Shown one piece after another: positions 1-64,000 of a stretch of DNA of 64,000 nt. The notes below the pieces were generated by a model. The model was not told where the DNA came from. It was given only the letters and a program-made list of their open reading frames with translations, and did not search any database. The position numbers and the translations under genes were made by a program. The DNA comes from Octopus sinensis. Taxonomy: Eukaryota. Positions within the stretch are counted from its first letter, which is position 1; every line of letters starts with the position of its first letter. The stretch lies in the NCBI RefSeq assembly GCF_006345805.1, contig NC_043010.1:25048001-25112000 (forward strand). Direction: 5' to 3'.

Positions 1-9
1 TCCTCCTCC

Positions 10-51
<42 letters not shown>

Positions 52-307
52 TACACAAATTGGTGAAGCCGTTTTCGCGCGAATTTAAAAGTGTTCCATC
101 TGTGACCATCCCGCTTCTTTGTATCTCCAAAATCTTTTCTTTTTCATAACGATAGAATGTGATTTGAATCAAATTTGGTTCCAACCCTTTTATAACAGCT
201 TCCAGCGAAATAAACTGTTTCAGTTAATATTTAAATAATAAATAAGATTGTTTTAGTAAAGTGATGAACTTTCACATTAAAAATTTGTTTGGGACTTCAC
301 TACTTTA

Positions 308-900
308 GAAACGCATCTCTCCAAGAAAATAACGCTTACTTGTCAAAAAAGTTACGAAAATGGGAAATATGTCCAAAATAAATAAAGCATGCAAAAAATT
401 AGGAAAATTAATCTATTTTTAAATATTTTATACAAAAAAATAATATACGGAAAACGGGCACTCGCGAATATGTCGGACGATAACTTTTACGAGTCAGATA
501 TTAATGATAAATGGGGGCCCCGACAATATCATCTGCGAATTGTAAGAAGACCGTTTCACAATATTTTTCTTAAAAGTCAGTTTATAACTAATATATACTA
601 TTATGTCAAATTTTGTGCCTGAACGGGAAATATCACATTATAAAAAGTGCGAAGGTAAAGCGAGTCCACCCCACCTAACCCTAAAAAATCTCATCAAGAA
701 TTTGCAAACGTTATTGTCGGGTTCCTCCTACCAATAATATCTGATATATCGTCTCACATGTTTGTTTATATTCGCGAGTGCCCGTTTTCCGTTCTTTCTT
801 TTTTAGTATAAAATAACTAAAAATAGATGAATCTTCCTAATTTTTTTGCACACTTCATTTATTTTGGATATATTTCCCATTTTCTTGGAGAGGTGCATTC
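308..900. mobile_element. Foldback/MITE-like element with long imperfect inverted arms
   Basis: 308-~545 is an imperfect inverted copy of ~695-900 (e.g. GGAAAACGGGCACTCGCGAATAT / ATATTCGCGAGTGCCCGTTTTCC). The central spacer contains CTAACCCTAA. Confidence 0.7.
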
Positions 901-984
901 AATGTTGAATTGATTTTTTTCTTTTCTTCGGTTTTCTATTTGTATTTTAATGTATAGAATAAGAGTTAAAATAAGGCTAAATGG

Positions 985-1445
985 ATCTTTTATTGTTCAC
1001 TTGTTTCAGGCATTAGAACGTGGCCATGATGGGGCACCGTCTAGAAGAATTTTAGTCGAACGAAGCCACCCCATATTTTTTTCTTTATAGCCTGGTACTT
1101 ATTCTATCGATCTGTTGGTGAAGGTTAAGAAACACGCCCGGTGTTTAGGGTTAGGGTTACGCCAAAAACGGCTGGTGTGCGTCTTCTTTACCTCTGCCGA
1201 TCTGTTTTGCCGAACCGCGGAATTACAGTACGTAAACAACCAACGTCGGTTGTCAAGTGGTAAGCGAGAACAAAGATAGACACGAAGACACACAGATATG
1301 TATATATACACGACGGGCTTCTTTCAGTCTACCAAATTCTCTCACGAGTATTTGCTCAACTCGAAGCTATAGTATAAGACACTCAACCAAGGTGCCGTGC
1401 AGTGGGACTGAACACGGAGCAAGCTTCTTACCACACAGCCACTCA
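985..1445 (-). mobile_element. tRNA-derived SINE, interrupted by an 81-bp insert
   Basis: Same family as 43030-43156 and 59460-59790 (GGGACTGAAC, CTACCAAAT, GACGGGCTTCTTTCAG blocks). Confidence 0.75.
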
Positions 1446-1756
1446 AAAAATTATACTTGATAAAAAGTATTCTGTGATTATTCCATATATTTATATAATT
1501 AGAACTCCAACTCTGTTTCCTCATTACTTTCTGAAAAATGCACATTTCTTTCTAAATTTAATTAGCAGTTAAAATAGCCTCATTAAAGGATAAAAATATC
1601 CAATGAATTACTGGTCCATTTTTTGTGAATAGTGATATTCATAAAATAATAGGTCTGAGTATAAATCTTATAATTTGGAAATATAACATCTAATAACCTG
1701 ATGGCATGTCTTTTCTACTCCTCTTTTGAGATTTTGCCCAATACAATGGTTTGATT

Positions 1757-3662
1757 ACCCAATGACTGGTGTAGCAGCATAATAGTCAACTGCTACAAAG
1801 GTAAAGGTGACGCCCTAGATACAAATAATTACAGAGGTATCAAGCTGTTGGATCAGGTAATGAAGGTTATGGTGAGGGTCATAGCCCAACTAATTAGAGA
1901 GAGAGTTTGTTTAGATGAGATGCAGTTTGGGTTTGTGCCAAGGAAAAGTACCACTGATGCCATATTCCTGGTAAGGCAGCTGCAGGAGAAATACCTAGCC
2001 AAAGATAAGCCCCTGTACCTGGCTTTCGTTGACATGGAGAAAGCCTTCGACAGGGTCCCCCGATCCCTTACCTGGTGGTCAATGAGGAAACTAGGGATAG
2101 ATGAATGGTTAGTGAGAGCTGTGCAAGCCATGTACAGGGACGCTGCTAGTAAGGTGAGGGTTGGCAACGAGTACAGTGAAGAATTCCGGGTAGGGGTATG
2201 GGTCCACCAAGGTTCAGTCCTCAGCCCCCTCCTATTTATCATAGTCCTCCAGGCAATAACAGAGGAATTCAAGACAGGATGCCCTGGGAGCTCCTCTACG
2301 CTGATGACCTTGCTCTAATTGCTGAGTCACTATCAGAACTGGAGGAGAAGTTTCAGGTGTGGAAGCAAGGATTAGAATCGAAGGGCCTTAGAGTCAATCT
2401 AGCTAAAACCAAAGTCCTAATAAGTAGGAAGGTAGACAAGTCACAAACGCCTTCAGGTAGATGGCCCTGCTCGATCTGTAGAAAAGGCGTAGGTAGAAAC
2501 TCTATAAGATGCACCAAGTGTAAGCTATGGACACATAAGAGGTGCAGTAACATCAAGGGAAGGCTAACTGCGAAGATAGTTTTTGTATGTGGCAGATGCT
2601 CAGGAGCAATATACACAGAAAATGCACAGAGACCAACTTCTGCCACATTCCAGGGAGAAAAACTAGAAATAGTTGATAGCTTCTGTTACCTAGGTGACCA
2701 AGTCAATAGCAGGGGCGGGTGTGCTGTAAGTGTAACTGCTAGAGTAAGAATAGCCTGGGCAAAGTTCAAAGAGCTCTTACCTCTGCTAGGGACAAAAGGC
2801 CTCTCGCTCAGAGTAAAAGGCATACTGTATGAACATCCATGCTACATGGCAGTGAAACATGGGCCGTGACTGCTGAGGATATGTGTAAGCTCGCAAGAAA
2901 TGAAGCCAGTATGCTCTGATGGATGTGTAATGTCAGTGTTCATACTCGACAGAGTGTAAGTACCTTGAGAGAAAAGCTGGACCTAAGAAGCATCAGTTGT
3001 GGTGTGCAAGAGAGACGTTTGCGCTGGTATGGTCATGTGGCGAGAATGGATGAAGATAGTTGTGTGAAAAGGTGCCACACCCTAGCGGTTGAGGGAACCT
3101 GTGGAAGAGGTAGTCCCAGGAAAACCTGGGACGTGGTGGTGAAGCACGACCTTCGAACTTTAGGTCTCACCGAAGAAATGACTAAAGACCGAGACCTTTG
3201 GAAGTATGCTGTGCGTAAGAAGACCCGGCCGGACAAGTGAGGCCATAACCTGTGGCCTCAGTCCACTTTATACATACCTTTCCTTCTTGGGACACAAAAT
3301 TCTACTTGTGAAGACTTGTTGAGGCAAGTGAAAAACAAAATCAAAATCGATCAACATCAATGGAAATCGTAGCTGTGATACCAGTGCCGATGGCACATAA
3401 GAGAACCACCCGAATGTGACCATTGCCAGCGCCGCCCTGACTGCCTCCATGCCAGTGGCATGTAAAAAGCACCATCCGACCGTGGCTGTTGCCGGCCATG
3501 CCTGACACGTAAAAAGCACCCACTACACTCATGGAGTGGTTGCCGTTAGAAACATTGCCAGATCAGACTGGGCCTGGTGCAGCCTTCTGGCTTCCCAGAC
3601 CCCAGTTGAACCGTCCAACCCATGCCAGCATGGAAAGCGGACGCTAAACGATGATGATGATG
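1757..3662 (+). mobile_element. 5'-truncated RTE-clade LINE (RT with PHD-like insertion, 3'UTR, (GAT)n tail)
   Basis: DMEKAFDRVP, HQGSVLSPLLF, LLYADDL; WPCSICRKGVGRNSIRCTKCKLWTHKRC; frameshifts and stops; ends AAACGATGATGATGATG. Confidence 0.92.
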
Positions 3663-5052
3663 AATTTAATCTTTGAGCAAAATTGAAATGGCTGTAAGAG
3701 AATATGTTGGATTTTTGCTGTTAATAATTATATTAATGCTACATCTTCATTTTCTGAATTTTATTTTGAACATTTCTTTCAAAATGAAATTCTGCAGATA
3801 GAAAAAAATTTTTGAATCATTCTTCCTCCACCCCTGACTGTTACCAGTAACTCCTGTAACTTTATGATCAATGATATTCCAACCAAAACTGTCCTGTCTT
3901 TATATAAAACAGCAGGTTGCAATTTGAAGGATCTAACACATGGTCAAACAAACCTGCTGAAAATAGCAGCTAAATCTACCACAATTACATTATACTGTTC
4001 AAACAGGAGTCATAATGAACAACATAGTTTTTTTTTATATAAAAACTGTAGAATTATCATGACTGAATTAAGAGTGCATAACAGCAAAAAACTTTACTTT
4101 GATCCAATATGGGAATGCATTTGCTCAAGCACATGGCCTGCCAGATAGATATGGTAGTCAAATTTCCCTCAGATCACATCCTACCATCTTAAATTAGAAA
4201 AGCACATATTAGAAAACTTAGTTCTGGATATATGAATAAATGTGATGTACAATCAGTTGTGGGGTCATAGCATGAAAGCTTCATCTTCTGCTTCCTCTCT
4301 TTATATTAAGGCTAATCATATTTTATTGGTTTCAGTGGAATCAAAAGGAGAATAATGTAGTTATGAAGTGAACTTCTTCATCATACAGCCTCACCTACAT
4401 TCATAAGTCTAGAATTTTTTTATGGTATTAGACCGAGATGAAGGCACTATGTTCATTACTTCTGTAAATTGTCTGACAACAAATTCATGTGATAGGACAG
4501 CTATAAGTTGAGGTTCAGTGTCATACCTATTATATATTTATAAGAATATCTTTGACTGTTCTCAGAGAACTTGCAGAACTAATGAACATAGTCCTTTTAT
4601 CATGGCTAATACCCAAAAAATATATATATATACTAGACTTATGAATGTAGGTGAGGTTGTGTGATTAAGAAGTTCATTTCTCCTTTTGATTCCACTGAAA
4701 CCAATAACAGAATTATTTAAAATTAAAAAATAAATAAAATCACTTTTTCTTTTTTTTTTTTTGGTAAACTAATTGATAAATTTTGCTTTGTATCTTTTCA
4801 GATGTTTTGTTTTCTCTCAGAAAGTTTCAAAGTTTTTATTGTTTAAATGAACTGCAAACACGGGTCTGCAGTTTTTATTTTGTCATCCAATGAACAGGAA
4901 ACACCAATATTGTTTACAAGAATATATAAAAGTTTTCCTATTATTACACTTCATATGCATGAAGGTGTTACATTCCCTAACATATACATTTTTATTTTTA
5001 ATACAATCCTTGCAAGTAAACACGAGTTTTTGTTTCATCTATTATTTATGCA

Positions 5053-5338
5053 ATGTTTATCCATTACCAAAAAAATCCAGTGTACTATCAGTACTTGTTA
5101 AAGATTTGGGATATTGTACAGTCAAACACCTTAAAGTCTCTCAGTAAAAGACATCTGATACAAATAAGCAAAAAAACTATGCAGTCCACTTTTATCAATG
5201 AGGATACAATTGTGAAATATCTGAAATCAAAAGGAATCAGTTTTGAAAAACAATATACAAGTATCACAGTAACATGTCCTAAAGCTTTCAACACCATTAA
5301 CAAACAAACAAAGTATATTTATATAAATATGATCTCAG
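5053..5338 (+). CDS. TWNK: Twinkle mtDNA helicase, coding exon 1 (possible presequence + start of zinc-binding-like domain); start codon uncertain
   Basis: ...EDTIVKYLKSKGISFEKQYTSITVTCPKAF...YIYINMISG resembles the Twinkle N-terminus (human EIRQYLRGHGIPF...FIDKTTG). Donor GTTCGT at 5339, phase 1. In-frame TAA at 5017-5019 bounds the upstream frame. Confidence 0.8.
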
Positions 5339-5462
5339 GTTCGTATACTTCATCATTTATGTGTGTGTTGTTGTTGTTTAACCATAATCCAGCGTACATA
5401 TTGTCAATGACCTTCTAACCCTGACCTGTCTTTTATTTAAACTAGGATTGCATTATCTAATG

Positions 5463-8400
5463 CAGTGGTTCCTAACCTTTTTCAGCTCAGGTACCATTTT
5501 TTACTTGAAAAAATTTGTATGGACCACTTCTACTTTTACTTTAAGCTGTTCTATTTTCACACTAAAATGCTTAATGGAAAGACAAAATAGTCTATTTACA
5601 CTTTAAAATTTATTTTAGCAAACAAAAGATAAAATTTAAAATTTATTTTAGTAAACAAAGATAAACACAAGATATCAAAATCATTTCTCATAAAGTCATT
5701 CATTTTTAGTCCATTCTGTTAGTGACTTGCTTGATATTGGTGTTTCTAACACAAGATATCATAATCAATTTTAATGAATTGCCCCTGGGAGCTCCTCTAT
5801 GCTGATGACCTGGCCCTCATAGCAGAATCACGACTGGAACTAGAAAAGAAATTTCGGGTGTGGAAGCAAGGTTTAGAATCAAAGGGCCTTAGAGTAAATG
5901 TAGCAAAGACCAAAGTAAGCAGAAAGGCGAACTCATCACACCCTGCTCGATCTGTAGGAAAGGTGTAGTTAGAAACTCCATAAGATGTACCCAGTGTAAG
6001 CTATGGACGCATAAGAGGTGCAGCAACATCAAAGGAAAATTAACTGATAAGACAGCTTTCATGTGCGGCAGATGCACAGGGACAATAGACACCACAGATA
6101 CTCAGAAAACTGATTCTATCACACTCCAGTGGGAGAAACTAGTAGTAGTTGATAGTTTCCACTACCTAGGTGACCAAGTTAGTAGTGGAGGTAGATGCTC
6201 AGTGAGTGTCACCACTAGAATACGAATAGCCTGGGCAAAGTTTAGAAAGCTCCTACCCCTACTGGTGACAAAGGGTCTCTCGCTCAGAATGAAAGGTAGA
6301 TTGTATGATGCATGTGTGCGAACTGCCATGCTTCACGGTAGTGAAACATGGGCTGTGACTGCAGAGGACATGTGTAGACTTGAAAGAAATGAAGCTAGCA
6401 TAATCCGCTGGTTGTGTAATGTCAGTGTGCACACACGACAGAGTGTAAGCACCCTGAGAGAAATGCTGGACATAAGAAGCATCAGATGTGGTGTGCAAGA
6501 GAGACGTTTGCGCTGGTATGGTCATGTACTGCGGATGGATGAGGATAGATGTATAAAGAAGTGCCACTCCCAAACAGTTGAAGGTATCAGGGGGAGAAGT
6601 AGACCCAGGAAGACATGGGATGAGGTGGTCGAGCATGTCCTCCAAACGTTAGGCCTCACAGAGGCAATGACGAAAGACTGAGATCTCTGGAGATATGCTG
6701 TGACTGCAAAGACCCGGGCTGCTTCCTGCACCAGTTTTGCATAGCCCCAGCCCATTCAAAGTACCTTGGATTGCAGAACGACCTGCTGTGCTTACCCTGG
6801 ATCGTAGAGTGACCTGCTGTGCTTGAGGAGACCTATTGAGTCAAATACATCAATATCAAATGGAAAATGTAGTTACGATACCTGGGCTGGCGGCATGTAA
6901 AAAGCACCATCCGAACATGGCCAATGCCAGCGCTGCCTTGACTGGCTTCTGTGCCGGTGGCACATGACCTGCTGTGCTTGTGGAGACCTATTGAGTCAAG
7001 TACATCAACATCGAAATAAATATCAAATGGAAATAGTAGTTGTGATAACTGTGCCGGTGGCACATAAAATGCACCATCTGAATGTGGCCGATGCCAGTGC
7101 CGCCTTGACTGGCTTCTGTGCCGGTGGCACGTAAAAAGCACCAACCGATCGTGGCCACTGCCAGCCTCCCCTGGCATGTAAAAAGCACCCACTACACTCA
7201 CGGAGTGGTTGGCGTTAGGAAGGGCATCCAGCTGTAGAAACACTGCCAGATCAGACTGGAGCCTGGTGCAGCCTCCTGGCTTCCCAGACCCCGGCTGAAC
7301 CGTCCAACCTGTGCTAGCACGGAAAATGGATGTTAAACGATGATGATGATTTAGTCTTAGTCTGATAGTTCCTCTGCTGTTGACATCTAATTTATTTCTT
7401 TTTCTACTTAAAATATCTACAACAGCTGAAAATGCAGATTCCACCAGCCATGTAGTAGGGAAAGAAATGATGCTTGCTTCTACCTGTCGAAAAATATTTA
7501 TCGATATGCAGCAAAGACACCTTCTTTTTCAACTCTTCTCAGTTTCATATTCTCTTTCAAATCTAACATTTCAGCCAACTCAAAATTTTCATCTCCTGGC
7601 TCATAATTTTCTAGGTCTACAAACCAGAGTGGATAATCAATCTTTAATAAATCATTGTATCTTCTCTCAAAGTCTACATGAAGACCATCAAGATGGGCCA
7701 ATTTTTTCTTCAAACTGTTTTTTCCAAAATTTTAATTTCACCATATACCCTTTTATCTTCTGAGAACTGGTGATCAAATCTGATTTTCTATCTTGCAGCT
7801 CTAAGTTAAGCAGATTCACTGTTTTAAAAATATCACTCAAGTAGAATATTTTTGATTTAAACTCAGAAAGTCTTTCCAAAATTTTCTTAGCTGTATCAGC
7901 TTGCTTCTTGGAGTTGTAATGAGTCATCTGACTCTTGACCATGAGAAAGTTAATTAATGGTTCCCACAAATTCACTAGTCTTTCAAGCCTCAGGCCTTTT
8001 GACAACCAATTTACTTCTGTGTGAAGCAATAGGGTTTTAAAATTTTCATCTTCACAGAATTGCATTTAAAATCTATTAGTCACTGAGTTTGATTTGACAA
8101 AGTTAATTGCATGTATGGCAGTGTTGAGTGCTTCTTCCATCTGTTCTCCAATATTCTTAGCAACCAAATGCTGTCTGTGGATAATGCAATGTGAGGAGCA
8201 ACTGATTTCATTTTAGAAACAAAGCCTTTCACTTTTCCAGTCATGGCTGCAGCTCCATCTGATGCAATGTTGATCAAATTAGTCAATGGAATATTTTTAT
8301 CATTAAAATACTGCATTACTTCATTGAATATATCTTCTTCATTAGTAGTTTCAGACAAACTTTTAATGAATAACATTTTTTCCCTTATATTATCTTCATG

Positions 8401-9295
8401 GATGAATTTGACACAGACCAGAAGGGTAGCTTGGTTATGAATTGTGCTATCATCAACCTGGATAGAAAAATTTGTTTTTTGGAGAATTTCTACAACCTTC
8501 TCAACAAAATTAGACTGAATTGTACTCATAGTAGATGTAGCATCTTTTCCCAGAACATCATTTGCACAAGCTAACATAGTAGGCTTGACAAGTTTCTCAC
8601 CATAAATCTGAGGTGCTGCAACTGTGATAATAATTTCAGAGACCAAATAACTTGATTTGAATGTCTTTGCTTTTTCAGTATTTATCTTCTTTACAAAGTC
8701 GAGTAGTTTGTTTGGCTGTATTTTCTTTTTATTCTCAAAATATTTCCTACTTTTACCAAAAGATGATGGACGCCTTAATTTCTAGTGCTGTTCCAGCTTA
8801 ACTTTCTTCATGGAATGATTTGTCATGATGGCATCACACTCAAGACACATAGGTTTTGAGTCTACAGATACAAAACCAAACATGATAAAATCTTCTTTGT
8901 AGTTCCTCAGTTTTGCATTTTTAGCAGTTGATTCAGACATTATTATAACTGATCTTAAATAAAAATAATAAGTACTTTATTTCTATAAATTAAAAGTATA
9001 AAATTTATTATTAAACAATATTGTGTAGTGATCTATCAAAAATATCAAATTTATTATGAAACTGATGTGATTGTAAAATTTAAATTATGTAATTGTTGAT
9101 TGCAATATATTATTGATTATATATTATACATTATTCTTCTTATTATTATTCTGTCTTCATACAAATTATTATTAACTAATAGTGTCTTTATTATCAAACA
9201 ATATTGTGTAGATCTGAAATGGTTTCAATTTTTTTATGGCTACAAATTCTGTGGGGACCACCGGTGGGTCCCAGGGACCATGTTGGGAGTCATTG
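5463..9295 (-). mobile_element. hAT (Buster/Charlie-like) DNA transposon with decayed transposase (~8940 to 5719), interrupted by an RTE LINE
   Basis: TIRs CAGTGGTTCCTAAC / CAATGACTCCCAAC (revcomp). Exact 8-bp TSD ATCTAATG at 5455-5462 and 9296-9303. FSIQVDDST, IASDGAAAMTG, LLLHTEVNWLSKG motifs. Confidence 0.92.
5779..7350 (+). mobile_element. 5'-truncated RTE-clade LINE nested in the hAT transposase C-terminus
   Basis: ELLYADDLAL, LYDACVRTAMLHGSETW, RPRKTW; (GAT)n tail. The hAT frame RLRL resumes as ...IKIDYDILC on the other side. Confidence 0.9.
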
Positions 9296-9973
9296 ATCTA
9301 ATGTATTCTAGGGTGTGATTTGACTGCTATATAGATTGCAGATAGTAACCTCAGTAATTACTTCGGGTTATGACAGCTCTGCCTATCACAAGTTCCTCAC
9401 TCAGCTGATTCTGGTTGACTATTCAGAATGAACTCTTGTCCAAGTAACAGATCACTTCTCAACTTTGAAATTTCATGTTAGTATCTAGAGAGGTATGTTG
9501 TGCCTTCTGGAGGAAAGGTGCTTCTTTAGCCCTTACAGAAACTCGTTTAGTGTTAGCGTGATGATAAAAACGCTGCTTTTTCAGTGATCTTCAGTTCTCA
9601 GGCCTCTTTACTCTTTATGAGACCAACATGAGCTCTATTTCCAATTGGGATATCAGAGTTACTTCCCTTTAGGAGGAAGGACAAATTAACAAAGAAGTGG
9701 GTGATACATTGCCAATTGGATTAATAATGAATCCATAATTACAATAGTTTATGTACAGAACAGAAATTAGTATTAGTAGCCATATAGATCATTGAATAAC
9801 CACTTACACTAGCTCAAGAATGACCTGGCAATTTTGATCATTATAGCCACAAATACTATGATATTGGGAATATCTACTTGCTACTGAAAACAGAATCAGA
9901 TAATGTTTATCTGATTGACAGTTAAACAATATTTTTTTTTAATGCCATGTATTCATTGCAAATATATTTCTAG

Positions 9974-10061
9974 GCCAGTTCACCTGCCAACATTGTAGAA
10001 AATCTGGTTTGTGGGAGCAGCTTCAAGAAAATCTAAACAACATATTTAACAAGAAAAAAAG
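9974..10061 (+). CDS. TWNK: Twinkle coding exon 2 (GQFTCQHCRKSGLWEQLQENL...)
   Basis: tttctag acceptor, GTATGA donor. Phase 1 in and phase 2 out join both neighbours. Aligns to human GHFLCMTSLAEGSWEDFQ. Confidence 0.9.
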
Positions 10062-10959
10062 GTATGATGATCATGTGATCAAATCAGTTCTGATCAAGTA
10101 GATCTATAACCAAAAATGTTCCAGTCATAATTATCCTATCTTATTTTTAGTCATTCTATTAAGGACCACATTATGCAGTGATGCCTTCTTTTCTGTCAGA
10201 TGTTATGGTGTGGAATGATGGGAATGTAGCTGATATTTCTAGCAGGTTGAGCAAATACATAGAGACTTTCTTTCATGTGTGTAGCATGTTTTTTTCATTA
10301 AAATTTTGTTATGGCATGAACAGGATAAGATGGACATTAGTTAATGATTAATATTCACTTTTCTCTTCTAGCAAGGGTTGAATGAATCTGATTAAAAATG
10401 GTGACTCACCACATGTCACAATCTTTTGTTACCCGACTTCAGCGTCTTTAGGTCAAAGTTCACCATACCTTCCTTTCCTACAGGCTCCTATTATTTGCAC
10501 TGTTTGACATTTCAATTACCTATCATCTTTCATACTAATGTAACCTCCTCCTTTCCACACTACAGTTAATGTCAGCAATACCCAGTTTTTCTCTCAAAAC
10601 AGACATTGGGGCTCAACTCAGACCTCTGGCTCATCAGATCCTCTCAAACCATTCAATGCATGCCAACATGGAAGACGTGATGAGAATGATATGTAACATG
10701 ATTATAATTTTCCAAATTGTTTACTATGTTTTGATCTTAGTTGAGAAGCCCTCATTTTGGTTAAGAAGAAAGTGTAGTTTTCAACTTGAAATTTATCTGA
10801 ATTTCTGTAAGATTAGACAGTACAGAACATATCCGCAAATTAGTGGTCATACTTTACAATTGCTATTGTGGGTGAGAAGTGTGTACAGATGGCTAATGAT
10901 ATGCTTGCACTTTGTGATTCTGAGAAGAAATAGGTATCAAAGAAGGCAAGTCTTCTTAA

Positions 10960-11200
10960 TATGGACTCAACTGAGGAACTAGCTGCCAGAGTTGAAAGCA
11001 ATATGATACATAAGGCACTTAAGGATATGAAGACAAGGAAAGTCCCTAGTCCATCAGGAATTACTATTGCAATGCTTAAAATATCTGGCAGAGTAGGATG
11101 TAGTCTAGTTAATCAGGTTATTCAGGAAGGTGTCATCCCCAATGACTGGTGGAACAGCATTATAGTGAGTTGTTACAAGAGTAAAGGAGGTGCATTCCTG
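10960..11200 (+). mobile_element. RTE LINE fragment (pre-RT region)
   Basis: KALKDMKTRKVPSPSGIT...IQEGVIPNDWWNSIIVSCYKSKG. Confidence 0.75.
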
Positions 11201-11849
11201 CCCACACTACTTCAACCAGTCACCTCCTTTCTGTACCTTCAGTCATTACCTTTTTTCTCTGCTATAGTCCATTCTAAGCACCTCTCTTATTTGCTATCTT
11301 TCTCAATACCTTCCCTTTATTTGCCATCATAACCTACCTAGGATAGCTCCTTGTGTATCCCTATCTCTCCCACCCATACAGCTCCTACACCTTGCTCATT
11401 ATTCTGCTACTTTTCTATTCTCTTTTCTGAGTCACTTATATATCTCCCACTTACCCCTCTGTATACTGCTTTTTTCCATCATCTGCACTCCAACTCTTGT
11501 TCATCACTTGCTACGTGCTACCTCCACCTGTTTATTCTCTCCCCACACTCAATGAAAGCATCAACTCTCATCCCCTCCCATATCCTTGTCCTTTCTTATG
11601 CTCATCTTCTTGTTCCTTGTAAGTTTGCTCTAGATCTCCATCACTACCTTCAGCTATATATATATATATATATATATATACAGACATATACACATATATA
11701 CTGTGTAGCAAGACACCTGTGCTTGTCCCTCTATGGTACTTTAGCCTTTCAACACCTGGCACGAAGCCACTCACCTCCACCTTCCCTTTGTAAATAATTC
11801 CTCTTCATAATGTGAGTGTTTTCCTGTCTTGCAACTTACATGGCAGCCT

Positions 11850-12175
11850 CACTTGTGCCAGTTTCACAAAAGTTAGCACCCACTGCACTCTGTAAAGTGG
11901 TTAGCATCAGGAAGAACATCCAGCCATAGAAACCATGCCAAAGATGACATCAGAGCCTATTGCAGCACTGCAGCTCACTAGTTCCCTGTCAAGCCATCTC
12001 TACTCATGCCAGCATGGAAAGCAGATGTTAATTGACAACAATAATGATGATGATGATGATTCACTCATAAAGAACAATCCCAAAGCAGACATTGGTGTTC
12101 AGCATCGTCCTTGTCAGATCCTGTAGAACAGTTCCGACTGTGCTAGAATGGAAGAAAGATGCTCAATGATGATAT
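11850..12175 (+). mobile_element. RTE 3'-tail-derived short elements (two tails)
   Basis: GTGGTTAGCATCAGGAAG...CATGCCAGCATGGAAAG...GATGATGAT. Similar copies at ~17310-17900 (-), 19355-19530 (+), 26240-26515 (+), 32400-32600 (-). Confidence 0.65.
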
Positions 12176-12189
12176 GATGATATTTTACA

Positions 12190-12410
12190 TATATCACCAT
12201 GATCACCGTGACTGACCAGGCTATCAGATGTTGCTACACATCGCTGGTCACAATGCGCTTCGCCTTGTTTTAGCCTTCAAATGATGCCGCCCCGCTGGCT
12301 AAGCGAGCAGGCCAACAGAAGAAAGAGTCTGGGAATCAAAACCACGATCCTACAACCGCGAGTCCACTGCCCTAACCACTGGGCCATTGCGCCTCCACAT
12401 TTTACATATA
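12190..12410 (-). mobile_element. tRNA-headed SINE, internally deleted
   Basis: Minus-strand head GTGGAGGCGCAATGGCCCAGTGGTTAGGGCAG...GGTTTTGATTCCCAG with A/B-box-like motifs. Confidence 0.65.
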
Positions 12411-12419
12411 TATATATGT

Positions 12420-15160
12420 ATATCATCATATCATCCTTGTTTAACATCTATCTTCCATGCATGGGTAGGACAGTTGTTAGGAGCTGGCCGGGTAGAAAAC
12501 TACCCTATGCTACTGTGACGGTTATGGCTGGATGCCTTTCCTAACACCAACCATTCTGCAGGGTGTACTTAGTGCTATTTACATGGCACTAGCACATGTG
12601 TAGTTAGCTTTGGCATAATTTTTACAGCTGGATCCCCTTCCAAATGTCAACTACTTTACAGTGTAGACTGGATGCTTTTTACGTGGCACCAGCACTGACA
12701 GGGTCTCCAAGTAACTCACAGACAAGGAATTATGAGAAGGAAGGGAACTTGTCTCAGAGGATGAAAGGTTAGAGTGTGACAGAAATAAAGAGGCAGAAAT
12801 AGGTGCCTTGCTATAGAGGAGATACATGGTTACTCAATGAGAGAGATAGAGTGATACAAAAATGAGTAGCAGAAATAGGTGTGCTGATGTAAAGGGGATA
12901 CTTGGTTAACTTGTCAGAGGAAAAACAAGAAACGGTGAGAGAGTGGTCAAGAATGAGGGCAGAAATAGGTGTGCTGATGTAAAGGGTATACTTGGTTACC
13001 TTGTCAGAGGAAAAACAAGAGAAGGTGAGAGAGTGATCAAGAATGAGGGCAGAAATAGGTGTGCTGCTGTAGAGGAGATACATGACTACCCAGCCAGAGG
13101 GAGCAAGGGGAAGAGAGAGGGAGTAAGAAACAGCAAAAGTGTAAGAGAGAGCAGGAGAGAGATGGTAAAGGGCCAGGGTATACTCACAAATAACAAGGAT
13201 CAGAACATAGATATAATAGTAGAGTAAGGAAAAAAGAGGTACGAAGATTGTAATATTTGCAGTCAGGTATTGCCAAGGAGGTACAAGTTGGGAGTAGGGA
13301 TTGCAGTAACTAGTGAAAACCTCAATAGAATAATAGGGCGCAGGGTGGGGAAAGCAGCGATACAGTGAGCAGGGCAGGAAAGAGGATTGGAAAACAATCA
13401 TAGTTTATGAAGAGGAAGAGGAGGATGTAGTTTGGTTTCTTGGAGTAGGGTGTGTGGAAAGTTTGTTGTTATATATGGGTGGGACATAACACTTAGTTTC
13501 ACTGACATGGGCTGGTCTTCTCTACAACCTCACATTGCCAAACATCTCATCCATCATTATTTCCTCTGTGAGCCCCAACATCCTAATATCACTCCTCACC
13601 ACTTCATCCCATGTCTTCTTGGGTCTCCATCTTCTACAGGTACAATCCATTTTCAGTGACAGGCATTTCTGTATATAGCTATCTTTACTCATACACATCA
13701 CATGTCCAAACCAATGCATTCTCCTCTCCTACATACCACATTTAATCCCTCTTATGCCTAACTTTTCTCTCAGCACAGTTATGCTTTGTCAGTCATGTAC
13801 ACTGATGTTGTAAATCCAATGTAGCTTACTACCTTCCTTCCTCTCCTGCCTACGCATGTCCTCCGTAATCAAAGCCCTTGTTTCACTACCATGCAATATA
13901 GCAGTTCTCACATAAGCATCATACAATTTACCTTTCTCTCTGAGAGAGAGTCTTTTTGTTGCCAACACAGGTAGTAGCTCTTCGAACTTCTCCATCCAAG
14001 TATTATTCTAGAAACAATACTTTCAAAGCATCTACCACCATTACTAATTTGATGACCTAAATAGCAGAAACTATCTGCTACCCCAAGAGAGCCTGCTGGG
14101 CATTTGAGAGAGTCTAAATACCCTCATGCTCTTAATGCTTATTGTTCCTGTGCATCTGCCACACATGAAAGTAATCTTATCTCGTAACCTACCTATGATT
14201 CCACTGCATCTATTATGCCTCCATACCTTACACAAATGGAATTACATCCCACTCCTTTCCTACATACTGAGCAGGGCCATTTACCTGACAGAAATAGTCT
14301 TATCCACTTTCTTGTTAACAACAGTTTTAGTCTTTGCCAAGTTAACTTTAAGAGGTGGAGGCACATTGCCTAGAGGTTAGAGCAGTCGAGGGGTCGCAGG
14401 TTCAAATCTCAGACCGGGCGATGTGTGTGTTTATGAGCAAAACCCCTAAGCTCCACATGGCTCTGGCAGAAGGTAATGGCGAACTTCTGCTGACTCTTTC
14501 GCCCCAACATTCTCTCACTCTTTCCTCCTGCGTCTTGTAGCTCACCTGCGACGGACCGGTGTCTCATCCAGGAGGGGAACCTATACGCCAAGGAAACAGG
14601 GAAACTGGCCCTTATGAGCCAGTCATGGCTTGAGAAGGAACAACTTTAAGGCCATTTGATTCCAGGTTTTGCTTCGAAACCTGGAACTTCTCCAATTCTG
14701 CTTCAGATTCTGCAATAAGAGCAAGATCATCAGCACATAGCATTTCCCATGGGCATCCAGTTTTGAATTCCTCTGTTATGGCCTGGAGAATTATGATGAA
14801 CAAGAATAGACTAAGAACTAATCCCTGGTTAACTCCAACTTGTACACTAAATTCATCACTGTATTCAAGGTTGACTCTCACTTTACTGACAGCATCACTG
14901 TACATGGCTTGTATGGCTCTAACAAATCACTCCTCTACTCCCAGCTTCCTTAAAGACCACCTGATAAGAGAGCAGGGAACCCTGTTGTAAGCTTTCTCGT
15001 CGACAGAGGTTAAGTACAATGGTTTATTTTTGACCAAATACTTTTCTCGTAACGGTCTCACTAGGAAGATGGTATCTGTAGTACTTCTCCCTGGAACAAA
15101 ACCAAACTGCATCTCATCTGGTTTAATTCTATCCCTAATCAGTTGGGATATAACTCTCAT
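12420..15160 (-). mobile_element. Decayed RTE-clade LINE with long 3'UTR containing ~90-bp tandem repeats
   Basis: EMLCADDLAL, QFGFVPGRSTTD, RPKKTW on the minus strand; repeats at 12860-13090. Confidence 0.85.
14353..14641 (+). mobile_element. tRNA-headed SINE inserted in the RTE RT
   Basis: Head with GGTTCAAATC B-box. 9-bp TSD AACTTTAAG at 14344-14352 and 14642-14650. Confidence 0.8.
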
Positions 15161-15382
15161 ATGTGTGTGTGTAATGAAAGAATTTGATGTTTGGAATATA
15201 GCTTATTTCAAAATTATTATTTAAAATTATGATAAAGGATTTCAATTTAAGTTATGTCTATTAAAATAAGCATTTGTGTATAATGAAAGCAAATACTTTA
15301 TAAAAACTAAATGTGTGAAATAATTCTTGGTTTAATTTTGTAGTTCATTTGTGTGAAATGATTTTTGGATTTCATTTTGCAG

Positions 15383-15521
15383 CGAATTTTCAACATGTCT
15401 GAAAGCTATCCCGGAGTTCAAAATATCATCTGATGTTCTTAGATTTTACAATAAAGCAATACCTTTAAAGAAAGTAGATTCTGAAATTATTAATTCATGG
15501 AAGCAAAGCTTGAATTGTTCT
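15383..15521 (+). CDS. TWNK: Twinkle coding exon 3 (EFSTCLKAIPEFKISSDVLRFYNKAIPL...)
   Basis: ttttgcag acceptor, GTAAGT donor. Resembles human [21 protein letters not shown]. Confidence 0.9.
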
Positions 15522-16223
15522 GTAAGTTGACAAGTCCATCAAACTTCTTTAACCTTTTAGCGTTCAAATTACTGTGTTGACTGTGATGCTTATAGATTCA
15601 CTTTGTTTTAAATTCATCCTGCATTATCTCATAGCTTTGAGATTTCAATTATGTGATTTTTTATTTCTTAAAAGGATTTTGTAGGGTAGGTTTGAAAGGT
15701 CTGATCTGGCCAATTTGGACATAAAACAGGTTGAATATTTGGGCCTGATATGACTGGATTAAATGCTAATGAGTTAAGCTTTCATAAAGAGGTCACAAAA
15801 CTGTTATGTTAGGTGTTGTTTAGTCGTAGGGTAATTCTGACTGAAGAAGCTTGAAATCAAAGACATTTCCAGTCTCTTCTTTGACCTAGTGTATTCAAGA
15901 CTGCATTATCCAATGTGTCCTTCTTGTTGTTTAACCTTAGATCAGCCCTGATCAAACAGTTGTGACCAAAGATGCTCCAGGCATGATCATCCTGTCTTTA
16001 TACCTAGAACTATATTGTCTAGTGTCCATCCCCTCTCTTTTTTTAAAATTTTATTTTAAAGGCAATAAGGTGAGGTTTGTAATTGATTTGGTTGGCATCT
16101 CTAGCATGTTGAGCAACCTCATTGAGGTTCCCTTATCACTGTTGTTGTTGTCCCTACTTACCTTGTCTTGTGCAATGGAAAAATTTGGGAAAATTATACT
16201 TTTACATGTTTTTTAATCACCAG

Positions 16224-16396
16224 CTCTTACAGACAGCAACATTATCAAAATTTGGCGTTTGCTATGATGATGTAAGAAACGCTTTGATATTTCCATCTTA
16301 CAATGAAAACTTTGAGATAAGCCAACTGAAGTTGCTTGGTTTTGTCACAGACAAAGATGGGCTCACAAAGGACCTAAATGAATCCTTAATTCCAAG
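16224..16396 (+). CDS. TWNK: Twinkle coding exon 4 (LLQTATLSKFGV...ALIFP...LKLL...LIPR)
   Basis: caccag acceptor (in-frame alternative 9 nt downstream), GTAAAA donor. Resembles human TLKRFSV...SLVFP...LKLL...TIPR. Confidence 0.9.
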
Positions 16397-16604
16397 GTAA
16401 AATATTAATTTCTTTTCATAAAAAGTTGTTTCTTTTTCTTCATATAAATCAAAAAATGTCTTTTTCAACCGGTTCTGCCTTTTGAGGCAAGAAACAGATG
16501 GTGATGGCCACTGCCACCACCCAAGCAATAAATGAAGCACACCACCACCTCTCTCGTTTTCTCTCTCTCTCTCTTTACGTATATATATATGTATATATAT
16601 ATAT

Positions 16605-17005
16605 AAGGCTGTGTGGTTAAGAAGCTCACTTTACAACCATATGATTTTGAGTTCAGTCCCACAACACTGCAACTTGAACAAGTATATTCTGTTATAGCCT
16701 CAGGCCCTATGAGTGGATTTAGTAGATGGGAACTGAGAGAAGCTTATGTATGTGTGTGTGTGTTTATTTGTGTATATCCTTGTCTTGATATCAAGTAATG
16801 GTTGTAAATGAGCATCACCATTATACAGTGTTGTTTGTTTTGAGTTTTCCATGAAAAACATGTCTGGCCTTGGGGAAATATTACTTTGCTTGGAAACAGG
16901 TGAAGATTGGTGACAGGAAGAGTTGTCAAAAACCTGCTGCCTCAGCAAATTCCATTTGACCGATGCAAGCGTAGTAGAGAGGGTTTTGAATAATGATGAT
17001 GACTT
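16605..17005 (+). mobile_element. Old tRNA-headed SINE with RTE-like (GAT)n tail
   Basis: GCTGTGTGGTTAAGAAG...GAGTTCAGTCCCAC head and shared body blocks. Confidence 0.6.
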
Positions 17006-18324
17006 ACAGTAGGAAGGCCAGTGTTCCTTTTTTGTAGGACCTCTGGAATCCAGTTGGAAAAAACAAACATATAAAGGTTTCTTTTCAATAGTTTAAGTAT
17101 ATAGATGTATAAATTATATTCAAGACTACATTATACAATATGTTGTTGATTTGATTTAGGTCGATGTGATTTGTGGGAGACTGGACTGCTAATGTTAGTC
17201 AAATGAGCAACAAAATAGAATTCCTATGTTGAATTATGTTATTTCATTGTAAGAAATATTATATCATATCATCTAATGATCCTCTGAAAAACTATCTTCA
17301 TCATTATCATTTAAAATCTGTTTTCCATGCTGGCATGAGTTGGTGGTTTGACAGGAGCTCAGGAGCTGTCTAGGCAGAAGACTGCACTAGGCTTCACTGT
17401 CTGTATTGGCAGGATTTTTGTGGCTGGATGCCCTTCCTAACACCAACCACTTTACAGTGTGGACTGGGTGTTTTTTAAGTGGCTGCAACACTGGTGAGGT
17501 CTGTTTCAGCATACTTTTTACAGCTGGATACCCTTTCAAACACCAATCACTTTACAGTGTAGATAGGATGTTTTTTATGTGGCACCAGCACTGACAGGGT
17601 CACCAAGTAGCTTGCACATCAAAGATCTTTGTGGGGGCGGGATATGGCCTTGTGCCAGGTGATGAGAGGTTAGAGTGTGACAGAAGGAAAGAAACAGGTG
17701 TCTTGCTGTAGAGAAGATACATGGTTACCCAGCCAGAGGGAGAGAACAAAAGGAAGAGAGAGAGAATTAGAACAGAGGAGGTAGTTGTTACCCAGTCAGA
17801 GAGAAAGAGAGAGTGAGTGAGTAATCAAGAATGAGAGAGTGTGCAAGAGAAAGTGGGAGAGAGATGATAATGAAGTGCCAGGATGTGCCCTCAAGCTACA
17901 GGGATCAGAATATAAATGGCCTTCATGCACAAAAAGGTCTCCCATCCCTGGTCTAGTTTAATAGGCCTACTATCAACATGTACCCGTAAGCCAGAGAACA
18001 TGTGTCTTTTCGAGTCAGGTTAACAGGAGCTATTGAGCTCGACCTCTAATAAAAAGTACAGGTGACTGTCCTTCCTAGCAGAATAATTTATTTCAATATC
18101 TGAGATGTTTTTCTTCATGTTTACCTGCTCCATGTAAAACTTCCAATATCACTAAGTACTAAAAGTGATGTAATTAATCCTATCCAAAATTTGAGGCCTT
18201 TTGCCTATATAATATGAAAAAGTCATTATTGTATCATTATTATTATTATTATTAATGTTGTTATCCTCATCATTGTCATCATTCTAAATGTACTTCTTAC
18301 ATTTATTTTACCTTCTTTTTGAAG

Positions 18325-18484
18325 AACCACAATCTCTGGTTTATTTGGTTTGAGTACATCAAAGGAAAAACATAATACAGAGGTCATATTAACTTCTTCT
18401 GAAATGGAGGCAATGGCTGTTTATCAAATAACTCAAATACCTTCACTGGCTCTCCCCAAAAGAGGAACGGTCCTTCCTGTTGAG
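18325..18484 (+). CDS. TWNK: Twinkle coding exon 5 (SGLFGL...EVILTSSEMEAMAVYQ...LALP)
   Basis: AAG acceptor after a pyrimidine tract, GTTTGC donor, phase-consistent. Resembles human NLFGL...EVVLTSRELDSLALNQ. Confidence 0.92.
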
Positions 18485-20094
18485 GTTTGCTATTTGTTTT
18501 CACTTTCATACTAGTTACTTTAAACCACCATAGAAATAACAATTAACTATAAGTGCCAACTAAATGGTTCAACCTACTATAAATAATAGCCGACCTAGAC
18601 ACAATGTCTGAATAAAAGACTGGGTGATCACTAGTCACCTGAGGCTAAACAGTAGACTGACCAGCATTTTTTCTTTGTAGCTTTAAATCCCTTTTTATTC
18701 TATTGTTCTATCCCTAATTAGATTTAGTTTCATTAATTATCTCATTCTTTTATTTGTTAATCCTGCTGCACTACTTTCAGCAAACGGTTTTCTTTGCTGT
18801 AACCTTGACTTCAACAAAAGCTTGGAAACTGTATAAGTCTGTCTGATGAATATATCAAGATAATAAAGCACAAAATCGTGTGACATCCATTCCTTGCAAA
18901 CGTTCCTCCTCACACAAGAGGAGAAGGATGAGGTATATTTAGCAGTATGAGAAGTAAGCAATAAGAGAATGTCAAAATAGATCTTGACTCCAGAATTACT
19001 GAAATAAGTGAATGCTTGAAAAGAAATAAGTGATACCTTCAACAACAAACATTTTTTTTCCTGCCAGAGACATATATTTTAAACATTAGAGATTCCATCT
19101 TCAGAAAAGTTTTCAAACTAAGAAAAAATTGATTTATTATAATTTACATAGTGTTTCAAGTTTTATATGTATCATTTCATTATCATATAATAAAGTATAT
19201 TCTGGATTTAATTTATCAATTTATCATCTTCTTCATCTTTTAACATCCATACTCATTTTGACAATTCAAGAAAGCCAAATTAGAATTTTACATTCCCCAT
19301 TCATAACATCTAGGTTTTTTAGGTTTGCTAGTTGCATAGAAACCTTATTATTGCTGGTGGCATGAGAAAGGCACCCAATAAGCACTTTAAATTGGTTGGC
19401 ATCAGGAAGGGCATCCAGCTGTAGAAGGTAGACATTGCACACTGCAGTCGTTGGGCCTATGAGATCCTATCAAACTGTGCAGCCCATGCCAGCAAGGAAC
19501 ATGGATGTTAATGGATAATGATGATGATGATTACATATATATGAAATAGTTGTTCATCACAGATTTTGTTCATGGTTATTCAGTTGTACTAAACTACCAG
19601 TCTTAATGAATTAGTATGCAAGTAACTGAATATGTCACAAACACTTATATCCTTAATGTAATTATGGGATGGAATCAGCATGACACTATCAGACAAGATT
19701 GGAATTATCAATTACTGGTACAACAGACTTCTGTGCAGTTTCCAACTACCCAATTTATTTCACAAGATATGGGTCAATTTGAGATTAAAGAAAATGCTAC
19801 TCAGCTAGGATGTCATGCAATGAGATCAAAACCAGATCCTCATGATTGCAAAGCAAACTTCATTGGCATTCAACCATACTGTAATGATACTAGGATTCTC
19901 ATTGACAAGTTACTAGTACGTCAGTGCAGCTATGCAGTTTACATGGAATGCAGTATTCAAATCCTGCAGGCAATATTACATTTTCCATGACTGTCTCAGG
20001 AAAAAATAAAATAATATTTTTATTTCATGAGATATATTCGTGAAATTTGGGTCAATTTGTCATCATGATGTTCTGTCAATCTCACTCAATAAAC

Positions 20095-20690
20095 CTGCCT
20101 TTAGCCTTGCTGACAGCCTCCAGGCAACCTTGGAACTGGCCACAGGCCTTCGTCACTATCTCCCATTTTAGGTCCCTGAAGGTCCTGGTAATCCTGGCCC
20201 TCAGCTCGTCCTTCACGTTGCAGCTAAATTTGTTGGGCTCTCATTCCACCACACCATAAAGAAGTCAAGGGTGTTACAGTTAGGCAAGTTGGGAGGCCAA
20301 ATATCAGATGCTGTGTGATCAAAGAAATTCTCCAACAGCCAACTCTTGAGTCTTCCAGCTAATGTGAAAGGATGCAGAGTCTTACTACCACATGTACAGC
20401 TTCCATGCAGCTACCCAGTCAACACAGGGCTTCACCACCTCACTCAGAACACAATTGTAGTTGTTGGTGTTTAGCCTGTGGCCCTCAGAGAAGAAGTGGG
20501 GTAGCATGGCTTCACATTCACTGCTGACAACACTGAAGACCATGATTGTCACTGGAAATTTCATCTGTATAACTCTGGACATAGCCTTGAGTGAGGCAGC
20601 AAGTCACCTGTTGTTCTGGAACTTTGTTTTCTGGTCTTGACAGAAATTCTTTTTGTTGTAGAAGAACCACAGCATGTCTGGCTCCATTGA
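20095..20690 (-). mobile_element. Tc1/mariner-superfamily transposase remnant
   Basis: MVFSVVSSEC, MLPHFF, stop-interrupted WQQDSA-like segment, WPPN..N.NP(L)DFF segment. Confidence 0.75.
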
Positions 20691-22497
20691 GTGTATTGCT
20701 TGTTGATCAGTTTCTTAGTATGTTGGAATTCATAATTAAGTATCTTTTACTGGTTTCAGTCATTTGACTACAGCCATACTGGAGCACTACTATCATGGCT
20801 TCTTTTAGTCTAGTATTTTGAGTTCAATATGGTATCTGGTACGTGTTGTATCAACCTGGTAAGGGAATAGATGCAAATCATACCTAGGTGTGAACAAATG
20901 TAATCAAGCAAACTTGAATATCACAACTTTTAAAAATTCACTCAATAATTTCAGGTTCCAGATAATGCATTTGTACATCTGATGACTCAGTTTTGGAGGG
21001 TCAAAACTCTTTTGAACAAGCTGCCATTATGGCCATTTGAATCCTCCATTCAATTGACATCACAAATTTCATTTGTTAATCTCAGTGTTTGCAGTAGTAA
21101 TTCTTTTCTGTCCCATTGTCTAATGCCTAGCAGAAACATAAATTTAAATATGTAGATGCATCATAATTCTGAAGAAAATAATAAAATGGCTACAACACTC
21201 ATCATGGCAATTGACTGCTTGCTTAAAGGAGTTTTGACTGTACAAAAGTGAATCATTAAACAAAGGATGTACAAATGGATTTTCTGCAACCTAAACATTG
21301 AGATGAAGTTTCAAGTGTGCCTTAGCATGTACTATATTCACATGAATTCTAACCACAACATTTTCACTGAAACATTTTGTGCATGGATTATTTGTTTACA
21401 ATCTGTTGTCCATTTAAAAAATGAAACATGATATGGGTTTCTAAACTGACAAATTTTATTCACAAAGCTTAGGTCATCAACCCAAGGCCAATGATCAAAG
21501 ATACTTGATTTTTTTTTTTTTTAATCTAAAATTGTCATTGTGGAATAGTCATGATAGCCATTTGAAACATATATTGTTATATTCACTTCATTTTCTGATA
21601 AGCTCATGAATAGCCATGTGGTTAAATTTCTTAACCACAACTTCATATGTAGTTATAGATCTGTTGGGTTAGGGCTGACCTGGAGCTAAATAAGAAAGTG
21701 GATGGATATAACAGGAACATTTTTGATAAGACTGTGCTGTAACATAGAGAAACAATGTTAATCAAATCATACTATAGACAAAGTGAAATTGCTTGCAACA
21801 CAGTGCTCTTCTAAAAGCACTTTATGAGTGGAAGCTGGAAGGCAGAAACTCTATTTGTATGTATGTGTTTTTGTTCACATATATTGAAACCAGTGCTGTA
21901 CCTTTTCATTCCATAACACAGCAGTTCAAAGCATCAGACTGAAATAAATTCTTGGTTCAGAATGATAAACTAAATATTTGAATGCAATTTACCAGCATGT
22001 CTGCAGTCCAATTATTAAAGCCAGTGGAAGAACTAATGAAATTCAATGTCAACACAGATCAGATGGTTGCAAACAAGGCTGTGTGGTTCACAAGTTCGTT
22101 TCACTACAGCAGATTTGAGTTTAATACCACTGTGCAACACATGGGTGAAGTGTCTTCTACAATAACTTTGGGTCAGTCAAATCTTTATGAGTAGAAAATG
22201 GTAGATGGAAATTATATGAAAGCTCATAGGAAGGACTGTCTCTTTTCATGGTTAGGAGACTTAATTTGTTGCCTTTTAACTCCATCATCATAACCCTACT
22301 CATTTGAGCGAAATCTCTGGTCTGAAGCTAACTTCCTTTTTCTTCATGTCATTAGTCTTGGAAACTCTCAATAGGATCATGGATATTGCCCATTTTCCTC
22401 TGACTTTTCTTATATGATTTATGTATCAGGATTGAAATTTCACAATTTAAAAATTTTTACACTTGTGAAAATTGAGTTAATTTTCATGTTTTATTAG

Positions 22498-22619
22498 ATT
22501 CTGCCTTTGCTAGAGAGATTTAAGAAAGTTATCTTATGGCTTGGAACAGATTTGTGTTCTTGGCAAAATGCAAAGCAGTTTGCTAAAAAGTTGAATGAGC
22601 ATCGCTGTTTTATTATCAG
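22498..22619 (+). CDS. TWNK: Twinkle coding exon 6 (ILPLLERFKKVILWLGTDLCSWQNAKQFAKKLNEHRCFII)
   Basis: ttattag acceptor, GTAAGG donor. Resembles human [40 protein letters not shown]. Confidence 0.95.
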
Positions 22620-23217
22620 GTAAGGATAAAAGCTATATATTATATTTGAATTTAATTAGATTATTAAGTTTATAAAATATTTAACTTCATCCACCCAGTG
22701 GCAGGCACTACAAATAGCAGCCAAATCTCCCTCATCACACTCTACTGAAAGCTGAAATGTTTTAGAACACAGGACTGCTTTGAGTTGACCTGGGGCTAAA
22801 TAACAATAACCGTTTCATGATCTATTTTTGGAAAATTTTACCAAAATAACTTATTTGTATGATTCATGCAAGCATGGCTGTAGGTATGATTGTGTTTCCA
22901 GTTTTGATCTTTCTGCATAATATTTTGGGCAAGTATCTACTATAACCATTGCTCAACTCAAGTTTTGTGAGAAAAATTGGGTAGACAAAGCTGTCAGGTA
23001 ATTTATCAAATGAACTGTTCTTGAGTGATATATTTAATCCATGGTCCAGTTTAACACCAACCCTGACCTTTAGGAGAGTCCACTTTATTGCAAGCATTTA
23101 GAGACTGATTCCTATTCAACCTGGCCCTACACAACAATAACATAATAATTTTAATCATTAATAAACCAATGTACTTGCATAATTGAATAAACTTGATAAA
23201 TAACTCTCTTTATTCAG

Positions 23218-23386
23218 ACCTTCAGAAGCTCCATCAGCTGTTAAGGTTCTCCAAGATAAAATGAATATGAGTAAAATATTAAACTCCGCTATTCCAGCAA
23301 GCCCAGATTCTATCGTTTCTTTCTCTCAACTCCGGAACAATGTCTATTTTGAACTTGCTCAGAATGAAGAAATCACAGGAATTAAG
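23218..23386 (+). CDS. TWNK: Twinkle coding exon 7 (linker; SAIPASPDSIVSFSQLRNNVYFEL)
   Basis: tattcag acceptor, GTTTGT donor. Resembles human [23 protein letters not shown]. Confidence 0.93.
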
Positions 23387-23459
23387 GTTTGTATTAAATG
23401 TATTTAATGTTCTGTGTATATTGACTTGCCTTACTTGCTTGTCCTTACATTTACTCATA

Positions 23460-23499
<40 letters not shown>

Positions 23500-23943
23500 G
23501 AAGAAATAAATGGTATAGTTATCCACTTTATACAGCTCAACCAAGTAGAGCTCCAAAGGAGCTTCAGGAATATAAAATTAAGAAGGAGAGAAATATTCAA
23601 TCAATCCATTTGAAATTATTGAAATTCTCCACAGTATACAATATACATAGATGCATTCACATATATGAATTATGATAAAATTTATAAGAATTTACAAACA
23701 CATATTCATATGAAGATGTATATATAAAAATTCATAAATATATAAAAAAAAATTATAAATATCTAAGAAATTTACAACCACATAAAGATTCATAAATATA
23801 TAAATGCATAAATATAAATACACAGTTGTTCTTGTGAAGACTTCTTTTTCTATTTTTTTCAGAACAGTCAGCAATTCTTTTGACATCTAAAATACACAAA
23901 TACTTATTTTATTTTTTTCTTAAACGTTTATATCTATTTACAG

Positions 23944-24078
23944 TGGAAGAAATTTCTTCCTCTAAATAAACTGCTGAAAGGTCATCGTCGAGGAGAACTT
24001 ACAGTATTTACAGGAACAACTGGTGCTGGGAAGACCACTTTCATGAGTGAATATTCTTTGGACCTTTGTATGCAGGGA
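23944..24078 (+). CDS. TWNK: Twinkle coding exon 8 (Walker A: [32 protein letters not shown])
   Basis: Near-identical to the SF4 helicase H1 motif of Twinkle. tacag acceptor, GTATGT donor. Confidence 0.97.
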
Positions 24079-25687
24079 GTATGTTTTCTTAATTGAGCTA
24101 TTCTACAATTGAAGAACTTAAGTAGTAGATTGATTGAGTATTAGGGAAATTATTTTATTATGGTATTTAATTACGGCTCTTTACTTTCTAAACTCAAATT
24201 GCACCTGGGTTGACTTCAATTTTTTTTTTTATTCTGAAGACAATAAAATAAGTATAAGCTTAGTACTGGTGTTGATTTGAGGAGGCACTATCTAGAATTC
24301 TCAACATAGCAGAAATAGCTTAAATGTAAACTCTACCAGATTCCCATCAAAACAGTTATGCAAAACACACTTTGAAAAAGAAGATAAAATAGTGAAAATA
24401 GGTAACTGATCACATTGCAACATTTTAGTCAAGTGTGTTTATGACTCCTCGTTAATTATTTTTCCCCATAGGTATTTTATTTTGTTTGTAATTTAAAAAA
24501 AAAAAGGATTTTTGCAATGAAGCTGGTAAACAAGAAAGTCCTAGTCTTTACAGTTGAGGAAATTACTGATGCTTGTTCTTCAATGAGTTTACCCCTACCC
24601 AGACAATTCAAGTGATCCAGACACAATGAAGTTGATGAAAAGTAATGAGAAAAGTAGCAGTTTGAGTAAATAAATATGGTAGTTGAAAGATAAGCCGGTC
24701 TTTTTTTTGTGAGTGTGTTTGTCTATTAGTTTGCCTGCAATGAACAAACTCACTAGTTGAGAGTTAGGCCTATTATTGTTATTGTGAATTTTTTTTGTGA
24801 TTCTGTTCATTAGTTTGCCTGCAATCATTACTCTTGAGCTGTTTATTTTTTTGCTCAGGAGCCCAGATAAAGGGTAAAATTAGACACAGGGGCCCAGGTC
24901 TGAGAGGGGTAACATAGTGTAAAGGGATGGGATTAATACAGAAAGGTATTCTTTGTTTGTCCATCCCCCAACATATTCCACTTACAATGGCATGCCAACT
25001 TATGTTTATTTTAAAACCAATAAATACAATTTTGCCAACACAAACCCACAACACTCCAAGTATTTTATTTATATACACGTGTTCAAGCATACATAGTAAT
25101 AGAATGTAGGAAAGAACATTGGACTCTGATACCATGAGAAAAATGGGCAAGCTTGATATGCAGAAAAGAAGTAGGTAGAAATTCTATTCAGTGAATTGAT
25201 TGCAAACTGTGGATGTGCAACAGATGCCAAGAGACATTACATCCTCATTTAAATGTCCATTTTTTTAATCTTGCAAGGGTCAAATGAGATTGTTGAGGTA
25301 GAATTTTTACAATCCAGTGCTATTGTCACTAACCTCACCTGATTTGAAGCAAGTTAATATTTCCCCAAGTCTTTCAAACTTGAACAGCAGGATGGTGGGA
25401 TATGTTTTCACAAAAGATTGCAAACAAGCATCTCTACTTGTATGATAGAGCCATTTGTGTTAAGGAAACAAATATGTGCACACACACACACACAAGCATA
25501 CATACCCACATACAAACCTATGACTTCTTCCTATCAAGTGTCTCTCATGAGGCATTGGTAATTTCAAGGTTCGAATTACTTGTAAATTGTGTAATAGGTG
25601 AAAAACACAGAAGTATAAATTTGGCAAATAATTTTTTGAACCACATGTTTATTGACTTTATTGACCTTAGTTTTTAATTATTTTCAG

Positions 25688-25761
25688 GTGAATACATTAT
25701 GGGGGAGCTTTGAGATTCATAATGTCAGATTAGCAAAAACCATGTTGATGCAGTTCTCTCA
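25688..25761 (+). CDS. TWNK: Twinkle coding exon 9 (VNTLWGSFEIHNVRLAKTMLMQFS)
   Basis: H1a motif. ttttcag acceptor, GTAAGT donor, phase 2. Confidence 0.96.
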
Positions 25762-26819
25762 GTAAGTGAATTCTACTTCTAAGCCTTACCTGTGGAAATT
25801 CCAGTTATTTTGAAAACTGTAAGATGGTTAGAAGTTTACAGAGAAGCATGAAATACATGATACCTTTTAAAATTGTATTTTAAGCATTTGGTTGTTTAGA
25901 TGATGTAAAAGTCCACCTTGGTAGTATTGAGCATACAGTTATATTTCATTTTATACACTTGTCACCTCTTCTACCTTGCAGATTGTTATTTTCCACTCTC
26001 AAGAAATAAACAATCTTATCTCTGGTATGAAATTATAGACATGTACAGTATTATTCTGCTACTGTATGACTACTTAAGTAAAGCTTTAACAAAACTTGAT
26101 ACTATATATTGCATATTTATTTTCACACTGATAAAAGTTCATGCTGTGAGACAGGAACATCTGATATTGAGGTACACATTGATAAAATAAGTGTCTCAAA
26201 CATGAAAATTATTGCTAGGGTTGATCTGCTTTACAAAACTCTTGTTGCCGCAGCATTATGCTGTACTTGAGAAGAAAACCCATCAAACCAAGTAAAATCG
26301 CAGTTGTGGCAGATGCTGGCGTCATTCACCCATGCTGGTGCCACGTAAAATTACCCATTACACTCTCAGAGTGGTTGGCATTAGGAAGAGCATCCAGCCA
26401 TAGGAAGCAAGCCAAATCAGACTGGAGACTGGTGTAGCCTTCCAGCTTGCCAGCCTTGGTCAAACTGTCCAACCCATGCCAGCATGGACAACGGATATTA
26501 AATGATGATGATGATATTTCCTCAGTTTAAAATAACTATTTATCAGTCTTACAAATAATATAAATGTTGTATCTCTAATAAATTATATCCTTGATTTTGT
26601 TCCATAGTTTAACAGTTACTTGCCTTAAGAATGATGTAATTGTTGTTCCATAGTTTGGATCATGACACAAAAGGTAGATTGGCAGGCACTACTGTATTAA
26701 TAGAGACGTTTAGAGAATACATATATATATATATATATAGGGTACAAGTAAGCGTTTACCAAAGATCAGCCCTCAGCTCCTTTTTGTTCATTATATAGTA
26801 CTCCAGACAAAAATAGAGG

Positions 26820-28145
26820 AATTTAAGATGGGCTGTCCCTGGGAGCCCCTCTATGCTGATGACCCTGTTCTTATAGCTAAATCACTACCAGAACTTGAGA
26901 AGAAATTTCAGGTGTGGAAGTAAGGTCTACAATCAAAGGGCCTTAGAGTTAATCTAGCAAAAATCAAAGTCTTAGTAAGTAGGAAAGCTGCCAAATCACA
27001 GATACCTTCAAGTGAATGTCTCTGCTTGATCTGTAGAAAAAAGGAAGAAACTCCATAAGATGTATCCAGTGTAAGCTTTGGACACATAAGTGGTACAGCA
27101 ATATCAGAGGAAGGTTAACAGGGAAAATAGTTTTTGTGTGTGGAAGGTGTAATAAACACTAAAGATGTATAGAAAATAGACGCCATGAAATGCCAGTGGA
27201 GAAAGCTAGAAGTAGTTGATAGGTTATATTATCTAGATGACCAAGTCAGTAGTGGACATAGATGCCCTGGGAGCATAGCTGCTAGAATAAAAATAAGCTG
27301 GGTAAAATTCAGGGAGTTCCTACCTCTGTTGATAACTAAGAGTGAAAGGCAGATTGTATGATGCCTGTGTGTAAACAGCTGTGCTACACAGCAGTGAAAC
27401 ATTGGCTGTGACTGCCAAGAACATGCGTGAGCTTGAAAGAAATGAAGCTAATGTGCTTCATTGGATGTGCAATGTCAGTGTGCATGTACAAACAATAGTG
27501 TAAGCATCTTGAGAGAAAAGCTGGGCATAAGAGGCGTCAGATGTGTGCAAGAGAGATGACTACACTGGTATGGTCATGTGATGCATATGGTCAAGGACTG
27601 CTGTGCAAAGAAGTGCCAGTCTTTAACTGTGGAAGGAACCTGTGGAAGAGGTAAACCCAGGAAGACATGGGACAAATTGGTGAAGCATGATCTTCAAACA
27701 TTGGGCCTCACTAAGGCAATGACAAGTGATGGAAACCTTTGACGATAAGCCATGCTTGAGAAGACCCATCAAACCAAATGAAATCATTGTCCTGGTTGAT
27801 GCCAGTGTCATGTAACGGGCACCCATGCCAATGGTATGTAAAAAAACACCCTTCAAACAGTGGTCCTCACAGAGGTGAAAAAGAAATACGACTTTTTGCT
27901 ATGCTCAAGAAGATTTGTCAAGCCAAGTGAAATCGTAGTCATGGCTGATGCTGGGGTCACATAACTGGCACATAAAAAGCAACCATTACATTCTTGGAGC
28001 GGTTGGCATTATGAAGGGCATCCAACCATGGAAACCATGCCAAATCAGATCGGAACCTCATGCAGCTGTCCAACTTACCAATTTCAGTGAAACCATCTAA
28101 CTAATGCCAGCATGGAAAGTAGATGCTAAATGTTAATGATGATGA
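26820..28145 (+). mobile_element. 5'-truncated decayed RTE-clade LINE with tail
   Basis: PLYADDPVL, GLRVNLAKIKV, GKPRKTW; (GAT)n end. Confidence 0.85.
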
Positions 28146-30138
28146 TCAAAGATATAATCTACATGAAAAACCATAGTTTATAGTTAGTGTTAGTATGTGT
28201 AGAGAGTATTTTAAAAAATACCTAGGAATATTTATGTAGTGAAAGTGACATAGAGATAACGATCAGTGTTTACATATTTATTTATTTTAGTCAGATGAGA
28301 TATCAGCTCTTATTCGCCCTTCCAGGGCCCTTGATGTTAGCGGGTTGAAGGAGACCTAGAATACTTACAACAGTGTTAACTTCGCTCATCAGTGAAGCAG
28401 TGACTTCACCAAACTTCCCAAAATAATCAAAATAATAATCATTGATTAATATTCCCAATGTCAACCAAATGAACAATCTTGTACATATACTTGGTGATTC
28501 TAGCACTACTTTGGCAAATACAATACTTGACTGATGGGTTTGTGATTGGGCTGAAATATGTCTACAGTTATCTCTTCTTTTATCAAAAATAAAACAATAT
28601 TACCCATGGATTTATTTTATTCTTCACCAGATTAGTATTTTAAAGCTTCCTACATCAACTATGTTAAAAGTAACTTGGTGTTTTTTATATGCTGATGGCT
28701 ATTCTGAATTATTTATTTTCTAAGCAATTATGTTTTCTTATACTAGCTGCAACAGCTTTGATAATAAGTCTTTTCAATCATGGCTGGCATGAGGCTAAAT
28801 ACCAATAATTACAACATCGAGTAATTTACAACCTATTAAAATATGTATCTAATTTCTTTTCTTTTGTGTGTGTCCTAGTTTTTAGAAGTGGTACACTGTA
28901 CAGCAAACTGTTTGTGGCAGCTTAAACTGCTGGCATCTGGAAAGGCATTTAGCAATAAAACATTGCCTCAAAAAGTACTCAACAATTTATGCAAGTATCG
29001 AAAACTGAATACAAAAACGATGATGGTTTTTGAACCAAAAAATATCTGTTGTTATTGTAATTGACTTTCTATATGTTAAAGAGTTCACAACATAAATTTC
29101 AATAGTATTTAAAATGTTTATTTTGTTACAGTTCCAGTCACTGAACTGTAACCATACCAGATAGTTTTTAGTTAATTACTTCAGCCACTCAACACTTAAT
29201 CTGGTACTTTTATCAACACTGTACAATAAAATAACAAAATTACCCTGGGGATGATTTTATCTCAGAACATAAAGACATGCATATATACATATCTTCTTTT
29301 AATAGTTTCAATCTTTGGATTGTGGTCATATTGGGCCTTTAGGGGTTAATTGATTATAATGATCCCATTACTTTGTCTGGTACTTATTTTTTCAACTTTT
29401 GAGTAGGAAGGTAACAGACATAATCAAGATATAAAGCAGTATCATCGTGTATTTCATGGTTGATGTGTTTTGCATGAGCATGTGTGTGTGTGTGTGTGTG
29501 TCCATTGGACTTCTGTGCAATTTTCAATCTATGAAATTTCACTTAGAGTACTTTGGTCAACCCAAAGCTATGATAGAGTCTCTTTTCCAAGATGTTATAG
29601 TGTGGTTGAATCTACTGGCGGCGGCGGGCATGCACTGTAACAGTGCATCACTGCATCCACCATTCATTGGTGATTCCCTACTTCTGGCAGAAGATACCTT
29701 TGCCACTCTGGCAACAATCCTCCAACCCATAGGTCTGTTTGAATAGTCATTGCTAGTGATGGTTTTATGAGGTCAGAGTTCAAATCTTACCTTAACCTCT
29801 TTTAGTCACCTTCTATGACATGAAGAGGCAAAATTAGGTCTATCCTTCATCAAATTTATAAATGGAAATTTTGTCTTATATTTTGAATTATTATTGATTC
29901 AAAAGACCTGATTGAAGATATTCCAGCAGTGCCCCTTTCCTGTGTATTAGTTATTTCTTTTTCTGCTATCTTGTATTTAAGATTGTAAGATGTCATTTGA
30001 ACAAGGTTTGGTTTGCTATTTTAAACATATTAAGCAACTGAGTGGAGACTGTCCCTTAAGAAATTGAAGAACCTTCTGTACAAAAAGATCTCACTTCATC
30101 AGATAAGTAACACTTTAATTATTATTTGCATTTAAAAG

Positions 30139-30253
30139 GGTAAATCTTGCCAAGAATCTTGATGCATTTGAAAATTGGGCTGACAAGTTTGACCAACTTC
30201 CTCTATACTTCATGACATTTTTTGGTCAGGAAGATGTTAAGAGAGTTATCAAG
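30139..30253 (+). CDS. TWNK: Twinkle coding exon 10 (WADKFDQLPLYFMTFFGQ)
   Basis: Resembles human WADRFEDLPLYFMTFHGQ. AAG acceptor, GTAAGT donor. Confidence 0.95.
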
Positions 30254-31211
30254 GTAAGTTAAAGCTAAAATTTCTTTGAAATCTCCATTTTAAATTGAGT
30301 TAACGATGGAGCTGGGGTGGAAACATTTTTAGTATCAAGGGTAAAATTCAAATGAACCTGTGGGAGCCAATTCTGTACTGGCAAAAAATTGAATTAATCA
30401 TCATTGCTATGATCATCATTTTTACTTCTGTTATCTACACAGGGTTGGAATTATCAGATTATCACATCAGTTCTTATTTGGAGTTTTTCCCTCTTAACCA
30501 GGTCACTCAGACTTTTATAAATAACAGACAGATCTCGCTTAATACTTTCTAAAAAGGAACACATTTGATAATATCTTCAAGAAGAAATATGTTAAGATGG
30601 TTATGATTGAAATGTCTTGGACCAAACATCAAAATTTGAAATTTTTTCCTTATATTAGTTGTAATATATGGCTGCAGGCATGATCATGTTCTTAAGATAT
30701 TCATTTTGCCTGGAAATTTTTACGCAAGCCCTTTATCAGAAACTCATTATCCATTGTCCTATGTCGTTTTTGTAGCGCTTCTGTACCCCTTTGTTTTCTG
30801 CATTATTAAGAGGAAGTGCGATTTTATTCCATATACACTTTTTCTTGATAGCATCTTGATTCTTTCAAGCATTCTTCTTAGTAATCCATTATATTTAACA
30901 TCTTGAACATATTATTGAACATGATATTGTTCTCTACTACCTACTTTCTTTCCTAGCCTGTCTCTTAACTTTTAGAGCTCTATTTACCTTACTGTTACAC
31001 TACCATGTCATCATTTTGTGCACCAGCCACAGATCTGATCCGTATGTTGTCCTCCATGTTATAAGGTTCCATCTTCTGTCAGTGAAGAGTTGCAAATTTG
31101 AATGCAGATAGAGGTATCCTACTCTAAACATAGAGGCTCCCTTCTTAGCTCAGAACATAATGGCTATTAGTTTTGGTTTTTCTTAAGTTTGTTTTGTTTT
31201 ATCTTTTACAG

Positions 31212-31397
31212 ACAATGTCACAGGCTGTATATTTATATGATATTGCTCATGTTGTTATTGATAACATCCAGTTCATGATGGGAACAAATATCAGCCAAGG
31301 AAATAGATTTTTGATTCAAGATCAAATAATCTCTGATTTTCGCAATTTTGCTACAACATCTAACTGTCATGTAACACTTGTCATTCATCCTCGTAAG
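31212..31397 (+). CDS. TWNK: Twinkle coding exon 11 (Walker [12 protein letters not shown] ... [11 protein letters not shown])
   Basis: H2/H3 motifs. tacag acceptor, GTATGT donor, 186 nt. Confidence 0.97.
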
Positions 31398-31589
31398 GTA
31401 TGTGTTGTATTTTCGTCTACCCCAACTTCCATTGTTTGTTATAGGGCAATTGATAGCAGAATGGTATTAATGTAACTGAGTAATTGCTGTCCTATCCCTG
31501 TAGCCATGTTAGAAATTATCATTTTCATTATAGAAAAATAAACAATTATCATCATCATGTTCTACCCTCATATCAATCCCTAAATATCT

Positions 31590-31860
31590 ATATTTAGATA
31601 CAGTCAGGCTCACCCATGATCTCTCCTGATGGTAACCACAATCCTCTGCAGGCTGCTTTCTTCCCTCTTTTCATATTAAGTACTGAACATTTGGTGATCC
31701 CAAATTCCACACCACTGCCCCTACCACACTTCTGGACTGTTTTGGTTAAGGAATCCATCTGTTTTTCAGATTTCACAAACAATTTCATGTCATCCATAAA
31801 CAGATGGTTCAATAATGGGCCTTTATTCCCACATTGGTAACCCATCTTAACTTCCAAGGT
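31590..31860 (-). mobile_element. R4/Dong-like (RLE) non-LTR RT fragment
   Basis: LNHLFMDDMKLF...GVEFGITKCSVLNMKRGK. Confidence 0.75.
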
Positions 31861-31964
31861 GTTATTGTTATGGGTATTAAGGGTATTAGTTATATGAATT
31901 ATTATTGTTGTTGTTGTTGCTATTGCTGTTGTTGTTGTTCTTGATGGTGATGATGCAGCAAGCT

Positions 31965-32175
31965 GGCAGAATCATTAGCATGCAAGGCAAAATTCCTAGT
32001 GGCATTTCATCTATCTTTACATTCTGAATTCAAATTCTGCTGAGGTTGACTTTGCCATTCATCCTTTTGGTGGTGGTGGGGGTTTCAATAAAACAAATAC
32101 CAGTTGAGGACTGGAGTCAAGGTAATTGACTTATCCACTCTCCAGAATTACTGGCCTTGTGCCAAAATCTGAAAT
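31965..32175 (+). mobile_element. Old SINE of the 'GGCGGCGAGCTGGCAGAA' family with tail B
   Basis: Head, TTTGCC(T/A)TTCATCCTTT core, GGCCTTGTGCC tail. Related internally deleted copy at 33983-34150. Confidence 0.7.
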
Positions 32176-32854
32176 TATTATTACAAGTTTGGTTTTTGCT
32201 TTGTATTTATACAAGCTGACTCTAAGTTTCTCCCAGAGATGAGGTCTCTGGGAGAAGTTGGTATTATGACTAGGGTACCATATTTAAGGTATGAGAGTGT
32301 CTGTCGAAACATAAGAGAATTAGAAGTTTGTTTTAAAAGTAATGTGACATAAGATGATAATGTGACCTTAAGATAGCAGTAAGAGGTGTTTGCTCATCAT
32401 CATCATCAATATCATCATAATCTAACGTCTGTTGTCTATGATGGCGTGGGTTGGATGGTTTCACTAGGGCTGGAAGGCTGCAGCTGATTCCAGTCTGATT
32501 TGTCATGGTTTTCTATGGCTGGATGCTCTTCCTAACGCCAACCACTCTAAGAGTGTAATGGGTGCTTTTATGTGCCACTTGTGTGACACCAGTATCTGCT
32601 GTGACTAATTTTGTTCTGCTTGATGGGTCTTCTTCTCAAACACAATATAATGTCAAAGGTTTTGGTCATTGCCTCCATGAGGCCCAACACTCAAAAGGAA
32701 CTCAGCCACTTTGCCTCCCTGAGGCCCAATGTTCGAAAGGAACTCAACCACTTTTATGTGCATTTAAAAGTACTTTTGACAATATCAAGAGATTAAAATG
32801 TTTTTGGGAATACAATATTTTTTATAGGATATGGGCAGTTCCCATGAGTGCTAT

Positions 32855-33950
32855 TTTTTAAATTTCTTCCATTTTTGAATTTTCTGGTATCTGAGATAGG
32901 CAGCAATCAGCCCCTTTTGCTATCATTCTGAGGGTAACTATGACAACAAGTATTGTTTTAGTTTTGAGGTTCCACATTTTTCCAATTTCTATTTCAAGGT
33001 CTTTATATTTGCTCAGTTTGTGGTAGATTTTGACAGATACATTTATGTCAGTTGGGACAGTCATATCAATGAGGAGGAATGATTTTTGTATGAAATCCTT
33101 AAATATAATGTCTGGCCTATTTGCATCTATCTTTCAGTCAATTTGAACAGGAATGAGATGTGATCATTTTCTAGCACTGGAGGTAGTTTGTGTTCCCACC
33201 AGTTTTTACCATGGGGCAGCTCTAGGTATTTGCAAATCACCCAGTGAATATATTGGCTGAGGACGCTCGACCATTATTCTCTTGAAAAACGCCGCCGCCG
33301 TGGTGATCTCATTTTCGCCCACAACATCATAAGCGGAAAGTGTAACCTCTCGAAAGAGCTGTTCTTCACTCCTGCTCCAGAGCGTCAGCTGCGGGGTCAT
33401 TCCGAAAAGCTCTACCTGCGACGATTTCATCTCAATCGAAGGAGAGGAGCTTTCTCCGTCCAGGTTGCGGATCCGTGGAACAAGCTGCCAGACGAGATGG
33501 TAAAGATGCCGACGACCGCTTTGTTCAAAGCCTCCCTGGACCTCAAGTGGCCTGAACTCTTTACATGAACACCACCCTGTACTTAACTCCATGTCCCCCT
33601 ACATGGCCTTGCTATTTGCTTTTGAGCCAAGTTAACTAACTAACTAACTAACTGTTTTGTTTTATCATACCTGTTGAGATACTCTGTAGGTGCAAGGAGG
33701 CTGCATATGTAGACATGATTGATGGTTTCATTTTGTTGTTTATATACACAACATGTTGGGCTACTGCTGCTCTTGAAGATGTTAGCCCAGTAGCTTCTTA
33801 TAGATAGTCATTGATCCTGGGTTGCTATGATAAACCCCTTCTGTCTCTGATTTTAAGCAAGAAGACTCTAGCCATTGACAGGTAAGGACTTTGTCAACAT
33901 CAGCATTATTAGCTCACTTTGAGTATTTGCCATCAAGAGGTTTTTTTCTT
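32855..33950 (-). mobile_element. R4/Dong-like C-terminal (zinc knuckle + restriction-like endonuclease) remnant, interrupted by CR1
   Basis: DMTVPTDINVSVK..KLSKYKDLEIEIGKMW; WLESSCLKSETEG segment. Confidence 0.75.
33256..33653 (+). mobile_element. CR1-clade LINE 3' end with (TAAC)n tail
   Basis: YSLEKRRRRGDLI...LRGHSEKL...FSVQVADPWNKLP...FKASLDLKW; tail TAACTAACTAAC. Confidence 0.85.
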
Positions 33951-34364
33951 GACAGTTATCATTGAGATTATTATTATTATTTAAGGCAGCAAGCTGGCAG
34001 AATCATTAGCACATTGGGTGAAATGCTTAGCAGTATTTTGCCTGTCATCCTTTCAGGGTCAATTAAATAAGTACCAGTTACACACTGGGGTGAGGTAATC
34101 AATCCCTTCCCACAAATTTCAGGCATTGTGCCTACAGTAGAAAGGTTTATTATTATTCATATACACTCAACAGATTAGATTGTTGGAAAAGAAAAGTTTC
34201 TAACAAGTAACCTTAGATGCCAAAAACCCTCCTAAGTATCCCAGCTGTCCCTAATAACACTGTTTTCTAGAGCTGTACTAAATTGGGTTTTATGCCTATT
34301 TCCTCTAGCCATCTGTTCAAATCTTTAGGGATAGTTCCTAATGCACCTATAAATACACGATATA

Positions 34365-34690
34365 ATTATTGAGTGAGAGAGCAGTGCATGCCATCAAAGT
34401 GACATTGGGGTAAAATATACGAAGCCCAGTATACCCATCATGACCACACGTCTGATAAGGATACACCAGGCACATGCATCACAACTATATGTGCGCGACA
34501 TGGTGATCTCATATTAAGACAAACAGTTCATGACCTCAGAATTTTTTTCAGGTCGAGTAGTCCATCCTGCTCAAAAGGTCCCTGAATAAGGGTTGTTTAA
34601 GGATGTTGAACAAAACACCCATGTTTCCAGAGGTGAATTATTCAAACCCCAAAGAATTCCTCTCAATGCATGACTATGATGCTCCCCCAC
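34365..34690 (-). mobile_element. Short interspersed repeat ending in an (AAT)-like tail, family unassigned
   Basis: Resembles a recurrent octopus repeat I recall; non-coding; embedded among R4-like remnants. Confidence 0.4.
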
Positions 34691-34879
34691 AACTTCTACT
34701 TGCAGTCAGAGATGTACATATTGCCAGCCACTAAGGGGCATGCTCAACTGATAAGCAAATCTGTAGTATTGAGCAGAATATTTGCTGTAGCCCATCTTTT
34801 TATACCAAGACAAAATAAAGTAGATGATAACACTTCCAATCAGTTAAGCTCAGAAACCATGAGTGCCAGTGTCTATTAT

Positions 34880-36870
34880 TATTAATATTGTTTTACTTCT
34901 CAGAGCATTAAGTCTTATTTGTTCTGGTTGATCCATGAGAGCAGGCAACAGCCTGTTGCCAAAGGTCTCACATTATAAGCTTTGAGAACTGGTTGTCCAG
35001 TAATTATCCACTGCATTGCCTTCACTGGAATCCTTTTGACAATGAATTGTTTTACTTGTGGTCAGCCACATTGGCATGTGCACCCCATTGTTGATCATTT
35101 TATTGATTTGCATGGTTATTATTTTGTGTAGCACTGGGAAATTTTTCAGCCAATAGCTTTGTACCTCATCTGGGCCTGAGCATTTCCAGTTTGTGATCCC
35201 TGGGATTATTACCTCTGCCTTAGTGAAGCAGAGGTATTGTTTTCAGTCATGTTTGTCCATGGACAAGATATCTCAAGAACCACTGGATGGATTCCGATGA
35301 AACTTTCAGGGATGTTTGGCCTTGTAACTGACATGAACTGATTAGATTTTGGGATCAATCTAGGACCAGACAAGGATTCTGGATTATTTTTCCTTTTTTT
35401 TTTACTTAATTTTTGAGCATGGTTGGGTTCATTTTTAGTATTCTCATTTGTGAGAGCAGTTGAGTTTATTTTAGATATTCTCATTTTAAAAATCATCACT
35501 GGCTAATCATTGAGAGGACGTCGTTGTTGCCTTGGCGGAGGTTTGCGCTCTCTGAGTGCTCTTATTGTTATTATTATTGCATTTTACTTGCTCTGGTTGA
35601 TTCTGTGAGAGCAGACAGCAACCTGTTGTTAAAGGTCTCACAGAGTCACTTTCTGCAAATTACAAGACTTGATACATGGATGTTAAGCATCATGGAAGAT
35701 ATACAACACCCAAGTACCAATCTCAAAATCCTAGCTGTTCCCAACAAAGTAGTTTTTTGGGCATGCTCTGCTCTCATGTTAATTCCAATTTCTCTGACAT
35801 TATTATTATTATTTTATTGTCTTTGCACAGCTTCTAACACTGGAGATGTACTATGGTGTCAGCTGTTCACTACCAGTGAACTATGGTAACACCTCTCATT
35901 TTTCAAACACCATCTGGAGTATTCAAGTGAATCCAAGCAGTGCTGTTTTCTGCAAGTGCTCCACTCTTACAGCAGCTCCTATTTCTTCCATGTACTTCTC
36001 ATGATTTTTACTCAGTGTTCCCAGGGCTCTGACAATTAGAAAAGTTGATAGATATGACAGGTCATATCTCTCGACTTTTCTTTCTTCCTTAACACATACC
36101 TTGTTGTCAGTTGGGCATGCTATATCATTTGCTTTCTTTCTTAACACTATATCTGGTTTTCTCTTCTCTATTTCATGGTCGCACTGAATCATAAAATCCC
36201 ATAGGATCTTTGCATTATCATTTTTGCTGATGCCTTCGGGTTTGTGTTTGTATCAATTTTTTGCTGTCAAGTTCATACTTGTTGCAAAGTGTCCAATGGA
36301 CAATCTTTGCTATGTTGTCATGAGATCTCTTATATTCTTTCTGGGCTAGTGGTGTTCATTGACTGCTAATATGCCATATGGTTTCACTATTTTGTCCACA
36401 GATTCTGCACTTATCACTTTCTGATGTGTTGTCTTCTGTATCTGTTCTTATTGCTTGCTCTTGTGCAGCACAGATTAGAGCCTCCATTTCCAGTTTTAAA
36501 TCACTTTTAGTCATCTACAGCCATCATTTTTATCTGTCTGTCTATCTTCAACATCCCTATGAAATTGTCTGTGCATTCTTTTCCTTATCCACCCATTTTC
36601 ATTCATTCTCAAGTACTAGCACAGTGCTTTATCTTTGCAATTTTCTATCCTACACAGGCCTGACTTTTTTACTTCCAATAATAACGGTTCTGTGGCATTT
36701 TTTACGTAACATACTATGTTGTTTTCTTCTGCTCTAACACTGTGTTTGTATCCAATCAGTCCTTCCCCCTTTTTTTCTTGGTACATACAGTGTCTGTGTC
36801 ACTTTTTGGGTGGAGTATCGCATATCTACTCAGCAACTTCCTTGTCTTTCTAAGCTAAGCTTATCGTCAT
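34880..36870 (-). mobile_element. R4/Dong-like LINE remnants (RT N-terminus and RLE domain)
   Basis: NWKCSGPDEVQSYWLKNF; KILWDFMIQCDHEIEKRKPDIV; DIACPTD..V..KE..KVERY. Confidence 0.7.
35206..35563 (+). mobile_element. Helentron-type non-autonomous element (HINE-like)
   Basis: 5' hairpin ACCTCTGC-CTTAGTGAA-GCAGAGGT; subterminal IR GGCGGAGGT; 3' hairpin GCGCTCTCTGAGTGC; T-rich flanks. Confidence 0.75.
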
Positions 36871-37192
36871 CATCACCATCATCATCATCATCATTATTTA
36901 ATTTAAAGGGGTTAGTATTGCTTCTACTTTTAATTTATATTTTGTTTTAGATTTCTATAAGTTGTTGTATAAGCCCAAGTGAGCTTTAAGTGAGTAAACC
37001 TGTAACCAAGGGTGACCCTTGGTTCGCTCTAGTTTGGCTCTTAGTTGCTGGATGAGAGCTGACTAACTTGTCACAGTAACAGGATCCAAATTTAGCTATA
37101 ACGCAACAGAAAGAAAAAAGAAATTATATATATTAAAACAACTCAGTGTCATAAATTTTTGCTCTACTTCCTATTTTTTCAAAATCCATCAG

Positions 37193-37321
37193 AATAAAGA
37201 TGCAGAACTACTAAATGTAGCATCAGTGTTTGGTGGTGCAAAGGCTACTCAGGAGGCTGACAATGTTCTCATACTGCAAAGTAAATATTTACCTTCTCAC
37301 AGAGTTCAAAAATTCATTGAG
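37193..37321 (+). CDS. TWNK: Twinkle coding exon 12 (ASVFGGAKATQEADNVLILQ)
   Basis: H4 motif. catcag acceptor, GTAAGT donor, 129 nt. Confidence 0.96.
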
Positions 37322-39108
37322 GTAAGTCTTCTTACAATCCTTAGTTGATTTTAAATATGCTTATACTATGACCAGGGCCATTGCAGTTATGATCATCGTA
37401 CTTTTATTAAAATAGTGTTGTCTAGGAACAGTTTATGTAATGTATAATGATGTAGTACTGATTGGTAGGATTCATTTGTCACTTAGTTTAACACTACTGT
37501 CTAGCCCTTTAGTGCCTCAAGCCAGGGCTGTTTGTTGCATGCAGGTTTTCAGCTTCCTCTTGCTAATCTTTGATGCTTTCAAAAAAGTCAGTGGCACTGT
37601 TCTTACTCTTCTGACTTTTTATATAAAAACAATAAAACAATATAGACAGGTACTTAGTAGTTGTAGTTGTTGTATAGACCCACAACTAGATACATTACAT
37701 TTGGTAAAAAAAAAAAGATAATATAGTTACAGCTGGATTACTTTTGAACATAGGTCTGTTGGATCAGGAATGATATGGGTTAAACAACAAAAAAACATAT
37801 ATTTGCCAATGTAGTCTTAAATACACTGGATCTGAAAACCAGTGGCAGCTTGTAAATAAAATTAGTTGGGGTGCTGCTTCAGAAAATTTTTAGCTGTTGT
37901 TTTAATATTCTGTAAAAAGAAACAAACATAAAAAGAAAATTTATACACAAACTTGATCAGTTTGCATTTTAGCCACTGCCAAGTAGTGTGTTTAATTTGT
38001 TCACTGAACACCGCCACAGATTCCCCCTTGTTTTTCAAAAATCCCCCCATAATCACAAAAGGGTGGGGGGGGGTGCTCTACCTCTCAAATTCTGAAGCTG
38101 AAAGCAGGATAATAATCTAATTCTACTCTTTATCACATTCAAGAATATAAACACATTTTTAAGCACAACACATGTGGAGTCAAAAAGAAACACTACCGTT
38201 CATCCAGTGTAAAGATTTCAAGTTACCTCCCCCCCCTCCCATTTCAAGCTACCTCCCGTTAATCTGAAATCGATTTCAAATTACTGGGGGTCGTTAACTT
38301 GAAACTGATTTTAAATTACCCCCTCAATAATTTTGCTAAATTAATAAATTCTATGACTTACAACTCCTGATATTTTTATAATATTATGAAAATAAGACAA
38401 AAATATTAGATTTTTTAAAACACTTTTATGATACGCTGAAAAAAAACATGTTGAACATCAGAGATTCTGTTTGCAATTTTCTGGGGGAATAAAAACATTT
38501 AATTTTTTTGTTTATGAGAAAGTGATTTGGATTAGAGTCCTTTTGTTTTCTATAGTTAAATAGCAGACGGATGTTGTTTATAGTGGACTGAGTTGAGTTG
38601 ACAGAATGTAATGATAGAGATTGATTTGAAGAACGATATGTGTTTTATATACAAAGCGAAATTTATTTATACGCTTTAAATTGGTAATGAAATGTGTTAA
38701 TATACATTAAAACATCACAGCAGTTTGGAGCTTGGGTATCTTGATTTTTGTAATTTGTTTCCCGTTTTCTATTTGCTGGTGGTTGCTCAATATATCGAGT
38801 TAGATTGGTAGCATTTACTTTCTTCTTTTCTAGTACTTTGTTATTTGAAAGTCGATAGGACTCATTCTATTGAATGTTATTGATAATATCAAGTGGAAAT
38901 GGGGGGGTACTGCAGTTCCACAGTTCCTATACATGAGCTGCCACTGCTGAAAACTAAATTAAGATTGTCAAGTCTAGAATCCCTCAATCAGGTCTGCCTG
39001 AAATTTAACAACAAAGGGGTGGCGGGGACTATATTTTTTGAAAATATATGCAGCTTTGTAACAAAGTTAAAAATTTATTGTTGCTGAGTTCCTTTTTTTT
39101 CTTTTCAG

Positions 39109-39294
39109 GTAGTTAAAAATAGATTTGATGGAGAAAAAGGATTAATGCCACTACGCTTTAACAGAGAAATTGCTAGTTATACAACTCCTGAGAAAAAGAA
39201 AGTTACAAATGCACGAAAATTACCTTTGCCATCTAATGTCAAAGAGATGGAAGAGGATAAAATTGTAGTTCATAATCGAGATGAGGATGACTGA
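39109..39294 (+). CDS. TWNK: Twinkle last coding exon (VVKNRFDGEKGLMPLRFN...; stop TGA)
   Basis: KNRFDG arginine-finger motif. ttttcag acceptor. TGA at 39292-39294. Summed exon length 1962 nt is divisible by 3. Confidence 0.96.
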   Translation, partial: VVKNRFDGEKGLMPLRFNREIASYTTPEKKKVTNARKLPLPSNVKEMEEDKIVVHNRDEDD

Positions 39295-40040
39295 GAGGTT
39301 AGGACTGAGATACAGAGCCAGTATCATGATGTTTTTCAGTTGAAGCTAAGTTTTACTGTTTAGCTCAGTCTTGATCTAGCAGACATTTGACAGAGTATGT
39401 TCATGATGTTTGGTATTTGATGGAGGGGGAAGCAGTTTGTCAAGTTTTACCATCCATTCAAAACAAAATAGAGAATTCAATTCAGCAGCCCACCTGTAAG
39501 CTTTGCAGTATAAACAAACATTATCAAAGACACTCCCTGCATTATAATGTGGCTGTACAATAGATGGGGCAGCCTGTTCTTTAAAATTATTGAAACTGGC
39601 TTTCGTTGCTAATCCTTTAACAGAATTCTTCCTGGTTTGAAATTTTTGTCATCTTTACGCCTGCTGTAAATATTGGATTTTGTCTCTCAGCGCCCTATTT
39701 GTTGGCACTGCTGTTTCTGTTTGTATCTCATTGATGTTTGGAACACTTTATATTTGGTACTGATTATCAATAATCAGCTGAACAATCACAGACGGTGAAA
39801 GCTGACACAATGTCTTATTTTGAAGTAGAAGATTCTCCTCTCGAGATACTCTAACCAGTCGGTCATGTGCAGCGGAAACAGAATCATGTCTCTGTCTTCA
39901 TGCATATTCAGACATCTGTTTCAGTCGCTTTGCATTAATATAAACAACTGTGTGTGTATGTGTATTTACATATATATATATATACACATACACACGCACA
40001 CATACATAAATGCATACATAAATATATTGTTCAAATTTAT

Positions 40041-40160
40041 AGAAAAACAAAAGACAAAGACCGGTGTAGGAACAACAAGCAAGTGTATTAGTTTGATGCT
40101 CAGGAAGAATGGGAAAATTCTTTAACCTTTTGTGGCTACACTCTTCAGTAGGAAGGAATG
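40041..40160 (-). mobile_element. Degenerate Penelope-like pLTR fragment
   Basis: Minus strand CTGAAGAGTGTAGCCACAAAAGG...TTCCTGAGC...TAATAC...TTGTTCC echoes the 58735-58830 terminus. Confidence 0.45.
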
Positions 40161-40268
40161 ACAAAATAAATAGAGAGAGGATGAAAAAAAAACGTGTAGA
40201 GTAAGTGGTCCAACATGGCGAATATATACACACATACATAAGCCCTCCCCACATCCTGCTTCACTGCA

Positions 40269-42765
40269 CTTGTAATTCCCTAGGAGAGTTACAGACTAAA
40301 ACCCTCTCTCTGTGCATTAGATCTCTACTTACTAATCAATGTCCCGACACACAAGGGCATCCAAACAGGTCCCTAATTTGGGAGTTTAAACAGAGATATG
40401 TAAAACCTATTTCTGTAATTAATTATTGATCTACAGTTGTGATGTGATAGATTTGTTTAATCTTTAGTTATGATAGATTTAAATATTCATTAATTTAACA
40501 TGTTGGGTGTCTTGTTTGTCTTGTGGGTAGAGACGTAGACAGACAACCACATTGAACATCCTGGGCAGGGTTCAATCTCACCTAATGCCTGCATTAAGAG
40601 GAGGTTTTTATCTTTAGAGATGGGGGGAAAAAAAGTGAAAATATTTAGTAAGATAACCCTGTAAATCTGAGCAGAGATTAGAAACCTCAACTTGTTTGTG
40701 TAGTTATTACTTCTAAACACCCTTACCTACTGTGCCACAAAAGAAGCAACAATGTTAAAGAGAAAATTATGGTATTTAAATTTATTTCAATTATTGCTTA
40801 CTATAAAGATTTGAGAGAGATCGGGTTACTATATGAAGGCTGCTTTGTAGCCCCCTTTTTCACACACACACAAACACACAATATTTTGCTTAAGTAAAAA
40901 TATTTAATAATATCCTTTGTAATTCTTGGCAGAGATTTGTAACCTCCACTTTTAAACACCCTTACCTACTGGGCCAAGGCAGCAACAACTGCACTGAGAA
41001 AAGGAAGATATTTAAATTTATTTCAATTATTGGGCTTACTATAAAGAAGTGAATGCAGTTTGGTTACTGTGTCAAGGCTGCCTTGTGACCCCTTCTACAC
41101 AATCTAATTCCTGGCAGAGATCTGAAACCTCCACTACAGTGTTCATTTATTATTTCTAAACACCCTTACTTACTGGGCCATCAAAGCAGTAGCAATTTCA
41201 ATGAGAAAATTAAGATATTGAAATTTTATTTTAATTATTGGGTTTACTATAAAGATTTGAGGGAGATTTGGTTACTATGTCAAGGCTGCTTTGTTGAAGG
41301 AAATTTGATTACTTGAATAAAAATATTTAATAAGATCTCTTGTAATTCCTGGCAGAAATTTGAAACCACCACATCTAAACACCCCTACCTACTGGGCCGC
41401 CAAAGTAGCAACAATCTGAATGAGAAAATTAAGGTAATTAGATTTATTTCAATTACTGAGCTTACTATTTGAAGGAAATTTGGTTACTACGTGAAGGCTG
41501 CCTTGTGACCCCTTGTTCACACAACTTCTGATTGAGAAATATTTGGTTTCTTAAATAAAAATACTTAATAAGAACCCTTGTAATTTCTCACAGAGAATTG
41601 AAACATTCACTTCTGTGTTATGTTTCTACATCTTAAATCCTACTGGGCCATCAACACATTAACAGATTCTGCAGGGAAATTATATTTCAATTAATGAGCT
41701 TACTATAAAGATAGGGAGATTTGGTTACTCTGTGAAGACTGCATTGTGGATCCTTCTTCATGCACAATTGTTTTTTAAGGGAAATTTGGTTGCTTAAATA
41801 AGAATATTAAATAATGCCCCGTGTAATTCCTGGTACAGATATGAAACCTCCACTGTTGTATTTTAGTTTCTCTTTGTAAACAACCTTATCTAAAGAAAAT
41901 TATGATATTTAAATTCATTTCAATTATTGTGTTTACTATACAGATTCAAAGGAGATTTGGTTATTATGTGAAGGCTGCCTTGTGGCCCCTTCTTCTCTCT
42001 CTCTCACACACACAATCTTTTTATTGAGGGAAATTCGATTGCTTAAATTATAAATATTTAAAATCACTTGTAATTCCTGGAAGAGATTTGAAACCTCCAC
42101 TTGTGAGTTATGTTACTATAAAGATGAGGGAGATTTACTGCCTATGTGAGAACTGTCTTGTGACCCCTTGTTTACTCACACACATACATAATCTCACTGT
42201 CGAAAGAAATTTAGTTGCTTAAAAGAAGAATGAAAACATCTAATAAGATCCCTTGTAATTCTTAGCAGAGATTTGTAACCTCTGCTTCTAAACAATTTCA
42301 CCTTTTCATCCACCAAGCCAACAACAATTTTAATGAGAAAATTTAGATATTTAAATTCATTTCAATTATTGGGCTTACTATAAAGATATGAGGGAGATGC
42401 GGTCACTATGTCATGGCTGACTTGTGACCCCTTGTTCACACACACAGACTCACACACAATCTCTTTGTTGAGGGTGACTTGGTTGCTTGAAAAGAATGAA
42501 AATATTTCATAAGACCACTTGTAATTCTTGAATGAGATTTGAAATCTTTGCTTCTAAACATCTTCACCTGTTAGGCCAGTAAAGCAGCAACAATTTTAAT
42601 GAAAAATTTAAGATATTCAATGTTATTTCAATTATTGGGCTTACCATAAAGCTATGAAGGAGATTTGGTTACTATGTGACGGGTGCCTTGTGACCCCTTG
42701 TTCACACACAATCTTTTTGTTGAGGGAAATCTGGTTGCTTAAATAAAAACGAAATATTTAATAAT
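40269..42765. repeat. Degenerate tandem repeat, ~10 units of mostly 185-270 bp
   Basis: Recurring CTTGTAATTCCTGGCAGAGATTTGAAACCTCCAC, TTTCAATTATTGGGCTTACTATAAAG and GCTGCCTTGTGACCCC blocks. Unit starts ~40269, 40658, 40915, 41104, 41339, 41577, 41820, 42067, 42252, 42518. Confidence 0.9.
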
Positions 42766-42929
42766 CATCATCATCAACGTCTAATGTCTTCTTCTTCTCC
42801 TCCTCCTCCTCCATAGATCTGGTCTGTCGCTCACAGTAAAATGTCTCCTGCACCATGTGAAGATATATACCCCTTCTATTTCGTCAAAGGCTTCGAGTAA
42901 TATGTCTCTATACATATACAGATACATAT

Positions 42930-42967
<38 letters not shown>

Positions 42968-42971
42968 ACAT

Positions 42972-43029
<58 letters not shown>

Positions 43030-43032
<3 letters not shown>

Positions 43033-43156
43033 CATACAACAGGCTTCTTTCACTTTCTGTCTACCAAATCCACTCACAAGGCTTTGGTCAGCGCGTGGCT
43101 ATAGAAAACACTTGCCCAAAGTTCCACGCTGTGGGACTGAACCCAGAACACTGCGC
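43030..43156 (-). mobile_element. Partial tRNA-derived SINE
   Basis: CTACCAAATCCACTCACAAGGCTTTGGTC...GTGGGACTGAACCC. Confidence 0.7.
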
Positions 43157-44225
43157 GGATCTTTTCCTTTTGAATGGCAGTTTTCAACACAATTTCTAGT
43201 TAACTAAACACTTTTAAACTTCGTATACTGGTAGAATGTGTCAAAATAAAACATTTTTTTCTCTTGGCTTTCTTGAGAAAATTGTAATTTGTAAGTTTAA
43301 CGTAGTTTAATTTTTCGAATTTTAACCAATCAATGGCCTCTATTGAGCTAAAATCATTTGCTGCGTCTAAAACTGAGACAACATCCTGTCACTAACCCTA
43401 AACCTAAATTTTAGCCTTTCGTTTTTTTTTCTTAATTGTTAAATTAATTTAATTGTTACGCGTGTGTCTAAAATTATTCGTTTTGTTTTTGTTTTGAGAT
43501 ACACGTGTATTGTTTAAACTATTTTCCATTGCTTTCATTTTATTTTTTCTACGAAAGCAATGGGAAATAATTTAAACAATTAACAAACAAAATAATTCTA
43601 TAATTTTATACACACGCTTTCCATACGTATACATAACAGTGACAGGATGTTGTCTCAATTTTAGACGCAGCAAATGATTTTAGCTCAATAGAGGCCATTG
43701 ATTGGTTAAAATTCGAAAAAATTAAGCTACGTTAAACTTACAAATTACAATTTGGATCTTTTCCTTTTGAACGGCAGTTTTCAACACAATTTCTAGTTAA
43801 CTAAACACTTTTAAATTTTGTATACTGGTAGAATGTGTCAAAATAAAACATTTTTTTCTCTTGGCTTTCTTGAGAAAATTGTAACTTGTAAGTTTAACGT
43901 AGTTTAATTTTTTGAATTTTAACCAATCCTATCACCTCTATTGAGCTAAAATCATTTGCTGCATCCTGTCACTAACCCTAACCCTAAATTTTAGCCTTTC
44001 GTTTTTTTTTTCTTAGATGCAGCAAATGATTTTAGCTCAATAGAGGCCATTGATTGGTTAAAATTCGAAAAATTAAACTACGTTAAACTTACAAATTACA
44101 ATTTTCTCAAGAAAGCCAAGAGAAAAAATGTTTTATTTTGACACATTCTACCAGTATACGAAGTTTAAAAGTGTTTAGTTAACTAGAAATTGTGTAGAAA
44201 ACTGCCGTTCAAAAGGAAAAGATCC
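43157..44225. mobile_element. Palindromic MITE (TIR GGATCTTTTCCTTTTGAACGGC), compound left-partial right-left-right structure
   Basis: TIR at 43157, a second left end at 43754, right end GGAAAAGATCC at 44225; TAACCCTAA core. Confidence 0.85.
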
Positions 44226-44841
44226 TATGTATGTATGTATATATACGATATCGAAGTGCATATGGCTTGCTTTATACATACCTATACATACACGAATATA
44301 TATACACATATATGTTTGACCGCAAATAACATACAATCACACACAAACATATTTACATCCATAAACATACATACACACAGTCACAAACATAGATTTCCAC
44401 ATATACAAATATACATCCATACAGACGCAAATGCTACATTCAATACGTTGATACATGTGGATGTACATATCTAGAAGTATATTCACAAACAGTAGATTGA
44501 TATATATATATATATATATATATTGAACGAATATGTAAATATGTGCGAGTATACATAGATGTATGTATATGTGTATACGCTTACTATATATTTGTACTAT
44601 ATATGTGTGTGTGTGTGTATGTGATTATATATATATGTGTGTGTGTCATTATACATACATATATATATGACACACACACACATATGTAACTACATGTTTA
44701 AACACATTCTCTTCTGTCCATGTAGGCAGATAGACAGACAGGCAGGCGCACAGGCAGATAGACGGATAGAAAAATAGATATATTGATAGCCAGACAGACA
44801 GCTAGATAGATAAATAGATAGATTTTGTAAATATTAAACCA

Positions 44842-45300
44842 TAATCGACTGGTCTCCTCCCCCAAAATTTTGGGCTTTGTGCCTAAAGTAGAAAAGAACA
44901 TCTTTCTCTACTCCAGGGACAAGGCCCGAAATTTTGGGGGAGGGGGTAAGTCGATTGGTTCGACCCTAGTACGCAACTGGTACTTAATTTATCGACCTCG
45001 AAAGGATGAAAGGCAAAGTCGACCTTGGCGGAATTTGAACTCAGAACGTAGCGGCAGACGAAATACCTATTTGTTTACTACCCACAAGTGGCTAAACACA
45101 GAGGGGACAAACAAGGACAGACAAATGGATTAAGCCGAGTACATCGACCCCAATGCATAACTGGTACTTAATTTATTGACCCCGAAAGGATGAAAGGCAA
45201 AGTCGACCTTGGCGGAATTTGAACACAGAACGTAACGAAAGACGAAATATGGCTACGCATTTTGCCCGGCGTGCTAACGTTTCTGCCAGATCGCCGCCTT
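44842..45300 (-). mobile_element. Compound SINE: head + tail-A unit + tail-B unit, abutting an inverted tail-B fragment
   Basis: Read on the minus strand: head 45300-45250; junction ...AAACAAATAG|GTATTTCGTCTGCCG at ~45068; tail B ...GGCCTTGTCCCTGGAGTAGAGAAAGA. Confidence 0.85.
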
Positions 45301-45344
45301 CTGTTTACTTAACATTATACGATAAAATGCGTCGAGCATGCTTT

Positions 45345-45530
45345 ACGTTAGCATGCTTTACGTTCTGAGTTCAAATTCTGCCGTGGTCGACTTTGACTTT
45401 CATCCTTTTGGGATCGATTAAATAATTGCCAGTTACGCACTGTGATAGATGTAATCGACTTAATCCCTTTGTCTGTCCTTGTTTGTCCCCTTTATGTTTA
45501 GCCCCTTGTGGGCAATAAAGAAGTAAGAAA
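45345..45530 (+). mobile_element. Headless tail-A SINE unit
   Basis: GAGTTCAAATTC B-box, CTTTCATCCTTT core, tail TATGTTTAGCCCCTTGTGGGCAATAAAGAAG. Confidence 0.8.
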
Positions 45531-45995
45531 CATAAACCCACAGGTCAGCAATACTCGGGCACTGGACGACTGGGAGAGAAATGCCTGCCATCGCCTAATT
45601 CATACACCCTCTATGTTTCAACATTTATCTTAACACATCCTTCCACAAATGCAGGGTTCAAAATTCACATAAATAATATAATAACATAAAAGATTTTTGT
45701 ACTCACCCAGATGTGGCAAAAAAATTATATTAAAACTGACAAGCAAAAAGTTCTGGCAAATTCTTGGCGCATAAAATAAATCCATAAATGTGTAATACAA
45801 AGTATATATGCTAAATAAGCTTCCAGAATCCAGTTGAACAGAAGAGAGAAAAAAAAGAAACCGAGTGAATGAATTAGCTCTGCTTATAAAGGTTTGCTAA
45901 GGTCTAGCCAATTTGTTAGTTTGCCTATTAACACCTGGCTTCCCCCATTTTCACAATGGACTTCTTCCTGATTTTACTTAACATTCTTTTCTACT

Positions 45996-46060
45996 GAGGC
46001 GGCGAGCTGGCAGAACCGTTAGCACGCCGGGCGAAATGCATAGCCGTATTTCGTCTGTCG
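45996..46060 (+). mobile_element. SINE tRNA-like head (5' half of the Tx1 target)
   Basis: GAGGCGGCGAGCTGGCAGAACCGTTAGCACGCCGGGCGAAATGCATAGCCGTATTTCGTCTGTCG. Confidence 0.9.
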
Positions 46061-49000
46061 CACATGTGTTCGTGGTAAAAATTGCTGTTTCTTGGTGTTA
46101 ATATTGTTAATAACTGCTGTTTCTAATAACTGTTGTTTCTTGTTAAACTGTTGAATAACTTAACTGTTGGAGTTTTCATTTGAAAACTCTTAGTGCTTGT
46201 AGTAGCACGCGTTGTTCATTCCCTCTTTGGGGGAAAAAATGTCATCTAGCAAGGAGCCTACCGTTGGAGCAGAAATATTTGTTTCTCCTGTTGAGAGGAG
46301 GAAGTATATGTCCGGCGAGGAGCCAACTACAGACAGGGAAATAAGGGTTTCCCCCGCTACAAGAAGGAATAGCAGAATAGATAATATATTTGATTTTTTT
46401 GGAGATGTGTCTGAAAGCTCGTCAGAACTTTCACCAGAAGAGTTTCCGACTTTGCCAGAGAACAAGGGCATTGTGTCGAAAAGAATGATTGATGTACCTA
46501 GCATCCAGACAGAACCAAAAAATGGGGGAAAAAAAGTTTTGCGTTGGCAGCTGCGGGTGAAACCCGGCTGCTTTCGACGAATAAGAGCGACTTTATGAAA
46601 TACAGCCAAATGATGAAAATAACTGACAACGTTGTGAAAATTGAACCTCCAGAAAAGTTACTACAAGAAGAAAAACAAAAAAACAATAATTTTCAAAACA
46701 TATTGTTTACAAAAAAGAAAAATTGAAAGAATGTCAGAAGAGAAAATAAAAAAGTGCTTATGGGGCGATGTAGTTTATCTGAGAAGAGGCAAGAAATTCA
46801 GAACGGTGGAAGTAAGGTTCACCAATAAAGAAATAGCACAAAAGAACTCAGTAGAAACGCTGAAAACGAACGACGTGGAGCTCATTCCCACCTCTATGGG
46901 GATGAGAACGTCCAGATTAAAACTTACAAGGGTTCCACCAGAAGTGGGAGAGAAATGCCTGCCATTGCCTAATGGTTGTTGGCGGCAGTCCTAATCAAAG
47001 AGGAAGAGAAAATTACTCTCTTCCAGGCTACCGAAAACGCACATTGGGATGGTAAAACAATTAATCTCCTCATTCAAGCGGACCCTAAAATAATTCAAGC
47101 AATTCCCGAGACAATTGAGGTAGGGGAGGAGAACCTCGTGGTGTTTGTTGAAGGCCGAAAACCTCGATGTTTTTTATGTGGTCAATTAGGCCACATTCGA
47201 AGGAACTGCAAGGAAAATGAGGAAGAGGAGAAAAAAGACAAAGAGAAAGAAGAAAAAGATGAGAAAAAAAACAAACAAAAGGAAAATACAACCAGCAACT
47301 CAACCGAGAGTGGTGACTACTACAGAACAATGACCAAAAAAGACTGCCAGAAGAGAAAAAGAAGAAAAAGGTATAATAGCCGTATACACTAAAGATACTG
47401 AGCTAATGAGAGACATTCAACAGATAAAGACTGTAAAAAAATAGATAACCTCTCAGAGGAATTTATCAATTACGACGTATATGAAGTCTCAAATAAGACT
47501 CATAGAATTTTACAAAACAAATACAGAAAGACTATCTTCATTGAGATTAGATTTTAACAAGTCGATATTTCATGGATTGCCAGCCCCGATCCCGCGAGAA
47601 AAGGAAAGGGTGGAGACTCCCCCTCCACCTGATAATTCTGTGTCAGTGGTGAGACGGGATTTTGACAAATCTATTTCCCAAGACCGTCCACTTCCGACCC
47701 TGGATCAAAAAAAGGTTGAGGGTCCCCCTCCTCCGGACAATCCTGATTAAACAAGTAAGTCATGTCTATTCACATTGGTTGTATAAATGTTCGTGGCCTG
47801 ATGTCAAGCTGGAAGCAAGGACACTTTCTAAATGACATCAGGTCGAGAAATTTGGATGTAATTGTTGCAACGGAAACCCGGGTGAAGGGGCCAAGAGATC
47901 TGCTGCCCCTCCTGAACAGCTATGAGAAATACGTTTCTCCGAGTCGGGTGGGGGTGGGGTGTTGGTCCTACTAAAAAGAAACCGGGTAGCCGAGAAAAAG
48001 TTGGTTTTTTCTGACCCAGAAGGCAGGCTGGTCGTTCTCGACCTGACATTCAGTTGTGGAAAGACAATCAGGCTGGTCGCTATTTACGCACCAAACATTA
48101 TTGGCCCGCAAACTGAATATTTTCCTGACCTGGGAAAGCTCCTAGCCACTTCGCATTCACTAGTACTGTTAGGAGACTTTAAACAATATGTGCAGCACAC
48201 ACAGATTGTGTTGGCTCAAGCTCGAACATGAACAGAAAATGTATCCCAGGCTTTCGTGATCTGCTAAGTCAGTTTCAGCTAGCAGATCCACAGTGGACGT
48301 GGTCAAATAGTGACAGATCTACCAGAACATATTTAGATAGGATTTTAATTAGAGAAAAAGATAAGTCCATATTTGAGTGTCCACAGTTTTTTCTAGTCAG
48401 CTAGTGACCACAAGATAGTTACCTGTAAACTGATGGTAGATAAGTTGCATGGATAGGGATCTGGCTACTGGAAATTCAATACGTCCCTTTTGGCGATTGA
48501 GGAGTACAGAAAGCGGATCAAGATGTTAATACAGAGGGCATTAATAGGTACCATCATTAATAACAAATGGTGGTACGCCCTAAAAAGAGCCATCAAATAT
48601 GAGTCTATTAGGTTTAGCAAAAGTTTAGCTAAGAAGGGACGTAGAATAGGAGATGGTCTAGTTAAGGAACTAGAAGAAGCCTGGAGGACTGGTAATGCAG
48701 ACCAAGCGAGGGTGAAAAGACTGGAGTTAAACCAGCATCTTGAAGCCCAACACATGGGAAGTATTGGCAGAGCTAAGTTACATGCAATGGGAAGTGAAGG
48801 AATCAAGGCCGCTGGATGGGCCCGAGTGGTGGAAGCTCGGCAAGGAAATAGTTCCTATATTCGGTCTTTGACGAATCAGAATGGTGTCTTGGTAAACAAA
48901 CCCGAGAAAATGTGTGCGGTCTTTCGGGAGTACTTCGCCCAGCTGTTCGGGGATGACGGCGGTCCTGGTGGTGGGAGAGCCCTCGAGGACTTTCTTGCCG

Positions 49001-51319
49001 GGCTGCCGTGCCTCTCGGGGTCGGATGCGGAGTCTTGCGAAGGGCCAATCACGCCTGAGGAGGTGATGGAGGCTTTGACTGATTACAATCAGCGGGTAAG
49101 TCGCCGGGACTTGATGGTCTTCCGTACGGGCTGTATGCCAGACTTGTTCGGAAAACTACTGACTGACGTGTACGCGAACTGGAAATAGAATGGGTTTATC
49201 CCCAGATTTTTGTGTGCCGGGGAGTAGTCAGACGTTGGTCAGAAAGGACCCGGGCAAGGGGGACGTTCTAGAAAATTTCAGGCCCATCACTCTGGTAAAC
49301 ACAGAAGTGAAGATTTTGGCCAAGGTTCTAGCAAAAAGGTTGGCGCGTGTCGCGAATGGTATAGTCGGGGAGGCACAGACATGTGCCATCCCCGGCAGAA
49401 CCATTCAGGATACCCTCCATCTTATTCACTATACCATAGAGAGGGTTGGTAATAAATCTGGCAAAGGTGGGGCATTGGTGCATTTGGACCAGTCTAAAGC
49501 TTTTGATAGGGTTGACCATCGATACCTAGCGACTGTGCTTGCGCAGTTTGGCCTGGGTCTTGGCTTCCTTAAGTGGTTTATCGCTTTGAACCACAACATT
49601 GACTTGATAGTTCAGGTGAACGGTTTCCTTTCGAAGCCGTTCTGCATTAGACGCTCGGTTCGTCAAGGATGTCCGTTTTCACCACTTTTGTATGTGATGG
49701 CTCTCAAGCCATTACTGCGAAGGTTGAGTGGTATCCCGAGAGAACCAGGACTAGAGGAGTTTATTACGGCTTTCGCAGATGATATCACTATCAGCGTAAC
49801 CACAGTAGCACGCCTGCGTGAAGTAGGTAAGACTACTGAGGTTTACGAAGATGTAGCAGCAGCAAAGATTAACCGGGAAAAGTCGGTCGGCTAGCAGCTC
49901 GGCACCTGGGTTGGCAAGTCGATGCCTTCAGATAGCGTTGTTGGGCGCTGGACGGAGGGACCGGTTAAGTTGCTGGGAGTCTGGTTTGGACCAGGCCTCC
50001 AGATAGAGAAGAACTGGACGGAGGTATTGAGCAGGGTGGCTGCAGTAGTCAAGACTTGGTCTTGGCGGTGGCTATCCCTGAAAGGGAGGGCAGAGGTGGC
50101 CAATGTGTTTATTGCATCGGTCATTACCTACCTCCTGACTGTTTTGCCCTGTCCGGATTCGTGGTTGATCAGGTTGGAGAGACAGCTCTTTCGCTTTTTG
50201 TGGAAGGGCAGGTCGCCACTTGTGAAACACTCTGTCTGCTGTCAAAAGCCTTTAAAGGGAGGTTTAGGGATGCCTTGGTTAATGATGCGCAGACATGATG
50301 CGTTGAGGTTGAGGCACCTCTGGATTCTCCTGGATAGTGAATGGGTGTGGTCTCTGCTGGCCAGACAAATGTTCCCTGAGTTCAAGAGTTTTTGCGAACA
50401 GGAAGCCTGGTGTTCTCATAGACCGAGGTCGAGTGAGTGGCGTTCCGGCGCTCGGGCAATGCCAGCGGTGGGGGTTCCACACGGATTTTATATAGTGGGT
50501 TGGTAGAGTTTGAATGCGACGATGGCCTGGGGTCGACTCTAGGTCTCGGATTTATTCAACTGGACAGCCTGTTTCATCGTACATTCGGGTTGAGAACGTT
50601 GGACAACTTCCAAAAGTCCTTAACCTGGCAATGCTACAGAGGTGCCTTGCCCGTTTGGGATAAGCTCGCAAGACATGGTAAACGTCAGTCGCAGACCTGT
50701 CCAAGATGTGGGGGGGGGGGCAGGGAAACCGTCCCTCACGCTATTGTTCAGTGTCCGGAGATAACTGAAATGTGGGATTATGCTGAACACCTGCTGTCCG
50801 GCGAAGGAAGAGTACAGCTGTCGACTGAGTCAATTATAAAAATTGATCCACCGGGAGTTCTAATGAACGAAGGTAAGAATTGTTTTCTCACGGTTGTAGC
50901 AATAGCAAAAGAGGCAGTATGGAAGACTAGGATAAAAGGAATTAAGACAGGCAACTTTATCTCTGGTCACAATTTACGATCTTTTTTTCTTTTCATTTGA
51001 AAAGGAAACTGCGGCTGGAGAAGAGGTGTCTGTCGGAGTGTACGTTCCAAAAGAGATGGAAGCCTGTTGCACGAGTGTTGTGCGTGCAGAGAACCGTGTG
51101 AATAGACGGGAAAAAAAGGTATCAGCAGTAGATCGGGGCTTGTGGGGTCGGAGCGTAACCTGATCATCGCTTCATTTGTATTGTGTATTCCATTCGATTT
51201 TTTATGTATTGTATTTTATTTTTAAAGTCACATTTATGTAAAATCATATCGCTTCACTGATCCGATCAGTTGTACTGTCCATATCTATGTTTGGCCCCCG
51301 GTGGGCAATAAAGAAATTT
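46061..51319 (+). mobile_element. Apparently full-length Tx1/L1-clade LINE: ORF1 (~46212-47392, CCHC knuckle) and ORF2 (47762-~51101, APE + RT + CCHC), disrupted by frameshifts and stops
   Basis: CFLCGQLGHIRRNC; CINVRGL, ATETR, IYAPN, LLGDF; LDQSKAFDRVDH, QGCPFSPLLY, FADDI; CPRC...ETVPH...C. 15-bp TSD 46046-46060 / 51320-51334 (14/15 identical). Confidence 0.93.
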
Positions 51320-51856
51320 GTATTTCGTCTGCCGTTACATTCACAGTTCAAATTCCGCCGAGGTTGACTTTGCCTTTCATCCTTTCGAGGTCGATAAATC
51401 AAGTATCAGTTACGCACTGGCGTTGATATAATCGACCTAATCCGTTTGCCTGTCCTTGTTTAGCCACTTGTGGGTAGTAAAGAAACAGGTATTTCGTCTG
51501 CCGCTACATTCTGAGTTCAAATTCAGCCGAGGTCGACTTTACCTTTCATCCTTTCGGAGTCGATTAAACAAGTACCACTTACGCACTGGGGTCGATGCAA
51601 TCGACTTAATCCGTTTGTCTGTCCTGTTTTGTCCTCTCTGTGTTTAACCCCTTGTGGGTAGTAAACAAGTAGGTATTTCGTCTGCCCCTACGTTCTGAGT
51701 TCAAATTCCGCCGAGGTCGACTTTACCTTTCATCCTTTTGGGGGTCGATTAAGTAAATACCAGTTACGCACTGGGTTGATATAATCGACTCAATCCGTTT
51801 GTCTGTCCTTATTTGTCCCCTCTGTGTTTAGCCCCTTGTGGGTAGTAAACAAATAG
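51320..51856 (+). repeat. Tandem array of three headless tail-A SINE units (169, 184, 184 bp)
   Basis: Units start at 51320, 51489 and 51673, each with GTATTTCGTCTGCC. Confidence 0.92.
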
Positions 51857-52653
51857 GGGATCTTTTCCTTTTGAACGGCACTTTGTAACATAATTTCTAG
51901 GTAACTAAAAAGTTTTAAACTTCGTATACTGGTAGAATGTGTTTATAAAACATCATTTTCTCTTGGCTTTATTGAGAAAATTCTATAGTTTGTAAGATAT
52001 TTCATCTGAAATTTCTTGCATTTCGGCAATTTTAACCAATCAATTACCTCCATTGACGTAAATAACATTCTGTGCATAATGAATATGTCCCTCCTTTAAG
52101 AAACAGATTGGGTTTATTTACATTTGTGAAGAAAAAAGATACCCTTTCCCCCACCCCTAACCCTAAATCTAAAATAGATTGAAATGCAATAGATCGATAC
52201 TAGGGTTATAATTATGGGTGACATTTTCATTTGACACCGCTAGAAAAAAATCCCATTTTCCATAGCGGTGTCGTATGAAATTGTCACCCATAATTATAAC
52301 CCTAGTATCGATCTATTGCATTTCAATCTATTTTAGAGTTAGGGTTAGTTAGGGGTTGGAGAAGGGTATCTTTTTTTCTTCACAAATGTAAATAAACCCA
52401 ATCTGTTTCTTAAAGGAGGGACATATTCATTATGCACAGAATGTTATTTACGTCAATGGAAGTAATTGATTGGTTAAAATTGCCGAAATGCAAGAAATTT
52501 TAGACGGAATATGTTACAACCTATAGAATTTTCTCAACAAAGCCAAGAGAAAATGATGTTTTATAAACACATTCTACCAGTATACGAAGTTTAAAACTTT
52601 TTAGTTACCTAGAAATTATGTTACAAAGTGCCGTTCAAAAGGAAAAAGATCCC
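51857..52653. mobile_element. Near-complete ~800-bp palindromic MITE (TIR GGGATCTTTTCCTTTTGAACGGCAC)
   Basis: Arms pair almost to the centre (~52250); TAACCCTAA / TTAGGGTTA inside the arms; same TIR family as 43157-44225. Confidence 0.9.
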
Positions 52654-52914
52654 ATACATACATACACACATGACGCAGCTTGCGTATGTGTTTATATGTG
52701 TGTGTGTGTTTGTATACGTGTGTGCGTAGAGTTAATATAAACATCTGCGTGTACATATGCGTATATATTGATGTGTGTCTGACTTTTTTCAACTTTTTTC
52801 TATTGTTTTCAAACTGTCTTCACCCTTTTTCTTCTTTCGTTGTTTTCCTGTTGTCTCTCCTTTTTCCTGCTTCGCCACCACCCACCTTTACCAGTTTGCC
52901 ACCACCTCTCATCA

Positions 52915-55756
52915 TGCCTGACTTGCACTCGTTCGTCCAACACCTTCAATCCCTCCTCAGCCGCTACCTCGCGTTCTTCCCCCCACAATGTTCCGCACCT
53001 GCTATAAAACTTTCCCGCTTGCTTTTTAAGAAAACCCGCCACTCTAGTCATCTTTCCTTTCTTAGCCGGTGCCTCCGCCATCATGTCACACCCCGCGGTT
53101 TCCTCTTGAAGTTCCACGCTACCCCCTATTCCTCCCCCTTCATCGAACCCACCCTCGCTCGGACCTCCCGCTCCCTCCTCCGCGCCACCATCCGCTCCAC
53201 CCGCCCCCTCCTTGACTCCCTCGACCATCAACTTCCCCAGGCCTACCTCCTTCTCTCCGCCCTCTGCCCTCCACTCTTCACCCAACCTATCCTCCGCTTC
53301 ATTCTTAATCTCAACCACCAACTCTACAACCACCTCACACACACAAAAAACAAAAAACTCCACCTCCTCCTCAACCCCTCACCCCCTTCCCCATCCTCCC
53401 CCACTGTTCCCCCCCTCCTTCGCACCTACCCCACCCTTCCACGGACCCCCCCCCACCGTGACCTTCCTACGCCTAACCCATCTTCACCCAACCACCCCTA
53501 CCCTCCCCTTCACACCCCTGCACCCCCTCCGCCTGCCCCTAGTCCTCCCACCACCCCGCTTCCTCGCGCTGTTGTCACTATACCCCCCCCCCTCCCCCTC
53601 TCCGCCGCTGAGCGTTCCCTCCTCAGTAGAGGTCTCCGCTTCACGCCACTCACGCGCCACTGTGATGAGTTCGAGACTCGGGCGGACGTCAACCTGTTCC
53701 TGCGCCGCCTCAAACTTCGCGCATACTACCACGCGTCCCCGCAGCGTCAAAACAATCAGGATTGCCTTTTGGAGCTGGGGCGTCGTCCATCCATCTGGAC
53801 GCCGCCCCCAGGCCTTTTCAGTAGCCTAGATTCGTTTGTACATGACTGCAACGCTTTGGTCCACCGTTTCAACTTTGAACCAAGACCCCGCCGAGCCAAC
53901 CTCACTCGGGCCGAATCCATTGCCCTTCGCCACCTCCGCCGTCGTGATGACATTGTCATCAAACCGGCGGACAAAGGCGGGGCAGTGGTAGTGTGGCGCG
54001 CGGACCTATACAGGGAGGAAGCGCTCAACCAGCTTCAAAATCCACTCTTCTATCGCCTCCTCCCCTCCGATCCCACCTCCTCCTACCAACAACGAGTGTC
54101 CTCCACCATCCACGACCTCATCTCCTCCTCCGCTCTCCCCCTCACCGCCACCAACCTCATCGTCCGCACACCCCGCACCTCCACCATCTACTTCCTTCCC
54201 AAGATCCATAAACCCTCTAATCCTGGCCGTCCCATAGTCTCTGCCTGTAATTGCCCCACTGAACTCATCTCCCTATACCTCGACCGCATCCTGTCCCCCT
54301 TAGTCGCAGCCCTCCCATCCCACATACACGACACCAACCACGCCCTCCGTCTCTTCAATTCCTTTTCCTTCCCTTCCAGCCCCTCACACCTCCTCTTCAC
54401 TTTAGATGTAAAATCCCTGTACACAGTGATTCCCCACAATGACGGTCTCCTAGCCCTCCAACACTTCCTCGACCGTCGTCCCGACCCCACCCCCAGCACC
54501 CCCACCTTCTCCGTTTGGCCGAGCTCGTCCTCACCCTCAATTGCTTCACGTTCGCCGGGGAAACGTACCAACAGGTGTCCGGGGTCGCGATGGGAACTAG
54601 GATGGGCCCCAATTTCGCCAGTCTCTTCTTGGCTACATTGAGGCCCAAGTGTTCTCCCAGTTCTCTGGGCCGACCCCCGAACTATACGGTCGCTATATCG
54701 ACGACTGCGTAGGTGCCACCTCCCTTTCCCGTGAACTTCTCTGCCAATTCATCTCTTTCCTTTCCAACTTTCACCCCTCCCTTCAATTCACCTCCACCAT
54801 CTCCAACACCTCTGTCAACTTCCTTGACATCTCTCTCCGCATCGATCACCCCTCCAGATCTCTCACCACCACCGCCTTTTTTAAACCTACGGATTCCCAC
54901 CTCTATCTCAACTTCTCTTCCTCCCACCCCTTCCACACCAAACGAGCCATCCCCTACTCCCAGTTCCTCCGCCTCCGACGTTTGTGCAGCCGCGACCAGG
55001 ATTTCGAGACCCAATCTCAATACCTGGCCCGCATGTTCAGACTCCGAGGTTACCCACCCATACTCCTCTCTGATGCCCTCACCCGCGCCCGTCGCATCGA
55101 CCGCACTACCGCCCTGTCTCCTCCCCCCGCCCACCCCCAACCGCACCCCCTTCCCCCTCCTTTTCCACCCCTCTACCCTACCCCTTCGTCGCAAGATACT
55201 ACGTGCCTTCCGTCGCCTCCAGCTTGATCCCACCACCCGCCCCATTTTCCCTAACCTACCCCTGTCCTCTTTCAAACGAGCCCGCAATCTGCGTGACCTC
55301 CTGGTCCACAGCACCCTCTCTCCTTCCCCCTCAGCCCCACACGGATCATTCCCTTGCTCTAGATCCCGCTGCAACACTTGCCCCTTCATCACCAACACCA
55401 CCGCTGTCACCGGCTCCAACCTGCACACTGTACGCATTAGGCACTCTTTTACGTGCACCTCGTCTGGCCTTATTTACTGCATTAAATGCAACCTATGCGG
55501 GATGCTGTATGTAGGACAGACGGGACGCCGGTTGTCCGACCGTTTCACTGAGCACTTAAGGGACGTTCGCCTACACTCTCTTTCTCCCGTCGCACGCCAC
55601 TTCCGTTCGGCCGGCCATTCCCTAGATGACATCTCAGTGTTTGGTCTCGCCCCCCACCAAGGTCGCCCACTTTCCAGGCTCCACTTGGAGCAACGCTACA
55701 TCTTCACCCTACAAACTACCACCCCACACGGACTTAACACAGCCCCCTCCTCTTGA
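52915..55756 (+). mobile_element. Penelope-like element, Neptune-type ORF (RT + Zn-finger linker + C-terminal GIY-YIG), ~3 frameshifts
   Basis: IVIKPADKGGAVVVW, YFLPKIHK...GRPIVS, TLDVKSLYTVIP, GVAMGTRMGPNFA, YGRYIDDC, CSRSRCNTC, GLIYCIKCNLCGMLYVGQTGRRLSDRFTEH; stop TGA at 55754-55756. Confidence 0.93.
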
Positions 55757-55789
55757 GATCTGTTTTTTTTTTTTTTTTTTTTTTGGCAC

Positions 55790-58560
55790 ACCACCCACAC
55801 ACACACACCCACCTGCCTCCCACACGCACACACCCACCCACCTACCTCCCACACACACCCAACCACCTACCTCCCACACGCCTGTTCACACACACACATA
55901 CGCAGACCCATTTACGTACATACATTCACACATTTAATCACACACACTTACAGACATACTAGCACACACTAACATACAAACCAACATGCACATACACACA
56001 CACATACATACATACGCACACACATACATACTTACACACACACACACACACAGACATACATACACACATACACACACACATACATACGCACATACATACA
56101 CACACACTCACACACACACACACCGCACGTACATACTTCACACACACACATGCAAACATACATGTAGGCACATACATACATACATGCCCACACATGCACA
56201 CCCTTACACTGAATGCACACACACATACACCTTTTTGCATCCAGGCAGCCCCCCCTCTTTTCTGCTTTCCGGTTTTGGCTGATGGATCCTCGGTTCCCGC
56301 GTAGCGGGGCGTTCGAGGGCCTTTGCGCTCGCGCGCCTTGGCGCGCGCTGGGGGCTTGGTCGGCCCCTTGGGCTTGCGTTGTACTGCTTGTGCGTTGTGT
56401 GCGTGAGCGCGCTTTGTGCGTGTGGGCTTGCTTCGGATGTGCGCGTACGTATGTATGCATACATACCCACACACTCGCATGCATCCCTACCCACATACAT
56501 ACACGCACACCTACTCACACACACACATACACACACATACCTGCACACACACACACATACATACATACACATACATACCTACTTCAGACATACACACACA
56601 CAGACATACACCCATACACTCACACTCACACGCATACACACACACACATACACACGCACACGTACACATACACACACACACACACACCTACATACATACA
56701 TTACACTTGTATACACACACACTTACATTCATACACACACACACCTACACAGCCATACCCTCACTCAGACACACACATCTACCTACACACACACACAAAC
56801 ACACACGGACACACACCCATACATACATACATCTACACACACACGCCTACACACATACATACACACATACATAAACACACACACATACACATATACACAC
56901 ATACGCACACACACATATACTTATACACATGCACACACACACATACATACATACACCCATATACATACATACACACATACCCACATACTCCTATACGCAC
57001 ATACATACACAAAGACATACACACTTACACACTCACACAAACATACACACACACATACTTACACACACACTCACCTGCACGCGCACACACATGCATGACA
57101 AACACCCATACACTCACACTCACATACGCACACACCAACATAAACACGCACACGCACACACACACCTACACTCCCACACACATACACACGCACCTACATA
57201 CACACACGCACGCATACACACGCACACACACATACATTACACACGTACACACACACCCACATACACATGCATACACACACACACAAACATGCACGGACAC
57301 ACCCAGACATACACACATACACCTATATACACACGCCCACACACCTACATACACACACATATACACACGCCCACACACCTACATACACACACATACATAC
57401 ACACACATACACGGACACACCCACACATACTTACATACATACACCTATACACACACGCCTACACACCTACATACACACACATGCATACACACACACACAC
57501 ATGTACGCACATACACACACATATACGCACATACATATATACCCACACACATGCACACACACACACACATACGCACATGCATGCATGCATGCACACGCGC
57601 ACACCTACACGCATACACACACACACGCACGTACACATACATACATACACACACGCATACATACACCCATACACATACATGCATCTGACACACACATACA
57701 TACACACTCACACATACATACACACACACACTCACTCACACACCTGTATGTACGCGCACACACATGCACATACACACACTTCCCCACACCCACACGTACA
57801 TACATACACACTCACACACATACACACACAACACACGGACATACATCTATGCACACACATACATACACACATACTCACATACATTCATCGCACACACTGC
57901 CACCCAGACATACACACAGACACACTCACACATCCACACACATACATACGTACGCGCATACTCGCAGGCACGCGCACATACGCACTTACGCCGGCTCGCG
58001 CTGCATACGCGTCGCATACACCTCGCCCTTGGACCTGACGAGACCTCCCGCCCGTTCCTGGGACCGTCGCGTGTCGTTGGGTTTTCCCACGCCTGTCTCC
58101 GCGGTACCACTCTTCCATCTTCCCCTCAGCTGGAGTCCTTTTTCCTTAACCCCCCCCCTTTTTTTCGTTACACACACGCGCACACATATACACACCTTGC
58201 CTATATATATACATCACTCTTACACACATTCAATCTACTCGCCATTAATACCACCACGACACTGGACACACACACACACTACTACTCAACACACGCTGGC
58301 ACGCTACATACGCCCCCACCCCTTCCCCTCCCTCCCTTCCTCCTTCCTTCTTTTTCTTACTACTGACCTCCCTTCCTCCTTCCTTCTTTTTCTTAGTACT
58401 GACCTCGTCTGCTAGCTGACCACTAGTCTCGCCCTACCTCACACGCCTACACACAGACGCACACACTAACACACACATATATTTTTTTGTTTTTTCATCT
58501 CGCCTCACACACACACACACACACACGCACATGCACACACTCACACATACACACACATCT
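55790..58560. repeat. Long complex (CA/CATA)n microsatellite field with two GC-rich islands
   Basis: Directly visible; produces spurious HT-rich ORFs. Confidence 0.9.
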
Positions 58561-58727
58561 GTTGGGTTACCAACCTTGTCTCCACTCTTTTGCCTTTAAA
58601 AACCCACTTTGCTCTTGTTATCGTCAACATCCGCCTTTCACCATGTGCAACTCGTAAACACCAGTCGTCTTTTTTCTCTTTCCCTGTTGCCCGCTCTGGG
58701 ATCTTTCTTTCCTCTCTCTTCCTTCTT

Positions 58728-58765
58728 TATGTTTCCGACGAAGAGCTCCGCTCGAAACGTCATAC
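58728..58765 (+). ncRNA. Candidate minimal type I hammerhead ribozyme in the PLE terminal region
   Basis: CCGACGA-A-GAGC/TCC/GCTC-GAAA-CGTC; palindromic ACGT helix III; U4C core variant; weak helix I. Confidence 0.6.
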
Positions 58766-58855
58766 CTCCCTGCTTCCATCTCCTGAGCGCCTATTAATAA
58801 TAATACTGTAATTGTTCCTGTTGTTGTTTTTTTGTTTCCCTTTTGGATTAAAATT

Positions 58856-59096
<241 letters not shown>

Positions 59097-59459
59097 GTGC
59101 GTCTAAGCGTGTTTGTGTTTGTGTGTCTACATAGCAACCTGCAGGAGGCAAGAAAGTTGATTGGGGATGAAGACTCATTTGTGTAACAGGTTTATTGCCT
59201 CATTATATGTATTCAATTGTTTTTATTTGTAATGGACTGTTTAGCCCATAAATAATTGTAAAATGTAAGAGTTAATACCTCATTCAGTGCTTTTTAAAAA
59301 AGAACAATGTTTTAGAGAAGCAAAACTCGGTGGGTACTTTTTGCCTTCTCCCATCCTTATCATCCTTCTATCATTATCATTCATCTCATTAATGTCCGTG
59401 TCCAGCCAGCAAGCTATTTTACTCTATGTACTGCCTTTATGGCAAATTTAATAAAATAA

Positions 59460-59790
59460 AGTAGCTTGCTTACCAACCACATGGTTCTGGCTTCAGTCCC
59501 ACTGCATGGCACCTTGGGCAAGTGTCTTCTACTATAGCGTCGGGCCGGCCAAAGCTTTGTGAGTGGATTTGGTAGACGGAAACTGAAAGAAGCCCGTCGT
59601 ATATATGTATACGTGTGTGTGTTTGTCCCCCCACCAGACCTTGGCAATTAATGTTGGTGTGTTTACTCCCCGCAGCTTAGCGGTTCAGCGAAAGATGCTA
59701 ATGGAATAAGTACTAGGCTTACAAAGAATAAGTCCTGGGATCAATTCGTTTGACTAAAAGGCGGTGTTCCAGCATTGCCGCAGTCAAACG
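59460..59790 (+). mobile_element. tRNA-derived SINE (same family as 985-1445)
   Basis: TTCAGTCCCACTGCATGGCACCTTGGGCAAGTG...GGATTTGGTAGACGGAAACTGAAAGAAGCCCGTCG...GCCGCAGTCAAA. Confidence 0.8.
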
Positions 59791-60060
59791 GTTTTTAAAA
59801 AGTTACAGAGGCTTAAAGTTTGATAATTTTCATCCGATCAGGAAAGAAGATTGGGAAGCTGTCATTTTGTGCGTGACAACACGTATTGTCAACTGTAAAC
59901 GAAGTAAATAAATTGGGTGAGATTGGGGTAGAAATTCAGATATATATATATATATAATTTTAAAATAGGATAAAATCTTCATAAGAATTTATCAATGAGC
60001 GTGAAAAACCTCATAAGAGAAAAAACCCCATAAATTTTGTTCCCTTAAATTTATTTATTT

Positions 60061-60230
60061 ATATTATATAGAGGGAACTATTACACATATATGCCACACG
60101 CTAGGAGGGACTCTTAAAGTCAAAACTACTAAAACTATAAACGATGTGTTTATTTATTTTAGTAGTTTTGACTTCAAGAGTCCCTCAAAACGTGTGGCAT
60201 CTATGTGTAATAGTGCCCTCTATATAATAT
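60061..60230. mobile_element. Small hairpin MITE, ~74-bp inverted arms in TA context
   Basis: TATAGAGGGAACTATTACACA ... TGTGTAATAGTGCCCTCTATA. Confidence 0.75.
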
Positions 60231-60644
60231 ATATCTCTATATATAAAACTGAAATGCGTTTTTACCGCTTGGATCGCTTTCAATGCCACTACATCCCGTC
60301 CGATTCGCTCCAAAATTTACAGGGACATGTAGAATGAGGTGACGATGCTCGTGGGCTACCTTAGAAATCCCTATCTTAAAAGGTGTGGTTGCTAGGGGCC
60401 ATCTTCCTCACTCACCCTATTTCCTCCTTTCCCTCTCTTACTCCTCTTCATAACTTTCAGAAGTCCACTACCGTTATTTAAAGTATCTGTCACTATCGCT
60501 ATTTCCTTTCTTTTTCACTGACTCTGTTTCCTACCTTCCTATCACTTCGGCGGTGTTCTTTTAAGTATATGTCTGTCACCAACAAACAACACACGAGCAT
60601 GAGAACAAATATTATGAATCAGATATTCTTGCGTTCATTTATAT

Positions 60645-60770
60645 GTGTGTGTGTTCTATATATAAATATGTATATATAATGTATGTGTGTGTGTGTTCTA
60701 TATATAAATATGTATATATAATGTATGTGTGTGTGTTCTATATATAAATATGTATATATAATGTATATAT
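60645..60770. repeat. ~40-bp minisatellite, three copies
   Basis: GTGTGTGTTCTATATATAAATATGTATATATAATGTAT repeated. Confidence 0.8.
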
Positions 60771-60918
60771 ACAAAGTGTATATATCTGTATTTATGTATA
60801 TTAAACTTTTTCATACTTTTTCATAGTTATATATATATAATTTTTAACCAAATTATAAATATAATTTAATAATTTTTATTTTCAATTTAAATAATTTAAA
60901 GTTTTCAATTTTATATTT

Positions 60919-61710
60919 TACTAGCACTATCGCCCGGCGTTGCTCGGGTTTGTATAAGCATTTTTAGTGAGTTATAGCAAAAAAAATAGCAAAAAATGCA
61001 TTAAAAATGGAATAAAAAATGATAGTAATTTTTTTTTAAATCGTAGACTCATCGTAGACGCGCACTAATACCCAGAAGGGCTCGATATGAATCACGACTA
61101 TAAGATACCCGGTTTTGGTTACACTGCACCGCAAAATGTGGGAGTAGTTAGGAATCTAAATCGTAGGAGACAGACACACAACCTTACTTTTATATATAAA
61201 GATTTGTGCAACAACTAAAACATTCGGTTGTGCAAATTGTTTGCACAGGAAACCTGCCCTGTGTGGCGATTTTTGCCGTTTTTGTGCATCTGTTTCAGCT
61301 TTTTTAGCGATTTCTGTTTTGGCGACTTCAAGCCATGAAGTCGTTGTTCTAAAAGAACGCTGGTCTCCTTCACAACGCATTACGACGTTGATTTCCTTAC
61401 ACTCCTTTCCCCACAGCTTCACGAGGGAGGGGAGAAGCAACACAGGTGCAGGCGTGAGCGTGGATGCCAACTCCGCCGCCATCGACACACGAAAAAATAT
61501 GCATTAAAATGGAATAAAAAATGATGTTAAATTATTTTTAAAATCGTAGACTCATCGTAGATGCACGCTAATAGCCAGACGGGCTCGATATGAATCACGA
61601 CTATAAGATACCCGAATTTGGTTAAACTGCACCGCAAAATGTGGGAGTAGTTAGGAATCTAAATCGAAGGGGACAGACACTCACACAACTACAGTTTTAT
61701 ATATATAGAT
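60919..61710 (+). mobile_element. Helentron/DINE-1-like non-autonomous elements (complete short copy 60919-61204, second 3' end at 61710)
   Basis: 5' ACTAG...CCCGGCGTTGCTCGGG hairpin; 3' TTTTATATATA(A/T)AGAT; ~210-bp block duplicated. Confidence 0.7.
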
Positions 61711-62664
61711 ATATTTTCTATGTTATATTTTCTTTTTTTATGTTTTTGTTTTTGGTTTTTCACTGTTTGATTTGCCTATTATCTCTAATTTAATTTATAC
61801 AGATATATATCTCATTTGTATACATTTGTATATATAATGTGTGCACACACACACACACATATATATATATATACACATAGTCGGTCGATTCAGCTGAAAA
61901 TATGCACACCTATGTTAAAGGTGCTGACAAGTTTGCATGACAACTATTTTGTTCCTCAAATGAAAGGCGTCACCTCTAGGACAAAATTCCTCATCTTATA
62001 AAATGTGGCCCCTGTAGACCCGAATGAAATTGGATTATATTAACCAAAATGTGAAAAGGGGTCTAAATGGGGCTGGAAGGGGATTAAAATTTCAAGGAGC
62101 GGGTGTTTAGGAATTCTCTGTTACATCAAGCTAAAAAATTTGCGCCAGCCTTTTAATCGTCAATGTGTTGCCATCCATGATAAAGAAGTTTTGAATGCTT
62201 GCCGTGGTGAGTCTACTGTCGTGAGAAAGAATCACTTCAAAACTTGGTGTTTACGAATTTTCTTTTACATCAAGTTCAATATTTTACGCCAGCCGTTAAA
62301 CTGTCCGTCGTTAACAAATGCCAGCCATGGTGACTCTACTATCCTCAGATTTTATCCCTTCAAACTTTGGTTTCCAATATTTTATTATTTTTATTCAGCT
62401 CGCAAGTTCGTCTGTCCCTTTTAAATGTTAGCGTTTTGCTGTCTGCCTTGAAGCAGACCTTTCCGTTGCCACTGCCTGATATTTATGATTGATCTTTCTA
62501 AATATTTTATTTCTCAACTTACTCAAGATCTTCTGTTGTTTATAAATGGGAGAGAGATAGATAAAGATAGAGAGTAAGAGAAAGCGAGGGAGAGTCCGAG
62601 AGAAAAGAAAAGTAAGAGAGTGGGGAAAGTGAGAGAGAAAGGAGAGAGAAACAAAGAGGGAGAA

Positions 62665-62971
62665 TCATCATCATCATCGTTTAACGTCCGTTTTCCATGC
62701 TAGCACGGGTTGGACAGTTTGACTGGGGTCTGGGAAGCCAGGAGGCTGCACCAGGCTCCAGTCTGATCTGGCAGTGTTTCTACAGGTGGATGACCTTCCT
62801 AACGCCAACCACTCTGTGAGTGTAGTGGGTGCTTTTTTCGTGCCGCCGGCACAGGTGCCAGGGGAGCTCACAGCTGTCACGATCGGTTGGTGCTTTTTAC
62901 GTGCCACCGGCACAGAAGCCAGTCAAGGCGGCGCTGCAATCGGCCACGTTCGGATGGTGCTTTTTACGTGC
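62665..62971 (-). mobile_element. RTE 3'UTR/tail, truncated by the Gypsy LTR
   Basis: (ATC)n tail and iterated GGTGCTTTTTACGTG motifs. Confidence 0.85.
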
Positions 62972-64000
62972 TGAAAGGAAGCAACAGAAAGTAACAACTA
63001 CACTCTTACCCGCGCGTAGAGCGGGTCACCTTCAACTAGTATATATATATATATTCATTTTTTTTTTATGTAGTATGAATGGTGAAAAGAGTACAACAGA
63101 ACAAGGAAGGAATGGAATGCAATTGGGTCTTACCTAGCTGGAGATGAACTTGGATCGCCTTTAGCCAACTCGCTCGTGTCGTGTCTTCGTCGTGTCTGAG
63201 TCAACTGCTCGATGCCGCACGTGCGTTCTGCCTGTCACTTCCGCTTCCGCCGGCACATGCGCCCTGCAAACCCTGCAAGCCCCACTTCCGCTCTCCCCAT
63301 CCGTCACACTCCCTCACCATCACAACACACGCCCCCCTGATCTATAGATCACTGAACCGGCTTCCTCACTCGCTCCCGCACCTGAAACTGGTTTCATAAT
63401 CAGCCAACCAGGGAGGAGGGTGCCGCTCCCTCTGTGGTCGCAGTGCGACCCTATGACTTGTTTCTGGTGTGTTGCTGCCGACCTCGTCATCCTGTCTGTT
63501 GTTTTCGTCTTGCCCACTGCTGCTTGTCCCATCCTCTGGGGCATGGACAATCCTCCATATGTCCAAAACGTGGCGTGGCATACCATCGACCGAGATGTTA
63601 TTCTTTGAATTTACGGAGGTTATTGTCCCCTTTCCCCATTGCGATGTATACCGTGCGTTTGGGGGTTTTACCCAGACTTCCTCCCCGACCTGCACGAAGG
63701 CGTGCTCTTCCTCTGCCCCGGGTCGCATTGACGTAGTACACGGATGCCTCCACTCGTACCTGAATATTGCCCTGTGTGGCACCGACTCCTCAGCCTGTCC
63801 TGATCTGGGCGATATATTGTACCAAAACACGGCCTCGACTGGTGAAATGTGACCCCTCTCTGCCATGGCCTTGATGGTACGATGATGCCTTTCCACCACC
63901 CCGTTTCCACTTAGCCGGTATGCCGCCCTGAAGAAGCGGTTGACCTTCCACTCATCAAGCATTTCTCTCAGCACATCCGAGCGAAACGCAGTGCCGTTGT
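62972..64000 (-). mobile_element. Gypsy/Ty3 LTR retrotransposon 3' end: integrase, PPT and 3' LTR (~62972-63327)
   Basis: NGTAFRS...SGNGVVERHHRTIK...YNISP; stop at 63366; G-rich PPT (TCAGGGGGGCG) before TGTTGTGA; LTR bounded by TG...CA. Confidence 0.85.

What the first reader, a model, noticed from the sequence alone, without database searches (positions are those of the whole stretch)
45996..51334. Tx1-clade LINE inserted at a defined site in a SINE head, and sharing its 3' tail with that SINE family
Seen: the LINE splits a tRNA-like SINE head with a 15-bp TSD (GTATTTCGTCTGTCG 46046-46060; GTATTTCGTCTGCCG 51320-51334). The LINE 3' end TATGTTTGGCCCCCGGTGGGCAATAAAGAA (51286-51315) matches the tail-A SINE end TATGTTTAGCCCCTTGTGGGCAATAAAGAA (45493-45522) at 27/30 nt, and both keep a GCCC/GGGC stem-loop. 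Known: Tx1-clade APE endonucleases are often sequence-specific (small-RNA genes, repeats, other elements), and SINEs use LINE machinery through shared 3' tails. Inference: this LINE targets a very abundant SINE and also mobilises a tail-swapped derivative of it, so partner and target are the same family. I cannot tell whether this pair has been described.
Basis: partly seen in the sequence, partly recalled or inferred. Interest (0 to 1): 0.88.

Follow-up and report, generated by a model that had tools for sequence, protein, structure and literature searches.

The report
Octopod LINE splitting its partner SINE
A dead L1/Tx1-type retrotransposon in an octopod genome sits inside a short repeat (SINE) at the same nucleotide where three other copies of that SINE are joined tail-to-body, and it shares its 3' end with that SINE; this suggests, but one window cannot prove, that the LINE family both copies the SINE and aims at it.

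Summary
A roughly 5.26-kb degenerate LINE (46061-51319) interrupts a SINE. SINE positions 1-63 lie upstream and positions 50-232 downstream, which gives a 15-bp target-site duplication (14/15 identical). The LINE has an ORF1 CCHC knuckle and an ORF2 with APE, RT and zf-RVT domains, and its RT is closest to human L1 ORF2p. Its 3' end matches SINE tails (27/30 best), including a 4-bp hairpin whose second base pair is flipped only in this LINE and the window's SINEs.

New here: three more junctions in the window place a complete SINE 3' tail directly before the same GTATTTCG. Four of five SINE copies of that site are occupied, against none of 30 other RTATTTC sites. This supports preferential, orientation-specific insertion at one SINE position, which builds head-(body-tail)n arrays.

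Specificity of the LINE itself rests on one copy. No other copy of this family could be retrieved. Six 3' ends of related LINEs (Argonauta, Octopus sinensis, metagenome and Logan contigs) lie in (ATT)n, AT-rich DNA or another repeat, not in a SINE. Tx1-clade membership and the tRNA origin of the head were not verified. The closest precedent is Tx1-Mar with SINEU, which share a transposon target. Verdict: partly supported, a new variant of a known kind.

The parts
45998..46060 (+). SINE head, positions 1-63, upstream of the LINE. Contains a long inverted repeat (5' arm 46028-46039, loop 46040-46045, 3' arm 46046-46057).
   Evidence: BLAST against the full SINE copy, 90% identity. RNA fold gives a cloverleaf-like shape with a 12-bp arm, z -2.3.
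46046..46060 (+). Left copy of the 15-bp target-site duplication, GTATTTCGTCTGTCG.
46061..51319 (+). Degenerate, apparently full-length L1/Tx1-type LINE. 5'UTR 46061-46238. ORF1 remnants 46239-47392, with zf-CCHC at 47165-47215. ORF2 remnants 47762 to about 51101: APE 47762 to about 48440, RT 49262-49885, zf-RVT 50614-50775. 3'UTR about 51102-51319.
   Evidence: ORFs and three-frame translation. Pfam. PDB: human L1 ORF2p at 4e-27 against R2 at 6e-14. Relatives are 54-64% identical in amino acids.
51286..51319 (+). LINE 3' recognition-type tail: TATGTTTG, hairpin GCCC-CCGGT-GGGC (51294-51306), then AATAAAGAAATTT.
   Evidence: 27/30 match to the SINE tail at 45493-45522. The same motif ends related LINEs in Argonauta, O. 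sinensis and a JGI contig. Hairpin pair counts.
51320..51334 (+). Right copy of the target-site duplication, GTATTTCGTCTGCCG.
51320..51488 (+). SINE unit U1, positions 50-232. This is the remainder of the SINE the LINE interrupted. It carries a 15-nt deletion in the tail module.
51489..51672 (+). SINE unit U2, positions 50-232. It starts at GTATTTCG directly after the complete tail of U1.
51673..51856 (+). SINE unit U3, positions 50-232. It starts at GTATTTCG directly after the tail of U2. Its own tail abuts unrelated DNA (GGGATC...).
45067..45298 (-). Full-length SINE copy, positions 1-232, with an A-type tail. Used as the reference for position numbering.
44901..45066 (-). SINE unit starting at position 50 (GTATTTCG) directly after the tail of the copy above. 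It carries the alternative B-type 3' module.
45358..45527 (+). 5'-truncated or rearranged SINE copy with the tail most similar to the LINE (GGGCAATAAAGAA). Its 3' end abuts unrelated DNA (AAACATAAACCC).

Best explanation
**What is there.** The window comes from an octopod genome. It holds a dead copy of an L1/Tx1-type LINE and many copies of a SINE whose last 30-40 nt (up to about 65 nt in a gapped multiple alignment) derive from that LINE lineage's 3' end. That 3' end is a 4-bp hairpin with a CTTGT-type loop followed by AAUAAAGAAAU.

**Proposed mechanism.**
1. ORF2p binds this 3' element on its own RNA and, in trans, on SINE RNA.
2. Its APE endonuclease preferentially nicks the bottom strand of SINE DNA between positions 49 and 50. 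This is the junction between the loop and the 3' arm of a long inverted repeat in the SINE head.
3. The enzyme primes reverse transcription at that nick. The top strand is cut 15 bp downstream, which makes the 15-bp duplication.
4. A full-length LINE therefore ends up as head(1-63) | LINE | 50-232.
5. When a SINE RNA is the template, the cDNA becomes homologous to the target's own head once it passes position 50. The 5' end is then joined by homology and no second head is left, giving head-(body-tail)n arrays.

**Shown.** The insertion with its duplication; the shared tail and hairpin; four tail|GTATTTCG junctions in one orientation.

**Inferred.** That the endonuclease, or base-pairing of read-through RNA to the site, causes the preference; trans-mobilisation of the SINE; and the homology-mediated 5' joining.
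For: - **Insertion.** SINE positions 1-63 and 50-232 flank the LINE, with a 14/15 duplication.
- **Repeated use of one site.** The complete 3' ends of three SINE units abut the same nucleotide in the same relative orientation, at two separate loci.
- **Occupancy.** Four of five distinct SINE position-50 sites in the window are occupied. None of 30 other RTATTTC sites is.
- **No orphan units.** No unit starting at position 50 is preceded by non-repeat DNA (0 of 4).
- **Array is not one unit duplicated.** Array units are 85-89% identical to each other and 79-87% identical to unlinked copies. U1 shares subfamily variants with copies at the other locus, not with U2 and U3.
- **Tail similarity.** z is about 14 for the best copy.
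- **Shared hairpin flip.** The second stem pair is C-G in this LINE and all window SINEs, and G-C in 12 of the 13 Argonauta, O. sinensis and JGI LINE and Argonauta SINE tails (the 13th is unpaired there).
- **Parallel co-variation.** In Argonauta the LINE and SINE tails also match each other: GGCCCTTGTGGCTAATA[A/G]AGAAATCTAT.
- **Duplication length.** A 14-bp duplication flanks a related SINE in O. sinensis, so a 14-15-bp stagger is typical of the group.
- **Precedent.** Tx1-type LINEs and their SINE partners share a transposon target (PMC4494074).
Against: - Only one LINE copy is available, and the window's junctions may not all be independent events.
- No same-family copy could be retrieved.
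- Six 3' ends of related LINEs (54-64% amino-acid identity) lie in (ATT)n, AT-rich DNA or a satellite-like repeat.
- Two of six A-type tails in the window abut unrelated DNA.
- No SINE-in-SINE insertion with an internal head and a duplication was seen. That structure would be direct proof of retrotransposition into the site.
- Tandem SINE-derived arrays can arise by recombination (PMC10702118).
Confidence: 0.5

Rival explanations
1. Weak motif preference combined with SINE abundance. This LINE group nicks 5' of short T-rich or ATT-like motifs such as (ATT)n and RTATTT. The SINE is very abundant and happens to carry one good match. Hits at position 50 would then reflect the number of available sites, not recognition of the SINE.
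For: - Relatives end at (ATT)n (L002, L010) or at ATT-initial or AT-rich targets.
- Window B-tail SINEs are flanked by ATTATTATT.
- An O. sinensis B-tail SINE has the duplication ATATTTCACCACAA, which resembles GTATTTCGTC.
- Two of six A-type tails abut non-SINE DNA.
Against: - None of 30 non-SINE RTATTTC sites in the window is occupied, against four of five SINE sites.
- The nick position and orientation are identical in all four cases.
- The sample is small and the events are not fully independent.
Confidence: 0.2
2. Coincidence plus recombination. The LINE landed in a SINE by chance. The body-tail arrays arose by unequal crossing-over or tandem duplication, or were inherited from a multimeric master SINE that retrotransposes as a whole, as dimeric SINEs and SINE-derived satellites do.
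For: - SINE-derived tandem arrays are documented in squamates and attributed to unequal homologous recombination (PMC10702118).
- U2 and U3 are the most similar pair, at 89%.
- Tandem SINE arrays with other junction positions exist in Argonauta.
Against: - Every unit boundary coincides with the complete retrotransposition-competent 3' end of the SINE, and with the exact nucleotide where an unrelated LINE's 3' end is joined with a duplication. A chance hit on that nucleotide and strand has probability about 4e-5 per event (5 sites in 128,000 strand positions).
- U1 belongs to a different variant group from U2 and U3.
- The same junction occurs at a second locus with a different downstream tail module.
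Confidence: 0.15
3. RNA-level origin of the position-50 boundary. SINE RNA is cleaved in the loop of its long hairpin, as tRNA halves are. The 3' fragment (50-232) keeps the LINE-recognised tail. It is then reverse-transcribed either after a template jump from another RNA's 5' end, or at a re-used target site next to a resident tail.
For: - Position 49/50 is the junction between the loop and the 3' arm of a 12-bp hairpin in the predicted fold.
- Argonauta shows precise tail-to-position-1 tandem SINEs, consistent with re-use of a target next to a resident tail or with end-to-end template jumps.
Against: - It does not explain the LINE being flanked by SINE 1-63 and 50-232 with a 15-bp overlap, which is a DNA-level duplication.
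- No unit 50-232 is found at a non-SINE site in the window.
Confidence: 0.1

Closest known systems
Tx1-Mar LINEs and SINEU SINEs of crocodilians (Kojima 2015, PMC4494074)
   Same: A Tx1-type LINE group and the SINEs it is thought to mobilise share a preferred target inside another interspersed repeat. The shared target is used as the evidence for partnership.
   Different: In crocodilians the target is an unrelated Mariner DNA transposon, and SINEU has no recognisable LINE-derived tail. Here the target lies in the partner SINE's own head, the LINE and SINE tails are visibly homologous, and self-insertion would build tandem arrays. Here the LINE evidence is a single copy.
Tx1L/Tx1D of Xenopus and the microsatellite-targeting Tx1 families Kibi and Koshi (cited in PMC4494074)
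   Same: An APE-type LINE of the L1/Tx1 group with sequence-specific insertion. Relatives of the window's LINE end at (ATT)n, much as Kibi and Koshi end at (TC)n and (TTC)n.
   Different: The target here would be a SINE. Endonuclease specificity is untested. Clade membership by RT phylogeny is not established.
UnaL2/UnaSINE1 of eel, a stringent-type LINE-SINE partnership (Kajikawa and Okada 2002, cited in PMC4494074; from established knowledge)
   Same: A short conserved 3' stem-loop plus a terminal motif is shared by the LINE and the SINE, and is presumably the RNA element recognised by the RT.
   Different: UnaL2 belongs to the L2 clade and is not target-specific. No mobilisation assay exists for the present pair.
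R2 and its non-autonomous derivatives (SIDEs) in rDNA (PMC3414825)
   Same: An autonomous element and its non-autonomous partners use one defined site. Homology with the target and co-transcripts shape the 5' junction. Repeated use of one site is common.
   Different: R2 uses a restriction-like endonuclease and a single-copy-type host gene target. The present target is itself a mobile element that spreads the site.
SINE-derived satellites of squamates (PMC10702118)
   Same: Tandem arrays whose unit is a portion of a SINE.
   Different: In squamates the arrays are attributed to recombination and their boundaries are not tied to the SINE's 3' end. Here every unit ends at the intact 3' tail and starts at a LINE insertion site.

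Membership tests
Tx1 clade of non-LTR retrotransposons | RT-domain phylogeny places the element with Tx1L, Keno, Kibi and similar families (RTclass1-type classification). | not testable with these tools
   No named Tx1 or L1 reference set was reachable, and the database hits are unnamed. The nearest solved structure is human L1 ORF2p (4e-27) against R2 (6e-14). That places the element in the L1/Tx1 supergroup only. Octopus repeat annotations list L1-Tx1 and no other L1-like class among the LINEs they name (PMC13282606, PMC8967140), which makes Tx1 likely by elimination.
Tx1 clade of non-LTR retrotransposons | Architecture: an ORF1, and an ORF2 with an N-terminal APE endonuclease, RT, and a C-terminal Cys/His zinc-binding domain. 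| tested here: met
   zf-CCHC in ORF1, RVT_1 and zf-RVT. Exo_endo_phos after stitching frames. All reading frames are broken.
Sequence-specific non-LTR retrotransposon | A substantial fraction of independent copies sit at the same target sequence and position (more than 20% of flanks in PMC4494074). | tested here: inconclusive
   One LINE copy, at SINE position 49/50. Three SINE tails abut the same site. Four of five SINE sites are occupied against none of 30 other RTATTTC sites. No further copies of the family were obtainable. Relatives are not in SINEs.
Sequence-specific non-LTR retrotransposon | The element-encoded endonuclease cleaves the target at the insertion site. | not testable with these tools
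   This needs a biochemical assay.
LINE-SINE partnership through a shared 3' tail (stringent type) | The 3' end of the SINE is homologous to the 3' end of the LINE. | tested here: met
   27/30 for the best copy, and 25-32 identities over 29-40 aligned positions for the others, with z of 6-14. The alignment extends to about 65 nt. The second hairpin pair is flipped only in this LINE and the window's SINEs. Argonauta shows parallel LINE and SINE tail agreement.
LINE-SINE partnership through a shared 3' tail (stringent type) | The LINE protein mobilises the SINE RNA in trans. | not testable with these tools
   This needs a retrotransposition assay.
tRNA-derived SINE (SINE2) | The head is recognisably derived from a tRNA, with A and B boxes. 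| tested here: inconclusive
   A B-box-like GTTCAAATTCC and a cloverleaf-like fold with a long central arm are present (z -2.3). ARAGORN at default settings finds nothing, and relaxed thresholds give inconsistent calls. There is no Rfam tRNA match at E<=1.

The most novel reading that the evidence does not exclude
A LINE-SINE pair in which the SINE is both the LINE's passenger and its landing pad. The endonuclease, or RNA-to-target pairing, recognises a site in the SINE head, so every SINE insertion creates a new target. LINE and SINE copies then pile up at that nucleotide, and SINE-into-SINE events resolve by homology into head-(body-tail)n arrays. This would be a self-propagating safe-harbour strategy and a retrotransposition-driven route from SINE to tandem repeat, in genomes where SINEs are the main repeat class.
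Probability: 0.4. Interest if true: 0.7.

Novelty: new variant of a known kind. Interest (0 to 1): 0.5.

Why it matters
Target-specific LINEs are usually thought to survive by aiming at multicopy host genes, microsatellites or other transposons. A LINE that aims at its own SINE partner would show that a parasite of the LINE can also serve as its expanding safe harbour.

It would also give a concrete, testable mechanism for turning dispersed SINEs into tandem arrays. That bears on the origin of SINE-derived satellites and on the SINE-rich architecture of octopus genomes.

If the preference is real, the roughly 15-nt site and the small 3' hairpin are compact, assayable determinants of DNA targeting and RNA recognition for an L1/Tx1-type enzyme.

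Tried and rejected
- **Collection scans for more copies.** The SINE tail pattern and a 40-nt SINE body pattern that matches all six window copies gave zero hits in JGI metagenome contigs. The body pattern also gave zero hits in GTDB genomes and IMG/VR.
- **Protein searches.** Searches with the RT part and the C-terminal part of ORF2 found no same-family protein. The best hits were 54-64% identical, from Argonauta hians, Octopus sinensis, JGI, ENA and Logan.
- **Species identification.** A third protein search used the neighbouring intact Penelope-like ORF, hoping to identify the species and sample more of its genome. It gave only relatives of 62% identity or less from other animals.
- **Contig look-ups.** Contigs of relatives gave six informative 3' junctions, none in a SINE. 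P0122 is not on record. L011 and L006 stop before the 3' end.
- **Rejected: the LINE's true 3' end includes the downstream SINE units.** Relatives end at the same AATAAAGAAAT motif followed by unrelated DNA.
- **tRNA identity of the head.** Not supported by ARAGORN or Rfam.
- **Spurious Rfam hits.** miRNA-like hits at 44848-44948 come from two SINE tails abutting tail-to-tail.
- **Duplication flanking the whole SINE-LINE composite.** None convincing was found.
- **Literature.** No paper in the held library describes this pair or contains the SINE sequence.

Full report
**1. What is in the sequence**

A full SINE copy lies on the minus strand at 45298-45067 and serves as the reference for position numbering (232 nt).

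BLAST of this copy against the window places:
- positions 1-63 at 45998-46060;
- positions 50-232 at 51321-51488;
- two more units of positions 50-232 at 51490-51672 and 51674-51856;
- on the minus strand, a unit starting at position 50 at 45065-44947, directly after the reference copy.

All of these come, and the sequences are read.

The 5.26 kb between 46060 and 51320 is therefore an insertion into a SINE. It is flanked by a 15-bp duplication: GTATTTCGTCTGTCG on the left and GTATTTCGTCTGCCG on the right. The 15-mer occurs 5 times, against 0.06 expected by chance. Tandem Repeats Finder also reports the downstream array.

**2. The insert is a dead L1/Tx1-type LINE**

Pfam finds a CCHC knuckle in ORF1, RVT_1 (E 2.4e-26) and zf-RVT. 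After stitching frames it also finds an APE endonuclease domain (E 5.9e-10).

ORF1 is in three pieces. ORF2 changes frame at least six times and has several in-frame stops.

Among solved structures the RT is closest to human L1 ORF2p (4e-27), well ahead of R2 (6e-14).

Published octopus repeat annotations list L1-Tx1 as the L1-like class present (PMC13282606; PMC8967140). 'Tx1' is therefore likely, but I could not test it by phylogeny.

The best relatives are from Argonauta hians (58%), JGI contigs (62-64%) and Octopus sinensis (54% over the C-terminus). A SINE fragment in the O. sinensis locus is 84% identical to the window's SINE. The window is therefore octopod, with the species undetermined.

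**3. Shared tail**

The LINE end matches the tail of the SINE copy at 45358-45527 at 27/30. The score is 45 against a shuffle mean of 13.5 +/- 2.3. The other SINE tails match at 25-32 identities over 29-40 aligned positions. In a multiple alignment the similarity runs for about 65 nt.

All tails carry a 4-bp hairpin with a CTTGT-type loop, followed by AAUAAAGAA.

The same module ends related LINEs in Argonauta (L001, L010), O. sinensis (L005) and a JGI contig (L002). It also ends the Argonauta SINEs.

On 19 tails, 90.8% of cells pair. Shuffles give 79.9%, and slid partners give at most 53%. The second stem pair is C-G in the window's LINE and all five of its A-type SINE tails. It is G-C in 12 of the other 13 tails, and the remaining one is unpaired at that position.

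This is one evolutionary event and not repeated covariation. It does tie the window's SINE tails to this LINE lineage and not to the O. sinensis-type relative.

The SINE also exists with a second 3' module, tail B. Tail B weakly resembles the 3' end of a more distant LINE of the same group, at 22/25 (L004).

**4. Is the site special?**

Evidence for a preferred site:
- Six A-type 3' ends exist in the window: the LINE, U1, U2, U3, the minus-strand copy and the copy at 45527. Four abut GTATTTCG at SINE position 50, all in the same relative orientation. Two abut unrelated DNA.
- Of 36 RTATTTC sites in the window, five distinct ones are at SINE position 50. Four of those are occupied. None of the 30 others is.
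- No unit starting at position 50 is preceded by non-repeat DNA.
- Array units are 85-89% identical to each other and 79-87% identical to unlinked copies. U1 shares diagnostic variants with the copies at the other locus, not with U2 and U3. The array is therefore not a simple recent duplication of one unit.
- In the predicted fold the duplicated 15 nt contain the whole 3' arm of a 12-bp hairpin in the SINE head (its first 12 nt), and the nick lies at the loop/arm junction.

Taken together, these observations argue for a preferred, strand-specific integration site used by elements that carry this tail.

**5. Limits**

The LINE evidence is one copy. I could not obtain any other copy of this family:
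- pattern scans of the metagenome, prokaryote-genome and viral collections found no trace of the SINE;
- protein searches found only different families.

Six 3' ends of related LINEs lie elsewhere:
- two at (ATT)n (L002, L010);
- three in AT-rich DNA (two in L001, one in L007);
- one in a satellite-like repeat with an ATTGGAT duplication (L005).

B-tail SINEs in the window are associated with ATTATTATT. One in O. sinensis has a 14-bp duplication, ATATTTCACCACAA. The group as a whole therefore seems to prefer ATT-like or T-rich targets. Recognition of the SINE site could be an extension of that preference.

Tandem SINE arrays also occur in Argonauta, but with tail-to-position-1 junctions. SINE-derived satellites made by recombination are documented in squamates (PMC10702118). 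Recombination, a multimeric master SINE, or RNA-level processing therefore remain possible for the SINE-SINE junctions. None of them explains the LINE's duplication falling on the same nucleotide.

**6. Comparison with what is known**

The closest precedent is Kojima's Tx1-Mar and SINEU pair, in which a Tx1 group and its presumed SINE partners both prefer one Mariner family (PMC4494074). Tx1L with Tx1D, the microsatellite-specific Kibi and Koshi families, the stringent 3' stem-loop recognition of UnaL2 with UnaSINE1, and R2 with its SIDEs cover the remaining mechanistic elements.

What would be new is that the target lies in the partner SINE itself, with array formation as a consequence. I found no description of this in the held literature. 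Repbase and Dfam could not be consulted.

**7. Verdict**

Insertion into the SINE and tail sharing are solid. A preferred SINE site for tail-bearing elements is supported within this window. LINE-family specificity, Tx1 membership and the tRNA origin of the head are unproven.
- Best explanation: preferential insertion at SINE position 49/50 by the LINE machinery acting on both LINE and SINE RNAs, with confidence about 0.5.
- Novelty: a new variant of a known kind.
- Interest: 0.5.

Noticed in passing
L010 4900-5360 (Argonauta hians) and L001 10815-11320: In L010, three full-length copies of a short (~157 nt), clearly tRNA-like SINE stand in direct tandem with precise tail-to-position-1 junctions, and the first is preceded by (ATT)n. 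In L001, a SINE tail is followed directly by the next SINE's 5' end. Both carry the same LINE-type tail as the Argonauta LINE. Tandem piling-up of tail-bearing SINEs is therefore not confined to the window's species, although the junction position differs.
   Followed up: partly
window 44843-44956: Two B-tail SINE 3' ends abut tail-to-tail and form a 53-nt inverted repeat (81% complementary). This produces sub-threshold miRNA-like Rfam hits (mir-193, mir-186, mir-351), which are almost certainly spurious.
   Followed up: partly
window 45571-45599 vs 46945-46973: An isolated 29-nt stretch about 45 nt downstream of the tail-A SINE copy is 28/29 identical to a piece of the LINE's ORF1 region. Nothing around it matches the LINE. 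Its origin is unexplained.
   Followed up: partly
window 45304-45316 and 45973-45985: An exact 13-nt direct repeat, TTTACTTAACATT, lies a few bases outside the 5' ends of the two divergently oriented SINE copies. It brackets about 656 bp that contain the tail-A SINE copy. It could be the duplication of an older insertion, or chance.
   Followed up: no
window 31955-32190 and 33985-34155; L005 3237-3360: SINE copies with the alternative B-type 3' module. One is flanked by ATTATTATT on both sides, and another is followed by ATTATTATTA. The O. sinensis copy has a clean 14-bp duplication, ATATTTCACCACAA. Tail B resembles the 3' end of a more distant LINE (L004, 22/25). This suggests a second LINE partner with an (ATT)n or T-rich target.
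   Followed up: partly
L005 10918-10927 (O. sinensis LINE 3'UTR): The related LINE's 3'UTR contains GTATTTCGTC, identical to the first 10 nt of the SINE target site. The window's LINE has TTTGTATTGTGTATTCC at the equivalent place. This may be chance, or a hint of RNA-to-target pairing.
   Followed up: no
window 52680-55756: A Penelope-like element with long intact reading frames (653 aa and 347 aa) lies just downstream of the SINE array. Database relatives are at most 62% identical and come from other animal phyla, so it may be a young, lineage-specific family.
   Followed up: partly
window 1848-2869, 6061-6681, 7688-8646(-), 14576-15175(-), 63366-63974(-), 55790-58560: The window is dense with transposable elements. 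It holds RTE-like RT fragments, a hAT-like transposase remnant, another RT remnant, an integrase fragment, and about 2.5 kb of CA-rich simple repeat. No host exon was recognised.
   Followed up: no
window 46073-46169: The LINE 5'UTR contains three to five copies of a ~16-20-nt motif (TAATAACTGCTGTTTCT-like). This may be a promoter or regulatory repeat.
   Followed up: no

Follow-up and report, generated by a model that had tools for sequence, protein, structure and literature searches.

In a 64-kb window of Octopus sinensis DNA, the whole stretch that was analysed, three headless SINE units are stacked directly behind a LINE, and the junctions between these elements all fall on the same nucleotide of the SINE sequence. 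The LINE is enclosed by a 12-bp target-site duplication and its 3' tail is homologous to that of the units. A second array nearby joins units with two different tails at the same position, and neighbouring units show no extra similarity to one another. The best available reading of this arrangement, strengthened by the mixed tails of the second array, is one of stacking by successive insertions. It is, on balance, probable that target-primed reverse transcription inserts the LINE and the SINE sharing its tail at one position within the SINE, where the head together with a 12-mer would prime the second strand. The evidence comes from two arrays 700 bp apart in the window and from one LINE copy at the site.

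Array 1, on the plus strand, consists of a SINE head, a 12-mer, the LINE and three direct headless units. The head (45998-46045, 48 bp), identified by direct reading and BLAST, has the sequence GGCGGCGAGCTGGCAGAA...GCATAGCC, contains the A-box-like motif TGGCAGAACCG and was 98% identical to positions 1-61 of a head-plus-unit query. It is followed by the upstream copy of the target-site duplication, GTATTTCGTCTG (46046-46057, 12 bp), the LINE (46058-51319) and the downstream copy of GTATTTCGTCTG (51320-51331), which forms the first bases of the first unit, u1; the duplication is perfect. The original prediction had described three units of 169, 184 and 184 bp, each starting at the same nucleotide as the duplication of the LINE and ending in tail A, and BLAST, nhmmer and direct reading confirmed them at the same coordinates: u1 at 51320-51488 (169 bp, with a 15-bp deletion), u2 at 51489-51672 (184 bp) and the distal unit u3 at 51673-51856 (184 bp, headless in the present sequence), all on the plus strand. 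The B-box-like motif GTTCAAATTCC is present in all three, and their 3' ends read ...GTGGGTAGTAAA(G/C)AA(A/G)(C/T)AG, tail A being written here as ...TGTTTAGCCCCTTGTGGGTAGTAAACAAATAG. Tandem Repeats Finder reported the array twice, at 51301-51814 with a period of 169 (score 628) and at 51457-51857 with a period of 184 (score 639). The head, noted in the original prediction as never duplicated, indeed occurs once in array 1, upstream of the LINE; a BLAST search of the window gave just four stretches of head-like sequence (at 45998, 45298 on the minus strand, 31955 and 33985). The LINE now parts the B box of the array from its head, with a gap of 5.3 kb between the A and B boxes. When a target-site duplication was sought around array 1 as a whole, only a non-adjacent TCTTTTC match was found, which was rejected as uninformative, the 3' flank being a foldback element.

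The distance from the GGG motif to the junction is equal in the LINE tail and in the SINE tails, so that the 3' junction of the LINE and the three unit junctions lie on the same nucleotide. Taken over both arrays, four 3' junctions share one common nucleotide (those between the LINE and u1, u1 and u2, u2 and u3, and A1 and A2, the two units of array 2). The repeated insertion at one site that had been proposed agrees with this, the LINE, u1, u2 and A1 all having the same junction nucleotide. The unit starts, likewise expected to be uniform, are so: u1, u2 and u3 (3/3) as well as A2 begin with the exact 14-mer GTATTTCGTCTGCC, and A1 starts at the same position with mutated bases. Under random truncation over the 233-nt SINE, the chance of three units hitting the junction nucleotide of the LINE would be of the order of 1e-7. 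The 14-nt target is also intact at the internal junctions of array 1, which implies that insertion need not always take place beside the head.

The LINE (46058-51319, plus strand, 5262 bp) is degenerate and apparently full-length. Its ORF2 has decayed into seven or more fragments, which marks the copy as old. Pfam searches identified the CCHC knuckle of ORF1 (zf-CCHC, 2.4e-5), the reverse transcriptase (RVT_1, 2.4e-26) and a C-terminal zinc finger (zf-RVT, 1.1e-7). The AP-endonuclease survives as decayed remnants that can be read by their motifs, albeit with a Pfam Exo_endo_phos score of only E=0.049, a weakness due to the degradation of this copy. When the reverse transcriptase was compared with solved structures, human L1 ORF2p was nearest (4.5e-20), followed by R2 (1.2e-13), a result that would place the LINE in the L1/Tx1 group and no finer. 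The combination of AP-endonuclease, reverse transcriptase, C-terminal zinc finger and ORF1 knuckle fits the Tx1 clade, but it is shared by L1 and is not diagnostic. L1-Tx1 LINEs have been recently active in Octopus vulgaris (PMC13282606), and the Tx1 label for this LINE is plausible.

Homologues of the reverse transcriptase shared at most 60% amino acid identity with it, and those of the C-terminal part were found at an Octopus sinensis chromosome locus and on short Logan contigs. Three related LINE copies, from O. sinensis and from cephalopod-like reads, were recovered at 66-73% nucleotide identity, and their 3' ends lie in other sequences: L003 (O. sinensis CM016876.1, 68%) ends inside a 31-bp satellite, L006 (a Logan contig, 72%) and L004 (66%) in unrelated sequence. 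None of the three has a unit behind it, and by BLAST the SINE of the array was absent from another LINE relative (L002, 50% identity). The tail-A SINE copies u3, C and L009 also have 3' ends without the target after them. With one LINE copy and three SINE junctions at the site, the sequences point at best to a preference for it rather than to strict site specificity. In L003, the LINE relative is 5'-truncated and lies at 8057-9216 and 9668-11070 among degenerate copies of the 31-bp satellite (AGATGTTCCATCACAGTTGTCACCAGTCTTC, 37.6 copies just upstream), with a short ATTGGAT repeat at both junctions. This copy is possibly a further LINE of the group with repeats as its target; as a single case, its position inside a satellite would be in keeping with a tendency of the group to insert into repeats.

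The 3' tail of the LINE (51265-51319, plus strand) is homologous to tail A of the SINE and contains a small GCCC/GGGY hairpin of four pairs, one of which is covarying. In an alignment, the homology extends over ~45-50 nt and comprises three LINE lineages (this LINE, L003 and L006) and six SINE copies, with 17 invariant columns. An nhmmer model of the unit matched the three LINE tails with E-values of 1.1e-4 (this LINE, model positions 121-182), 7.3e-6 and 6.2e-5. It follows that the SINE to which the units belong makes use of the 3' recognition tail of this LINE group. Other copies of the SINE are not stacked. Copy C (45356-45527, plus strand) carries tail A, has an aberrant or truncated 5' end, does not sit on the target and served as an unlinked comparison copy. 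A protein search with a 73-aa peptide spanning the consensus unit junction gave a single match, a full-length tail-A SINE monomer with its head (L009). Two copies with heads at 31955-32136 and 33985-34150, identified by BLAST and sequence reading, carry a different tail, B, as does a copy of the same SINE family at the O. sinensis chromosome locus of L003. The unstacked copies are either full length or truncated elsewhere (C, the L003 copy and the L009 monomer), which makes the exact start point specific to the stacked units. In the two tail-B copies of the window, the 12-mer is degenerate and unoccupied, and (ATT)n/(GTT)n tracts flank these copies on both sides, which suggests that the dispersed tail-B subfamily has a different partner LINE with microsatellite-type tails. 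Of a tRNA relationship only the A-box-like and B-box-like motifs can be read: ARAGORN found no tRNA in the window, and Rfam gave no tRNA match over 44850-46100 at the gathering score or at E<=10. The SINE head may nevertheless be an old tRNA derivative.

Array 2 lies on the minus strand, 700 bp upstream of array 1, in the order head, A1, A2. Positions 1-233 of the head-plus-unit query matched 45298-45067 with 87% identity (BLAST). The head (45251-45298, 48 bp) is directly followed by A1 (45067-45250, 184 bp), which ends in tail A and has its first bases mutated to ATATTTCGTCTTTC. Directly after the tail A of A1, the headless unit A2 (44897-45066, its 3' limit being approximate) begins with an exact GTATTTCGTCTGCC and ends in tail B (CCCCCTCCCCCAAAATTTCGGGCC...). 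The junction between A1 and A2 is at the same nucleotide as the junctions of array 1. Body identity is 84.7% between A1 and A2, as compared to 86.3% between A2 and u2 of the other array, so that here, too, neighbours are no closer. Judged from its two tails, array 2 is the product that would be expected if a tail-A element inserts into a resident tail-B SINE, and one that local duplication could not yield. Behind the tail-B end of A2 lies a partial tail B in inverted orientation, with which it forms a long hairpin (44852-44946). A microRNA in this segment was considered and rejected: the matches to several Rfam precursor models were below threshold, the best reaching 33 bits where the gathering score is 245, and are a structural artefact of the two SINE tails.

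The units of array 1 differ by substitutions and an indel, as had been noted, with pairwise identities of 86.4% for u1-u2, 87.5% for u1-u3 and 90.2% for u2-u3 and the 15-bp deletion in u1. Compared with the unlinked A1, u1, u2 and u3 have identities of 85.2-87.4%, and the units of array 1 appear no closer to one another than to this unlinked copy. Four-taxon site patterns among six copies are nearly star-like: u2 and u3 have one site to themselves, and the non-adjacent pair u1 and u3 has two. The remaining similarities of u2 and u3 are states also present in copies C, E or A2 and are subfamily markers. The expectation that adjacent units would not be each other's closest relatives thus held for u1 and u2, and it is clear from these comparisons that u1 did not arise recently as a copy of u2. 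It held less well for u2 and u3, which are, barely, nearest neighbours in the six-copy sample. An early duplication of this pair is conceivable; at the age of the units (~7-9% from the consensus) and with the LINE heavily degraded, it is difficult to distinguish independent insertion from early duplication. A polar array with the newest insertion nearest to the head, which had also been predicted, did not emerge: divergence from the six-copy consensus, a poor one with small counts, is 8.3% for u1, 8.7% for u2 and 6.5% for u3, the distal unit being the least diverged if anything, which is too slight a basis to refute the prediction.

In the proposed mechanism, the target would be one position inside copies of the same SINE family, between the A-box head and the B box. 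A LINE of the L1/Tx1 group, of the stringent type, and a SINE with a borrowed tail A of ~50 nt would share this preferred target, presumably by way of the specificity of the LINE endonuclease. As a 12-bp duplication is the standard mark of staggered nicks, the bottom strand would be cut immediately 5' of GTATTTCGTCTG, with a second nick in the top strand 12 nt downstream. Reverse transcription primed at the bottom-strand nick would make the incoming tail abut GTATTTCGTCTG, and the 3' end of the cut top strand would read head plus GTATTTCGTCTG. With LINE RNA as the template, the outcome would be an ordinary 12-bp target-site duplication. With SINE RNA, the cDNA would be complementary to the head and the 12-mer, to which the resident strand could anneal and prime second-strand synthesis from the 12-mer onward. 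Since the resident top strand would end in exactly the sequence to which the cDNA is complementary, the head would never be duplicated. The product would be the resident head, the new unit and the old unit, without a second head, and repetition of the process would build head-(unit)n. At internal junctions, the 12-mer alone would suffice for annealing. Non-terminal units would have to carry tail A, and the terminal unit could be any SINE of the family (with tail A in array 1 and tail B in array 2). In the presumed order of insertion, u3 would be the body of the original resident SINE. Each SINE insertion would re-pair the A box of the old head with the B box of the new unit, and the LINE insertion would part the two boxes.

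For the step in which the 5' end is resolved by homology to the upstream head, the precedent invoked in the original prediction is documented: R2 template RNA with upstream 28S sequence gives a cDNA that anneals to the target, leading to uniform 5' junctions (Eickbush et al. 2013, PMC3774820). The corresponding annealing at the octopus site would be expected by analogy. As in R2, the start of the second strand would be precise and the upstream sequence is not duplicated. R2 differs in that it has a restriction-like endonuclease, a 5' end defined by a ribozyme and a target in 28S rDNA, whereas the LINE described here belongs to an AP-endonuclease group and the homology would come from the head of the SINE, since what is targeted is a further copy of that SINE.

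Four other explanations were weighed against stacking by successive insertions. The first, which is unlikely, is that a pre-formed head-(unit)n multimer was retrotransposed as a block and that the LINE was inserted later, the stacking having occurred once, elsewhere, in a master copy. The route by which this would happen, also an improbable one, is read-through of the units by RNA polymerase III followed by initiation of the LINE reverse transcriptase at the distal tail A. The consensus unit has no TTTT run, so that polymerase III should read through the arrays and multimers could be copied as blocks. Every unit ends in a complete recognition tail, and the near-equal divergence of the units from the consensus looks as if they had arrived together. 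A block copy nevertheless needs a stacking mechanism for the first multimer, and the different composition of array 2, with tail A and tail B, requires at least two such origins; moreover, no convincing target-site duplication surrounds the whole of array 1, the 3' flank of which is a foldback element.

Local tandem duplication is distinctly improbable as the source of the arrays. Here, unequal crossing-over or slippage would have multiplied the segment from GTATTTCGTCTG to the tail in one SINE, and the LINE would lie beside the head by coincidence or preference. Arrays derived from SINEs occur commonly in molluscs and reptiles (PMC11481361), and u2 and u3, at 90.2% identity, are the nearest neighbours among the six copies. 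Recombination has been proposed for the TSD1-(SINE)n-TSD1 arrays of the blood clam (Nicolini et al. 2024, PMC11481361; citing Vassetzky et al. 2023). In such SINE-satellite arrays, the first mollusc SINE unit has a complete tRNA-like head and is followed by head-truncated units, as in the octopus. The units of the bivalve arrays, however, are truncated in the tail as well as in the head and are highly similar, whereas in the window the tails are complete, the units are 10-14% apart, one array mixes tails and a LINE sits at the same junction. Neither near-identical units nor cuts at both ends nor arbitrary breakpoints, the features of an array of the recombination type, were found. In two separate arrays the repeat boundary is both the natural 3' terminus of the SINE and the nucleotide of LINE insertion, and local duplication does not account for the joining of different tails in array 2. 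In addition, u1 resembles u2 no more than it resembles u3 or A1, and u2 and u3 have just one site that they alone share.

It is very unlikely that the units were acquired by 3' transduction, with a LINE transcript reading into the downstream unit and priming at its tail A, LINE and unit or units then moving together and each landing in a SINE adding a unit behind the LINE. Units with valid recognition tails do lie directly behind the LINE, and a read-through RNA would end in target sequence and could, by inference from R1/R2 biology, guide priming by annealing. Array 2, however, was stacked without a LINE, and the three related LINE copies lack a unit. Template jumping from end to end is a known property of non-LTR reverse transcriptases, and a single event with serial jumps, in which the enzyme halts at a fixed point of the tRNA-like head (headless RNAs being predicted to start at GUAUUUCG) set by structure, modification or RNA cleavage and then moves on to another SINE or LINE RNA at its 3' tail, would yield units of equal age from different source genes, as observed; such an event, and a halt point of this kind, are the least probable of all. 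The 12-bp sequence on both sides of the LINE marks staggered DNA nicks and not an RNA breakpoint, and the identity of the unit start with the first base of the duplication would stay unexplained. Block copying, 3' transduction and template jumping are possible accounts of array 1, but in each of them either a first stacking event has to be assumed or the 12-bp duplication goes unaccounted for.

The closest known counterpart of stacking by successive insertions is found in crocodilians, in which tandem SINEU-3 copies at the target of the LINE Tx1-Mar have been explained by "sequential insertion" (Kojima 2015, PMC4494074). In both systems, a SINE and its partner LINE, of the Tx1 type in the crocodilians, share one preferred target, and the copies are separated by a target-site duplication, of 16 bp in the crocodilians and 12 bp here. 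In the crocodilians, however, the target is part of an unrelated DNA transposon, Mariner-N4_AMi, with insertions that sandwich a duplication, whereas the octopus target is in the promoter region of the SINE family itself, and the stacked copies, without a 48-bp head of their own, have a single head in common. A SINE and a LINE at the same site with the duplication between copies are thus common to both; complete stacked elements and a foreign target are not found in the octopus. Target-specific LINEs of the Tx1 clade include Tx1L in Tx1D, Keno in U2 snRNA genes and Kibi/Koshi in microsatellites (PMC4494074). The octopus LINE resembles these in its AP-endonuclease, its C-terminal zinc finger, its position at a defined site of a multicopy sequence and its long target-site duplication; it differs in that a SINE head is not among the targets given in that paper and in that the related cephalopod copies are not at the site. 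Searches of the literature retrieved no paper on this SINE sequence and none describing self-targeted headless SINE stacks. What would be new is the joining of site-specific LINE/SINE stacking to homology-guided 5' ends, each part of which is already known.

Further arrays were sought with patterns for the tail-target junction and tolerant patterns for the SINE core in metagenomes, and in scans of viral contigs and prokaryote genomes; none was found in these collections, which hold almost no cephalopod DNA. As a tentative generalization, the SINE may carry the preferred site of its partner LINE between its A and B boxes, so that incoming cDNAs would join behind a resident head, headless units would take over its promoter and arrays would grow directionally. 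SINEs make up 11.6% of the O. vulgaris genome (PMC13282606); if the process is general, part of the octopus SINE fraction would stem from self-nesting and not from dispersal, and the order of units in an array would be a readable insertion clock. If it holds genome-wide, the SINE would be a landing pad for its own LINE machinery and, in an AP-endonuclease LINE system, a natural instance of 5' ends joined by homology, for which R2 has until now supplied most of the documentation. Recombination would then not be needed to explain one class of tandem SINE arrays, which would follow a compositional rule, with the tail of the partner LINE on the inner units and any tail on the last one. Such arrays would be ordered records of insertion that could serve for dating and as phylogenetic markers in cephalopods. 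In annotation, stacked units without heads are readily mistaken for satellites or random 5' truncations.

The window as a whole is rich in transposons, and the only named protein relative found was an uncharacterised Octopus sinensis protein. One base after array 1 starts a near-perfect foldback of 798 bp (51857-52654), whose last bases, ...AAAAGATCCC, precede a (CATA)n tract. It is made up of two pairs of arms, 51863-52161/52348-52646 (95% complementary) and 52157-52249/52256-52348 (92%), and any target-site duplication that the resident SINE may have had is hidden by it. Between the two arrays, a 13-bp direct repeat, TTTACTTAACATT (45306-45318 and 45971-45983), surrounds copy C and ~450 bp of other sequence; without the segment between these repeats, the arrays would sit head to head ~32 bp apart. 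Within the same segment, 44 bp downstream of the tail of copy C, 45571-45599 is identical in 28/29 nt to 46945-46973 in the ORF1 region of the LINE (E about 1e-8). Reverse-transcriptase ORFs of a different LINE (RVT_1, 2.8e-16) are present at 1848-2869 and 6061-6681. Downstream of the foldback, the plus strand of 52680-55756 contains long ORFs of 653, 192 and 347 aa that gave no Pfam match, the last with a GIY-YIG-like LIYCIKCNLCGMLYVGQTGRRLSDRFTEH; they may belong to a Penelope-like element. A degenerate (CA)n/(CACA)n-type microsatellite of ~2 kb at 55790-58000 gives rise to spurious long His-Thr-rich ORFs, and an integrase-like ORF that had no Pfam match lies at the end of the window (63366-63974).
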